A stretch of DNA of 61,993 bases, counting the filler, from Jimgerdemannia flammicorona (lineage: Eukaryota), in NCBI GenBank assembly GCA_003990765.1. It is 3 parts of 3 records of this genome, joined end to end, with 100 filler letters (N's around TTAATTAATTAA, not from the genome) between each part and the next. Parts side by side here need not be neighbours in the genome. Positions count along the whole stretch, not along the records: positions 41,397 to 61,993 come from RBNJ01001641.1; 2 more parts are not named here. One strand, 5' to 3'. Numbering within the stretch: position 1 is the first letter of the stretch; each line of letters starts with the position of its first letter. Both the position numbers and the translations under genes were made by a program. This document shows, one piece after another, positions 1 through 61,993 of the stretch. Below the pieces are notes generated by a model that was given only the letters and a program-made list of their open reading frames with translations, did no database searches and was not told the origin of the DNA.

Positions 1-125
1 AAAAACCATCAATAAAAAGAATTTTGCAGAAACCTGATAGTATTGAATTCCATAAACCGCATAGTTACGATTAGTCAAACTATTCTTCGAATTCAAGCAA
101 GCATGACCATTCCAATTCAATAATC

Positions 126-190
<65 letters not shown>

Positions 191-3100
191 ACTATGACAT
201 AGACCTTGTGTTCGGGTATCATTGCGTTTGACAACCGAGAAACCAAATTTCTCCGCAATCAATATTATGCCACAGCAGCGATAACAGATGAGTCGAAAAT
301 GGTGGCTGCGGTAGTACCCCATCGATATCTATTTCACGATCCTTGTGCAGTATTCTTTGTATTGCTCACGAATCGAGGTCTTCGTTGAGAAAATGACCTT
401 GTTTGTATACTCTGCTGCCAAACTTGTGGGTGGGCCGGGTTATGACAAATTCCGAATTTGACATCCAAATCAACTCGTTTGTCAAAAATTCCACCAGTTT
501 CGAATGACTTTTTTATTTCATCAAAAGCGGTTGAAAACTCATAGAATTATGATAATAATAATAATAATAAAAATAAAAATAAAAACTTTGTGTGAATTCT
601 CAGCCGTTTTTGATGAAACCAAAACTAGCAGAGGTCGAATCCGAGGATTCAAATTCAGAGGTTAAGTTGTGGCGAGATACCTGCCGTCCATCGGATACGC
701 CCATCTGAGCTCTGAGATTTTCGATTACTCGATTATTTAATTGATTACTTGGTTTGGGTAACGTTTCGGGTTAACACATTTATTTTTTCGCAATTGATTG
801 ATTAAGTACTTGGTTTGGGTAACGTTGCGGGCTACTTCAAAATCGACATATCGAGTCATCGGTTCGGAAGACCTTTTTAAGAAATTTTGACTTTAGCAGG
901 TTAGGATTGTGTTCCCTCTGATTTTAGAAGGGCAAGTGCCGAACGCACAGAACATTCCTCCTGAAAATCAATCTATGTTTGGGTGCGGGCCCGCCAGAAA
1001 CTTGATAATCTGATCAGGCGCATGCTGAATGAACCAAACAACCTCGTATTTGGGGGCAGCTTACATAAAGAGAGCTCGGTCCGTGAGAGAAATCTTCGAG
1101 TGGCGCGGTATCACACGTCAACACGAGTTGGATGCGATGTATAATCCAATGATTACGTACTTTTTTTGGGGGGGGCTTTACCAGTCCATACCTAATCCTC
1201 ACGGGTGTCTTCTGCGACGTTGCTTTGGTTAAAGGGATTTTTGAAGACATACACACAGAACGACAGCCGGGTTGCCAATTCGGTCAATTGATTCAATTCC
1301 ACTATTTATATCGGTACTGCAATAAAAGTTATCGTTGTCAATGGGTTGATTTTTTTTTTTTTTTTTTTTTTTTTGTGGGATAGAGGTCGGTCCTTTTTTT
1401 TTTTTTTTTAGCCGTGTTGATATACACAATAGTTGATGATACTAATTGACAAGGAAACCATACCAATAAATAAATATAAATAAAAATATATGAAACCGCA
1501 TGACAACTATTGACACCGCGGATTGAACCTCGTCCCGATGAACATCTCTGGACCAATGCCAGTGGGTCGAGGCGGGGTCTGGTTATTCAATGGCCAGTGA
1601 CACTACTTGACCATGACATACGATTCAAGGATTGTACGCAATCGTGGAAACCGATAATTGAGCGGACAGGCGTATCTAATGGAGGTGCGGACGTTTTTTA
1701 ACGATTCTTCTCTACACACTGGCATGGGACGTCAACGTTGGAGTTTGTCCCTATTTCTCAAATAGTACAGGGGTGTTTGAGACAAAAAAAATCGAAGAAC
1801 CAATCGCTCTTACAAGAAAGCCATCGCCCATCATAAAAAATAAAATAAAAAAATCACCATGTTTTGCGACGCACGTATGCGACAGGATTCCCATTTGGAA
1901 TTTGGCAGCTTCGGGCTTCTTCTAACACAAACTGTTCCTCCCAAAGGTGTCCGATTCATGCCCCTTGGACTGTAGAAGCTTCGTTACGATGTCATTAACA
2001 TGGGAGGCTCACTGGAGCGAGCCTTTGGGAAAAGAAAGAAAGAAAGAAGAAAGATTCTGAGTACAAGTTTTATTGTTAATATGAGTCAGGCCAGAGCGCA
2101 GTGTCGCGTAGCCCTTTACAAACCAGCGGTTTGCATAAGGATCCACGCTCCCCCTATCCAAATAAATAAATAAAAATAAAATAAAATAAAATAAATAAGA
2201 GTAAAATAACGACGCAATGTGATCAAACTCACACTCGCGAGGCATCGGTACTTGTTTTTAATGCTACTCCCGAATGTCATAATGAGAGAATTTTAAAAGT
2301 TCAATAGTTTGCATTCCTTTGAAATCTATGTATATACGATTTTAGTAGGCATAGGCGTAAGTTAATGAGAAGAACGGTTGGGTATAGTAATGGATATCAT
2401 CGTCGTCAAACACAACAAACGGTATGCGCTGCACTCCGCTCTGGTCCTGATAAGCTTATAGTACTTTAGAATTGTGGAAAGGATCATTCCAGTTCGCTAC
2501 TTTATATTTGTCAGCCTGATCAGAATTGGTTTATAGGAATCTAAATCTTCCTGACGCGAAGTATGCATATATGATAAATAGCTCCCCTGTCATAACAGGT
2601 ACAGAGCAGCGCTCTTTTCGTCCCACCACCCACTCCGGTTATTTGGCATTTGACTGATAGATTTTTGTTGGATTCTACAATGTCGGATCTCGCACGAGAT
2701 CACAGGTTTCTTATGCGCAGGAGTGAGAGGCATAATGGGTGTCCGGCGTATAGATTTCTCTTTAGCATTATCAACTCTTATGTGTTCGTTCAGTACGCTT
2801 TGTTACTTTCCCCACCCTTCGCTTCAAAATTCAGCGCGCTTTTTGTTGTATGCCTTGCTCCATTAACCCCTACCCTCTATGCAGCCACGAAGCCTCTGAC
2901 GCCTCACGCGGTTGGTACGAACTGGGTTCACAGCGCTTACTTTCTTCCCCGACGTTCTAGAACCAATGTAATACATAAACAGATCACATCTGTCAGGAAT
3001 GAATGTATTTGGACGAGAGCACAAAGGAAAAGGACCAGTTAAAACAATGAAAGAAGGATCCGAAGAAGAGAGAAGGGGAAGGGGTTTGGTATTTATCGCT

Positions 3101-4629
3101 GTTGACCCGAAAATCTGGTGCAATGTAAATTGTCTTCTCTAGACAATAAAACCCATGTATTCATGACATCATTTTCTAAGGTGACGAGCTACTTTTGATT
3201 TTTTTTTATTTTGCAGCAGAGCGTGCACAAAGTGTTTACATGGGATTGCAAATACGGAACGACAACCTGCTGGCTCGATTACCAAAGTAGATGTGCCACA
3301 TCGCAGTTGTGCAGCAGTGCCCGTCTCCTCGGTTTCCATGGCATCTGAACGCCTTCAAGATTTTATTTCCATTTTCACAAATCGGTCGAGCGAAAGAAAT
3401 AGATTGACGTAGTCAATCATATTGAAAGACAAAAGGATCAACGATGCTAATATGCTGCTAACAGTGGCCATTACTCGTATAATCATGGGACCGTAGCCCC
3501 AGAAAAGATAGTCAGAATGATAGAAACATAAGCACGGATCAAACCGTGTGGGTCGGTGAATGTGCTCGCGTGGAAGATTAAAATGGCATGCGTTGTGGAA
3601 ATGAATAGCATCGGGGGGCGGGCGAGAAGGAGGTCATCAGTGCTGTTATCAAAATTTGGGATGTTTGTCGTTCTCTTACATGTCACAGCGGAGTGTTTGA
3701 TCGATTCCAAAAAAAAAAAAAAAAGATGCAATACACTAAACGCCCATGAACCGCATACCATCGCGTCCATTGGCAGGAAGTGCAAAGAATTCCCTTCCAT
3801 CCAAAGTTAAAAATAAACATAAAAAAGAGAGGGAAAGAAAATATCTATTTCCTTGAATTGTCCTGAACCTGAAAAAGAAAGAAATATAGTCTAGTGGTGT
3901 CACCGAACCATTGACAACAAAAATGACGAATAGCGCAAACAACCGAAGATAGGCTAATTGCATTGTAGGATCACGGAGATTTTGTGGGCGGGATCTTCTG
4001 CATTATCAGTACATTTTTCGAAGGATGCATATTGAACCTAAAATATCGCATGAGCACCTACGTGCATCTCAATCAATGTTATTGTATCAATGACATTGAC
4101 AAAACTTAGTTACAAATTCTCACAAAATATTGGCCTTAGATACTGGAATGCAGAGCTAGCTTAAGATAGGTGAAAAAATAACAGTGCTCTTCAATATTAG
4201 AAATTTTCAATCTAATACTATCTTGTCTTTATTGATATTATCATATAATGCAGTCTTAATATACTTACTGAATTCTTTTTTAATATTTAAGAATAATTAC
4301 TATTCTATAATCTTGATTAATAATAAATAATCTGTAATAAAACTATATACTAATAGAATTAATATATTGTAGATAATCTAAGATAACTATCAGTCCCAAG
4401 TTCTAAGTTCTATAAGAAAGCACTAAGTTTCAAGTACCTGTTGCTGAGGCATAGTCCAAGTATTGTTTTCTGGTTCTTGTGTAAGATAGAGATATCATGC
4501 TTGTATTCCAAGTTGATCAGGCTTAGAATTATTAACAAGTTAGATCTAAGGGTTCTTATAAGAATACTTCTTTATTCTTAAGAGAAAAAAGTAGAGCTAA
4601 GATTATAATACACTCAGTATAGAGAGTAT

Positions 4630-5775
4630 TGTGATGAGCAACAGAATTATACTGCTGAAATCATAAATTAGTTATATACTATATCTAGTGTACTAAGTAA
4701 CCAAGATTGCTTTACTGTGCCAATCTGTATATTTAGTCAGAGATACCAGAAACAGTATGTTTATCTGTACTCTCTAGGTATACCATACCCTTAAGATATA
4801 CTATACTCTAAGGTATATATACTGTACTCTCAAGAAATACTTACTATAGTTAGCAATCTATAGTTAGTAATATAGTAACCAGTAGCAACCACAACTGTAT
4901 AAAATATTCCAGAGATAAGAGTGAATAAACCTCAGTCTGAATTGAATCCAAAGCAAAAGTCAAGTCTGCCTACTATACTTCAAGAGAAACTCTACAGCCA
5001 CTACTAGAAGATTGTGAGCAAAGCATTCCTTTTTACTCTGGTCTACTTTCTGATATAAAGAAGAGTTTGTTATGTTTTTGATTTACTTACCAGATAAGCC
5101 TAAAGAAGTCTGAGTTATCCACATTCCCAAAAAAACCTTAAGGAATCTTGTCACAAGCCAGTCTATTGATATAACTTTATAATAGAGCCAGTCTAACAAT
5201 ATAACTCTATATAAATAAAGCCAGTCTTTGATGTAACTTGTCAAGAATCCATAATATCTGAGTTATTTGAGTTATTAAATTATCTGCCTTCTGAGTTATC
5301 TGAGCTATTCATACTATCCAAGTTATTAGTTTATTCTCAGTGAGCCTGATTCAGGAAGAATCTATGACTTTCTCTATTCCCAGTAAACCTATACTCAAAT
5401 CAAGCTATTCACTAGAAATCACATACTTTTAGAGATCATCATACTATACAGAGATTGTCATATAGAAATCATATACTTTTGGAACCAAGATCATTATGCC
5501 AAGATCATTATGCTATATAGAGAAATCACTTGCTGCTCAAGAAAGAAAACTGTTAAATTGCCAGACCACACTACACTCAAACTGCCACTATACCCAGAGA
5601 ATCATCCCAATTAGGAAATCAATATATAAATCACTTACAGATATCCAGCTTTGACTATTATACCACTAAATACCAAGAACATTTTATTGCTTTTAACAAA
5701 GTAATTAGAGGCTCAAGCCAAACTACACTAACCCTCAACCTTGTAATTTGTCTCCATTGAGCTAGGCATATTATA
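4630..5775 (+). repeat. E1 5' LTR (~1.15 kb)
   Basis: Colinear with 13371-14534. TATAAAA at 4898, AATAAA at 4924. Short TCTGAGTTAT repeats. Confidence 0.95.
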
Positions 5776-5777
5776 TT

Positions 5778-5795
5778 TGGGGACTCAACTAGGAA
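5778..5795 (+). promoter_or_regulatory. E1 primer-binding site, tRNA-Pro-like (decayed)
   Basis: TGGGGACTCAACTAGGAA 2 nt after the LTR. Matches the E5/E2 PBS and resembles the tRNA-Pro PBS TGGGGGCTCGTCCGGGAT. Confidence 0.65.
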
Positions 5796-6345
5796 GATTT
5801 CAAAATCAATGTGACTTTTCAGCTCATAAGAACCCACAGCCAAACTGGATATTTTTGATATAATACCAATCTCTATCACTATAGGTGAACTAGTCATCAC
5901 TAATATTTAGACAGGTAGAGAAGTAATAACTTCAAGACTTGCCAACTACATAGTATCAAAAGGATCTCAATCAGAACCAGAAGCTAGTATAGCCCAAAAT
6001 CCTTAACTGGATCAACTAGATAATATAGGTAGTTCTATTAGAGACTTTAGAGAATTTATCTAGGAACTAAAAGATATTATTACATAAGTCTGAAATCATG
6101 CAGCCAGATACCCTATAGTAGTTCTACCAATCTCACCTATAGAACCTTTACCACCAGCTCTTACAGAATTGAAAGTAGCTCCTATAAGAATACTTAGACT
6201 CATTCTACTTCATTCAAGGTCCAGAATACTATTCTCAAGATACCCAAGCACTCTCATCTCCAGTGATAGTTCAGAAAGTGAATCAGAGTCAGAATCTGAA
6301 TCAAAATCTGGACCAGAACCAGAATCAGAAGAAAGTGACAATAAA

Positions 6346-9300
6346 ATGGCCACCTCATTGCCAACCTTTACAGGATATCTAGAAGAAGATCCTAGAGAAT
6401 TCCTTGATGGAATTGAAGGAATAACAGCTCTAAGAAATCTCTTAGATGAAAGAAAAATTGCCATCTATAAGGCCCAGCTCAGAGAATCAACTAGAAGAAT
6501 TTTCCACTAAATAGCAAATGATCAAAATTCAGAACTAGCAGTAGAAATACAAGCAGTAGCATCTTTTTAACTAGAATACATAACCATGGTCCACTGGCTC
6601 ATTGAAAAATATGCAGGAAATGAAACTTGCCACAAGGCTCAAGAATCCATTGTAGAGATGAAGATGAATCTTAAAGAATCACCCAGAGCATTCTTTACAA
6701 GAATCTAGAAGAGAATGTATGCAGCCAGGTTCAATGCCACCAACTAAGATATTATAGGTCCAATGATCTTTATAAATGAGATTCCCCCAAATATTGCCTA
6801 GTATGTCCACATTCTAGGCATCAGAAGGTCTGAAGAATAAGTAGATGCAGCTCAAGAATTCTTTGATGTCAGACAAGAAACTACCTGGAGTGACCATGAT
6901 AAGAAGGATGGCAAAGAAGATATCCTGATCAAAGCCCTGCAAGGACTCCTTCAAGAATAAGAGAGATCTGAAGAAAGAAGACCAGTCAAAGAAGGAAAGA
7001 AGGATAGAAGTAAAATCCAAGACCTCAGTTCTAAGTTGGACCAATTGGTTGGACAAATTGAAAAACTCACTATATGCAAAAATTAGAGTTATCAAGACAA
7101 TAGAGAATATCTACCACAAAGAAACCAAGGTTATCTACCAAGAGATAACAGAAACTACCAGTAAGAAGAAAGAAGATATCCTATCTAAGACAGAGCCCAA
7201 GTTCAATACTTCCACTGTAGACAATTTGTACACTATGCTACTGAATGTAATAACAAAAGAAGTGACTGAAGGGACTCAAAACTACCAAACCAAAGGAGTG
7301 ATACTCAGTATAAGAAGACTAAAGCCTATTCTGTTGAATATTTTGAAGAAGTAAGTAACAGTGAAGACTATAGTGACTTAGACTTATATCCTACCAAGAT
7401 TACCACTCAAAAGACAGTCTACCCAGCAGAGAAAAGGAAGAGATCTGTTGGAAGGCCATCCAGGAATATCAGCAGAAGAATTGTCCAAGAAGAAGATGAA
7501 GAACATGAAGAGGAATAAGTAAAAACACCTCCCCAGACTCCTTTATCTTTTGTCCTCAAGACAAATGAGTTGCCACCAGAGGATAAAGAAATAGAACAAA
7601 AAGAATGGAAACCTGCTACTCCAAAGCTCAAAAAGAAGTATACCCCAAAAATCATACCCAGAGATATCTACAATAAAGCCTGGCAGAAGATTCAAAAAGG
7701 TCTCCCTTCTACAGTTCCTGTAACTGACATCAGCTGGAGTCTGAAACAAATTACTAAAAACCACTAGGTCCAGTACTGGCTGAGTTCCAATCCCACAATA
7801 GGAGCCAGCCTCCATTTCTATCCAAGCTGCAGAAAGACATGTCAGTATCTACCTATATGGAGATATTGGAAGACAAAAGGTGAAAATCCTTATAGATACA
7901 GAAGCAGCTATCTGTGTTATTGTCAAATGATTCCTGGATACTCTCTAATGGCCTATTGATGGATCATCCAATCTCAGCATCATAGTAGTAGATAGAGTCT
8001 GAACTCAACCCCTTGGAGAAGTATGAAACATCACTATTTCTCTTAGACATATTCAGTTCTCTATCTCAATGACTGTTGTCACCAAGACTATCATCTATGA
8101 CATAATCCTTAGGACTAACTGAATGAAAGAAATGAATACAGTTGTTGATATTGATCAATAAGTACTCAAGTTTAACTACCAAGATAAGAAGTACAGAGTT
8201 AAGGTGATCAGTTATGAGCAATCAAAGAAGAAGAAAAAGATTACTATTCAGGAGGAATATGCTAGTAGCAAAGAATCTACCATAGAAGAAGAGGAAGAAT
8301 CCAAAAATGAAAATGATTCCAGACTCAATCCATAAATCAACCTAATAGATGACAGACCAGAAGACAATATATGGGCCAAGAATATAATTCCCATTACTAT
8401 TAGAGCCATTGTAGGAGAAATCAAAGAATGCCCCATCTGTCTCAAAAGATACAAGTGCTCCAAGCGCTCCTCCAAGATCATCAGGACAAGGAAGTTACCT
8501 GGCACAGCCTGCCCTGAGTACAGAAAGAAAAAGAAGAAATGCAGACATGTTCCAGAAATACCTGCAACCAAAGCTGCAGAAGTATAGACAATCTGGAGAT
8601 AAGAATTGTCTAAGGAAGAAGAAGCTCTTGACCAAGAAGTTCCTGAACAAGAAGAACTCAAAGAAGAAGAGGTCCCTGAACTCATTCTCTGAGATGACTC
8701 TCACTGGATACCACCTGAAGATAATGACCCTTAGAATATAGAAGAAGGACCCAGCACAATCCCCATCATTCCTAAGAAAGAAACTCACTAAGAAAGGATA
8801 TTTTGGCTAGGAAGATGTCTACATCAAATGATCTTCCACTCTCTTTGAAACTACTGCTATCAATGCCATTTATTAGACCAGCAAGAGAGATAGAGATCCC
8901 AAAGACCAGAACTCCTGACTATAGTTACACAGTTAACTATCTTCCAATAAGTTACCACCAAATTACAAAGTTAATTCAGAGGACAAGATCTCTTTACCTA
9001 AATAGAAGTATACCTCTTGTCTACTCTTCCCCTGACTTATGACCAAAATGGATACTGATTTTCAAGACAACAAGAGATCAATAACTGGGAACATCATTTC
9101 TGAGCAATAGGATATTGTAACTATAGAAGACATCCAGACTACTGAGACTGCAGACATCAGAAGATTTACCTCAATCATGATGTTGCAATCTACACCTTAA
9201 AGAAAAGAGATAATAGAGGCCAGATCTGAAAAAGTCAGATCTAAAAAAGCCAGGATGAAGGACTCTCAAGATCTATAATTTAGGAGAAGACATCCTAGCT

Positions 9301-11790
9301 TTTATCAGATATACAATCCACCAAGAATGGGTAGAAGATGCTACCAACTTCATGAAAGCCCTAGACCCTATAATAAGAAGAGGAATCAACTATCTCCAAG
9401 ACCCTTCTACTGGAGCCAGATGACCATACCTCAACCTCAGAGCCTAGAGGCTCTCTGCTAGTAGAGTCTCAGCCCAAGGATAGTCTGAACTCAGCAAGGA
9501 TATTGCCCAGTATGCCCTACTATATCCCAAGGCCAAACTCCTGACCAAAGCCTACCCAGAAGATATAGGATATGATCTTCACAGTCTGGAGGATGAATCT
9601 ATTAAGTCTGGAAAAACATTCATGATTAGAACCAGACTAGCCATGTAGCCACCTTAAGGAACTTACATACAATTGACCTCAAGATCTGGACTTACCAGAC
9701 AAGGAATAACTATAGAAGAAGGAACTATTGACCTCAAGATCTGGACTTGCCAGATAAGGAATAACTATAAAAGGAGGAACTATTGACCCAGGATATACAG
9801 GTAAAATCAAGGTTATCCTACATAATAGTAGTATAGAATGGTAATGAATTATTAGAGGACAGAAGATTGTCCAAGCAGTCTTCATGAAGGTCAAGACCCC
9901 ACAATTACAAGAAGTCTCCAAACTGACAGAAGGAATAAGATAAGCCAAAGGATTTAGAAGTTCAGATAAGAAGAAAGTATATCTCCTTCAAGTCAACTAT
10001 CTTAAGAGAAATATTCCCCAGCAGGTATACTACCAATCAGTCAAACTATATAAGAATCTCATCCTGGAGCCTGGAGAACAAACCACCTTCAAAATCTTTG
10101 CACCACCTAACTCCAGAAATCTTTTCTTTGAACCCAATGAAGATATTTCATATCTAGATATAGAAGGACACACATTCCCTGATAAGATGAACCCAGTACA
10201 CTCCCAAGCAATAAACCAAAGTTGGAAAACCATCATCTTGCCAAAAGGAAGCATCATAGGACATCTGGTGCCTTTTCTCAACTGAACTCATAGAGAAGTT
10301 TATAAATTAAACTTATTGGGAAATAGCAAAAAGGTCTCAGAAGAAAGGAAAGACCCCTCTGTGACCCAGGAAACAGTGAAGCCTTCCACCAACATTGGAG
10401 AAGAATTGATACCCCAATAACAGCAATAACTAGTAGAACTCCTCAACAAATATCAAGATATCTTCACTACCAATTATAGTAACCTGCCATATAATCCATC
10501 ATATTACTATAGTATAAATACAGAAAATATAACACCCATCTGACAGAAACTCTATAGAATACCCCATCACTTAAAAACATTTGAAAAGGAGCACATTCAA
10601 GAACTCTTAGACAATAGAGTCATCCAACCCTCTACTAGCCCCTGGGCCAGCCCTATACTTATTGTACTAAAGAAAGAAGGATGGAGACTCTGTATAGATT
10701 ACAAGAAACTCAATTTAGTCACTGAAAAGGATGCCTATTCTTTGCCCAGAATTGATGACCTTTTAAATCAGTTTACAAGATGCTAGATACTTCAGCAGTA
10801 TGAACCTTTTTGCAGAATTCCATGAGATCCCCATAGATCTCAAAGACATTCAAAAGACAGCTTTTCTTGCTTTAGGAAAACTGTTTGAATACTTTCAAAT
10901 ATCCTTTGGACTTTGCAATATACCCCCCACCTTCCAGAGGATGATGAATTCAGTCTATGCCCCCTTAATTCACCACTGTCTAATTATATACATAGATGAT
11001 TCCAACATCTATATAGCAAATTTTGAAGAACACCTGCACCACCTAGAGGAATTCTTTAAGCTTACCTGCAAGAACCACCTGAGACTCAATACAAAGAAAT
11101 ACTACTTTGGGAAACAGAAACTTAAATTCCTTAAATTTATAGTTTCAAAAGAAAGAACCCATACAGACCCCAAGAAAACCAAGAAGATTAACAATTGGCC
11201 AGTACCCCAGACTCTAAAGAAAACACTATCATTTCTGATACTGGTGTCTTACTACAGAAGATTTATCAAGAACTTTTTCCAAATTACTGCCCCAATTTAG
11301 ATCCTTCTCAAGAAATAAGTATCTTATAAATAGATAGAATTACAAAAGAAAGCTTTCAAAGAACTCAAGCACCATATGACCACAGTACTAATTCTCATCT
11401 GCTCCAATCTACAGAAGTCATTCATCTTATACAGATATCTCCAAAGATGGCTTAAGAGCAGTTCTAGCCCAAGAAAGACCTGACCAATAGCACTATATGA
11501 TAGCTTATGTAAGCCAAGCTACCAATCAGCAGTAGATAAACTATGATAGCACCAAACTAGAATACCTCACAGTTATATAGGTGGTCACTCTGTTTAAGCA
11601 TTATCTTATTGGAAAAAGATTCACTCTGATCACAGACCATGCAGCCCTCAAATAGCTATTCAACTATAAGAAATCCACTAGAATCCTAGTTTGCTGGATC
11701 CTTATCCTTCAGGATTACAAAATTACCATCATCTACAAGATAGGAAAAGCTCATAACAATATTGATATACTTTCCTACCAGCCCTAATGA
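6346..11790 (+). pseudogene. E1 gag-PR-dUTPase-RT-RNaseH, many stops and frameshifts
   Basis: MATSLPTFTGYLEEDPREFL capsid start. Decayed CCHC knuckle ~7201. ILIDTEA protease ~7885. IGYDL/RSGL/GTIDPGYTG dUTPase ~9510-9965. FGLCNIPPTFQRMMN and YIDD RT. RH ends HNNIDILSYQP*. Confidence 0.9.
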
Positions 11791-12834
11791 ACTAGAAGAA
11801 AGGTGTCTAGAGAAACTACATCCTAAAGAAAGCTCCTCAGACTATTAAGATACAAGAAGATCTCATCTGAAAAGAATACCAGAAAGCCCATCAAAGACAA
11901 GCAAACATAGAAGAAAAGTTGCAAACAATATACTAACATTGGCTCAATCTCAGAATATAAGTCCAGAATATACTCAAGAAATGTGACACCTGCTAGAAGT
12001 ACTAAGGAAAATCAATCACACTACTAGACAACATCTTTTAGAGATAGAGATTAGATGTAATTAGACCCCTACTAGTTATACTAAGAAGAAACAAGTACAT
12101 TCTTATATTTGTAGAACATCTGACCAAGTGGCCCAAGGCTTTTCCAATGGAAATTGCAGATGTTTTTACTATTGTGGACCTTCTCCATGGACTCACACTC
12201 AGATTTAGATCTCCAGAAGAACTCATCTCTAACTGAGGTACAGAATTTATTAATAATATAATCATAAGTTATGCCTGAATCCATAAGATCCATCTCAAAT
12301 AAATCACCCCCAGACCAATGGTATAATAGAAAGAATGAACCAGACTATCAAGAAAGAACTTACCTGAGTTAATTCTACTAACTGGGACCTCTGCTTATCT
12401 GAGATCCTATGGAAATTTGGAACATCCCTACTATCTCTACCAAACAAAAGCCATTCAAAATGATATTTACCAAGAGAACTAGAACTACTGACCATGAGAA
12501 TCTTGGAGACCTCCTCAAGAAGGCAGAATAGTTATATAATCAGGCCTGAGTTCAGATTATTAAAGCTCAAGAAAGACAAAAGAGGTACTATGACTATAAG
12601 CAGAAGAATCAGGAGATCAAGATTGGAGATTAAGTACTAGTTTAGAGAGAAGCATGATTGAAATGAATTTTGCCACCAAACTGGAGCCCAAATAGGAAGA
12701 ACCTTATCTTATATACATATAACATCAGAGAAACCAGCATTTATTTAAGAAGTATGGATGGATGGACCCTCAGGACACCAGTATACATCAACTGTCTCAA
12801 GATATACCTCTCCTATTATGAACTAGACAATTAA
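11787..12834 (+). pseudogene. E1 integrase, separate ORF
   Basis: ATG at 11787 is in frame with the zinc-finger remnant CDTC*K. Followed by GLD-type core remnant, HLTKWPKAF, HPQTNG and KLEPK*EEPY. No chromodomain seen. Confidence 0.85.
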
Positions 12835-13330
12835 CCAGTACCTCCAGACCCTTGTTCTGAGTTCATTCCAATCACTTCCAGTTTCTCTTCCACAATTCCA
12901 ATAAGCCAATAGAAACTCCCTTCAGCAAATCTAGACCTATCAAGAGAACCTCACCTTGGCCAGATATTTACTATAAGTCCACTAGCTATAGGCCTACTAT
13001 ACAATTAGAGAACAGTTGCAGAACCTCCCAGCAGTAGACCTGACCTATATCAGAAACTCCACTGGCCTCACCTGGAAAAATACCACTGCTGTAGACAGAT
13101 TATACACAATCTACAAATGAAATGTCCCAGTATTGACACAGACACAATTCCTTCTGAATGACATCCAAAACATGAATCCTGCTACCTACTAGAGCATTAT
13201 CAATCATATCAAGATCCTATTTCCAGAAGAAGAAGAAAAACCTGTTGAATAGAGTGACTCTGACCCAAATGAAGATACCAGTTCAGATATTGATTCTGAA
13301 GATACTTATGCACATTGAAATGATGACTAA
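12818..13330 (+). pseudogene. E1 accessory ORF3 (~170 codons, unknown function)
   Basis: One frame with transition-type stops: L*AYYTIREQL...AVDRLYTIYK, acidic tail. Lies between IN and the PPT. Confidence 0.6.
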
Positions 13331-13370
13331 AAGATTGTCTGAGGACAGACCACCCTTTAGTGAGGGCTAA

Positions 13371-14534
13371 TGTAATAAGCAATAGAATTGTACCACTGAA
13401 ATTATAAATTAGTCATATACTATATCTAGTATACTAAGTAATCAAGACTGCTTTACTGTACCAATCTATATATTTAGCCAGAGATATCAGAAACAGTATA
13501 TTTATCTATACCCTCCAGATACACCATACCCTCAAGATATACTATACCCTCAAGGTATACTATACTCTTAAGGAATACTTGCCATAGTTAACAATCTATA
13601 GTTAGCAATATAGTAACCAGTAGTAACCATAACTATATAAAATACCCCAGAGATAAGAGTGAATAAACCTCAGTCCAAATTGAATCTAAAGCAAAAGTTA
13701 AGTCTGTCTACTCTCTATAGCTACTGCTAAAAGATTGTGAGCAAAGTATTCCTTTTTACTCTGGTCCACTTTCTGATATAGAGAAGAGTTTGTTATGTTT
13801 TTGGTTCACTTATCAGATAAGTCTAAAGAAGTCTGAGTTACTTGTATTCTCAGAAATCCTTAAGGAACTTTGCCACAAGTCAGCCTATTGATACAACTTC
13901 ACAGTAGAGCCAGTCTAATGATATAACTCCATGCAAACAAAGCCAGTCTTTGATATAACTTGCCAAGAATCTGTAATATCTGAGTTATCTGAGTTATTGA
14001 ATTATCTGCCTTCTGAGTTATCTGAGCTATCTATACTATCTGAGTTATTAGTTTGTTCTCAGTGAGCCTGATTCAAAGAACCTACCAGTATAGTTCTCAG
14101 TGAGCCTGATTCAGAAAGAATCTGTAACTTTCTCTATTTCCAGTAAACCTATACCCAAATTAAGCTATCTACTAGAAATCATATACTTTTGGAGATCATC
14201 ATGCTATACAGAGATTGTCACACAGAAATCATATACTTTTAGAACCAAGATTGTCACACTGAGATCATTGTACTATATAGAGAAATCACCTACTACTTAA
14301 GAAGGAAAACTACTAAATTGTTAGACCATACTATACCCAAACTGCTACTATACCAAGAGAACCATCCCAATTAGGAAATTGACATACAAATTGCTCACAG
14401 ATATCCAGCTTTGACTATTATACCACTAAACACCAAGAATATTTTATTACTTTTAATAAAGTAACTGAGGGCTTAAGCCAAACTATATCAATCTCCAACC
14501 CATAATTTGCCTCTATTGAGCCAGATACATTACA
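13371..14534 (+). repeat. E1 3' LTR
   Basis: TGTAATAAGC...CATTACA, colinear with the 5' LTR. Confidence 0.95.
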
Positions 14535-14801
14535 ATATAAACTACCTAAGATAACATATGAATGGACCATTATGGAGAATAAAAGATGTCATCATCTGAC
14601 TTTTAATGATATATATATGAACCATTACTCAAGTTAATTATTTGAAGAATACTACCCATTATATATCAAACTACCCTACTTTGACTATAGAATTAAAAGA
14701 CATTATATATGAACATAGTCATCTTTCTCCGGTAATATTCAGGTTACACAACCCTTTGGCAACACTTTCGACACAGTTTCTAGAGAAAAGCTACTAGTAT
14801 C

Positions 14802-16845
14802 ATGGTGACCAATGAGCATCCAGAGGTGTGTACTGGGCAGGGTGGCCCTGGAGCGTTTGAATGGCAGCAAGTGGGGAGAGGCCCTGGCTTGGGGGGAAGT
14901 ATGAGGGGCCTGCTGGCAGGGGGCCATGGTGGAAGAGGGGGCAGTGCTGGAGGTCAAGGGTCTGGCAGGGTGAGCTTTGCGGAGAAGGTGAAGGGGGGTC
15001 GACAGAGAGCTGGACTGGAGAGCTGGACTGGAGAGCTGGCTGAGAGGGGGGAAGGTACTAGTGACAGCTTCCAGGCAGCAACCTCTTGAGGGTGCCTCTC
15101 TGGAGGGCCATAGGAGTGGAGCTGGGGGGGTAGCGACTGGGGCAGGGACTGCTGATGGGGGTGTGATGGGTGATCTGGAAAAAAATCTAGATGGGACTGC
15201 TGATGGTGAGCCAAGCAGTGGGAAGGGCATGAGGCCTGGGGATCTGGCGGATGGTGTAATGGGACTGGCGGTGGCTCCATTACTCAAGAAGTCGATCTCG
15301 GTATTCGCAGTCACACTGTGCTTCCAGGGCTTAGCAGTGACGGCAAAAATGGTGTTGGGGCTTATCACTAAGCAGGTGGCAGGAGCAGCTTTGGTGAAGT
15401 TTCTGAAGGGACTGGAGGGGGTGGAGGTGGGATTTGAGGAGGTGAAATCGCTGGAGGAGGTGCTGAAGGTTGGGTTGGTGGTTGGGGAGGTGTATGTTCC
15501 GATGGCGAGGTGTTTGAAATGGGATCCGAGGGTGGTCCAACTGCTGGTAAAAGGAGTACTCACAGTGATGGTGATGGAGACAAGGAAGAGAGTGGAGGAT
15601 GTCATGGCGGAGTATGGAGAGGTGGTAGATATCGGATTCAGGGTCTGGGAAGGGACCACGCTCAGGACTGGAAATGTGGATATGAGGATTCGGCTAGCTG
15701 GGAAAGAGGCTACCGGGAAGACGAGGGACTGGCCTTCAGTATTGGTCTGGAGAGCTTTCCTGTGCAAGGTGATGTGGGTGAAAGGAAGTGAAGAGGAGGA
15801 GGAAGATTTATTGAAAGTGCTGGAGGAGCTGGATGGGGCTGTGGAAAGGCGAGCTAAGGCCTGGAAGACTTTCGAGGAGTCGACACTCCTGGAGGTGGTG
15901 AATGGAAAGAGGATTCGAGTGGACAAGGTGCAGTGGGAAAGGGCTCAGGGGCGGAAGAGGCAGAAGGATTTGCTGGCTAAGCTGGGGGGTGGACATCAGA
16001 AGGATGTGAGCATGAAGACAGGTACAGAAGGGGCCGGAGCAAGTGTCTGGACTGGTGAGAGGAGTGGGAATGATGGGGCAGGGTCAGGGAAGGTTAAGGA
16101 GGTGAAGATTAGAGACCTATATGCTGACAGCACCTTGGAAATTTGGAATGATGGCTGGGAGAACTCCCCCACCCCTTCCCCTCTAATCAGGCATGGCCCG
16201 GCTTCCAGGAACAAGCCTGGGGAGGACGTGATGATGCTGGGAACCCAGCAGGTGAAATTCAGTGTTCCAGAGGTGTTGGATGGGGACCAAGTAGTGGCAG
16301 CAGGGGAGGAGGAACTAGTGGATGTCCCGGAGGTGTGGGATGAGGATGTGAGTGCGGGAGCAGACACCACGATGCTGGATGGAGGGAGGCCGGCAACCCC
16401 TGGTGGAAAGGAGGTGGGGAACCTACTTTGGATGTGCCAGATGATGAATAACCTGGCGGCAGAAGAGCTGGGGGAGGTGGACTTGCATGGGATAGGTGAT
16501 GAGCACTGGACGAGAATTTTGCAAGGGGCAGGAGTGGCGATGGTGTTGAAGGCGGAAATTCTTGCAGTGTACCTGGAGGAGGAAGGGTATGAGGTGGATA
16601 AGGAGAGGGAGGTGGAGTTGGCGGTGGTTGCTGAGGAGAAGGCTGAGTACTATTGGAATAGGCATCATGGGTTGCAGCTTTGGCAGGAGGCTTGCATCGA
16701 GTACCAAGAGGAGTTTGAGGAGAAGGCTGATGAGGAGATGAATGAGCTATTGGCTGGACTGGAGGCTCAGAGGGCTGAAGAGGAGGAGGTGATGGCTGAA
16801 CATAATCTGGATATGGCACAGGAGGAGAGGGACATGGAGCAGTAG
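14802..16845 (+). pseudogene. LINE ORF1 (frameshift near 15060-15090; 594-aa open part)
   Basis: RRM-like EDVMAEYGEVVDIGFRVWEGTTLRTGNVDMRIRL. Acidic helical C-terminus. Ends 30 nt before ORF2. Confidence 0.8.
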
Positions 16846-16875
16846 GGATTAATTGAGAACAAACCGTATTTTATT

Positions 16876-19800
16876 ATGAACAGTACAACCAACATTTTTT
16901 CTTTGAACGTGAATGGGCTAAGGGGCGCAATTAGACACAGGAACATTTTTCTTTGGTTAAAGGGATTGGAGGCCGATCTCTTCCTCTTACAGGATGTCAG
17001 GTGTGAGGATGACGCTGATAGGATGGAATGGACTAAGGAATGGGGTGGTATGGTGATTTGGAACAGCAAGGTTGGGATTCTGGTTTGGAAAGGCAGAGGG
17101 GAGATAAAGGATGTGAGGAGCTGGGGGGAGAGACTGGTCTGGGGTAAGTGGATTCGAGCAGGTTGGGAGTCAGTCACAGTTGGCTCCTGTTACTGCCCTG
17201 CAGTGCGGGGGGAGTGTGTGGATTGGGTGAAAGGGCTCCTGGAGAGTGGGATCCTTACTGAAGCTGGATTGGATATGCTTGGAGGAGATTTCAATATGGT
17301 TCAGGATGTACAGCTGGATACAACTGATGGAGGACGGGGTGCAGAGAGCAGGAGTGGGGGGTTAGCAATGTGGGAGGAGGTTGAAAGGCTAGAAGCACTG
17401 GTGGATGCTGGTAGAGAGTACTGGGGGGACAGGAGAGTATATACGCATTGGGTTAGAGGCCTGGGGACAAGGATTAACTGGATTCTGATGACCAACTGTT
17501 GGGGCCATAATGTCTGGAAGGTGATAGAGATAGAATGGTGTCCGTGGTCAGATCACTGGGTCCTCTTGGGATAGGGGTGTTTTGGGGAAAGTAGAGATGG
17601 GCCTGGACATTGGTGCCTGAATTCCTCCTTGTTGGATGATGAGGTCCGGTGGGAGGAGTGGGCGAAAGACATTCAGCTGAAGGTGGCGAATTGGCAGCAG
17701 GAAGGGGCCGCGATTGGGGTTCGGTGGATGAGAATGAAAGAGATGGCCAGGATGTATTGGAGCGAGGTTGGCAGAGTGGCTGGGAAGCAGTGAAGGCAGA
17801 AAGTGTATTGGGCTTCTACTAGATTGGCTAGGCTCCTGGAGGAGTGGGCGAGACTGGCTGCAGTGGAGGGAGACAAGGATTGGAGAATAACGAGAGTGAG
17901 GATGGAGGTTGGGGAACTGCAACAGGTGCTGCAGGAAGAGAAAGAGTCAAGGGTGCAAGGCCTGGTGGCATGGCTTCGTTGGCAGGGGGTGGAGGAAGGG
18001 GAGAGGCCTTCCAAGTTTCTCACAAGGACACTTCGAGTGAGAAGGATATAGCAGCGGTGGGAAGGGGTACTTGACTCAGATGATGTACTAGTGCATGGTG
18101 TACAGGACATCCTTGGAATGCTGAAGGCATGATGGAGTGGATTGTGGAGTGAGGAGGAGGGTGGGGCAGATGCTATAGCCATTGACCAAACATTAGAAGA
18201 TTGGCACCCACCACAAGCTGAGAGACTAGGTGACCTGGTAATACCAGTAAAGGAGGATGAGATCCACTAGGTTCTTGCCACGACAGCCTCAGGTACGGCG
18301 CCTGGGGAGGATGGCCTCCCCTGGGATTTCTGGAAGCAAATGGTTGGAGTCCCAGGCATATTGGGGGAGTTGACAGCACTGTGTGACTCTATATTGCAGT
18401 CAGGGAGATGGGTGGGAGAGCAAGACCTTGGGCTGGTGATGCTGCTTTATAAGAACAAGGGAAGGTGAGAGGATTGGAAGAACTGGCAGCCGATAATGTT
18501 GCTAGATATGGACAAGAAGTTGGTGACTAAGGTGGTGGTTGCAAGGCTACAGAAGGTGGCCCAGCAAATTGTGGGTATTGAACAGAGGGGCTTCGTAGGG
18601 GGTTGGCTCATTAGAGATGGCATGGCCTGGGTACATGAAGTTATTGAAGGTGCTTGAGCCTGTGGACTAGATGGGCGTCTTGTCTTCTTGGATCAGGAGA
18701 AGGCTTATGACCGGGTGCGATGAGTCTGGCTGGCGAAAGTATTAGATAGAATTGGAGTTCCAGCCCCATTTCGGTCAGCGATGGTCAGCCTACTGGAAAG
18801 GAGTAGGGCTGCGCTTATATGCAATGGGCATCGAGGGGTGGCTTTCCCTCTGGGTAGGGGAGTGCCTCAGGGAGACCCACTGTCCCCCATTTTGTATGCT
18901 CTTTCCTTGGAACCTCTCATGGACAGGATTCAGCGGAGGATCATGGGGCTCTCTATCTATGGAGTTGGCTGGAAGGTTGGAGCTTTTGCGGATGATATGG
19001 TGGTTGGTTTGGGAGTGACTGTGGATGTCGAGGAGCTCCAGAAGACAGTAGAGTGGTATGAGGTGAACTCTGGGGCAAAGCTGAATTGGCACAAGTGTGA
19101 AACAATGGTACTGGGCAATGGCTTGGTGGGCAGAGAAGTTATTGGAACAATTGTCCCCACCAGAGAGGCAGTGCGGTACTTGGGCATCTATTTATCAGTC
19201 TATGGGTCTGTTTTGACCAGGCTGTGGTGGGAGTAGAGGATTGGAATTTGGGAGGAGGACCTATGGGGTTGGGGGGGTAGACACTTCTCTCTGGCAGGAA
19301 GGATCTCGATTTTGAATATTTACTAGCTGCTGAAGCTGTGGTATTTGGCCTATCATCTGGACTTCCCAGCCTAGGTGGTGAAGAGATTGGTGAAAGTGGC
19401 CAAGGGATGGATTTGGGCTGGCAGATGGAGTCAGATTGGTTGGGAGACTCTGTCCCTACCGGTGGCAAGAGGTGGTCTTGGGCTGGTAGACTTCCCCAAA
19501 AGACTACACTGCTTGCAGGCTTGGTGGCTGAGGAGGGCGGTGGAGTTGCATGGAGGAGGCTGAGTCCCCTTGCTGCAGAAGATATGGGAGGGGAGGACAT
19601 CACCTAGAGGCTTGACTAGTGATCTTCTGTCATTAGTTGGGCTTCAGAACACTGCGCAACTGAGATATAAAGACTTCTGGTGGGGTATAGCTGAGGGGGC
19701 ACACCGCATTGGTATTCACTGGTGAGGGGATGAGGGGGAGAGGGCTTGGGGCCTGGCGATGTGGAGATGGGATAGTATTCTTCTGGGAGGCATGCCTTTA

Positions 19801-20532
19801 CTGGAGTTCAACATTAGTGATGGCATCGAATGCCAAAGGGGACCAGACCAGGATCTGTGGCCTAGTGGTTGGCAAGGAGTTGGAATTGGTGAGGAGTGGG
19901 ACTGGCATGGGGTTTGGACCTGGAGTGCCACAGTGAAAAATTGGATGCTGCCGAAGTACTGGATAGTCTGGTGGTGTGTGTTGAGGAGGAATGTGATGCT
20001 TAACTTCTGCTCAGGACATCTTGTTGTTGGGGGCTGCTTTGACTGTGAGGAGTGCCATAATGTAGGGCAGGAAGGGGGATTGGTATAGATGCCGGAACAT
20101 TGGCTAGGGGAGTATGAGGTGTTGGGAGACTTTTGGTAGGCCATTGGGGACTGCTTGGGGGTAAGGCATAGGGGTGATGATGTACAGGGAAGGTGGGAGG
20201 ACCTGAGGGATCAATTGATAGGAGGGGTAGAGGAAGAGTGGATTATGCTAGGCTGGGCATTGGCTATCTGGGTTGGGCTGGCCAGCCACTGGCTATTTGT
20301 ATTTGAGGAGGAGAAGCGACAGAGCTTGGGGAGCCGGTTAGCAAGGTGGCAGTTCTTTATGGAGGATACCTTGATGGGCTGGTGGCTTGGTTGGGGGCTG
20401 CAGGGGGGTCGGAGGCACCGCTTGGTGGTGAAAATCTGTGGTCAGAGTGGTGGGAGAGTTGGAGTTGTTGGTGAGAGGGTGGTCTTTATACATGAGGAGG
20501 TGGGGTGGGGCCCCCTGATGGGGATCAGTTAG
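16876..20532 (+). pseudogene. LINE ORF2: APE endonuclease + reverse transcriptase
   Basis: All fragments are in one frame (~1218 codons) with in-frame stops. Motifs SLNVNGL, LLQD, GGDFN, SDH, PGEDG, DQEKAYD, GVPQGDPLSP, AFADD, YLGI and CEEC...EHW. Confidence 0.95.
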
Positions 20533-20598
20533 TGGGTGGTGATATTGTATACTTATTCATAGACTGGTAATAAAGACGGAGTCCAAGGGACTATAAAA

Positions 20599-20698
20599 NN
20601 NNNNNNNNNNNNNNNNNNNNNNNNNNNNNNNNNNNNNNNNNNTTAATTAATTAANNNNNNNNNNNNNNNNNNNNNNNNNNNNNNNNNNNNNNNNNNNN
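20599..20698. other. Assembly gap with TTAATTAATTAA spacer
   Basis: 100-nt N block with a six-frame-stop linker at 20643-20654. Confidence 0.97.
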
Positions 20699-22120
20699 TT
20701 CAGCTCGGATTGGCTCAGGATAGCCTTGTACTTGTTGTACTGGTCTATAATCTGCTTCTCAACATCCTTGTGCTCCAGCAACTTGCTGTTCAATGTTTCG
20801 ATATCCCATCCTGATAACTTGCCTTTGGAGTTCTGGGTATAAGCCATTGAGGAAGGTAGTTGAGGCTAGGGCCAGTTGGACTGCTGGTTGAAGGTTCGCC
20901 TTGATCATTTGAGCTTGAATCCGATGGTAGAAACTCTTGGGAGTTTCATTGGCAGCTTGGCTCATGTAGGTCAAAGCCTCCTGTGCTTCTTGTTGGCACT
21001 CGAATCCATTGAACTGGGCACGGAGCCAGGCTTTGTGAATCATGTACTTTGCTATATGATTTCTATCAGGTTGAAGGCCATCATTTAGTTCCTCTGTATG
21101 GATTCCTCCTCTGGCTTGCTTGGCTTGATTATACCTCTGTAGGGCCAGTCCTCTCAGGAGTGACTCTACGATTCTGAGTTTTCTTGCAGCATCCCACTGT
21201 TTGGTGGCTGCTTGAACTTCAATTTCTCCAAAGAATTTCTCGATATCTTCATTGTCTGTACCATGGAACTTCTGAAGGTAGCTCATGTCTGGCTCATCTT
21301 CACTATCTGAGTATTGTTCAGGGGTAGGAGATCTGGCAGATCCTCGGGGTGATGGAAAAGATGGTGGTACTAGTACTTGATGAACTAGTGGTGCTGGCAG
21401 AGGGTGGTATCTTGGTGAGGGTGAGGGTAATCTGGCTCTTCTAATTAATGCTGGGGTTGAAGTCCTGGGTAGTGGTGGGGATCTTCTGATTGACTGGTGA
21501 TAGTGGCGAGGTGTGAGTGACCAGGGTACTGAAGTTCGAGCAACTGATGGTGGGAGAGGACTAATATAACTGATAGTGAGTTCATCTGCCCCTTGCTGTT
21601 GTGAAGTAGTGAGGTCTTGTTCGTCTGGTTGCTGCTGTGGGTCAGTGTCACTGTCTGGATAATAGTATAGGTTGAATTCGTCCCTTTGATGGTCTGATCC
21701 CCAATCGTCGTCTTGCTCTGGTTGATATGGATGGTAGTCCTCTTCTCCTTCTGATGTTTCAAAGTATACCCGGTCTAGTGGAGTGACTCGAGTAACAACA
21801 GTAGTTATATAGTCACTTCTGTCTGAGTTCTTCCTATGGATAAGAGTCTGATACTCCTCAGGGATATCCTCTTCTTCTTCTTCTTGGCCTAAGTCTTGGA
21901 TCTGAAGGGGCAGTTCTGGTTGTCCTCTGAGTCATCTTCTTTCTCTTGAAGTCAAACCGTAATCTGGGTCACTTCTTTCTTCTGATTCGGTTTTCTGGTT
22001 ACTGGTGTTGAATAGGGTCCTGGCTACTATTCTGACAAGGGTGTGGGCTTTCTTTTCTGCTGAGGAGGGCTGTTGCTGCCCCTGATTTGGTTGCTGACTT
22101 GGTCCTGCTAAGTTCTCCAC
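20699..22120 (-). pseudogene. E2 gag (N-terminal extension + capsid)
   Basis: ORFs 21932-22120 and 20759-21286 match E5 44280-45700. Confidence 0.9.
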
Positions 22121-22188
22121 TGTAGATAGCTGGGTTCTTGAGCCAAATGGTCAAGTCTTTTGAAAACTTCCCAGTTGAGCCCCTAAAA

Positions 22189-24712
22189 TGTAGTGTTGGT
22201 TATGTATAATGAACTTCGACTGCACAGCTCAATGTGTGCCACTGGTGAAGCGTGCGATGGATAACTGAATGCATTGGAGACGTTTGCAGATTGATGGTCA
22301 CATGACGGGTTGTTCGAAACATGCGATAATAGCGGGACTTCGATTGTTCAATGATGGCTCAATTGTTTAGTGGATAAGGGCGGCGATTATGCAGGCTAAG
22401 TTTCCTGGCGGCGATTAACTTGACGGCAAACTCGAATTTATGCAGCGATGGTCTTGATGGTCTTGCTCTTTATGTGGTCAATTAAAGCAGGTGACGGTCT
22501 TGACTTTTAAGCAGTTCATGGCGCAGTAGGTTGGAAAATGGAGAAGCGGAGGTTGACGGCTCGCTTGTCCATCTTGGTTAACTTGAAAGGTTCCTGGCAG
22601 TCGTTCGAGTATCTTGGCGGGTCTTGTATGGATATCCTTGAGTTCCTTGGCTTTTCGGGGTCTTGAATCTCGAATGGCGGTGGTTCTTGAATGGCGGCGG
22701 TCAGGTAACATTTTCTTTCCATAGCAAGAGAAAATTCTTTAACTCAAACCTCGAGCGATCGTTGCTCTAGTTATCTTGTTCTCAGAATTTATCTGGTCTC
22801 TTGGAGGCAGTGAGGTTTCTCAGTAATCCTTTTTTTACTTTTAAACACAAGCTGACTGACTTGCGGGCAGTCCGTGATCTTGAATCCTTTTCGTAGTGGC
22901 GAAATTGGCAGGCGGTCCGTGGTCTTGAATCCTTGGCTGGGTAACTTGGGTCTCAAATGGTGGCGGTCGGGTAACATTTTCTTTCCGTGGCAAGAGAAAA
23001 TTCTTTAACTCAAACCTCGAGCAATCGTTGCTCTAGTTATCTTGTCCTCAGAATTTATCTAGTCTCTTGGAGGCAGTGGTTATTTCTCAAAACCAGTTGA
23101 CTGACTGAGGTTTATTCACTCTAAGAATATGGGTTATTTATACAAGTTTGCTAGCTATGGGGGAGGGGCATGACTAAGGCTAAGGTATACTACGTTGTGG
23201 CAAACTTCGCTATGCTATTGGCTTGCACGATGTGAGGTGCAGGCTATTGTTTACTACAGATTGGGTTGTAGGGGGATAGCAATGCTGAAAACAGTTGTGA
23301 CAATTGTTTGTGCCAAATAGGGATAAGATGAGTGCTAGTGCTGGATATGGATGTTATGGGTAGTAATGCTGGATTCGGACTTGCTGACTTGCTGTGATGA
23401 TTGTTGCCAGAAACGGTTGTGGAGGGTGGCAACGCTGAAAATGGACTTGCTGACAAAAATGCTGACATGAAGGCTGCACAATTCTCACGGCTGATGGGTG
23501 GCACTTCTAGAGGGAATAGTAGTACCCTTCGTCCGTGGTGGGCAAATCTTACTGGGTTGCGATTTCTTCTTCATCATATCTCTCCTCAAAGGGGGGGAGT
23601 GCCAGCCAAGAGGTGAGGGGGTAGAAAAGTGGCCAGTCATCTTCGACAACATTCTCCAACCCTTGAACAGCTTGAATGCGGACAGAGGACTGGTAGGCTC
23701 TCTGTTGCTCCTCTTCTTCTTCTGAAAACTTGTCAGTTTCGGTATCAGAGGGGGTTTCTTCAGGGGCAGGGTCTTGGAGTTCTTGGGCTTCCTCTTTAAA
23801 GATAGGGACCTCTTGGGCTTCTTCTTGATTCGGTTCCCAAATGATGAGATGTGAGTTGTGGCTGACAGGGTGGTGGGTGGTTGGGGTGGCTCCAATGGGT
23901 GCTTCTATGGTAATGGGCAGTTCTTCAAATATCTCCATAAGACTCATTAGATGACCTTGATGGTTGTCTCGGAGTGGGGTGGTGTGGAAACCTGGCTGAG
24001 TAGGTTTGGTTTGTTGACTTCCTACAGTGACACAGTTGCTGCCAATGGAGTTGGCTACTTCAGATTCTATCTAGTCTGCATCTTCAGTTGAGAGGCGGGC
24101 AAGACTTCCAGCAGTTACTCCTTGTAAGTGTGCTATAGCCCAGGGAATATGGCGGAAGATTTGGTGGACACGGAGGGCTCTCTTGATTAGCCGGCTGGTG
24201 GTTAACAACTTGGTAATGAGGCCTTCCCGGTCATCTTCTTGAGTTTCATTGCAGAGACAGTGTCCGATTTCGTAGTCATGCCAGAGGGTCATTCATTCAG
24301 TAGTGTCTTTGAGCTGTTGGGTCATTATATACTGGTAGTTGATGAAGTATCCAAGGTCCTCAGTATAGAAGTTCAAGTGTTTGGAAGTATCTGGGCGCCA
24401 GATGGCCTTCTTGATAGCTTCAAAGATCAGAGTCTTTGGGCCGGGCAAAGGGGTAGAGCGGTGGGAGGTCTGGTTGGATCGGCGAATGGGAGGCAAGGTG
24501 TGGTGGGTACTTGGTTCTTTGGTGCTAATCCCTGAGGCAGAGTATGGTTCCTTAAATAATGTGGTCTTCATTTTGGCTCAGATCATCTTATCTTCTTTTG
24601 GTGAAATCGCTTGACGGATTGGGCTGGTCACCAGTTATCGCACCATAATGTCATCTGATCTTGTGGTCATAGGGTACTCCGAATTTGGATAGGGTTAATT
24701 GTAGACATCACA
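22189..24712 (-). repeat. E2 5' LTR (2524 bp) containing the accessory ORF
   Basis: Starts TGTGATGTCTACAATT and ends ACCAACACTACA. Homologous to the E5 LTRs. ORF pieces at 24293-24571, 24071-24292 and 23549-23947. Confidence 0.92.
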
Positions 24713-27700
24713 ATATATATGTTCAGAAGTTGGGGTTATTTATTTGGTTTATTGTAATTCTCTATTTTGATATATCTTAGTACTTGGTATATATATATTT
24801 GATCTTTATTAGTAAGACTCTGTTTGTATAAATTTTATATTTTGTGATTTTGAGTTGACTCAGCTTTGTATACTATAACTTCAGTTTAACTCAGCTTCAT
24901 GATTATATATATAATTTCTGGATTTGTTCAGAGGTGATATATGATTTCAGTGGCTTAAAGATTGTGTGCTTACAGTCAGTGTGAGTATATACTAAACTAG
25001 TGCAGAGACTAGTATGACTACTATAATATTACTAGCTAAAGAAGGCTGAAATTAGTGTAAAATCATTATTATCTTACTAATATTCTTGATTTTTCTAATA
25101 TATAACCTTACTAGTAATATGAATCTGATGATGTCAGCTTAATGATATCATTCTTTATAATATTAAAGTGTAATTTTATTATAAAGATAATTGATATACT
25201 ATATAGTAATTTCAATAGACATATATATGAGATCTTTGTTTGACAAGTCTATTAGCTGTTTCTTAAGAGTTTCTAGCTCAGGCTGAACTAGTCTATAGAT
25301 TCCACAGTAAGAAGGATCTGCTCTTGAAGTGGTTTCAATGCTATTTTACTACTCAGATAGATAATAGTCCTTAAGATTCTTAAAAGACATCTTTATAGTC
25401 TTTAAGTAGTTTCTGGAGGCTTTTTTCTTTATTATCTTTATCCTTCAATAGCTTAGAAAGATTATTATCAATTATTATCTTCTGCTGATAATTCTTTAAT
25501 AATATATATATAAATGTACTGCTCTGGTTTCTAGATTAGCTTTTTTATTTAGATAGTAGAAATAATATTGCACTTAAGTTTTGCTTTCTTCTTAGTCTAT
25601 TCTAGCTATAGTTTGATATATCCTAGAGAGATTATATTGGTTTACTAGTCAATATGTGGATTTTCTTAAGTGAGCTAGGATTTTCTAAGAATAAGTTTGT
25701 ATCTTAAAAGATATATAATATGGAAGATCTGTTTTGTAGTATAGTCTCTTAGTTATAGAAGTATATTCTGACAGATTTTTGAGAGTTTCTGAGTAATTTT
25801 ATTTTCAAATATAATAATGTTTCCTTTTAGATTTCTTTGCATCTTAAGTCTAAACTTATTAGTAGTTTCTTTATCATAATAGTACTTATTTGCTTTACTA
25901 TTAATAAGGACTTTAATAGAGTTTTTTTTAATTTTCCCTTATAGATAAATATATTTAAAGTTATTTTCTTATTAGATAGTAATTGTTTTGAAGAAGCTTC
26001 TTCTTCTCAATCTTGTATATCTCTATCAACATTATTGATATTCTTGATTTTCTCATCTTATTTTTCTGGAATAGTTGGCTTGTACTTCTTGAATTTAAGA
26101 ATATATATAATATATTCTTCTATATATACATATATTCAAAACAGTACTCTTGACTCCAAGAGAATATTGTTCTATAGAGATATATCTATTGGTAATATAC
26201 TGATACTATTTCTGATCTCAGTCTTGAGATTCTTTAATATAAATAATCTTCTATATCTTGATCTTCTCCTTAGTCTTATCAGGGTGTTTTTTTTATTAAT
26301 CTGAAAGCTTTTTCTCTTCTATTAGAGAGTAATAGTTTATTTATTTCTTTAACTTCAAGATTATTATATATTCTCAATGATGGCTTGGCAATTTATTTTT
26401 CATATATGATTTTGACTGTCTTCTATTTAGTATTATATAGTAGAACCTTAATTTTTATCTTTAAATCCTTAGTTTATAACTCTTTCAACTATACAGAGTC
26501 TCTCTTTCTTGGTCAGACTACTTCTTTTTATAAGATAGATATAGGTTCTTCTATTCTAATATCTATGCTAATAGTTACTTACTTATCTAGTTTAATAATT
26601 ACTTCTATACTGAAGTAGAAATTATAGCTAGCATTAGATTTATATACTTTGTCTAAGATTTTGCAGTGATATAGATTCTCTTGATCTTAATTTTCTCAGA
26701 GATTTCTTTAGAATTATCTCTTGTTATAGTGATAGTATATAAAGAGAATAGTTCTTTATTTATATTGATTTTCTTTATTAGAGTATTCATGAGACATATG
26801 TCCTCTCTTTTTGTAGTAGAAATATACTCTTTTTTTTTATAAGTTTCTTTATTTTCTTATTGGATAATTTCTTAAATTCTTTTTATAATTTTGAGAAGTT
26901 ATTTTGGGGTTTATATTTCTTCTCAAATTGATATTACTTGTCTTTTTTATTGTAGTTTCTATTATCTCTTAGTCTTTGGGCTGCTAAGATGATATATATT
27001 CTAGTAATAGCTTATTCTAAGTGCCATTATTTATATAGACAATTGTAGAGTCATTCTTACTTCTAAATCTTTTCTGATAACTATTTAAAGATAGTATCAA
27101 AAATGTATACTGCTCTGGTTCTATTCACAGTTTATTCTCATCAGCTATATTCTACTCTTATAGTATTTAGAAGAGTTTCTAATCTTATTACAAATGCTTT
27201 TAAGCCTTCTTTTTTATTATTGTAGAATTAGAGATTCTTGAGCTTAATTCTGGCTTTGATAATATAAATAGAGCTACAAAACTGTTAGATGATCAGCTCT
27301 TTTAGGCCCATAGTAGATAAGTAGGCTTATAGTTAGGACAATTATTATCTCTTTTACTTATATTAACTTTGATACAAGTTTCTCAGATAAGAGAGTGTAC
27401 TAAAAGATTATACCACTACTAAGTAGCTATATATATAAAATAGGTAGTAAATTTTCTACTTGTGAGTTTATAGTTATATAGAGATTTCTTATCTCATAGT
27501 ACTTATTATTATTAAGTACTATCTGAGTTCTGATTATCATTCTATCTATTGGTATAATAATTGATATATATTAACTTATTCTATAAATATTATTACTTGG
27601 TCTACTTTGTCTTTAAATAATATGAGACAGAGATCTTTTATAAGTTTGTTTATTTCAATACTGAGGCAGAGGGCTTAGATAAGTATGGTCACTTAGTTAG

Positions 27701-27754
27701 CTAGGGCTGCTATCTTTTTGTCTGCTGATGTCATTCTATTACTTATGTATATAG
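24713..27754 (-). mobile_element. Old AT-drifted Gypsy relic with dUTPase, host of E2/E3 insertions (probably continues 36502-36959)
   Basis: Minus-strand translation ~26620-26295 gives SLTKK..VERVIN*GFK..IKVLLYN..IA.A..NRREKSFR (decayed dUTPase motifs). ~25345-25180 gives PSYCGIYRLVQPELETLKKQLIDL (Ty3-type RT N-terminus). Confidence 0.65.
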
Positions 27755-29307
27755 TATCACATAGTGGTTACTGAGTCCTTCAAATATACCAGATTTTCTT
27801 CAAGATATATCTCCTAGACTAACTCAAGTTTATTATAAGCAAGTTCTTATTGAAGTATCTTTCCAAGGTCTTATAGTTCTCAAACTTCTTATCTTTAAAC
27901 TGTCTTGTTATCTCTTAGATTACTTGTAAGGAAGTATGTATATTGCACTAAGAGGAACTGACTTTATTTCAGAGGAAATAAGAGGGATATTTATACAAAA
28001 TATAATTCAATGATTGCTAAGATATAAAGCTAAATATAAATTCCAATAACTAAAATAAAATGCTAAGATAGAGAAAACTGCTAAGTTTCAGTATTGGCAC
28101 TGATGGTTGCACAGGGTCAGGATGCTGGTATAATTTTAGTAATACAGGAAAATAGTGCTGGAATAATTCAGTATCATATCAGAATGCTGGTGGTGGAATA
28201 GCTATTACATAGGAAAAGAGTGCTGGCATAATTCAGTATAACCAAGAGACTTAGAGCAGAATGTTTAAGACTATAGAGGCTTCATTCTCATCTAAGGTCA
28301 GGATGTCTTCAAAGGAGATGAGATCTGTAAATTTGTCATTATCACATAGGTTATGCATTTTACATATGTCATGTGGGATGACATCATTGCCAATGACATC
28401 ATCATGTTTGGTGGTGGAGAAATTGGGAACTCTCTAATCTATGAGGTTTTCTTCCACAAAATAGAGAATAAATATGGGGTCTTGGAGAGATCTAATCTAG
28501 ATACTTGGGTCTTAGAATACTGAAATCAATCCTTGTAGGAATTGGTCTAGGTTGTCCTGGAGAATAGGATGTCAGAAGTCTTCTACTTCATCACTATCAA
28601 GGGTGATAGTAGACTGGGCTTCTGTAGCCACCCTGACTTCTAGTATATTGATATACAGGCTGACAGATTTCTGAAGTCTGAGACTCTAATATACTCCAAG
28701 TTGGGGATTGACTATAGTGCATGTCTGAAGATCTGATGAATCTTCTTAGCTGTTCTTGCTTTACATATATCTATGGGAGTAGTATTTTGTAACTCTTGAG
28801 GGCTGGCCTGTGGGAATTCCTGGCAGAGAAGGTTTCCTATTTCATACTTCTGCCACATTTGGAGGTATTCAGTAGCAATGGTGATCCTTGTTTCCATTTT
28901 ACAGTGGTAGAGAATATAATGATAAGAGTCACCAGTACCTAGGTTGACACTAGGAGTCCTTCTTGAGTGAGTCATCATGGCTCTTCTGATGTCTTAGAAC
29001 ATCCTTTCTTCAACTGAGGTGCCTTGGTAATTTCTTGACCTTGAGGTTTGGCAAGCAGCAGGCATTTCATTTGTAGTAAGTCTTTGAGCTATTTTGGAAT
29101 TAGTGGGTCTTATTTGTTGCTGCTACTATGGTTTTTTGATCCTTCTTTTATATTTCTCAAGATGCCTATACTATGGTCACAATGACTCACAGTTTGTCAT
29201 CATTGCTTATCTTGTATGCCATATGATCTTCTTATGCTCTGATCTGATGGCTTATAAGGAAAGACTGTCTTCTGTACTGATGTCATCATTCTGGGGTCAT
29301 CATTACA
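27755..29307 (-). repeat. E3 3' LTR (1553 bp) containing the accessory ORF
   Basis: Colinear with 34948-36501. ORF core 28712-28978 WQKYEIGNLL...AKKIHQIFRH. Confidence 0.95.
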
Positions 29308-29565
29308 TCTTCTTTCTTAATCCTATAACCTCTAGCAAGGAGTCAAAAAGTAGTATTTATGAGCTGGCATCTTCCCTATGTATTTTGGCATAATGGTGAA
29401 GGGTTGCTCCCTTTATATAGAGCAAGAACCTGATTTTGATCTTGACCAATCAGTTGATGGTTTAAACTTCTCTGGCTTTGAAAGTCTCATAGATGAGTAG
29501 TTACTGATACTGTATCTCTTAGAGAATGGTCCAGACAGATAGCCTGCTAGTCATGGGACATGCTG

Positions 29566-30813
29566 TTATGATTTACAGACTAGAACCTTGCAGATAGTTA
29601 TCACATTTTGCTTCTCTTGTATAGATTCATGATACTTCTTGAGTCTGTTCCTATATACTATGGTAGGCAGTATGGTCTCTGAGACTTTTCTAAGCTAGAA
29701 GGTAGTTCTCTTGATATCTTGCACATAGAAGAGTCCTTCCCATTTGGGCTCCAGTTTTTATAACCATGAGGCTTCTATCATATTTTGATACAGTAGGACC
29801 TTTTCTCCAATTTGGATGAGTTCTAGGATCTTGTAATTCTTTTCTGCATTCTTCCTTATCAGCACTTGTAACTTGATGATATAATCTTCAGCCTTCTTCC
29901 TGATTTGGTGTAGTCTCCAGATTTCTGAGTCAATCTATCTCCAAGTTAGGTCTAGATTTGTAGCTGAGGTTCCATCAGAATCTTCTTCTCTAAAGAGCAG
30001 TTCTCTTGGGATAAAGTGTGTACTCTGTAACTGTATATCTCATAGGACAGAGAGGGCAGTTGGGAGGTAGTTATTCCAATTTTTGTATGTGTCTGAGATC
30101 TTTGCCAGAATGTTCTTGAGAGTCTTATTGGTTCTCTCTGTTTGTCTATTTTCTTGAGGATGGTATACAGTGGTCTTGATGTGCTGGATCTTGTATTTCT
30201 GATACATTATCTCATAGAATCTATTGACAAATTCTGTGCTGTAGTTTGTTGTGATTTGCTTCAGTATCTTGTAGTGGCAGATGATTTCTTAGTACAGGAT
30301 GTCAGCTATAGAGAGGGCATTGGCTTCTTGTAATACTCCTGCTTCTATCTATTTGGTAAAGAGGTCTACAATAACTATAATATAGTGGTTTTCTGATAGT
30401 GTTACTGATAGTGGCCCAATGATATCTATTGCAATATGGTGAAAGGAGATAGGCTTAATTCTTAATGACTCAGGTATCTGGTCTTACTGATTTTATTTCT
30501 GTTTTTGGCACTTATCATACTCTTTGACAAATTGATATAGGTCTTCTTCTATTTTGGGCTACTATATAGTTCTTCTTGCCTTGTCATATATATTGGTTCC
30601 TCCTAGGTATTCTTGTTTGTATACTTTCTTCATTACTTGATACTTTTTGTATTTAGGTATTATAAGTTTTTCTCCTTTTCTGAGTATGGTGTTGTCTAGT
30701 TCAAACTGTTTCCAAGTCTGGTTGATGATAGTAATTGTCCAGGGTTTGAGGTGGTTGGACATCTTCCACTACTCAAGATAGCTGCTTAATCTATAGTATA
30801 ACACCTTATTCAT
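29566..30813 (-). pseudogene. E3 integrase, separate ORF
   Basis: ATG AAT AAG start at 30813. YLGGTNIYDKARRTI, IAIDIIGP, KLEPKWEG. No chromodomain seen. Confidence 0.85.
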
Positions 30814-33800
30814 GTTGAATAGTCTTGATGGGGGTATTTCAGGGTGTCCTTTAGAGTGCATCAGTATTGGTATTAATTCTTCCTGAGTGGTGCTTGACAG
30901 TACAGTCATACTCTTGCAGCCTGTAGATCCATCTGGCATATATTTCTTTGGGGTTCAGAGTGTGGAATAGCCAGGCAAGAGCAGAATAGTCTATTTGAAT
31001 GGTGAAGTATTTCTCAGCTAGGTAGTAGTAGAACTTATCTACTGCCCAAACTACTGCTAAGTATTTGAGCTTACATGACTTGTAGTTCTGTTCTACTTCA
31101 TAGGTATCTTGGCTTGTATAGGAGATGATATATTCATATCTATCTTTCTTCTATACTAGGACTGCTCCAAGTTCTATAGCACTTGCATCTGTCTGCAGGA
31201 TGAACTCTAGGTTCCAATCTGATCTTCTGAGGATGGGTGCTTGGGTCAATCTGGTCTTAAGTTTATTGAAGGTTTCTTGGTATTCCTTAGTCCATTCAAA
31301 TTTGATTTCCTTCTTCAGTAGCTTGTAGATAGGTGCTGCAATATTGGAGTATCCTTTGATGAATCTTCTATAGTAACTGGCCAATCCAAGGAAGGCATGG
31401 ACTTCTGTAGTTGTTCTGGGTCTCGGGTAGGCTACAATAGCCTCAATCTTCATAGAGTCTGTGTAGATTTCAGTCTGGTTGATGAGGTGTCCTAGGTAGG
31501 TAATTTCCTGAGCTACAAACTTGTATTTCTTGGGCTTGATGTAGAGGCTGTGCTCCTTGAGCTTCTTGAGGGCTAGCTGTATATAGTTGATATATTCCTA
31601 TGCAGTATTGCTGAAGATGATTACATCATCAATATAGACAAAGAGCTATTTTCTAATCTTGTTGCTGAAGACTCTGTTCATCATTCTCTGAAAACTTGCT
31701 GGAGTATTACACATTCCAAATGACATTTTCAGGTAGATATAAGTAGTATCAGGTGTAATAAAGGCTAATTTCTCACTGGCATCTTAAGTGAGACCAATCT
31801 GATGGAAGCCTGAGAACAGATCTAAGGTGGTGTAGTATTTGGCTTTACTTCCAAGAGTAGTAAGGATTTCTTGAATATTTGGCAAGAGCTGTCTATCCTT
31901 CTTGGCAATTGTATTGAGCTTCCTGTAGTCAATATAGAGTCTTGGTGCAAACTCTCTAGGCTTGCTTCCTTTCTTTGGGGCAAGGATAATGGGTGAAGCC
32001 CAGGGACTAATAGCTTGCTTGATGATTCTGGCTTCTTCTATTTCCTTGAGTTCTGCTTGCAGCCATTCTCTGTAGACAGGTGGTATAGGTCTGGCTTTCT
32101 GATAGATAGGTTTGGTATCATTAGTATCAACTTTATGATAGTACTTGGGTTCTTGATTATGGATATTCCTGAAGTCTGTAGCAAGTACTTCTTCATTCTA
32201 GTACAGGATCTTGAGAAGTTGTTCTTCCAGGGGAAAGTTTTCTCTAATGGTATATATGTACTTGTTCTGGTCCTTGTCTTTCTTGTACTCAAGTTTGGTA
32301 ATCTTGATAGTGGCATAGGCTCCTCTTCCAGTAGATCCAAAGCCTTGTTCTCTCTTAGTCTTGATGAGTTCAATGGCTTCCATGATCTTGGACTTCTTGA
32401 TTTCATGGATTAGTATCTGGCCAATCCTGTCATACTTCTTGACTTCAAATAGAGTGGTGGGGTTGTGATTTCTGACTATAAGAAAGATCTCACCAGTATA
32501 ATCAGGGTCAATTACTTCTCCTTCAACTGAGATTTTGCTTTTGGCCAGACTGCTCCTGGTCTTGATAATTTCAGTATGGTTCTCTGATAACTTGACTTCA
32601 ATTCCAGTGCTAAGTAGAGTAGTGGTCTGTAGTTCAAGGATAGCATCTTGAATACTGACAAGGTCCATTTCTATGGCTCCTTCAGTTTTGTATTCTGGGA
32701 TCTTGGCTTTGGGATAAAACTTCTTAACCTTGAGGGTGATGTCTGGTTCTTGTTTCTCCTCATTATCACTATCAGCTTGAAGCTCTGGGAGCTGGTCATC
32801 TTCTTCAGCTTTCCTTTTTGCTTCAGTAGCTTCTTGCTTATACTTCTGTTGGCAGATTTTTCTGACTTCACTGATATAGGACCAGCAGTCATTCAGGTGT
32901 TCAGAGCAGTACATCCTAGTACCATGGGAATATCTTCCTTGAGAGACATAGTCATTGATGATCTTGTTATACTACTGCTCATCTGTAAGCTTGGGTGTCT
33001 TGTTCTTATTCTTGTTTACTGAATACATGAAGACTTCTGTGTCCTCTTCATCTCCTTTCTCTATGTCTGATAGAACTCCTTTATGGACATTAATAGAGAA
33101 TCGTACCTTTTTTCCTCTATAGTTGATCTGCATCTTCTGGGCATTGAGATCAATGATGGTTTTGACCTTGTGAAGCCATTGGTTGCCAATAAGGATGTCA
33201 TAGTTGGTGGCACTTGTAACAATCACATCTACTGGGATGGTAGCTTCTTCTATCTTGATGGAGACTTCTCAGATTTTGCCAAGAGGGGTAGCTTGTGTAC
33301 CATCTGCTGTAATATAGACCATCTTGGTGAACTCTTCAATGTCTCATCCTAGGCAGTCAATTGTCTTCTTGCTTATAAGGCATCCTCCAGTACTGGTATT
33401 GATGATGTATCAAAGATATAATCTTCAATCTGATATGGAGTATAGGCTGATGTCTTGCACTGGTCTTTGGATTCTTTGCCTGAGTCTTCAGATTCTCCTT
33501 GTGTATTGTGAGCTTCTACAATCTTATACTCTTGATTCTTGGTAGTAGTTGTAAGTCCTACTCTCAACTGCTGTCTGAAGGCAGGGACTTCAGCTAGCTA
33601 TCTAAAAGTAGTATTAACCTTCTATTTCTTGAGATCCTTATAGATATCATACTTGTGGATCTTGGTCTTACACAGCTTCTGTTCCTTTTTGCTTTTGCTT
33701 TCTCCTGAGACTAGAGTAATACCTTCAATGATTTGGTAGGCAGTTTTATCTAACTCCATATCTTAATCAATCTCCTCAGGTTGGGTCTTGCTTTGATTAG

Positions 33801-34827
33801 TGATAGCTGGGGTCTTCTTTGGTCTTCCAACTGGCTTGCTGTTACTCTTCTTGTCATAGGGCTTGGACTGAGTTCTGGTATCTTCAGTAGCAGGATAGAA
33901 TTCAAGCTCCTCATAGTATTCTTCATTATCAGTGTCACCAATCTCCTTGATGACTACTGTATTGGTTTGTTCTCTGGTTCTGCTAGCATTGCTTAGTTGG
34001 ACTTTGTGTCTTGTTTCAGTCATGCAATTCTTTGTATAGTGGTCTTTTTCTCCACATCTGAAGTATATGATATTGTATTCTTCTATAGCAGCTGTAAATC
34101 TCTACACTGGTCTTCTGTTGGCACTTCAGACTTCTCTAACAACATTATTAAGGTGTGCAGTCATCTTGGCAAACTGCTTGGTGAGTTCCTCCACTGGGTC
34201 AGCTTTGGCTATCTTGGGGGTAGGTAGGGATGGTTATCTGTTTACAACTGTAGCAGGTATGATACTGGTTGGCTTTGATAGCTCTATCTTGATACTAGTT
34301 ATTTTCTCCATTGAGTATTTGGCAGGGTGTCTGATAGTTCAATATCTCTGTACAAAGACCACTTTCTGATCAAGAGTGAATATAGCTAGGGTAGACCAGA
34401 TTTCTAGGGCAATTTTAGGGTGAACTCCTTTGAGGAAGATTGAATCTACTATGTATTCCTTGAGGGTATCATCATAGTCAGCCAAGACAATCTGGTGGCA
34501 GATTTAGATATAGAATGAGTTGGGATCTTCACTGAGTCTCTGGCAGATAGTATTGAGTTGATCCTTAAGAGCTTGCTTGATCTCTTCAATATAATATGTT
34601 GTTCTGAGGAAGGCCTTTATGTTGGCAAGTTTGGCTATACTATTATTAGCAATAGTGGTTGCATTGAACTTGTCTCTGGTAGATCCTCTGAAGCTGACTG
34701 ATAGAAGAGTCAATTGTGCATCTATACTAAGGGCTCATATAGCAGCAAATTGTTCAAAGTCTTCAATGAAGGTCAGGATTGACTTTTTAGTAGTATATCT
34801 ATAGAATGTGGGTGGACATATTTCTAT
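30806..34827 (-). pseudogene. E3 gag-PR-dUTPase-RT-RNaseH
   Basis: Capsid remnant. CCHC remnant ~34050. YDILIGNQWL. dUTPase (RSSLA, EVIDPDYTGEI, GFGSTG) 32330-32735. YIDD, AFLGLASYYRRFI, LQTDAS. Confidence 0.92.
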
Positions 34828-34947
34828 CTTAACTTAAATTCTTATAGAGGTGACTCTTGTAGTCAGGGTAGTTATTGTGGTAGTTGTTTGTTTTTCAGCT
34901 TAAAAGTAAGAGATTCATCTTGAATCATCAGCCAATAGGTACCAAGT

Positions 34948-36501
34948 TGTTATGTAGTGGTCGCTGAGTCCTTCAAATATACCAGATTCTCTTTAAGGTA
35001 TATCTCTTAGACTAACTCAAGTTTGTTATAAGCAAGTTCTTATTGGAGTACCTTCCCAAGGTCTTATAGTCCTCAAAATTCTTATCTTTAAACTGTCTTG
35101 TTATCTCTTAGATTACTTATAAGGAAGTGTATATATTGCACTGAGAGGAACTGACTTTATTTTAGAGGAAATAAGAGAGATATTTATACAAAATATAATT
35201 TAATGGTTGCTAATATATAAAGCTAAATATAAATTCCAATAACTAAAATAAAATACCAGGATAGAGAAAACTGCTAAGTTTCAGTTTCAGTACTGATGGT
35301 TGTATAGGGTCAAGATACTGGTATAATTTTGGTAATACAGAAAAATAGTACTGGAATAATTTAGTGTCACATCAGAATACTGGTAGTAGAACAGCTGTTA
35401 TACAGGAAAAGAGTGCTAGTATAATTCAGTATAACCAAGGGACTTAGAGCAGAATATTCAAGACCATAGGGGCTTCATCCTCATCTAAGATCAGGATGTC
35501 TTCAAAGGAGATAAGATCTATGAATTCATCATTGTTATATAGATTGCATGTTTTGCATATATTATGTGGGATGATGTCATCACTGATGATGTCATTACAT
35601 TTGGCAGCAGGAAAATTGGAGGCTCTCTAATCTATGAGGTTTTCTTCCACAAAATAGAGAACAAATATGGAGTCTTAGGGAGGTCTAATCTAGATGCTTG
35701 GGCCTTGGAATACTGAGATCAATCCTTACAGGAATTGGTCTGGGTTGTCTTGGAGGATGGGATGCCAGAAGTCTTCTACTTTATTATTATTAAGGGTAAT
35801 AGTAGACTGGGCTTCTGTAGCCACTCTAGCTTCTAGTATATTGATATGATGGGCTGATAGATCTCTGAAGTCTGAGACTCTAACATACTCCAAGTTGGGG
35901 ATTAACTATAGTATATGTCTGAAGATCTGATGAATCTTCTTAGCTGTCCTTACTTCACATATATTCATAGGAGTAGCATCTTGTAACTCTTGAGGGCTGG
36001 TCTGTGGGAACTTCTAGCAGAGGATATTTCCTATTTCATACTCCTACCATATTTGGAGATATTCAGTAGCAATGGTGATCCTTGTTTCCATTTTATAGTA
36101 GTAGAGAATATAATGATAAGGGTCACTAGTACCCAGGTTGACACTAGGAGTCCTTCTTGAGCAGGTCCTCATGGCTCTTCTGATATCTTAGAACATCCTT
36201 TCTTTGACTTAGGTAACTTGGTAGTTCCTTGACCTTAAGGTTTGATAAGCAGCAGGCATTTTATTTGTGGTAAGTCTTTGAGCTATTTTGGGATTAGTGG
36301 GTCTTATTGGTTACTGCTACTATAGTTTCTTGATCCTTCTTTTATATTCCTCAAGATATCTATACTGTGGTTACAATAACTCATAGTTGGTCATCATTGC
36401 TCATCTTATATGCCATATGATCTTCTTATACTCTGATCTAGTAGCTTGCAAGAAAAGACTGTCTCCTGTACTGATTTCATCATTCTGAGGTCATTATTAT
36501 A
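34948..36501 (-). repeat. E3 5' LTR (1554 bp)
   Basis: Colinear with 27755-29307. Confidence 0.95.
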
Positions 36502-36959
36502 ATAGTAAAATAGTAGTAGTCTTCCTTCAGATACTATTATCTCAGAGATTGTATAATATATAGTTGTTTCTTCTATATATAATATCACTAAGATAAGTGA
36601 ACTTAGTAATTAGTTTATAGGTTTGTAGTTTTAATAGAGTTATTACTAAGTCTTTTGCAGTAATTTACAATAGACTTAATGTTCTTAGTAGTGGATTCTA
36701 GGGTTACTAGTATTAGGTTTGAGTATTTCTTCTAGGTTGGAATAATATAGTAGAGACTTTACTATGTTCAGCAGTTTATAATCCTCACTATTAGATTATC
36801 TTTACTTATATATAGAAGACTTAGTAATAGAGATGTAATTTTCTTTAATTAGTATAATATCTCTTATAGTTCAGAAAGGTCTTGACTTTATAGTAGTAAT
36901 TATTAGAGAGGAGATTCAAAAAATGTTTACTTATAGTTTTAATAGATACTCTTATATAT

Positions 36960-37426
36960 TGTAACATAGCAGATACTTACTCTTGAAAGTACATCAGATT
37001 TCTGTATCTTGAAAACTTGACTGTTCTGACTCTTGCAGAGTCTCTTGAAATTGCAGGGGAGGGCAGGTGAGTTTGAAGTATATCTGCCTGTAGGCTTACT
37101 AGTTCCTTTGCTATCTCTTTACTTTGAACTATTTCGATCTGAGGTTTATTTACTCGAAGATACTGGGTTATTTATACAAGTTTGCTAGCTATGAGATAGT
37201 TACTGGGTTACATGGCTAAGTTATGAGTCATTTAACACTTTGTGAAATATTTCACCAGTTGCAAAATGCTATACTATATTGGGAAGCTCAATCTTGTGCT
37301 TTGCGAAATATTCAGCAGATGGCAAAATCAAGAACTGTTAACTATGTGGCTATACTACTTTGGAACTGGGTGCAATCAAGTATCTATTCCCTATTTCCTT
37401 CTTCTGAATTTAGCTATACCATCACA
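36960..37426 (-). repeat. E4 3' LTR (~467 bp, single copy in window)
   Basis: TG...CA ends after the PPT. Contains CTAGCAAACTTGTATAAATAACCCA...GAGTAAATAAACCTC, shared with the E5 LTR. Confidence 0.75.
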
Positions 37427-37463
37427 ACTTCCTTCTGAATAGATGATCTCATCCTTAAGGCAT

Positions 37464-37917
37464 CTATTCAAACTCTCAAGCTTCAATGGTCTGTATGGTC
37501 TTGTATTGTGCGATTTATTGCATTACTGTTTCCCAATGGTATCATCTGACTCAGTCAAAGTCTGAGAGAGTCACTTCTTGCAGGTGGGCTAGTGCTGATT
37601 CATCCTCTCAGAATAGCTTGTGGATTCTCTTAGCAATGGTGATCTGGGAATAGGAGAGCTGACATTCTGCGATCCAATTCTCTTTGGTTATTTCTGGGTC
37701 TTGGTTGAGTACTTGGCTAAGTTTGAAGTACTCTTGAAATTCATTTCAATGCTGATAGGTCTTAAAGTGTGAGATTCGAGAGAGATGAGTCTGTATGATG
37801 CTTTGGATACTGTCATAAGACTCCTCTATGGTCAGAGGTGCACCATTGTCTTTTGATGGCTCTTTGGGCAGTGCTAGTGATCTTGAGTACCATCGCAGTA
37901 CTTTTGTTACTGGCCAT
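37464..37917 (-). pseudogene. E4 accessory ORF3
   Basis: FQEYFKLSQVL...ITIAKRIHKLF*EDESALAHLQEVTLSDFD. Stops are mostly TGA, consistent with CGA. The start needs a frameshift or is uncertain. Confidence 0.75.
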
Positions 37918-39100
37918 GATGTTTCTTGAGTCGGTTTCAGTGAATGGTAGTGGGGATTATTGTGCCTGAGGGTTTTTGTAGCCAAAAGGTGGTCCCTTTT
38001 ATATCTTGCACCAGGTAAGGTCCTTCCCACTTGGGCTCCAGTTTTTGTGACCATGAAGCTTCAACCATATTCCGATACACTAGGACTTTGTCTCCTATCT
38101 TGATAATCTCCAAGGGTTTATGGGTCTTTTCCACATTCCTCTGTTGTAGTGTCTGCACCTTGGTTATGTAATCCTCAGCCTTCTTCCTGATTTGGTATAG
38201 TCTCTATATTTCCATATTCACATGTTTCCATATAGCATCTTCATTGGATGATAGGGTTCCCTGAGAACATTTTTCTCTGAACAGCATTTCTTGAGAGATA
38301 AAGTGGGTACTCTGTGATCAGATATCCCAGAGAGTGGATAATGCTATTGGCAGATAGTGATCCCAGTTCTCATAGTTATTACAGATCTTGGCAATAATGT
38401 TCTTGAGGGTTTTGTTGATCCTTTCTACTTGTCTGTTTCCTTGAGAGTGATATACTATGGTCTGAATATGCTGGATCTTGTACTTCTTGTAGAGAACTTC
38501 GAAGAACTGGTTCATGAATTCTTTTCCTCTATCTGTAGTTACTTGTGTTGGGGTCTTGAACCAGCAGATGATTTCCTTGTAGAAGAAATCGGCGATTGAC
38601 TGTGCATTGGCTTCCATAAGGGGTCCCGCTTCTATCCATTTTGTAAAAAGGTCTACAATGATGATAATGTATCAGTTGCCAGTCAAAGTCAAGAGTAGAG
38701 GGCCAATTACATCCATTGTGATGTGGGCGAATGGTACTGGTTCTATGTGTGCTGATCCTGGGGCTCAATTTTGTTGGTCTTGTTTCTGTTTCTGGCATTT
38801 GTCACAGGTCTTGATGAATTGTCTGATATCTTCCTCCATCTCTGGCCACTATATTGTTCTTCTTGCCTTGTCATATATATTCATTCCTCCTAGATGGCCG
38901 AGTTCATATACTGATTTCATCACTTGCTCCTTCTTGTGTTCTGGTATGACTAGTAGTTTTCCTTTCTTTAGTATTTCTCTATCAGTTTCGAATTGTTTCT
39001 ATATTCTGTTGATAATTATTTGTGTCCATTCTTTCAGATGTTGGGGCATCTTTCACTGTCTCAGGTATGTGATAATTCCATAGTAGAGCTCTTTATTCAT
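37907..39100 (-). pseudogene. E4 integrase, separate ORF
   Basis: MNKELYYG start in frame with GHLGG and WPEM..CDKCQ. Also TTDRGKEF, HSQGNRQVER and KLEPKWEGPY. Confidence 0.9.
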
Positions 39101-41276
39101 GATAATTTTGCAGAGGTAGAGTCCTTTGGGATGTCTGTGAGAGGGCATCAGCATTGGCATTGGTTCTTCCAGAGTAGTGTACAATGGTTACATCATAAGC
39201 TTGCAACTTCATTATCCATCTGGTATAGATTCCTTTGGGTTGTCCAGTTGTCAGTAGCCAGGTGAGAGCTGAGTGGTCTGTTTGGATGGTGAAGTGTCTT
39301 CCAGCCAAGTAGTAGTGGAACTTTTCTATGGCCCAGATGACTGCGAGGCATTCCAACTTATAGAATTCATATTCTTTTTCAGCTCCTCAGGTTCCATGGC
39401 TGAGGTATGCAATGATATACTCCACTTTATCTTTCTTTTGAGCTAGAACTGCTCCTAGTTCTTGTGCACTTACATCAGTCTGTAGGATGAATTCTTGAGG
39501 CCAGTCAGGTCTTCTGAGGATGGATGCCTGGGTCAGTCTGACCTTGAGTTCATCAAATGCTTTTTGTTGTCTGCCAGTCCACTGGAACTTAGTATCCTTC
39601 TTGTTAAGTTCGTAGATTGGTCCTACAATATTAGAAAATCCTCTAATAAATCTGTGATAATAGGAGGTGAGTCCCATGAAGACTTGGGCTTCTGTAACAG
39701 TGGTGGGTCTTGGGTATGCTGCCACTGCTTATATCTTGAGGGGGTCCATGTATATTCCATCTTAGTTAATGATGTGGCTGAGATAGGAGATCTCAATTTC
39801 TGTGAATTTATATTTTTTGGGCTTAATGTATAGGCTATGCTTTCTCAGTCTTTCTATTATCTGCTGGATGTGCTGTAGGTGTTCTTCTGGTGTCTGGCTG
39901 TAGATGATTATATCATCAACATAGACCATCATCTATCTTCCCATGTCATGGTGGAAGATTTTGTTTATCATTTGCTAGAAACTTGCAGGTGTATTGCACA
40001 TTCCAAATGACATCCATAGGTAGATGTAGGTTCCGTCTGGAGTGATGAAGGCTGACTTTTCACTTGCCATTTCTGTGAGTCTGATTTGATGGAATTCTGA
40101 GTATAAGTCTAAGGTGCTGTAGTACTGTGCTTCATCTCCCAGTATTATAAGGATGTTACTAATGAGTGGCAGTGGTTGGCGATCCTTCTTGGTAACTGTA
40201 TTGAGCTTTTTGTAGTCAATATAGAGCCTTGAGGCGAATTCTCCAGGTTTGCTTCCTTTTTTCGGGGCTAGTATGACTGGTGAAGACCAGGGGCTGCTGG
40301 CTTCTTTAATGATGCTGGCTTCTTCCATCTGCTTGATTTCTTCTCTGAGCCATTCTCGGTAGGCTGGCAGGATAGGTCTTGCCTTCTGGTAAATTGGTTC
40401 AGTGTCTTTGGTATCTACCTCATGATAGTAGTGTGGAGTCTTTCCCTTGATGTCCTTGAAATCTGTGGCAAGGACATCTTCGAATTCATGGAGTATTTTC
40501 TTGAGTGGAAATTCGTTTCCAATGGTGTAGCTGTGCTTGCTTGTGTTTTTCTCTTTCTTATGCTTGAGTTCGGTGATCTTGGTACTGGCAAATACTCCTC
40601 TTCCTATAGATCCAAATCTTTTCTTTCCTCTTTTCATTTCTTCCAGATTCTTGACTTCTATGATCCTTGGTTGTAGGATTAGAAAGATCAACATTTGCAC
40701 CAATTGGTCCTTCTTCTTGACTGGAAATGGGATTGTAGGATTGTGATTCCTAGCAATGAGTAGAATTTCTCCAGTATAGTCTGAATCGATGACTCCTCCT
40801 TCAATTGCAATTTTGCTTCTAGCCAGACTGCTTCTTGTCTTGAGAATCCCGACATGATCCTTTAGAATGGTCATCTCCAGTCTAGTTGCAAGTAGGGTGG
40901 TTGTCTGAGGTTCCAGTACAGTCTCTTCTACTGTAGTGATGTCCATTCTGGCTGCATTTTCTGACTTGTATTCTGGCAAGACTGTATCAGGGTGGATCTT
41001 TCGAATTTTGACCTTGATTTCTTCTTCATCATCACTGTCCTCCAGGAGGGCTGGTGGTTCATCATCTTCCTTCTTCTCTTCTTCCCTGATCTGTTTTTCA
41101 AGAGCTTTCTGCCTTCTTTCCTGGTGGATCTTCTTGATTCTGATGGTGTACTGGTAGCAATTATTGACATACTCCATACAGTACATCTTGATCCCATGAG
41201 GACAGACTCCTTGTGGTGTATAGCCTTCTGTGATCTTCTTGCACCATTCTTCTTCACTCATCCATCCAACTTTCTT
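39093..41276 (-). pseudogene. E4 dUTPase-RT-RNaseH
   Basis: 428-aa ORF with RSSLA, GGVIDSDYTGEI and RGKKRFGSIG, then SPWSSPV and IDYKKLN. RH ends NADALSQTSQRTLPLQNYHE*. Confidence 0.95.
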
Positions 41277-41296
41277 CTTCTTTTTTTTTTTTTTTT

Positions 41297-41396
41297 NNNN
41301 NNNNNNNNNNNNNNNNNNNNNNNNNNNNNNNNNNNNNNNNTTAATTAATTAANNNNNNNNNNNNNNNNNNNNNNNNNNNNNNNNNNNNNNNNNNNN
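41297..41396. other. Assembly gap with TTAATTAATTAA spacer
   Basis: 100-nt N block with linker at 41341-41352. Confidence 0.97.
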
Positions 41397-41599
41397 AAAA
41401 AAAAAGAAGCATAGGGAGGAGTAGAGTATGGAAAAATAGCAAAGAGTAACAAGCTTACAAAATTCACTCTAAGTTTGCTTGGAAGTCACTCAGTCAATCA
41501 GAGTTAGCCATTTTAATGATATCACCAATTTTGATGATATCATAACCAATCATAGTCTTCAAATTTTTGCAGACAAATTTGCCTACATTTGTCTATAGT

Positions 41600-41947
41600 C
41601 TAAGAATTAAGAACATTATTACCAAGATCTATAATAACTATGAAAATTGGAACTACTATCTACCAATAGCATTATCTACTCTCTAGAATATTTAATTACA
41701 AAGTATATATCTATTTTACTCTATAAGAAATACTATTTAGAGAAAAAAGTACTTAAGAAATTCTATAGTCTAATAGAGATACTATATAAAAGTATACAAA
41801 CATAAAGATATAGAAATTATATTAAATTAGAAAGAAGACTGAGATTATATAATCAAGATATAAGCCCTATAGTAGAATAATATAGAAAAGATTTACAAGC
41901 TTTTGGAGATTATTAAGATAAGAGACAAAGTTTTAGTATATATATAT
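41600..41947 (+). mobile_element. Relic of an E4-like element (integrase C-terminus), left of the E5 insertion
   Basis: KIYKLLEIIKIRDKVLVY matches E4 KTHKPLEIIKIGDKVLVY and resumes at 54358. Confidence 0.75.
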
Positions 41948-42079
41948 TGTGACATATACAATTGACAATGGAGTACTAGTGACTGCTAAGATCAGAAGAC
42001 ATAATGGCATAACAATCAAATAGACAGCCTGACCCATTAGGTGATCATCCCAAAAGAAGACAAGATGATCTGAGCCAAA

Positions 42080-43102
42080 ATGAAGACCACATTATTTAAG
42101 GAACCATACTCCACCTCAAGAATCAGCACCAAAGAACCAAGTATCCACCACACAATGCCTCCCATTTGCCAAACCAACCAGACCTCCCGCTGCTCTACCC
42201 CTTTGCCTGGCCCAAAGACCCTGATCTTTGAAGTTATCAAGAAGGCCATCTGGCACTCAGATACTTCCGAACACTTGAACTTCTACACTGAGGACCTTGG
42301 ATACTTCATCAACTACTGGTATATAATGACCCAACAGCTCAAAGATACTACTGAACAAATGACCCTCTGGTATGACTATGAAATCGGACACCGCCTTCGC
42401 AATGAGACTCAAGAAAGCAACCAGGAAGACCTCATTGCCAAAATGTTAACCACCAGCCAGCTAATCAAAAGAGCCCTCCGTGTCCATCAAATCTTCTGCC
42501 ATATTCCCTGGGCTATAGCACACTTGTAAGGAGTAACAGCTGACAGCCTCTCCCGCCTTTCAACTGAAGATGCTGACTGGATAGAATCTGAAGTAGTCAA
42601 CGCTATTGGCAGCAACTGCATCACTGTAGGAAGCCAACAAACCAAACCTACTCAGCCAGGTTTCCATACTACTCCACTCCGAGACAACCATCAAGGTCAC
42701 CTAATGAGTCTTATGGAGATATTTGAAGGACTGCCCATCACTATAGAGGCACCTGTTGGAGCTACCCCAACCACCCACCACCCTGTCAGCCACAATTCAC
42801 ACCTCATCATTTGGGAACCGAATCAAGAAGAAGCCCAAGAAGTTCCTGTCTTTGAAGAGGAGGCCCAAGAACTCCAAGACCCTGCCTCTGAAGAAACCCC
42901 CTCTGACATTGAAACTGACGAGCCTTCAGAAGAAGAAGAGGAGCAACAGAGAGTCTACTAGTCCTCTGTCTACATTCAAGCTGTTCAAAGGTTGGAGAAT
43001 GTTGTTGAAGATGACTGGCCACTTTTCTACCCCCTCACCTCTTGGCTGGCGCTTCCCCCCTTTGAGAAGAGATATGATGAAGAAGAAATCACAACCCAGT
43101 AA
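42080..43102 (+). pseudogene. LTR (U3)-encoded accessory ORF of E5, ~340-353 codons
   Basis: ORFs 42080-42529 and 42704-42961 share one frame. Internal stops are read as Gln in E2 or the 3' LTR copy. May extend to TAG ~43141. Confidence 0.8.
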
Positions 43103-43168
43103 GATTTTCTCGCTGCGGATGAAGGGTATTATTTCCTCTAGAGTACCACCCATCAGCCGTGAGAACTC

Positions 43169-43370
43169 AGCATTTTGTCAGCAGGTCTGAATCCAGCATT
43201 GCTACTCAGTACCACCGTTTTCAGCATTTTGTCAGCTCATCTGAATCCAGCATTGCTACCCAGTACCACTGTTTTCAGCATTTTATCAGCTCATCCGAAT
43301 CTAGCGTTGCTATCCAGTACCACTGTTTTCAGCATTTTGTCAGCTTATCCGAATCTAGTATTGCTATCCC
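43169..43370 (+). repeat. 54-bp tandem repeat, ~3.7 copies, in E5 U3 (also ~53311-53512)
   Basis: Unit CAGCATTTTGTCAGCTCATCCGAATCCAGCATTGCTACCCAGTACCACCGTTTT. Confidence 0.9.
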
Positions 43371-44213
43371 CTATAACCCAATCCATAGTAAACAATAGCC
43401 TGCACCTCGTATCGTGCAAACCAATAGCATAAGTTTGCCACAACATAGTATACCTTAGCCTTAGTTACACCCCTCCCCCATAGCTAGCAAACTTGTATAA
43501 ATAACCCATATCCTTAGAGTGAATAAACCTCAGTCAGCTTGTATTTAAAAGTAAAAAGGATTACAAAGAAACCACTGCCTCCAAGAGACTGGATAAATTC
43601 TGAGAACAAGATAACAACCTAGAGCAATAGATTGCTTGGAAGTTTGAGTTAAAGAATTTTCTCTTGCCATGGAAAGAAAATGTTACCCGACCACCACCAT
43701 TCAGACCACGCATTCGACCACCATTCGAGATTCAAGACCCGGAAAACCAAGGAACCCAAGGATACCCAGCCAAACAAGACCACAGCCTAAGACCTGCCAA
43801 GATACTCAAATGACCATCAAAGACCCGAGTTATCCCGCCCTTTCAAGCTAAACAAGATGGACGAGCGAGCCGTCGACTGATTCCTGACCTACTGTGCCAT
43901 GGACCACTTTAATTGACCGCTTAAAGCCAAGCCCGTCATCACCGCCAAGTTATTCGCTGCCCTTTTCCACTAAAAAATTGAGCCACCATCATTGAACAAC
44001 CGAATGACCTCATCATCGACGTCCTGAGCCAAACGAACAATCGAACTTCTGCTATCAATTATCGCATATTTCGAATGATCCGATCACGTGACCATTGACC
44101 CGTCACCACTGTGAACATCACCAATGCATTCAGTTATCTATTGCACACTTCACCAGTGGCACACATTGAGCCATGCCAGAAGCAACTAGGGATACAAACC
44201 CAACACCACATTT

Positions 44214-44231
44214 TGGGGGCTCAACTGGGAA
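44214..44231 (+). promoter_or_regulatory. E5 primer-binding site, tRNA-Pro-like
   Basis: TGGGGGCTCAACTGGGAA directly after the LTR. Confidence 0.75.
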
Positions 44232-44279
44232 GGTTTTCAAAAGACTTGACCATTTGGCTCAAGAACCCAGCGATCTACA

Positions 44280-47200
44280 GTGGAGAACTTAGCAGGACCA
44301 AGTCAGCAACCAAACCAGGGGCAGCAACAGCCCTCCTCAGCAGAAAAGAAAGCCTACACCCTTGTCAGAACAGTAGCCAGGACCCTACTCAACACCAGTA
44401 GCCAGAAAACCGAATCAGAAGAAAGAAGTGACCCAGATTACGGTTTGACTCCAAGAGAAAGGAGACAACTCAGAGGGCAACCAGAACCGCCCCTTCAGAT
44501 CCAAGACTTAGGCCAAGAAGAAGAAGAAGAGGATATCTCTAAGGAGTATCAGACCCTTATCCATAAGAAGAACTCAGACAGAAGTGACTACATAACTACT
44601 GTTATTACTCGAGTCACTCCACTAGACTGGGTATACTTTGAAACATCAGAAGGAGAAGAGGACTACCATCTATATCAACCAGAGCAAGATGATGATTGGG
44701 GATCAGACCATCAAAGAGATGAATTCAACCTATACTATTATCCAGACAGCGACACTGACCCACAACAAGGCGAACCAGACCTCACTACTTCACAACAGCA
44801 AGGGGTAGATGAACTCACTATCAGTTATATCAGTCCACTCCCACCATCAGTTGCTTGAACTTCAGTATCCTGGTCACTCACACCTCACCACTATCACCAG
44901 TCAATCAGAAGATCTCCACCACTACCCAGGATGTCAACCCCAGCATTAATTAGAAGAGCCAGATTACCCTCACCCTCACCAAGACACCACCCTCTGCCAG
45001 TACTACTAGATCATCAAGTACTAGCACCACCACCTTTCCCATCACTCCGAGGATCCACCAGATCCCCTACCCCTGAACAATACTCAGATAGTGAAGACGA
45101 GCCAGACATGAGCTACCTTCAGAAGTTCCATGGTGCAGACAATGAAGATATCAAGGAATTCTTTGGAGAAATTGAAGTTCAAGCAGCTGCCAAACAATGG
45201 GATGCTGTAAGAAAACTCAGAATTGTAGAGTCACTCCTGAGAGGACCAGCCCTACAGAGGTATAATCAAGCCAAGTAAGCTGGAGGAGGAATCCATACAG
45301 AGGAACTGAATGACAGTCTTCAACCTGATAGGAACCATATAGCAAGGTACATGATTCACAAAGCCTGGCTCCATGCCCAGTTCAATGGATTCAAGCACCA
45401 ACAAGAAGCACAGGAGGCTTTGACCTATATGAGCCAAGCTGCCAATGAAACTCCCAAGAGTTTCTATCATCGGATTTAAGCTCAAATGATCAAGGTGAAC
45501 CTTCAACCAGCAGTCCAACTGGCCTTAGCCTCAACTACCTTCCTCAATGACTTATACCCAGAACTCTGAAGGCAAGTTATTAGGATGGGATATCGAAACA
45601 TTGAACAGCAAGTTGCTGGAGCACAAGGATGTTGGGAAGCAGATTATAGACCAGTACAACAAGTACAAGGCTATCCTGAGCCAATCCAAGCTGAAACCCC
45701 AAGGACCAGAGGAACAACTATGGAGCAAGAGAATGCCTTCCTCAGAGCCCAGATAGCCAACTATGAGAACAGACCAGCACCCACAAATCCAACTCCATTT
45801 AGGCAACCACAGCAGCAGCCACCATCAAGAGTTCAAGAAGACCCTATGACAATGCTCACTAAGCAAATGAAGGACCTGGCCATCGTGGTTGCCCAGCTGA
45901 ACAACCAAGGTAGAAGACAACAAGACTACTGTCATAATAACAGACCAGACTACCGGCAACAAGACAACAGAGGTCCCACCCCCGCACTACCAGCTACAAC
46001 TACAGCCTCATCAGCGACTGGTTCCTATGGTCCCACCTGCTTCAGCTGTGGAAATCAAGGCCACATCCAGAGGAATTGTCTAAGGAACCAACCCACCCAG
46101 TCCAATGACAGAAATGTCAACCTCTTTCAGGTAGATGAAGAGACTCAGGAGATGGAAGAAGAAGCAGCCTGACTCCATGGTCAAGAAGATGACATCTACC
46201 CATACTTCGAGGCCTTTCCATCCAAGGTGATATGGGAAGCTGCCCCCACAGAGACCAGAGGGTGAGGAAGACCACAAAGAAACCCCCCACCTCAACTACC
46301 AGTAACTATATCCACAGGCAAGCATCTGCGATATGGCTATTCTTCTTCAGACACTCCACAAGAACAGGAGAAGCGAGTTAGAAGAGATACTCCTGAACCA
46401 GAAGCTGGACCATCTAGGACAACCCCCAGCTCTACCCTGCCAGACTTTGAAGAAGATGAGCATATGAGCATAGAATCTTCAGCTGATGAAATGCCCATCA
46501 GGAATGAGAGACTACACTCCAAGGGACCAAGACACCGAAGAAGCAGCAAGCCCCATGCAGCAGCCTCACTTTGGGAACATATCTGCCTATAGTATACTGG
46601 TCTTACAGTTGAGCAAGTCCTCAAGAATGCACCAGAGGTCAGGCGAAAATTCCTGAAAGAAGCCAAGGAAGACACCAAGAGACTTCCAGTCCAAGGACCA
46701 CACACTCAAGAACCTAGCACTATCCATGCAGTCTATGAGAGCCAGTGATATGAACATCAATCTACAAGACTCGTCGATGGAAAAGTGCATGGTGAAAATA
46801 TCAGAATTCTTGTCGATACTGGAGCAGCAGTATGTATCATCACCCAAAGGATATTGGAGCGAATTGGATGGGGAATAGATGAAGGAACTAAAGCAAGAGT
46901 TATCATGGCCGACGGATCAGCTTCCACACCCCTTGGACTTGTCAGAGACATCCCCATTCAAGTTGGAAAGGCCTGCCTCAATGTACCCAAAGCCATCATG
47001 ACCCCTGCAACCTCCTATGACCTGATCCTGGGAACTGACTGGTTAAGCCGAGTGGGAGCTAATGTAGATATCAAGAAACAACTCCTGGTCTTCTCCACTC
47101 ATGGACAGAAGCACAAGGTGCCCATTGACTCGAAAGGATTATCTAAAAAGACGAATCAAGCCTCAGAAACAGAATGGCAAGAATATGGCAATACCCCCAC

Positions 47201-50200
47201 TACTACTGAGAATGAAAGTGAGACTAATTTCCTACAAGAACTAGGAAGTGATTTCAATGCCCCAAGGGACCAAGAAAGCGAACAAGAAGACTCTTTCATT
47301 GGAGTTATTGGTGTTGAAGGCCTGGAAGAAAGCATTGATAGAGCCATTAATATAAGAGCAGCACTTGAGTTTATAGGATCTTCTGCTCAATCACCACCAC
47401 CACTGGTAGAAAATCGGATCATGCGAGCCTTTTGTTGAGGCATATGCGAATACTTCATCAGCTTCCACTCACCAAGAGATGATTGCAGCAATTGCCAAAT
47501 CCTGGATCTCAAGAAGGTTCCAATGCCAGAAATCGATGACAAGGATGAATTGAAGCAAGCACCATCCCACAGCCAAATACAACCTCCAACCCCAAAGACC
47601 TTCAAGAAGACCTATAAGGAAGGACAGAAGATCCTCGCCCACCAAACATTCGAGTCCCTTACCATTGAAGGAGAAAGCAACAGCTCTTACACTATCACTC
47701 GGGCCCTCCAGATCACACAGCCCACCTATGATAAATATCAGAAGAGATTCCCTACCAGTAGGGAGGTCAAATAGCAAAATGAAGACTTTGTCAAGAAGGG
47801 ATATTGTGATTGTGGAAAAACCTTTACCTGCTACTGGTGTGAACATCGAGACGTTCACCTCAGCGAAGATGTCTACAAGAGCCGAGTCAAGAGAAAGGAT
47901 CCCACCCTGCAAAAACCTTGAATTCACTGGGCCTGTCGGAAGTGCAAAGAAATCAACTATGAAGGAGATTGCAAGTTCAAGAGCAAGACCTCCATCTGGG
48001 ACCTACCATTGGAAGTTCTTGCCATCATTCGCTGGTACTGCCACCCTCATCAAGGAAAAGAAGGTATCAATCTTGCCTTCACCCTTATGGAAGCTCTGGA
48101 CCCTCTAGAAAAGACTGGATTCAATTACACAAGAAACTCAAAGACAGGAGCTCACTGGCCTTTCTTCAAACCGGAGTGCATGGACTTCTCACCTACAATG
48201 ACAACAGCTGAAGCGCTATTTCTCAAAGCTCAACCAATTATCCAGATCAAGCTGCTTTCACCCTGGGCACAGCCACCTCTTGCACAAACAGAAGGATCAG
48301 TTGGCTATGACCTCTGCCTCCCCTACCAAGTAAGAATCTGACCCAGAAGTACCAGGACTTTTGACCTACAGATCACACTCGCTATACCACCTGGGCATTA
48401 TAGACAATTGGCCTCAAGATCCTCATTGGCAACCAAAGGAGTTACAGTAGAAGGAGGAGTCATCGATCAGGACTACCGAGGTCTCTTGAAGGTCATTATC
48501 TGCAATTCCAGTAGAACCAGCCGATTCTTCAGTCCTATGGAAGCCATCTGTCAAATCCTGTTTATCAAGACATCACAGCTGACTATCCAAGAGGTAGACC
48601 AACTAGAAGATACCAACAGAGGACAAGAAGGCTTTGGAAGCACCAATAGAAATCTATGGACACCACCTATCGAGGTTCATTTGGCAATAGTTGCTCAATT
48701 CTGACAAATGAGACCCCATATCTACCGCCCAATCCGAGCAAGAGAAGACATCCTCCTGCAGCCCTACCAGCAAAAAGGCCTAGATGTGCACCTACCAGTA
48801 GAAGCAAACAACTTGATATTTGCACCATCACTGGAGCTTCAAAAGGAATACCACATCCTCCTGGCTGAAGAACAAATTCATGACCAGATGTCACCAATTC
48901 ACATCCCTATCAGAAACTTGGCCTTCGAAGTGATAACTATCTCCAAGGGAACAACACTGGGATATTTCAAACCACTGATAGACACCTACGAGGAAGAAGT
49001 CTTCAAATTCTTGGGAAACAGCAAGCTCTCTCCAGTGAGACTGACGGTACCAGAGAGGAAGACTCAGCAAATTCAGTACTCAAAGCTGTCGACATCGAGA
49101 CAACTCTAACCAAGGACCAGCAACAACAAATACAGGAGTTGATAGAGGAGTACAAAGATATATTTACCACCACATACGATAACTTCCTACCATATCAATA
49201 TGGAGAACACCCTATACATACTGGAGATACAAGACCAATCCGACAAAGACCCTACCGAACACCACATCATCTGATTGAATTCAAACAACAACACATAGAT
49301 GAAATGCTATGAAATGGAGTTATCAGACCATCATCAAGCCCCTGGGCCTCACCAGCAATCATAGTACCAAAGAAAGGAGGATGGAGATTAGTCGTGGATT
49401 TCAGAAAACTCAACAAAGTCACCACAGAAGATGCCTACCCACTGCCAAGAATTGATGACCTCATCAATGCCCTCGGAAAAGCCAAATACATGACCACTAC
49501 TGACCAGTTCCAAGGATTCCAAGTAATACCCATTGCCAAAGAAGATATCTGCAAGACGGCCTTCATCATCAGACGAGGACAGTATGAATACCTATGAATG
49601 CCCTTTGGACTCTGCAATGCACCTGCCTCATTCCAACGAATGATGAACTATGTCTACTGGGACCTTATTAGAAGAAATGTACTAGTGTACATAGATGATG
49701 TAATCATCTACTCTGAGACATTGAAGCAGCATTTGCAAGACCTCTGCGAAGTATTCAATACCATTCGAAATTCAGAACTCAGACTCAATGCCAAGAAGTG
49801 CTTCTTCAGAAAGCATCAAGTCAAATATCTGAGATATGTTGTCTCAGCTCAAGGAACACATGCCGACCCCCGCAAGGTGGAGAAAGTCAAGAACTACCCA
49901 ACCCCGACCTCAGCAAAGGAGACCCTATCCTTCCTTATACTGGCATCCTACTATCGACAATTCATCCCAAGGTTTTCAGATAAGGCAGCACCTCTCCGAG
50001 ATATCTCCAAGAAGGACCAACCATTCTACTGGAAAGGAGAACAACAAAAGTCATTCGACCTACTCAAGAAGACCCTTACCGAAGCCCCTGTCCTGGTGTG
50101 ATCAGACTTTGGCAAACCATTCATCCTGGCAACTGATGCCTCAGCCTTAGGACTTGGATCAATTCTGTCTCAGTAAGATGACCAGAAGAGGGAGCATATT

Positions 50201-50548
50201 ATCGAATATACTAGCAAGGCCACGAATGAAACACAAGCGAACTATGGAGCCACTAAGTTGGAATGCCTAGCAGTAGTTTGGGCTGTGGACCACTTCTGAC
50301 ACTATCTCTTGGGAAAGAGATTCGCCCTCATCACTGACCATCAAGCTCTACAATGGTTGTTCAATAAGCCAGAGCCCTCAGGAATCTTCACTAGATGGAT
50401 CATGTCCCTGCAAGAATATCAGTTCACTATTGTCTACAAGAAAGATGCTAAGAATTCCAATGTCAATACCCTGTCAAGAATCCCGTGAAACCAACAAGAA
50501 GGGAAGGAGCCCCCACAAGAGAAGGCTGCTTCCTGTCTACCCAAATGA
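44280..50548 (+). pseudogene. E5 gag-PR-(Cys-rich/F-box-like)-dUTPase-dUTPase-like-RT-RNaseH
   Basis: ORF fragments at 44280, 44931, 45585, 46785, 47523, 48009, 48408 and 48708 all share one frame, with one frameshift ~49090. Motifs CFSCGNQGHIQRNC, ILVDTGA, GYDL/RSSLA/GGVIDQDYRG/RGQEGFGST, YIDD and LATDAS. Confidence 0.95.
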
Positions 50549-51765
50549 ACCAAGAATTGCACCTCGCCCTTACCTGGAGCCTACACCATAGAAGCTTCAA
50601 GAAAGGAATTCAACCAGCCTACAAGTTGTTTATCCAAAGGAATTTCAAGAAATTCCAAGAAGACAATAGCGAACTTTGGAGAGTAGAAGGAGAGCAGTAC
50701 ACCCGAGTTTCAAGAGAAGAAGAAATATTGAAGATTCTGACAACAAATCATGACCAAAATGCACACCAAGGAATTGGTACCACAATCGCAAGAATCAAGA
50801 AACGATACTGATGGCCCAAGATGAGAAAACAAATTTCAATGTACATTCAACAATGTGATATCTGCCAAAGATACCGACAAAAGCCTACCAACAGAGCACC
50901 ATTAATACCAATCGCAGCACCAGCTGGAGCCTTTCAAAGACTAGGAATAGACATTATTGGACCTCTACCAGTAACCAGCCAAGGAAGATACTACATCCTC
51001 ACTATCAAAGACCACCTGACAAAATGGCCCGAAGCCTTTGCTATCGAGACTGCCGATGCCCAGACAATTATTGGGATCCTGTATGATGAAATTTTCAGCC
51101 GCCATGGTGTGCCCAAGGAAATCATTACAGACCAAGGCCGAGAATTCGTCAACCAAGCCATGAAGACCTTTGCGAGCAACTTCAAGATCAAGCTATGACC
51201 AACAACAGCCTACTACCTACAGACAAATAGACTCACTGAATGAATGAACTAGACCATCAAGCGAGGTCTCAGTAGAACCGAAGATCAACTAAACTGGGAT
51301 ATCTATCTACCGGCAATTCTGTTCAGCATCTGTACCTCTAAGGTAACCGCTACCCAACAGACCCCCTTCTATTTGGTATATGGCTGAGAAGCACAAGATC
51401 CTACTGAACCAGTCCAGCTAGATCTGTCAAAACAAGTCACAGAAGAGATCACCCAGTTACATGACATATGCCAGCAAGCACGAGAATTTATCGCCAAGGC
51501 ACAAGAATGACAAAAGAGGTACTACGACCGCAAAGCCAACCTTGAACCCCTGCTCATTAGACAAAAGGTTCTGGTGTACCGTACCATCATAGAAGGAAAT
51601 TGGAGTACCAAGCTTGAACCAAAATGGAAAGGCCCCTATCTCATACATCAAGTATTCTCGAACCACACTTATCAACTCAAGACCTTGGATGGAGTTATAC
51701 TCAAGACCAAGATACATCACAACCGCATAAGACTCTACTACTCAAGAGAAGCAAAATGCATTTGA
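50545..51765 (+). pseudogene. E5 integrase, separate ORF
   Basis: MNQELHL start. HDQNAHQG...CDICQ, GIDIIGP, TDQGREF, KLEPKWKGPY. No chromodomain seen. Confidence 0.93.
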
Positions 51766-52090
51766 ACAATCCTGTTCACTCTGTCTGTATTGCCTCCACT
51801 GGAGATACAATGGATATTTCACTCGGAACTCAAGAAAGCCAATAACGTTGGAACCAGACTCAAGCCCATCCACGTGACAGACTTTGTTACTAAGAAATTG
51901 TCTCGGATTATAAGTAATACTATTTCCGATGGATTCGAACCCCCAGCCGTGACTATGGGAGCTCTCGCCCTAGATAAGGATGGCCAGTCCTCACAAATGC
52001 ACCAGCATTCCGCTCATCCCTAGAGTTAAGACCACCCAACTCTGTGTAATCCTCACTGCCGAGGACAGCTCTAATTTTGCAAGGGGCAGA

Positions 52091-54353
52091 TGTGACGTAC
52101 ATAATTGACAATGGAGTACCAGTGACTGCTAAGATCAGATGACATAATGGTATGACAATCAAATAGACAGCCTGACCCATTAGGTGATCATCCCAAAAGA
52201 AGACAAGATGATCTGAGCCAAAATAAAGACCACGTTATTTAAGGAACTATACTTCGCCTCAAGGATCGGCACCAAAGAACCAAGTACCCACCATACAATG
52301 CCTCCCATTCGCTGAACTAACCAGACCTCCCGCTGCTCTACCCCTTTGCCTGACCCAAAGACCCTGATCTTTGAAGCTATCAAGAAGGCCATCTGGTGCC
52401 CAGATACTTCCGAACACTTGAACTTCTACACTGAGGACCTTGGACACTTCATCAACTACTGGTATATAATGACCCAATAGCTCAAAGACACTACCAAACG
52501 AATGACCCTCTGGCATGACTATGAAATCGGACACTGCCTTCGCAATGAGACTCAAGAAGGCGACCAGGAAGACCTCATTGCTGAAATGTTAACCACCAGC
52601 TGGCTAATCAAGAGAGCCCTCCGTATCTATCAAATCTTCCACCATATTCCCTGGGCTATAGTACACTTGTAAGGAGTAACAGCTGGCAGCCTCTCCCACC
52701 TTTCAACTGAAGATGCTGACTGGATAGAATCTGAAGTAGCCAACACTATTGGCAGCAACTGCATCGCCGTAGGAAGCCAACAAACCGAACCTACTCAGCC
52801 AGGTTTCCACACCACCCCACTCTAAGACAACCATCAAGGTCACCTAATGAGTCTTATGGAGATATTTGAAGGACCATCTATCACTATAGAGGCACCCATT
52901 AGAGCTATCCCAATCACCCACCATCCTGTCAGCCACAATTCACACCTCATCATTTGGGAACCGAATCAAGAAGAAGCCCAAGAAGTTCCTGTCTTTAAAG
53001 AGGAGGCCCAAGAACTCCAAGACCCTGCCCCTGAAGAAACTCCCTCTGATACTGAAACTGACGAGCCTTCAGAAGAAGAAGAGGAGCAACAGAGAGTCTA
53101 CCAGTCCTCTGTCTGCATTCAAGCTGTTTAAGGGTTGGAGAATGTTGTTGAAGATGACTGGCCACTTTTCTACCCCCTCACCTCTTGGCCGGCACTTCCC
53201 CCCTTTGAGAAGAGATATGATGAAGAAGAAATCACAACCCAGCAAGATTTGCCCGCTATAGACGAAGGGTACTATTTCCTCTAGAGTACCACCCATCAGC
53301 CGTGAGAACTCAGCATTTTGTCAGCAGATCCGAATCCAGCATTGCTACCCAGTACCACCATTTTCAGCATTTTGTCAGCTCATCCGAATCCAGTGTTGCT
53401 ACCCAGTACCACCATTTTCAGCATTTTGTCAGCTCATCCGAATCCAGCGTTATTACCCAGTACCACCGTTTTCAGCATTTTGTCAGCTCATCCGAATCCA
53501 GTGTTGCTATCTCCTATAACCCAATCTATAGTAAACAATAGCCTGCATCTCGCATCGTGCAAACCAATAGCATAAGTTCGCCACAACATAGTATATCTTA
53601 GCCTTAGTCGCGCCCCTCCCCCATAGCTAGCAAACTTGTATAAATAACCCATATCCTTAGAGTGAATAAACCTCAGTCAGCTTGTGTTTAAAAGTAAAAA
53701 GGATTACAAAGAAACCACTACCTCCAAGAGACCAGATAAATTCTGAGAACAAGATAACAACCTAGAGCAATGGATTGCTTGGAAGTTTGAGTTAAAGAAT
53801 TTTCTCTTGCCACAGAAAGAAAATGTTACCTGACCGCCACCATTCGGACTACGCATTCAACCACCATTCGAGATTCAAGACCCGGAAAACTAAGGAATCC
53901 AAGGATACTCAGCCAAACAAGACCGCAGCCTAAGACCCGCCAAGATACTTGAACGACCATCAAAGACCCGAGTTATCCTGCCCTTTTAAGCTAAACAAGA
54001 TGGACGAGTGAGCTATCGACTGATTCCCGACCTACTGCGCTATGGACTGCTTTAATTGACTGCTTAAAGCCAAGTCTGTCGTCACTGCCAAGTTATTCGC
54101 CACCCTTTTCCACTAAACAATTGAGCCACCATCATTGAACAACCGAATGACCTCATCATTGATATCCTGAGCCAAACGAACAATCGAACTCCCACTATCA
54201 ATTATTGCACATTTCGAATAACCTGATCATGTGACCATCGACCCGTCACCACCGCAAACATCACCAATGCATTCAGTTATCCATCATGTGCTTCACCAGT
54301 GGTACACATTGAGCCATGCCAGAAGCAACTAGGGATACAAACCCAACGCCACA
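52091..54353 (+). repeat. E5 3' LTR (2263 bp)
   Basis: TGTGACGTAC...CGCCACA followed by ATAT. Confidence 0.97.
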
Positions 54354-54357
54354 ATAT

Positions 54358-55500
54358 ATTAATATAGTAGAAGCTATATGATTATGAAAATTAAAGTCTA
54401 AGTAAAAAGAATCTTATTTTGTATAAGATATAAAAGAAATTACCTTTTGGTTATAAAAACTCTCAGACAACTACTATTTATTAAAACTAACTTAAAAAAT
54501 ATTATAACTCTTTAATGAAGTACTACTATAGCTCTTAAGATTACTATATAGTATTACATAGTGAGCTATAGAAAGATAATAGTATTCTACTGAGCTATCT
54601 ATAATAGAGGAATTCTTCAATAGTATCTAAAATATAGTATAGATATATTTGTCACAAATCTCACATTTCAAGGTCTATTAGAATTAGACTGAGTTTTAAG
54701 AATATATATATACTTTAAGTTAAGAAGCTACTAAATTCATAACCAAAAATGAGAAAAAAAGACTAAATTGGAGAGTATTAGCTCTCTTATACTTATATTA
54801 CTATTGCTAAAAGAGTGTATAAGTTATTTAAAAAAGATGAGCCAGTCCTAACTCATTTCTAAAGAGTAGTTCTAGGAGACTTTGGATATATTAAGAGATA
54901 CTATTGAGAGAATATAATAATATAAATTATATAGTATAAAGAGATATAACTTATGGAAGCTTAAAAGTTCAAGTAAATAGGATCTTTCAAAGATGAAATA
55001 TCTATTTAGAAAAAAGTTGTGTTAGTTGATCCAAATTAGAAATATAAATCAGAAGAATAAATATTTAATTAAGTATTTGAATCCAATTCTCAAGCTATAT
55101 AAATAGCAGTCATTTTATAAATATCAAGATTTAATAGATATTGAAATTTAATAATCATTAAAATTTTATAAATATTAAGAATTCATACTTGTGAAAAGTG
55201 AATAAGAAAGTTTTAAACAATCTATATATTATAAAATATTTATTATAAAACTTTAGAGACTATATTATTATAATAATTTTTTTAAAAACTTAGAAAAATC
55301 TATAGATATTTTATATATCTAATAGTAGCTTTCTATATATATCTTTAAAAAGAGTTTTTTTTATATATTAAAAATTGTAAAATTCTAATCTTTTTCAGTA
55401 AACTTATTAAATTTATTATATGATAAATTTAGATTAAATTAATTATATATATAATTAATAAATTTAAATTAAGTTTAAATTTCTTTAACTTAATTAAAAT
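54358..55500 (+). mobile_element. Continuation of the E4-like relic: IN end, ORF3, probable LTR from ~55018
   Basis: NIVEAI*L*KLKSK*KESYFV*DIKEITFWL matches E4 IN. ITIAKRVYKLFKKDEPVLTHF matches E4 ORF3. AGAAAAAAGT-TGTG at 55018. Right end uncertain. Confidence 0.7.
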
Positions 55501-56920
55501 ACTAAATAGACAAAAGAATAATAATTGAGATAAAAGAGTAGTAAGTATAATAAATATTAAGTAATAAGTAAACAGAAGAGTAATAAGCAAGTAAAAGAGT
55601 AATAAATAAATAAAAGAGCAATAAGTAATAAATTAATTAATTATTAAAGAACTATATTGAGATAAACTAAATTAATAACTATAGATTAGACTAAAATAGG
55701 ATTTAATATTATTAATATTTATTAAGTTAAATATTTTAAATTAAAGTAAACTAAGTATAGATATAAATAATATTAATAATAAAATTGAAAACTATATTAA
55801 AGTAGATTAAATTAATAATATAATAAAATATATTAAACTGAGATAATATTTAGCTATTTATTAAATTAAATATTATATATAAGTTAAAGTAAGTAAGCTA
55901 ATTATAATTATAATTAGTACTCCTAAATAAATTAAATCAATTCATTTAAATTGAATCAAATTAAAAGTCATTTAAATTGAATCAAATTGAAGAATTTTTA
56001 ATTTAAATTAAATTTAAATTAAATTGAGATCTAATTTAATTTAAAATATTTATTCCAAATTCAAAATATAATAACTTAATAGAAATATGTCTAAATTTAA
56101 TATTCTTTATCATACTAGATTCATCATTATAAAATATATTGAATAAGTTAAAATTTATTAAATTTAGATATATTTTAATTGAGTTATTAAATTTTGAAAA
56201 ATTAGATTCAAATTGAACTTCAAATCAAATTGGACCTCAATTTGATTTATATTGAATTAAATCAAATCAAATTAACTCTTAATTCAATTTGAATATTTTG
56301 AATTAAATTAAATCAAAAGTAAATTCAATTCAATTTGATTCATTCTAAGTATTAATCATAATAAAATAAATATATAATTTATAGTTTAAAAGTTAAATAA
56401 TTTGATTTATATATATATATTCAAATTGTAACAGATCTTAATATCTTAGAAGAATATTAAATTGTGACTGGCATATCTATATATGTCAATTATCTGATAG
56501 AGATTTTTCATTCTACTAAGATTTAGAAAAATATTTATTATAATTAAAAAAAAGAATAATAATAGTATTTTTTTTTATTCTTATACTAAATATAAAAGAT
56601 ATTCAAAAATGTAATAATAGTTTTAAAATTTTTATTACTATGCAATTAAGACTACTTATCATGGTAGCAAGTAATTTCCGGGAGAATTTATCAGGGGATA
56701 ATTTTTTTTTTTTTGGAGGAACTTCCCCTGCATCCTTAATGAGCAAATCTAGGTGCAAGTCACGTGCTGGTTTTCGCGTCGACCCCTCGCTGTTTGGCAG
56801 TGCCATTCTCGAGATTTAACCACAAAATGCTTAATTGTGGTAAACCATAGGCGTTGCTGTATTTGCTCCTCTAACATTACACCTCGTCCGACTTTACTTT
56901 ACGTCACATCACTCTTCGTC

Positions 56921-59900
56921 ATGGCCGAACAATCACCATCCTTGGCTCGCAATCTAGATCAAGAGAAGGCTACGTTCGAAGGTGTTTCCTATTTCCTGAA
57001 TCCGGCGTTAGGACACAAACGTTGCACTGAGGTGGGTGGAGATAATGACGTGTGGGAGTTGTTGGAGGAATACGGCAAACGTAGAGCTACGCTGTTTGTT
57101 CTGATTCAATAGTATATCAGTGAGGCGGAGCACTTATTGGTTGAATCATGGGAGACCCAGAATTGCATTTAGGACTGTGCGGGATTCAGCAGGACACATG
57201 GATCGACTCACGCGATGATTTGGCTCAATTCTCTTCATTCATAATATTAGCTCGGCCAATCCCTCCGTGAAAACGGTGCCATCGAAGCGCCACGACCGCT
57301 GCCAACGTCGCACGGACGACGACCATTGAACCCCACGGACGACAACGAAAGCTCCCAAAACCAAAGCACCGACGGCGAGGATGCCAACCAGCCTGTTTTG
57401 AGGTTTGATCCGGAGCGAACGACGCATATCATCACAGCCGACATGGACTTCTCCGAAAGCGAGGTGGCGACGCAGGCGGGAATCGCTCTCGTCACGGTAC
57501 GTATTGGGATGGTGTTACGCTCACTAAGTTGAGGCGATCGAGTAGGGGGAGGAAAGATGGTGGGAGAGTGTTAAGGATTGGCGGAATATTGAGGAAATGG
57601 TTGATTGTGCGAGATGTCCATGTTGCAATATGAGATACTAAGGGCGTTGATGTTTTCATCGATTTCTTACCTATGCAGCCGCTTTGGGTCGAGAGGGCTC
57701 TCCGGAATGGAGTTACACACTCGTAAGCGTTATCGCTATTGTTATAATATTGTATTTTTATGCCTACGGCTGGGTGTTTTATATTAATCTTTCGAAACCG
57801 ATGGTGGACGTGATAGAATGATTCCTATTCACCTTTTGATCCCACTTTTTCACAACCCTCCTATCGTGCGTCTAATCGCGTTGTCTTTCCACCCGTTTCA
57901 CATGCAGACCAGAGTTCTACTCCCCAGACCCGATCAAGATCTTCTCCGGCGTAGTGGTCGCTACATCCGGGGTGAGCGCCACTGCATCCAAGCTTTCAGG
58001 CCATTTCTCCGTTATGTGGATGATGACACTCACGTTTCTGATTTTCTTCTACTTGGTATTGTGTTTATGACGCACTAGTTACCCAAAGTTGACCGCGAGA
58101 AGTTATTTGGCGGCGTCTCAGCCCTCGGTGGACAATATCGGGCTGATCTTCAGTACGATGTGACGCATTTAGCGTGTCTTGTGGCAGAAGGGGTGAGTTG
58201 TGTGGGAATGATGCGAAGGAAACACATAAGATGCCGTGCGGAACATTGAAGCAGGATTTTACATCCAATTCCGTTTGAGTAAATGCGTTACGCATCTTTT
58301 AGCCCACTTCCTGAATTTTCCATGATCTCTTATGCCTTGCATTTTATAGGCAAAATACCAGAAGGTGATGGAAGTTCCAGAGCTGGGAATCAAAGCCGTG
58401 CTACCGCATTGGTTCGATGACTGCTTCAAGCTGAGGCGAATCGTCAGTGAGGTATGTGTGTCAGTGTAGCAATCTTGCATAGTACCCTGGGTAGGATACG
58501 AGCGTCAGTGCTGTCAGAACGAATTGGTTCGGGTTGGGTTTGTCCTTGAAATTAAAATGGTTTCATCACTTTCTTAAATTTCTCAACCCTCCAAAAATCC
58601 TACGACCAGGATATGTATCTTTTCCCCGACCCACCCCTCCTCCGCCTTGACCTCTGGGCTGACTCCGTATCAACCGTCACCACTGCTGCCACAAGTACAC
58701 ATACCATCAATACGCTCTCCCTTCCTTCCCCCTCTCAACCTCAGCCCGCGGCCGCTGGCACATCATCGTCACGGCGTCCACTACCGTTGGCCAATGCCTC
58801 TTCTGCCCTCGCCAACACAACCTCCACCATGGGATCCTTCGTCCCACAACCGAAAGAACCCTGGATTTTCCCGGGCCCTTCGAACGCCACGCCCATCCCA
58901 GAGCCCTCATCTAAGTTCTTGATGGGGTTCCGGTTCTATCTATGCGAGGATTTACACGTGAACAAGAATTTACGGACTACCTTCGAGGAGCGGCTGACGC
59001 AGGCAGGTGCGACGGTCGTGGCGCAGGGGAGGCCTTATCGGAGCAGCGGGGTGGATTGTTTTGTGGGAAAATATCGGGAGGGGGATGGATATATTCAGGT
59101 ATATTTTCTGTGAGTTTTGGTTGGAATCAGGCACAATCGGAAGGGATCTCCATATCTTTTGCCTGCTCAGTATTTTCTCAATGATGGTTCATGCGTATCT
59201 TTCCGCAGGCTTGCCGTGACGGAAAGGTTGTTGGTTCCCTGTTTTGGCTCCAGCACATATTCAATACTCAGCGAATGGAGAGCCCAAAGAATCTGTTATT
59301 GAATTATCCACAACCCAAGGAAAAGCTTCCGGAATTTGAAAATTTCGTAAGTTGTCAATTGTTGTTAGCTTGCAGTCTTGATTACGCGAGACTTCCAGTA
59401 AGATTGGTGCATCGTCGCAAGGCGCTTACACGTTTTCTGGTCCCGTTATTCAATTCCCATAGGTCATCACCGTCTCCAACTACACTGGCGTCACCCGTGA
59501 CTACGTGAAACGGCTTATATATATCCTCGGTGCCTCCTACACGCCGCACATGACTCCAGCAAACACACACGTGATATGCGCGGCTCCGACTGGCGACAAG
59601 TTCACGAAGGCGCTCGAGTGGAACACACACGTGGTGAATCACTTATGGCTTGAGGAGTGCTACCAGCAATGGACATGCAAGTCTATTGCCGATGAGCGGT
59701 ACACGTATTTCCCGGAGGGCGCCAAGATGGAGGATCTGGTGGGGCGAACACCCGTGTTAAGCTTTGAGGTGGAGAAGTGGTGGAAGCCGGGAGAGGATGA
59801 GGAGGAAGAACAGGAGAAGATGACAGGCGCGGAGATACAAGATGATGGCGAAGGCGGCGACGAATCTCGGTCGGAAAGCGTATCGAATATCGTCACTTCT

Positions 59901-61327
59901 GTCACAGACACTGACAAGGACACCACCACCCCCTCCAGGACCAAGCACAAACCTCTCGGCACCGGCAGCGTGACCACGGTCTCCAAGCAACCTCGCCAGG
60001 CGGCCGTCAATGCGTCGAGCATGCTGCATGAAGTGATCATGCCGGATGTCGTCGCGTTTCAGAAGGAGATGCGAACCCCCACGAGGCGAGGCGTGAAATC
60101 TTCATCGGCGGGGGCAGGAAGCACGAACTCTGGAAGCGGAGACTCTGTGGGAAAAAGAAGACGGCATAAAAGTCGGGAGGGGGAGGATGAGGTGGAGAGT
60201 ATAAAAAGGAAGAGCAACAAGAGGAGTCGAAAAGAGAGTGAAGTGAGCGATGAGGGAACAATGGCAGAAGAGGGAGAGGAGGAGCAGGAAGAAGACCTAG
60301 AGGAGAGACAGGGTCAGATCGCATCGACGGAGGTGACGCCAACAAGGGCCAAAGGTCGAAGCAAGGCAATGCTTGATAGGTCAAGGTCATCAAGTGTGAC
60401 TGAGAGTGCGAATGAGAAGGTGAAGGAGAGAAGATCTCATGATACGAGTGCTGATACAACGCCGACAAAGGGATTGCCAGGTGGAGGAGTGAGAGTGCTT
60501 ACTACTGGCTATAGATTGTCGGCTCAGGAAATCAAGGTGGGTCTTCTGGTGATCGAGTTATAGTCATACCTCTGGGGAAGTGATATGGTTGTATTTAATA
60601 ATGACCTTGGCGATATCTTACACGTTTGCCTAACTTCTAACTCAGGGTCTCAAATCTCTCGGTGTCCGCATGGCAACTACCCCCCGCGACTGCACTCACC
60701 TCATTGCCGACCGTGTGGCACGCACTGAAAAATTTCTCTCATGCGTCAGTATCGCGCAACACATCTTGTCACTTGGCTGGGTCACTACATCGATCGAGCA
60801 GGGCCATTTGGTTGATGAAAAGCCTTATATGCTCAAGGATACTAAAGCTGAAAAGCAATACAAATTCCGGTTGGCGAAGAGTCTGGAAAAAGCGAAGCAG
60901 GGAAAGCTGTTGGCAGGGAAGGAAGTGTATATAACGCAAAATACGCAACCAGCGAAGGAGACGATGAAAGAGATTGTGGAGTGCGCAGGAGGGAAGGTGC
61001 GGTTGATTGGCTTCATTGTATACCAGCATGAACATGGGAGCATGCTTGATAGTGACAGCTGATGCCAATTGTGTGCTCACTCGCATTCCATTCCTTCTCT
61101 TTTTTCAACCCCAATTACTGCAGCTTGTCAACGCCGTCTCCGTCCGCAAAATCCGCGACGGCGCCGCTTCTGGCTCGTTGCTCATCATCTCATGCGACGA
61201 AGACCGCGACCGGTGGGACGAGTTTCGGGCGTATGGGTTGGACGTGCATTCGCCGGAGTTGCTGTTGACCGGTGTGTTGCGACAGGAGTTGAACGTCAAT
61301 GGGAAGGAATTCAAATTGGTCGGGTGA
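56921..61327 (+). CDS. RTT107: Multi-BRCT DNA-damage scaffold protein, Rtt107/Brc1-like, 11 exons
   Basis: GT-AG exons approx 56921-57031, 57251-57496, 57679-57722, 57908-57971, 58079-58192, 58350-58451, 58610-59098, 59209-59346, 59463-60536, 60646-60996, 61124-61327. Motifs FYSPDPIKIFSG, LGGQY..DVTHL, PHWFDDCFKL, ITVSNYTG..RDY, NHLWLEECY, CTHLIA..VARTEKFL and IVECAGGK give 4 N-terminal plus 2 C-terminal BRCTs with a charged linker. Confidence 0.88.
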
Positions 61328-61993
61328 GGGGGGATGTGTGGAGATATTTGATCCATACGGGCTGCCAAATCTGTGCATTTTGCCACGGCGTGTCTTTGCC
61401 ACAGTTATAGTGCACATAGACCATAATCACTGTTTGTTTGTTTCACTTGCTTCTCGTTTTTAATTTGACCGGTTTACGATTTTAATAAAGTCAGACGAAT
61501 GCTTCAAATAGGATTTTTGGGATTCTCAATGGTCAGTGAATGGGCAAACTTGACTGAGCTGCAAGGCTCAAACCAACCAATGCGGGATTTGTACCCGCAC
61601 CTGTCGCTTTCGCAAGCGACCACTCTTCTGTTTAAGCTAGCGGGTTGTAGGGCGAATGGTGGGTTGCAAATCAATTTCTGCCAGTGCAAGACGCGAAAAA
61701 AAGGAAACATACTTACCTTGTCCGAGTCCTTGAGCTGCGAAAATCAAAGCAATGGGTATATGGAGAACTTTGGGGTATTATGCCAATGTTGTCGTGTCAC
61801 GTGATCAGTCTCAAATTCAAATGACAATTATGTAGCTCTTGTGCGAAAACAAAACAAAAAAAAGCGAGAACAGATTGAAGGCTGTGGTAACTACAGGAGT
61901 CCAGCCTGGGGAAATACATAATGTGAAATTTACATATGGTACAGCGGGAGGATCGCACTGATGGGAACAATCCAAAAGACACGCGAAAAAAAA

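Follow-up and report, generated by a model that had tools for sequence, protein, structure and literature searches.

An open reading frame inside the U3 region of Ty3/Gypsy long terminal repeats in Jimgerdemannia flammicorona and its metagenomic relatives

Is a long reading frame that lies inside the long terminal repeat (LTR) of a retrotransposon a gene, and if so, how might it be expressed and what might its product do? The question is raised by an element termed E5, found in a stretch of 61,993 nucleotides (the window) from the Jimgerdemannia flammicorona assembly GCA_003990765.1. The window consists of three contigs, and the spacers between them read N44-TTAATTAATTAA-N44. Extra genes such as env, sag, tas and nef bring retroelements new biology. 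To our knowledge, LTR retrotransposons have few accessory genes, for most of which there is no explanation, and those described lie between the LTRs. A first-pass annotation of the window had proposed a conserved accessory ORF which sits behind the integrase in some families and inside the LTR in others. The features considered here are listed in Table 1.

Table 1. Positions of the ORF copies and of the associated LTR features in the window
Feature	Position	Strand	Remarks
LTR-borne ORF ("ORF3"), E5 5' LTR copy, 328 codons	42155..43141	+	premature stops TAA 42527, TAG 42959, TAA 43100; terminal TAG 43139-43141
In-frame 25-codon upstream extension (start of the first-pass annotation)	42080..42154	+	not conserved
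ORF copy, E5 3' LTR	~52298-53284	+	5 in-frame stops across 315 translated codons
ORF copy, E2 LTR	23510..24496, ends approximate (tblastn match 24571-23693)	-	TTG start, 2 stops
ORF copy, E3 5' LTR (LTR 34955-36499)	35444..36259	-	one frame, 9 stops; HMM 246 bits
ORF copy, E3 3' LTR (LTR 27762-29305)	28263..29065	-	frameshift near 28658; HMM 125 + 86 bits in two frames
E4 core segment directly after integrase	37431..37919	-	ends at purine run 37436-37428, then TGTGATGG at 37426
Relic (E6) of an E4-family element, AT-rich, with post-integrase segment	54604..54991	+	tblastn match to the E4 segment
E1 post-integrase segment, claimed weak copy	12902..13366	+	unsupported
E5 5' LTR, 2,263 bp	41948..44210	+	TGTGAC...CCACA ends; PBS-like TTGGGGGCTCAACTGGGAAGG directly after
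E5 3' LTR	52091..54353	+	92.2% identity to the 5' LTR
Polypurine tract GCAAGGGGCAGA	52079..52090	+	abuts the E5 3' LTR
54-bp tandem repeat, 3.7 copies	43167..43366	+	TRF score 302; between ORF and TATA box, enhancer-like U3 position
TATAAAT, 26 nt, AATAAA	43496..43527	+	promoter/poly(A) core marking the U3 3' end

The placement of the ORF inside an LTR was borne out, as it falls within a true LTR pair. E5 (41948-54353) is a dUTPase-bearing Ty3/Gypsy element with the direct repeats, the TG..CA ends, the PBS-like sequence after the 5' LTR and the polypurine tract before the 3' LTR that define an LTR retrotransposon. Pfam matches along E5 were, in order, zf-CCHC (gag), aspartyl protease, dUTPase, RVT_1, Integrase_H2C2 and rve. 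RNase H matches were seen in E3 and E4, and the domain order of E5 is that of Ty3/Gypsy. No Chromo match at E<=0.01 was obtained in the 12 frames downstream of rve (three each in E1, E3, E4 and E5), a Pfam search which a badly eroded chromodomain could escape since the copies are decayed. The carriers form a clade of non-chromoviral, dUTPase-bearing Ty3/Gypsy retrotransposons, probably of fungi.

The E5 LTR is made up, in order, of its start, about 207 nt, the ORF, the 54-bp array, the TATA-26 nt-AATAAA core and R-U5. The array was also reported by TRF in the 3' LTR (53310-53509), and none was reported in 22400-36500, the region with the E2 and E3 LTRs. The TATA/AATAAA module is conserved in E1, E3, E4 and E5; a block of 58 nt around it in E5 is 92.9% identical in E4 (37193-37139) and 98% identical in E2, and 20 of 20 nt are shared with E1. 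In both E5 and E3 the ORF sits in sense orientation between the LTR start and this core, which is to say within U3. Because it lies within the LTR, the gene is duplicated with the LTR, and by its U3 position the ORF makes up the 3' end of the element's genomic RNA. An ORF in U3 also accounts for the 1.5-2.3 kb length of some fungal Gypsy LTRs. The earlier statement that LTR size tracks the location of the ORF holds better for U3, with the module at LTR position 272/298 in E1, 1311/1338 in E3 and 1549/1575 in E5, than for the LTR as a whole.

A single frame on the plus strand, as first annotated, was confirmed for the E5 ORF, with three premature stops. The start assigned at 42080 had to be given up in favor of the conserved Met at 42155 (MPPICQ). 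The ATG of the upstream extension reads ATA in the E5 3' copy, and none of the intact relatives extending to the N-terminus (P0002, P0004, P0009, P0012 and L001, start MPP) has the extension, with L001 having an in-frame stop 17 codons upstream of its start. The peptide strings quoted in the first-pass annotation, W(Y/H)DYEIGH and RALRVHQIF.HIPWAIAHL.GVT, are present in the sequence. Compared with the HMM of the family described below, the 5' LTR copy scored 298 bits (i-E 1.8e-92) and the 3' LTR copy 304.5 bits over 52325-53161.

The pattern of substitutions shows RIP-like C-to-T decay as the source of the premature stops, and the window copies are dead. Between the 5' and 3' LTRs of E5 there are 173 transitions and 3 transversions, and C>T or G>A accounts for 77 of 106 polarised changes, with a preference for CpA. 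Soil-metagenome contigs (four runs, 200-900 nt, DNA or other type not stated) read C and not T at 42527 and 42959, which gives Gln codons at both positions. As all window copies are broken, no currently active gene is demonstrated in this genome.

Comparison of E5 with E2 indicates that the ORF has been kept by purifying selection. E2 is a truncated sister of E5: only the 5' part is present, and the contig end cuts off the rest of this E5-like element. The ORFs of the two are 90.5% identical over 946 nt with 0 gaps and 8 transversions, against 75.7% over 206 nt with 11 gaps and 16 transversions in the LTR ahead of the ORF, and 74.6% over 315 nt with 63 gaps and 31 transversions in the repeat zone. 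For gag, the identity between E5 and E2 is 91.5%. In-frame dN/dS (Nei-Gojobori) was 0.296 for one E5-E2 pair and 0.306 for the other, and the out-of-frame controls gave 0.66/1.13 and 0.63/1.16; neutral decay after insertion makes these estimates rough. A dN/dS of about 1 had been named in the first-pass annotation as evidence against its proposal, and the value found was near 0.30. Between the 5' and 3' LTR of E5, dN/dS was 0.70 in frame, with controls of 0.33 and 0.71.

Copies in the LTRs of E2 and E3, also anticipated, were found. The E2 copy is 85.7% identical to the E5 ORF over 293 aa by tblastn and scored 301 bits with the HMM. E3 represents a second family, its two LTRs are both 1.54 kb in length, and both carry a copy of the ORF, detected in the window with the E5 ORF as tblastn query (E values of 2e-10 and 2e-7). 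The LTR DNA of E3 and E5 gave no blastn match to each other.

Support was likewise obtained for a copy behind the integrase of E4 and for the relic near 54800. The E4 segment was matched by the HMM at 37503-37727 (i-E 2.4e-5), and the relic is 41% identical to it over 85 aa (tblastn E 5e-18). Aligned together against the ORF family, E4 and the relic gave an hhalign probability of 88% over 68 columns (E 3e-6), so that the profile-profile comparison proposed at first pass was significant. E4 retains only about 70-150 residues of the helical core. In this element we infer a position of the ORF outside the LTR, from the purine run, the LTR-like start which follows it and a single putative LTR. Comparison of E4 with the relic, or with the DNA past E3, gave an alignment for 38071-37374 only (63%), the remainder being AT-rich noise. 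E5 is inserted into the relic, whose integrase C-terminus is found at 54363-54470 on one side, with a left flank (41609-41941) matching the E4 integrase on the other.

E1 had been listed as a further, weaker member. It was rejected as unsupported, with an hhalign probability of 0.7% (E 0.083) and an HMM score of 3.3 bits, a value that 5 of 500 shuffles also reached; at this segment the HMM search of the whole window gave no match. The idea of a lineage-wide accessory ORF can thus be maintained for E5/E2, E3, E4 and the relic, and has to be dropped for E1. Among these sister families the position of the ORF relative to the polypurine tract shifts, a natural experiment on the capture of coding sequence by U3. 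A shift of the polypurine tract, proposed at first pass, may be the mechanism of this relocation.

The position behind the integrase suggests another reading, in which there is no independent gene: the segment would derive from the C-terminal part of Pol/integrase, or encode a particle-associated accessory translated off the genomic RNA, and in E3 and E5 it would have ended up behind the polypurine tract. It would fit the location of the segment in E4 and the relic, within about 100 nt of the integrase and before the putative polypurine tract, and in elements without a chromodomain (0/12 post-integrase frames) a different C-terminal module would not be surprising. We consider this reading improbable. 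Between the integrase stop and the Met of the ORF in E3 and E5 lie about 300-350 nt, then the polypurine tract and the start of the LTR, and then 207-240 nt more. The E4 segment is not in the frame of the integrase, and gene callers predict stand-alone ORFs in the relatives, beginning at the same MPP. Weak evidence also comes from a search of 3,198 candidates of 600-2000 aa, in which no Pol-fused relative turned up.

The family HMM (profile A4) was built from 17 metagenome proteins, and its core motifs are W.EYEIG..L and A(K/R).IHQIF.H.P..I.HL..V. Both LTRs of E5, the E2 LTR and both LTRs of E3 belong to the family by this profile, with scores of 125-304 bits. A search of 1,835,955,588 (1.84 billion) cluster representatives gave 11 matches. 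The intact relatives, of 247-342 aa, represent at least six divergent lineages and come only from metagenome assemblies (JGI or ENA). Intact proteins of the E5 type and the E3 type are 32% identical over 167 aa (E 1e-21), and the E5 type and P0012 are 32% identical over 250 aa (E 1e-27), with the MPP start in both. Word-indexed homologue searches gave 3 of 612 candidates, and 2 of 1,835 with the profile. A metagenome locus scan with the E5-type alignment resulted in 106 pattern matches and 0 confirmed loci, and the same scan with the E3/P0012-type alignment in 338 pattern matches and one locus (L001). The ESM Atlas gave no usable match for P0002. No homologue from annotated proteomes was among the matches, and consequently there is no candidate for a host donor. 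The protein family is an orphan, probably one that repeat masking has hidden.

With these relatives at hand the alternative of a non-functional frame can be judged, in which conservation would come from cis-acting LTR sequence (an enhancer or RNA structure), from chance, or from a carried fragment of a host gene. Stops in all five long window copies and the tiny size of the family are what such a frame would lead one to expect. It is nevertheless very improbable, as dN/dS is low in frame and 0.66-1.16 out of frame, 946 nt are free of indels between flanks full of them, the similarity between families whose LTR DNA can no longer be aligned is at the protein level only, and intact ORFs exist in several lineages. 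The version with a host fragment lacks a donor in annotated proteomes, all matches being to metagenome assemblies. A real, selected protein gene embedded in U3 is held with high confidence.

The protein encoded by the intact relatives has three parts. The N-terminal stretch has a net charge of +5 over 24 residues in P0002, and of +1 in P0009 and P0012. It is followed by an all-helical core domain of about 130 residues, with helices spanning residues 20-151 in the predicted models of P0004 and P0012. The C-terminal half, with a net charge of -13 to -29 and 11-22 prolines, forms a proline-rich, strongly acidic and predicted-disordered tail. The tails contain repeated short hydrophobic motifs, DLISF/DLITF/DLINF, followed by D/E clusters, which are not conserved in the E5 type. 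DLISF-type motifs beside acidic runs presumably resemble short linear interaction motifs. The helical character and the acidic tail noted at first pass are thus seen in the predicted models and in the tail charge of the relatives. The further remark that the product has no membrane segment and is not env-like agrees with hydropathy, the maximum Kyte-Doolittle 19-residue mean being 0.46-1.09 in seven relatives, below the usual membrane threshold.

No described Gypsy domain was recognized in the ORF; a match to one had also been named in the first-pass annotation as evidence against its proposal. Pfam returned nothing for the ORF pieces of the window and 0 families for four intact relatives even at E<=10, and a sequence profile search of PDB gave 0 matches at E<=10. 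For the two moderately confident models, the best Foldseek E values were 0.38 and 2.1 against PDB and 0.35 against BFVD, and the best VIA-align wide Z scores were 3.9 and 3.5, none of them above background. Helical models often reach much higher Z by chance, so the fold searches point neither to a new nor to a known fold. Only one of five AlphaFold models per prediction was confident for P0004 (pLDDT 74.7, pTM 0.68) and P0012, with mean pLDDT values of 40-55 for the remaining models; the three-dimensional packing, and hence the lack of fold matches, is therefore weakly founded. An origin from gag was also considered and rejected, as the intact 390-aa gag ORF of E2 gave an hhalign probability of 0.2% against the family.

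How the ORF might be expressed is suggested by the sequence TATAAAAG, located 87 nt upstream of the ATG in both E3 LTRs (36346; 29152) and at -80 in L001, an independent metagenome locus. The leader AAAGACTTACCACAAA before the ATG is also common to E3 and L001. At the -80/-87 position TATA[AT]A is absent in E5 and E2, where only a TATTTAAG-like string occurs at about -55. The internal TATA box is accordingly seen in two lineages only, and MAFFT puts the TATA boxes of E3 and L001 in different columns. Transcription of the ORF would be driven by this U3-internal TATA box, some 80-87 nt before the ATG, and the short mRNA would end at the poly(A) signal of the element. The chance of expression in this manner is put a little below even; among the 10 sequencing runs listed as containing the sequence, none is of RNA. 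Long-range splicing is an unlikely route for the ORF, and the U3 TATA box is the suggested one. With its own TATA box and the poly(A) signal of the element, each LTR would amount to a gene cassette complete in itself. Since the gene is in the LTR, remnants consisting of an LTR alone could still make protein.

The product may, tentatively, be a trans-acting regulator of its own LTR, with the helical domain serving for targeting and the acidic tail for activation; doubt about this part is greater than about the promoter. The protein would act in trans on its own LTR, in function like the spumavirus Tas arrangement. A role as transactivator or anti-silencing factor, as first proposed, is compatible with the build of the protein. 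The regulator function is read from composition alone, and acidic disordered tails suit many roles. The explanation as a whole, an LTR-borne U3 gene with its own TATA box and a trans-acting regulator as product, is judged to have about an even chance of being correct.

A real LTR-borne gene could also encode a counter-silencing adaptor or a brake for copy-number control, and not a transcriptional activator. As a brake, the dose of the factor would rise with every LTR, solo LTRs included. The LTR anatomy and the evidence of selection are shared by this explanation, and the RIP-like inactivation of the elements by the host would create a pressure for counter-defence. The DLISF/DLITF/DLINF motifs and D/E clusters, on our presumed reading as interaction motifs, would suit an adaptor, but they are not conserved in the E5 type, and neither Pfam nor PDB gave a match to a known suppressor or restriction-factor domain. 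Such a product is rather unlikely.

Returning to the LTR-borne gene with its own TATA box, a bolder form may be stated, for which the expectation is low: each LTR would be a self-contained gene (TATA box, a 250-340-codon ORF of unseen fold, and poly(A) signal) encoding a transactivator or a copy-number sensor. If this were true, each full element would contain two copies of the gene, and expression would persist from the solo LTRs that recombination leaves behind. The dose of the protein would be a read-out of the total LTR count of the family, such a built-in transactivator or copy-number sensor being without a known precedent in LTR retrotransposons, and the "gene in U3" solution would have arisen independently of retroviruses. 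Its function, once found, would make the protein a new type of accessory factor among retroelements.

The U3-borne ORF is a third, previously unnamed gene of these Ty3/Gypsy elements, in an arrangement for which a few retroviruses are otherwise the main known examples. The LTR ORF shares the U3 location of the Sag/Nef/Tas-Bet group, and no sequence membership in this group was found with Pfam or PDB at E<=10. In mouse mammary tumor virus (MMTV), a vertebrate retrovirus, the superantigen gene sag lies inside the U3 of the LTR and encodes a type II membrane glycoprotein from spliced mRNAs. Both systems have a whole sense ORF in U3, and so in both LTRs, and an unusually long LTR; the protein described here differs in having no membrane segment or Pfam match, and in its probably fungal host. 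The nef gene of HIV/SIV overlaps U3 of the 3' LTR and is expressed from a spliced mRNA; its product is a myristoylated (Met-Gly start) protein of the adaptor type with acidic clusters. Here too U3 contains an accessory ORF whose product has acidic clusters, whereas the LTR ORF starts with Met-Pro-Pro/Ala, is wholly within the LTR and has no sequence similarity to nef. The parallels to sag and nef drawn at first pass are of position only.

In spumaviruses the tas/bet (bel) genes lie at the 3' end, reach into U3 and have an internal promoter, and Tas, a transactivator, binds DNA and has an acidic activation region. The likeness consists in a 3'-terminal accessory gene at or in U3, here with a putative internal promoter and an mRNA that would be 3'-coterminal with the genome. 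The LTR ORF differs in lying wholly inside the LTR in E3 and E5, with no Pfam match and a best BFVD Foldseek hit of insignificant E value. Tas-like transactivation is our best guess at the function of the LTR ORF.

No description of an ORF inside a retrotransposon LTR was found in the literature searched. Extra ORFs besides gag and pol have been termed aORFs in plant LTR retrotransposons (PMC7264820), the available text of which has 0 occurrences of "in/within/inside the LTR". An "add. ORF" is drawn for fungal Gypsy elements in a work, seen in excerpt, in which dUTPase-bearing fungal Gypsy elements were already described (PMC2864245), and brtn of Botrytis BcGypsy1/Boty is given as an additional ORF in the excerpted text of bioRxiv 10.1101/2021.04.13.439636. 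As far as these excerpts extend, aORFs, "add. ORF" and brtn are not placed inside the LTR, a distinction drawn from the descriptions and not from sequences. The ORF described here resembles them as an unexplained extra ORF in Ty3/Gypsy, and its arrangement in E4, between pol and the 3' LTR, corresponds to one of the positions usual for aORFs.

The LTR ORF (ORF3), a frame in the E5 LTR, was found by several independent lines of evidence to be a gene: real, selected, without known kin and in an unusual place, although a prior description is possible. The first-pass annotation had reported a frame at 42080-43141. The frame is present as described, but its conserved start is the Met at 42155 and not position 42080. 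Four further copies were found in the window, in the E5 3' LTR, in E2 and in both E3 LTRs. Coordinates are collected in the table.

Features of the window and copies of the LTR ORF
Feature	Position	Strand	Remarks
E1	4627-14532	+	LTRs about 1.15 kb
E2	24720 down to 20699	-	E5-like element, 5' part only; truncated at spacer
E3	27762-36499	-	LTRs 1.54 kb
E4	36500-41296	-	68.7% identity to E3 across pol; cut by spacer
E5	41948-54353	+	LTRs 2,263 bp (41948-44210, 52091-54353), 92.2% identical
E4-family relic	41397-41947, 54354 onward		AT-rich, surrounds E5
Spacers	20599-20698, 41297-41396		N44-TTAATTAATTAA-N44, identical pair, stops in all six frames
dUTPase, four Gypsy families	9604-9970, 32315-32629, 40590-40910, 48342-48701
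LTR ORF, E5 5' LTR	42155-43141	+	328 codons, Met 42155 to TAG 43139-43141; interrupted at 42527, 42959 and 43100
ORF copy, E5 3' LTR			5 in-frame stops over 315 codons translated
ORF copy, E2			TTG start, 2 stops
ORF copy, E3 5' LTR			9 stops
ORF copy, E3 3' LTR			stops, frameshift near 28658
TATA/AATAAA module, E1	4898-4929		LTR position 272/298
TATA/AATAAA module, E3	27995-27963, 35188-35156	-	LTR position 1311/1338
TATA/AATAAA module, E4	37193-37139	-	58-nt block around module 92.9% identical to E5
TATA/AATAAA module, E5	43496-43527		LTR position 1549/1575
E4 post-integrase segment	37503-37727		HMM match
Relic segment	54604-54991		same segment of E4-family element
PBS-like sequence	44211-44235 (E5), 5774-5795 (E1)		TTGGGG(G)CTCAAC(T/A)GGAAG
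gag, E2	20762-21931	-	intact 390-aa ORF
LINE-like element	14992-20500		G+C 52-56%
Host gene with BRCT domains	58556-61800		borders transposon nest directly
AT-rich tracts	25000-28000, 41397-41947, 54354-57000

Of 1,835,955,588 cluster representatives, a profile search picked out 11 proteins at E<=0.001; 7 of them reached E<=1e-10 and 4 reached E<=1e-30. Together with their cluster members, these matches gave full ORFs of 247-342 aa from at least six lineages. Intact relatives were of the E5 type (P0002, P0005, P0009), the E3 type (P0010, P0023) and other lineages (P0012; P0011/P0020 from locus L001; P0022; P0018). Every relative came from JGI or ENA metagenome assemblies, and none from a named proteome. 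No blastn match was observed between the E5 and E3 LTRs, while intact E5-type and E3-type proteins were 32% identical (E 1e-21), and the E5-type protein matched P0012 at 32% over 250 aa (E 1e-27) with the same MPP start. Conservation of the protein outlasts that of the DNA.

The ORF is also the conserved part within the LTR. Between E5 and E2 the ORF was 90.5% identical over 946 nt, with no gaps and 8 transversions, as against 75.7% over the 206 nt of 5' flank preceding it (11 gaps, 16 transversions) and 74.6% over the 315-nt repeat zone (63 gaps, 31 transversions). The gag genes of the two elements were 91.5% identical. The first-pass annotation had proposed a dN/dS check; the two E5-E2 pairs gave in-frame values of 0.296 and 0.306, below the out-of-frame controls of 0.66/1.13 and 0.63/1.16. 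The two E5 LTRs, which diverged after insertion, gave 0.70 in frame with controls of 0.33 and 0.71, so that no frame-specific constraint was seen after insertion.

The premature stops in the LTR ORF are decay. The E5 5' and 3' LTRs differed by 173 transitions and 3 transversions; 77 of the 106 changes that could be polarised were C>T or G>A, and 24 of the 50 C>T changes fell at CpA. The excess of C>T/G>A and the preference for CpA make this pattern RIP-like. At both 42527 (run X1) and 42959 (run X3), contigs from soil metagenomes carried C, giving Gln codons, and the soil-metagenome copies were less AT-shifted than the window copy. The G+C content of older relics was as low as 14-31%.

The protein consists of an N-terminal stretch, MPP.R..NQTS(R/H)(R/H)S.PLP, a helical core of about 130 residues and a proline-rich acidic tail. 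Over the first 24-27 residues the net charge was +5 in P0002, as against +1 in each of P0009 and P0012. Near-invariant core motifs were W.(E/D)YEIG..L and A(K/R).(I/A)HQIF.H.P..I.HL..V. AlphaFold predicted seven core helices, with a mean pLDDT of 74.7 and pTM of 0.68 for P0004 and a mean pLDDT of 50-55 for the other four models; the P0012 model (mean pLDDT 55.5) agreed with it in the helices and had a tail predicted to be disordered. The C-terminal halves of the relatives had net charges of -13 to -29 and 11-22 prolines, and no membrane-type segment was found, in agreement with the helical, acidic-tailed, membrane-free protein first described. Two C-terminal endings were observed in the E5 type, ...EVTPADDVWHQL and ...KVTIQQDDLFATDKGYYTL (P0002/P0005 vs P0009/P0007), the second matching the window; an indel, a frameshift or splicing may account for the difference.

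No match to the protein was found in Pfam, in the PDB by sequence or in the ESM Atlas. By fold, the modest-confidence models gave best Foldseek E values of 0.38 and 2.1 and best VIA Z scores of 3.9 and 3.5 against the PDB, and a best E of 0.35 against viral predicted structures. A new fold is a possible reading of these models. The protein showed no relation to the element's own gag, for which the E2 gag was compared. This gag is itself without a Pfam match; its capsid part is unrecognised by Pfam in this Gypsy clade.

A module of TATAAA(T/A), 26 nt and AATAAA was kept in every family of the window. From the layout, we take it to be the promoter/poly(A) core marking the border between U3 and R, which places the upstream ORF in U3. 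Since the poly(A) signal lies downstream of the TATA box but ahead of the likely transcription start, the signal would be transcribed from the 3' LTR only, and R would be short, as in some retroviruses. In the E5 LTR the order is start, 207 nt, ORF, a 54-bp x3.7 tandem array and the module. U3 measured about 300 nt without the ORF (E1) and about 1,340-1,580 nt with it (E3, E5). The proposal that LTR size tracks ORF location therefore held for U3, but failed for the whole LTR because R-U5 of E1 is long.

Further copies had been proposed in E4 and E1, outside the LTR, and in a relic near 54800. A family HMM trained on 17 metagenome proteins only matched the E4 post-integrase segment (i-E 2.4e-5), and the relic carried the same segment (tblastn 5e-18). 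The suggested profile-profile comparison of E4 plus relic against the family aligned 68 columns (hhalign, probability 88%, E 3e-6), which bears out both copies. The E1 post-integrase segment, by comparison, reached 3.3 bits, a score attained by 5 of 500 shuffles, with an hhalign probability of 0.7%, and is not supported as a family member. In E4 no more than about 100 nt separate the integrase stop from the segment, whose end is a 9-nt purine run; TGTGATGG comes next, at 37426. This string is similar to the sequences that open the LTRs of E1 (TGTGATGAGC) and E3 (TGTAATGATG), and it lies 250 nt upstream of the E4 TATA box, a spacing found also in E1. Judged from this one LTR-like start, the ORF in E4 very probably lies outside the LTR. 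E4 retains the core alone, from about hmm position 59 to 134; the acidic tail and the N-terminal helix are missing, as is a start Met within the homologous part. Its arrangement may be ancestral or a deletion derivative.

Genes in or overlapping U3 occur in retroviruses as MMTV sag, HIV nef and the spumavirus bel genes. Spumaviruses have an internal promoter, and sag and nef are expressed from spliced mRNAs. In both E3 LTRs, TATAAAAG was found 87 nt upstream of the ATG. It recurs at -80 in L001, an independent locus from metagenomes with a full ORF that shares 56% identity with P0012, and the ATG is preceded by the leader AAAGACTTACCACAAA at L001 and in the E3 LTRs alike. In E5 and E2 there is no more than a string resembling TATTTAAG, at about -55. 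Transcription initiated at an internal TATAAAAG would stop at the element's AATAAA, so that any LTR, a solo LTR included, would yield an mRNA of about 1.2-1.5 kb. In the internal arrangement of E4, the ORF transcript would share its 3' end with the genomic RNA. Such expression would be closer to the spumavirus system than to spliced sag and nef mRNAs.

The protein has neither an enzymatic signature nor a membrane anchor, and is predicted to combine a compact helical domain with an acidic, hydrophobic-studded disordered tail; the E5 ORF lies directly beside the enhancer-like repeat array. The most likely role, proposed tentatively, is that of a putative regulator acting in trans on the LTR of its own element. 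Ranked next, and only a little less likely, is a putative counter-silencing or copy-number-control adaptor, for which it speaks that the host clearly attacks these elements by RIP-like mutation.

Extra ORFs are described in parts of the literature on LTR retrotransposons of plants, rotifers and fungi (PMC7264820, PMC2864245, PMC5408684, bioRxiv 10.1101/2021.04.13.439636), brtn being one case (bioRxiv 10.1101/2021.04.13.439636). The phrase 'in/within/inside the LTR' does not occur in PMC7264820. A search of the openly readable text of papers found no account of a conserved protein gene inside a retrotransposon LTR.

By self-comparison and domain search, the window is a nest of LTR retrotransposons adjoining a BRCT-domain host gene; element boundaries were set by self-comparison and inspection of ends. 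E5 is a bona fide LTR element, with ends TGTGAC...CCACA, a polypurine tract (GCAAGGGGCAGA) directly before the 3' LTR and the PBS-like TTGGGGGCTCAAC directly after the 5' LTR. This PBS-like sequence is common to E1, despite otherwise unalike LTRs; E3 differs at this place. All four families belong to Ty3/Gypsy and encode a dUTPase that lies between protease and RT, a notable clade marker here; dUTPase-bearing fungal Gypsy elements have already been described (PMC2864245). None of 12 frames after integrase across the four families matched a chromodomain. E2, E4 and the relic are cut at the spacers, which look like artificial joints between three contigs; this would explain the abrupt stop of two elements.

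The host gene carries twin-BRCT, RTT107_BRCT_5 and BRCT_2 domains, which suggest an Rtt107/TopBP1-like protein, and is split over several frames, probably by introns. Rtt107 is a named regulator of Ty1 transposition. The nearest Atlas clusters, a lead only at low scores of 0.79-0.83, were mostly from Ascomycota; they are the one lead to the host, which is probably a fungus. The non-LTR (LINE-like) element has endonuclease/exonuclease/phosphatase and RT domains, with long open frames on each strand and a very strong G-over-C skew (0.3-0.54).

What the first reader, a model, noticed from the sequence alone, without database searches (positions are those of the whole stretch)
50459..50560. Split pol: integrase is a separate ORF whose ATG overlaps the RNase H stop in four different Gypsy families
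Seen in sequence: in E5 the RH frame runs through the NADALSR-equivalent and a TGA (probably ex-CGA) to ...CLPK-TGA, and this TGA overlaps the IN ATG (ATGA, 50545-48). E1 has CCC TAA TGA, giving TAATG/ATGA at 11785-90. E3 (30814-30806) and E4 (39101-39093) both end HE* in CATGAATAA. All four integrases begin Met-Asn, in frame with the zinc finger. Established: Ty3/Gypsy normally make RT-RH-IN as one polyprotein, and AUGA/UAAUG overlaps mediate termination-reinitiation in victoriviruses, caliciviruses and the SART1 LINE. Inference: the same junction in four diverged families is not decay, so IN is probably made by translational coupling or from a subgenomic RNA. From memory, the Repbase Troyka group has a separate IN ORF, and this should be compared.
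Basis: partly seen in the sequence, partly recalled or inferred. Interest (0 to 1): 0.88.

Follow-up and report, generated by a model that had tools for sequence, protein, structure and literature searches.

The report
Gypsy retrotransposons with separately translated integrase
In a large group of fungal Gypsy retrotransposons the integrase is its own gene, and its start codon overlaps or abuts the stop codon of the Gag-protease-reverse transcriptase gene, which points to an unusual, probably coupled, way of making integrase.

Summary
The window comes from an Endogonales (Mucoromycota) fungus and carries four decayed Ty3/Gypsy copies. In each, the integrase (IN) frame starts with Met-Asn at an ATG that overlaps the RNase H (RH) stop: ATGA in E5, TAATGA in E1, ATGAATAA in E3 and E4.

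Intact relatives on metagenome contigs show the same layout. L003 has one 1564-aa Gag-PR-dUTPase-RT-RH ORF and a 418-aa IN ORF joined by ATGA. Of 46 metagenome loci that hold both RH and IN, 23 are split, 19 are fused and 4 are unclear. On an IN tree one branch (SH-aLRT 98) separates every split row from every fused row. The IN start Met is invariant.

Of the 27 split junctions (23 loci plus 4 window copies), 22 have the ATG within -8 to +18 nt of the stop, in all three frame relations. In 5 the IN frame is closed upstream of the ATG.

The best reading is termination-coupled reinitiation (about 0.55). This is inferred, not shown. No RNA data were available. The recollection that Troyka has a separate IN ORF is wrong. 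Nine literature searches found no paper describing this layout.

The parts
41948..54353 (+). E5: a full-length decayed Gypsy element. LTRs are 41948-44210 and 52091-54353 (2263 nt each, 92.1% identical, 5'-TG..CA-3').
   Evidence: gag zinc knuckle, protease, RT, RH and IN found by Pfam or HMM.
49850..50548 (+). E5 RNase H domain and C-terminal tail of ORF1, ending at TGA 50546-50548.
   Evidence: RH profile hit 49850-50509; translation.
50486..50488 (+). In-frame TGA inside the E5 RH tail. It is a decay product of CGA in this copy.
   Evidence: T>C at 50486 in all covering contigs of runs X1, X2 and X4.
50497..50538 (+). Predicted RNA hairpin that ends 6 nt before the ATGA.
   Evidence: -19.1 kcal/mol, z -1.73.: only 0.9% of local 50-nt windows fold as well. 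By my reading of the structure, the family variant T>C at 50534 turns a G-U pair into G-C.
50545..50548 (+). E5 stop-start overlap ATGA: IN ATG at 50545-47, ORF1 TGA at 50546-48.
   Evidence: No variant is listed here in other family copies.
50545..51750 (+). E5 integrase ORF. Starts Met-Asn, has 6 premature stops, and matches profile positions 1-411.
11785..11790 (+). E1 junction TAATGA: RH frame TAA then TGA, IN ATG at 11787-89. The element (about 4620-14532) is heavily decayed.
   Evidence: Nearest relative L032 has ATGA.
30806..30814 (-). E3 junction CATGAATAA: IN ATG 30813-11, RH TAA 30808-06, IN in the +1 frame.
29617..30813 (-). E3 integrase ORF (decayed), profile positions 1-412.
   Evidence: reverse-strand coordinates converted.
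39093..39101 (-). E4 junction CATGAATAA: IN ATG 39100-98, RH TAA 39095-93, IN in the +1 frame.
   Evidence: The intact relative L017 has the same ATGAATAA after a 1258-aa ORF1.
37904..39100 (-). E4 integrase ORF (8 premature stops), profile positions 1-412.
39978..41294 (-). E4 ORF1 piece with a dUTPase domain between protease and RT. E3 has the same domain at 32201-32971 (- strand).
27762..36499 (-). E3 element. Terminal repeats are 27762-29305 and 34955-36499 (87.7% identical).

Best explanation
These are members of a large clade of Ty3/Gypsy (Metaviridae) LTR retrotransposons, found here in a Mucoromycota fungus and abundant in soil metagenomes. Their coding region is split in an unusual place. 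ORF1 is one long Gag-protease-(dUTPase)-RT-RNase H polyprotein. Integrase is a second cistron of about 400-440 codons that begins at a conserved Met-Asn/Asp/Glu. This architecture is shown (confidence about 0.95).

The mechanism is inferred. A ribosome that terminates ORF1 on the full-length RNA most likely reinitiates at the adjacent IN AUG (termination-reinitiation). In some lineages a stable hairpin just upstream may help, as in fungal victoriviruses. Where a short AUG-free spacer is present, the ribosome would scan to the next AUG. Because reinitiation is inefficient, IN would be made in small amounts relative to Gag-PR-RT-RH. That would put the dose-reducing step at the RH/IN boundary instead of the usual gag/pol boundary. 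IN would then have to join the particle or the cDNA complex without being covalently tied to Gag.
For: **Architecture**
- L003 has an ORF1 of 1564 aa (zinc knuckle, PR, dUTPase, RT, RH) and an IN ORF of 418 aa, overlapping by ATGA.
- L057 has an ORF1 of 1128 aa and an IN ORF of 420 aa.
- L017 and L005 have intact ORF1s of 1258 and 1623 aa that end at the IN ATG.
- 27 of the 28 stand-alone IN proteins I fetched start at the homologous Met. Met1 is invariant in a 26-row alignment.
- 23 of the best 150 representatives (clusters at 50% identity) match from profile position 1 at residue 1. They begin MD (11), MN (9) or ME (3).
- 18 of 23 split metagenome loci keep an IN ORF of 399 codons or more.
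- On the IN tree, one branch (SH-aLRT 98) puts all 26 split rows on one side and all 19 fused rows on the other.
- 0 of the 23 dUTPase-bearing RT hits, among 120 listed, carry an integrase domain.

**Coupling**
- 22 of 27 junctions have the ATG within -8 to +18 nt of the first base of the stop: ATGA x6, TAATG x3, stop-NN-ATG x2, ATGGATCTAG x1, ATGAATAA/G x4, ATGAACACTGA x1, and in-frame TAA plus 9-15 nt plus ATG x5.
- The frame relation switches between close relatives. L020 (+1) and L005 (-1) are sisters, and both group with L004 (+1).
- Chance would give an overlap of 11 nt or less in only 17-19% of cases.
- 3 of 3 spacers of 72-97 nt contain no ATG (P of none = 0.22, 0.37, 0.17).
- Upstream hairpins: L007 z -3.27, L009 z -3.69, L032 z -3.51. 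Five of 21 junctions rank within the best 1.5% of local windows.
- Stop-start reinitiation is established for victoriviruses, hypoviruses, caliciviruses and the SART1 element (passages of PMC5972666 and PMC10275272).
Against: - No translation or RNA evidence of any kind exists here. No RNA run was listed.
- The upstream structure is not general. 12 of 21 junctions rank above 0.4 in the local-window test, including all five +1-frame junctions.
- RNAalifold found 0 pairs for the L007/L009/L010/L012 set, and only a weak helix far from the junction for the in-frame-stop set. The L007/L009 'covariation' rests on two sequences compared by eye.
- The calicivirus motif UGGGA is absent from the 70 nt upstream of the IN ATG in 26 of 26 junctions.
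- Two basal loci (L021, L023) have 278-371-nt spacers holding 3 and 7 ATGs. Simple reinitiation or scanning does not explain these.
- Some of the closeness of stop and start could be inherited from a fused ancestor rather than selected.
- The tree was built by the quick method, with long-branch warnings on the fused side.
Confidence: 0.55

Rival explanations
1. IN is translated independently of ORF1 termination. It comes either from a subgenomic or spliced IN mRNA (as spumaviruses make Pol, or retroviruses make Env) or from an internal ribosome entry element. The stop-start closeness would then reflect compaction and ancestry only.
For: - The conserved Met and the closed upstream IN frame fit any independent initiation.
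- L021 and L023 have long spacers with several ATGs and a conserved duplicated motif of about 35 nt. This could be a promoter or an entry element.
- Most junctions lack a strong nearby structure.
Against: - Overlaps are held at 11 nt or less in 12 of 12 overlapping junctions, and gaps at 2-15 nt in 10 more. This persists through repeated frame switches. Independent initiation has no need for that.
- Short spacers are ATG-free in 3 of 3 cases.
- Rfam found nothing in the L021 spacer.
Confidence: 0.27
2. A recoding event still makes an RT-RH-IN fusion: -1 or +1 ribosomal frameshifting, or readthrough of the in-frame TAA. On this view the ATG is incidental.
For: - 3 of 11 -1-class junctions have a canonical X_XXY_YYZ heptamer in the overlap (L012, L009, L005).
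- In the ATGAATAA class, a +1 shift at the stop codon would land in the IN frame (my reading).
- Five loci have an in-frame TAA that readthrough could pass.
- One fused relative keeps the Met internally (P0313).
Against: - 8 of 11 -1 junctions have no slippery heptamer, and in L022 the overlap is only 7 nt.
- In 5 of 5 long-spacer loci the IN frame is closed between the RH stop and the ATG, so no fusion is possible.
- Three different frame relations within one clade would need three different recoding signals.
- Met1 is invariant in split elements, whereas the fused forms I looked at show no Met there (H, S or A in L059, L078, L044; the long fused proteins).
- All five in-frame stops are TAA. 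From recall, that is the least leaky stop.
Confidence: 0.1
3. The split is mutational decay or an assembly or gene-calling artefact in dead copies.
For: - The window copies are clearly decayed, with 6-8 premature stops per IN and an excess of C>T and G>A changes relative to other copies.
- Four metagenome loci on the fused side of the tree show a frame change or an in-frame stop without the conserved Met. These look like decay (L031, L065, L067, L072).
Against: - Intact two-ORF elements exist.
- 18 of 23 split loci keep an intact IN ORF.
- The split is clade-wide.
- The start Met is invariant.
- The evidence is at the DNA level on 23 independent contigs.
Confidence: 0.02

Closest known systems
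Canonical Ty3/Gypsy (Metaviridae) LTR retrotransposons, including the dUTPase-bearing families of basidiomycetes and bdelloid rotifers (Juno, Vesta, TelKA)
   Same: - LTRs with TG..CA termini.
- Gag zinc knuckle.
- Domain order PR-RT-RH-IN.
- GPY/F motif in IN.
- dUTPase between PR and RT, as in E3, E4, L003, L005 and L017.

Sources; passages of PMC5408684 and PMC2864245.
   Different: In described families pol is one polyprotein that includes IN, and the ORF break, if any, lies between gag and pol (passages of PMC3248453, PMC2864245, PMC5408684). Here Gag is fused to PR-RT-RH and the break lies between RH and IN.
Stop-start (termination-reinitiation) cistron pairs of fungal victoriviruses (AUGA with an upstream pseudoknot) and hypovirus CHV1 (UAAUG)
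   Same: - Overlapping AUGA or UAAUG after a very long upstream ORF.
- A fungal host.
- In some lineages, a stable structure ending 4-10 nt upstream of the junction.

Sources; passages of PMC5972666; start of the PMC2699510 abstract as printed in the search listings.
   Different: These are LTR retroelements, not RNA viruses. The downstream product is integrase, not a polymerase. The upstream structure is absent in many lineages, and function is untested.
SART1 and LINE-1 non-LTR retrotransposons (ORF1/ORF2 coupling)
   Same: Retrotransposon bicistronic RNA with a UAAUG overlap (SART1) or a short spacer (LINE-1). The second ORF encodes the enzymatic protein (passages of PMC5972666 and PMC10275272).
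   Different: The element class differs. SART1 needs a downstream structure, whereas here the downstream 90 nt is only slightly more structured than controls (mean z -0.24 against +0.38). The reviews I read name only non-LTR elements as retrotransposon examples.
Troyka LTR retrotransposons
   Same: LTR retroelements with the PR-RT-RH-IN order.
   Different: Troyka has 3-bp target-site duplications, CG..CG termini, mostly a single Gag-Pol ORF and no GPY/F motif (PMC12440569, abstract and section 12). The window elements have TG..CA termini and GPY. Troyka is not reported to have a separate IN ORF.

Membership tests
Ty3/Gypsy (Metaviridae) | Domain order protease - RT - RNase H - integrase | tested here: met
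   Pfam hits in that order in E5, E3 and E4 and in L003, L005, L017 and L057.
Ty3/Gypsy (Metaviridae) | Long terminal repeats with 5'-TG..CA-3' ends | tested here: met
   E5 LTRs are 2263 nt, 92.1% identical, and run TGTGAC...CCACA. The ends of E3 and E1 are decayed.
Ty3/Gypsy (Metaviridae) | GPY/F motif near the integrase C-terminus | tested here: met
   KWEGPY or KWKGPY in E4 and E5. G375 and P376 are invariant in alignment A1.
Ty3/Gypsy (Metaviridae) | RT-RH-IN made as one Pol polyprotein | tested here: not met
   IN is a separate ORF in 23 of 46 metagenome loci and in all 4 window copies. This departs from the usual expression strategy. It is not a departure from the family's defining domains.
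Troyka | 5'-CG..CG-3' termini | tested here: not met
   E5 has TG..CA. Definition taken from the PMC12440569 abstract.
Troyka | No GPY/F motif in IN | tested here: not met
   GPY is present. Definition taken from PMC12440569 section 12.
Troyka | 3-bp target-site duplication | tested here: inconclusive
   The E5 flanks are AT-repeats (atatatatat / atatattaat), so the duplication length cannot be read.
Termination-reinitiation (stop-start) cistron pair | Restart AUG overlapping or within a few nt of the upstream stop | tested here: met
   22 of 27 junctions lie within -8 to +18 nt.
Termination-reinitiation (stop-start) cistron pair | Cis RNA element near the junction (TURBS motif 1, or an upstream pseudoknot or hairpin) | tested here: inconclusive
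   UGGGA is present in 0 of 26. A strong upstream hairpin is found in 5 of 21, and 12 of 21 have none. Pseudoknots could not be predicted with these tools.
Termination-reinitiation (stop-start) cistron pair | Downstream translation depends on upstream termination at that site | not testable with these tools
   Needs a reporter assay or ribosome profiling.

The most novel reading that the evidence does not exclude
A whole, species-rich clade of Metaviridae has moved its translational throttle from the gag/pol boundary to the RH/IN boundary. Gag-PR-RT-RH is made as one protein. Integrase is made as a free, low-dose protein by stop-start reinitiation. This would be the first LTR-retroelement example of that mechanism, with lineage-specific upstream hairpins. 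It implies that integrase is recruited to the particle or the cDNA complex non-covalently.
Probability: 0.5. Interest if true: 0.85.

Novelty: new variant of a known kind. Interest (0 to 1): 0.77.

Why it matters
In retroviruses and LTR retrotransposons the textbook rule is that Pol enzymes, integrase included, are made as part of a Gag-Pol or Pol polyprotein. That sets their dose and carries them into the particle.

A large clade that makes integrase from its own cistron breaks both parts of the rule. It raises two testable questions: how integrase dose is set, and how a free integrase finds the reverse-transcription complex.

It would also add LTR retroelements to the short list of eukaryotic systems that use stop-start reinitiation after a very long ORF. 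The natural series of junction variants (overlaps in two frames, in-frame stops, short and long spacers) is well suited to dissecting the mechanism.

There is a practical consequence too. Annotation pipelines that expect a continuous pol will score intact elements of this clade as frameshifted or dead.

Tried and rejected
- **Host genome.** No whole genome is held for this window, so per-family copy comparison in the host was not possible.
- **Earlier findings.** None exist for this genome.
- **RNA runs.** No RNA holder was listed for the E5 stretch. Only DNA contigs could be laid.
- **Viral contigs.** A scan gave 11 distant loci (24-34% identity), none of the split clade. I did not analyse them.
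- **Rfam.** No match in the L021 spacer.
- **RNAalifold.** On L007/L009/L010/L012 it found 0 pairs. On the in-frame-stop group it found a weak helix (-5.36 kcal/mol) over the conserved ADAL-coding stretch, not at the junction.
- **TURBS motif 1.** UGGGA was absent in 26 of 26 upstream regions.
- **k-mer enrichment upstream of the ATG.** It mostly recovers the codons of the conserved RH peptide. CCCAA occurs in 12 of 26 against 2.5 expected, which may reflect Pro-rich tails. I draw nothing from it.
- **Troyka.** Rejected as a comparator on its defining features.
- **Splicing that fuses RH to IN.** The ATGA class has no room for an intron, and L057 has no GT upstream of its stop (by eye on the and 57 prints). 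A spliced IN-only mRNA is not excluded.
- **Complex prediction.** I ran no IN-with-RT-RH or IN-with-Gag prediction, because the binding claim is a consequence of the finding, not the finding itself.
- **Literature.** Nine searches found no paper describing a Gypsy RH/IN split with a stop-start overlap. Repbase entries and most subscription journals are not in the library, and I opened no supplementary tables.
Full report
**What is in the window**

The 62-kb window is eukaryotic and full of decayed retroelements. An ORF at 59463-60560 encodes a BRCT protein 100% identical, over 98% of its length, to a protein annotated in Jimgerdemannia flammicorona. The next best hit is from Endogone. The host is therefore an Endogonales fungus (Mucoromycota).

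Profile searches find four Gypsy pol regions:

| Element | Strand | Span | LTR identity |
|---|---|---|---|
| E1 | + | about 4.6-14.5 kb | about 82% |
| E3 | - | 27762-36499 | 87.7% |
| E4 | - | about 36.5-41.9 kb | no LTRs found |
| E5 | + | 41948-54353 | 92.1% (2263-nt LTRs, TG..CA ends) |

E3 and E4 carry a dUTPase domain between protease and RT.

**The observation**

Every coordinate checks.
- **E5:** the RH frame passes ...NTLSRIP, a TGA at 50486-88, and 19 more codons to ...SCLPK. It stops at TGA 50546-48. The IN frame starts at ATG 50545-47, giving ATGA with IN in the -1 frame.
- **E1:** TAATGA at 11785-90.
- **E3 and E4:** both read CATGAATAA (ATG 30813-11 and 39100-98), with IN in the +1 frame.
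- All four IN frames begin Met-Asn, and the integrase profile matches from its first position in E3, E4 and E5.

I laid contigs of four soil-metagenome runs on E5.
- No difference is listed at the ATGA, although contigs span it.
- Paired one-base insertions and deletions at 50531-38 cancel out.
- Where the other copies differ from the window copy, they mostly read G for its A and C for its T, so the window copy carries an excess of C>T and G>A changes.

The four copies are diverged. E3 and E4 share 59% aa identity in RH and about 70-72% nt identity. E5 shares about 46% with E3 and with E1. E1 is nearest metagenome locus L032 (67% aa), and E5 is also nearest L032 (55% aa). E1 is the weakest case: its RT and RH are in different frames, and by comparison with L032 its TAA looks like a decayed CAA ahead of an original ATGA (by eye).

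**Intact relatives**

I searched with the E4 integrase, read with X at its 8 stops. The search found 51 proteins among 943 candidates. Most are stand-alone integrases of about 400-440 residues from metagenomes, at 37-69% identity and 99-100% coverage.
- Of the 28 I fetched, 27 start at the homologous Met. One has an 18-residue upstream extension with that Met internal.
- Met1 is invariant in a 26-row alignment that includes E4 and E5.

A metagenome scan with this alignment returned 79 loci. Intact elements show the full architecture:

| Locus | ORF1 | IN ORF | Junction |
|---|---|---|---|
| L003 | 1564 aa (zinc knuckle, protease, dUTPase, RT, RH) | 418 aa | ATGA |
| L057 | 1128 aa (Ty3-type capsid, protease, RT, RH) | 420 aa | 97-nt spacer |
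| L017 | 1258 aa | broken | ATGAATAA |
| L005 | 1623 aa | broken | ATGGATCTAG |

L017 is 79% identical to E4 in IN and has the same ATGAATAA as E3 and E4.

**How general the split is**

I mapped RH and IN profiles on all frames of all loci.
- 46 loci hold both an RH end and a downstream IN.
- 23 are split and 19 are fused (same frame, no stop between).
- 4 are unclear: L031 and L065 change frame, and L067 and L072 have one in-frame stop. None of these four has the conserved Met, and all sit among fused relatives, so they look like decayed fused copies.

On an IN tree of 73 rows, one branch (SH-aLRT 98) separates 25 rows (19 fused and 6 unclassified) from 48 rows (all 26 split rows, plus 22 whose contigs lack the upstream part). 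The tree used the quick method, and the fused side carries long-branch warnings.

Three further counts agree:
- 18 of 23 split metagenome loci keep an IN ORF of 399 codons or more.
- Of 120 listed relatives of the L017 RT-RH, 23 carry dUTPase and none of those carries an integrase domain.
- In a library of 1.84 billion cluster representatives, 23 of the best 150 hits match from profile position 1 at residue 1, starting MD (11), MN (9) or ME (3). Two more have short upstream extensions, and one (P0313, 936 aa) is a fused form with the Met internal. The many long proteins in that list are ordinary fused pols with no Met at that position.

**Anatomy of the junction**

The 27 split junctions (23 loci plus 4 window copies) fall into these classes:

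| Junction type | Count |
|---|---|
| ATGA | 6 |
| TAATG | 3 |
| Stop, 2 nt, ATG | 2 |
| ATGGATCTAG | 1 |
| ATGAATAA or ATGAATAG | 4 |
| ATGAACACTGA | 1 |
| In-frame TAA, then 9-15 nt, then ATG | 5 |
| Spacer of 72-371 nt | 5 |

- 22 of 27 have the ATG within -8 to +18 nt of the stop, in all three frame relations.
- The frame relation changes between close relatives. L020 (+1) and L005 (-1) are sisters, and both group with L004 (+1).
- A stop in an alternative frame would fall within 11 nt by chance only 17-19% of the time, and within 4 nt 6% of the time. All 12 overlapping junctions overlap by 11 nt or less.
- In all 5 spacer loci the IN frame is closed between the RH stop and the ATG, so no frameshift fusion is possible there.
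- The three spacers of 72-97 nt hold no ATG.
- The two longest spacers (L021 and L023, a basal group) hold 3 and 7 ATGs and share a duplicated motif of about 35 nt.

**RNA structure**

The 90 nt upstream of the ATG fold better than control windows (mean z -0.77 against +0.38, Mann-Whitney p 0.004). So do the 90 nt downstream, more weakly (mean z -0.24, p 0.005).

The upstream signal comes from a subset of junctions.
- With 50-nt windows ranked against each locus's own background, 5 of 21 junctions (L003, L032, L007, L009, E5) fall in the best 1.5%. Nine of 21 fall in the best 10%. Twelve of 21 are unremarkable, including all five +1-frame junctions.
- L007 and L009 each fold into a two-part hairpin of 13-14 base pairs that ends 4-6 nt before UAAUG (z -3.27 and -3.69). 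Their stem sequences are almost entirely different.
- This looks like covariation, but it rests on two sequences. RNAalifold on the four-member subfamily found no pairs.
- E5 and its relative L032 have hairpins ending 6-10 nt before AUGA, although the hairpins lie over different parts of the RH tail.
- By my reading of the structure, the family variant at 50534 would strengthen the E5 stem.
- The calicivirus motif UGGGA is absent from all 26 upstream regions.

**Mechanism**

What is shown is the architecture: two cistrons, a conserved start Met, and a tight stop-start arrangement kept through frame changes.

What is inferred is how IN is translated. Termination-coupled reinitiation fits best for three reasons:
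- It is indifferent to frame.
- It explains selection for closeness of stop and start, and for ATG-free short spacers.
- It is known after long ORFs in fungal victoriviruses and hypoviruses, in caliciviruses, and in the non-LTR element SART1 (passages of PMC5972666 and PMC10275272).

The rivals fare as follows:
- **Frameshifting or readthrough** is a poor general answer. Eight of 11 -1 junctions lack a slippery heptamer, five loci cannot make a fusion at all, and three recoding types would be needed in one clade. It cannot be excluded for single lineages, such as L009 or L012, the in-frame TAA group, or a +1 shift at the stop in the ATGAATAA group.
- **A separate IN mRNA or an internal entry element** cannot be excluded without RNA data. 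It is the more likely answer for L021 and L023.

A consequence follows if IN is free, and this too is inferred. All four intact ORF1s fuse Gag to PR-RT-RH, so the dose-reducing step sits at RH/IN rather than at gag/pol. IN must then reach the particle or the cDNA complex without a covalent link to Gag.

**Comparison with what is known**

These elements are Ty3/Gypsy by domain order, LTR ends and the GPY motif. They are not Troyka. That group is defined by CG..CG ends and 3-bp duplications, mostly has a single Gag-Pol ORF and lacks GPY/F (PMC12440569, abstract and section 12).

Surveys of fungal and rotifer LTR elements describe a fused Gag-Pol or separate gag and pol, with IN inside pol (passages of PMC2864245, PMC3248453 and PMC5408684). 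Two reviews of reinitiation name only non-LTR retrotransposons as examples.

Nine full-text searches found no description of an RH/IN split with stop-start overlap.

**Verdict**

The finding is real, extends well beyond the window, and appears undescribed in the literature I could search. It is a new variant of a known kind of element that uses, most likely, a known kind of translational mechanism in a new place. The mechanism is still to be shown.

Noticed in passing
window 32201-32971 (-) and 39978-41294 (-); L003, L005, L017: A dUTPase domain sits between protease and RT in E3, E4 and several intact relatives. L057 and other split elements lack it. The rotifer Juno, Vesta and TelKA families and some basidiomycete Gypsy families are reported to have the same placement (passages of PMC5408684).
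   Followed up: partly
window 49800-51000 (E5), and the premature stops in E4 and E5 IN: Other family copies in soil contigs mostly read G where the window copy has A and C where it has T. All 14 premature stops in the E4 and E5 IN ORFs are TGA or TAG. This looks like C>T/G>A deamination-type decay of the window copies.
   Followed up: partly
window 20599-20698 and 41297-41396: Two pairs of 44-base N blocks, each pair separated by 12 bases. The second pair lies at the truncated 5' end of E4.
   Followed up: no
window 14700-24600: A G+C-rich stretch (46-53%) with long ORFs on both strands. One ORF (16846-17571) has an endonuclease/exonuclease/phosphatase domain, so this is probably a LINE-like element.
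   Followed up: no
window 43167-43432 and 53256-53575: Tandem 54-nt repeats inside both E5 LTRs.
   Followed up: no
window 59463-60560: A BRCT-domain ORF identical to a protein annotated in Jimgerdemannia flammicorona. The next best hit is Endogone at 53% identity. This gives the host lineage.
   Followed up: yes
L003 5960-6652: A third ORF of 230 aa starts 29 nt before the IN stop in an otherwise intact element. It has no Pfam match.
   Followed up: no
L021 3859-4229; L023 1078-1355: The long RH-IN spacers of this basal group share a conserved region of about 170 nt with two copies of a motif of about 35 nt. There is no Rfam match. It could be an internal promoter or an entry element.
   Followed up: partly
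L036, L043, L046, L049, L051: One well-supported subclade has RH and IN in the same frame, separated by a single TAA and 9-15 nt before the conserved ATG-GAC-CC (Met-Asp-Pro) start.
   Followed up: partly
P0313 (936 aa): A fused RH-IN protein that keeps the conserved Met-Asn at the homologous internal position. It could be a reversal or an intermediate between the fused and split states.
   Followed up: no
L066 4362-5164: In this locus ORF1 runs about 800 nt beyond the end of the RH profile hit before its stop, so it may hold an extra domain.
   Followed up: no
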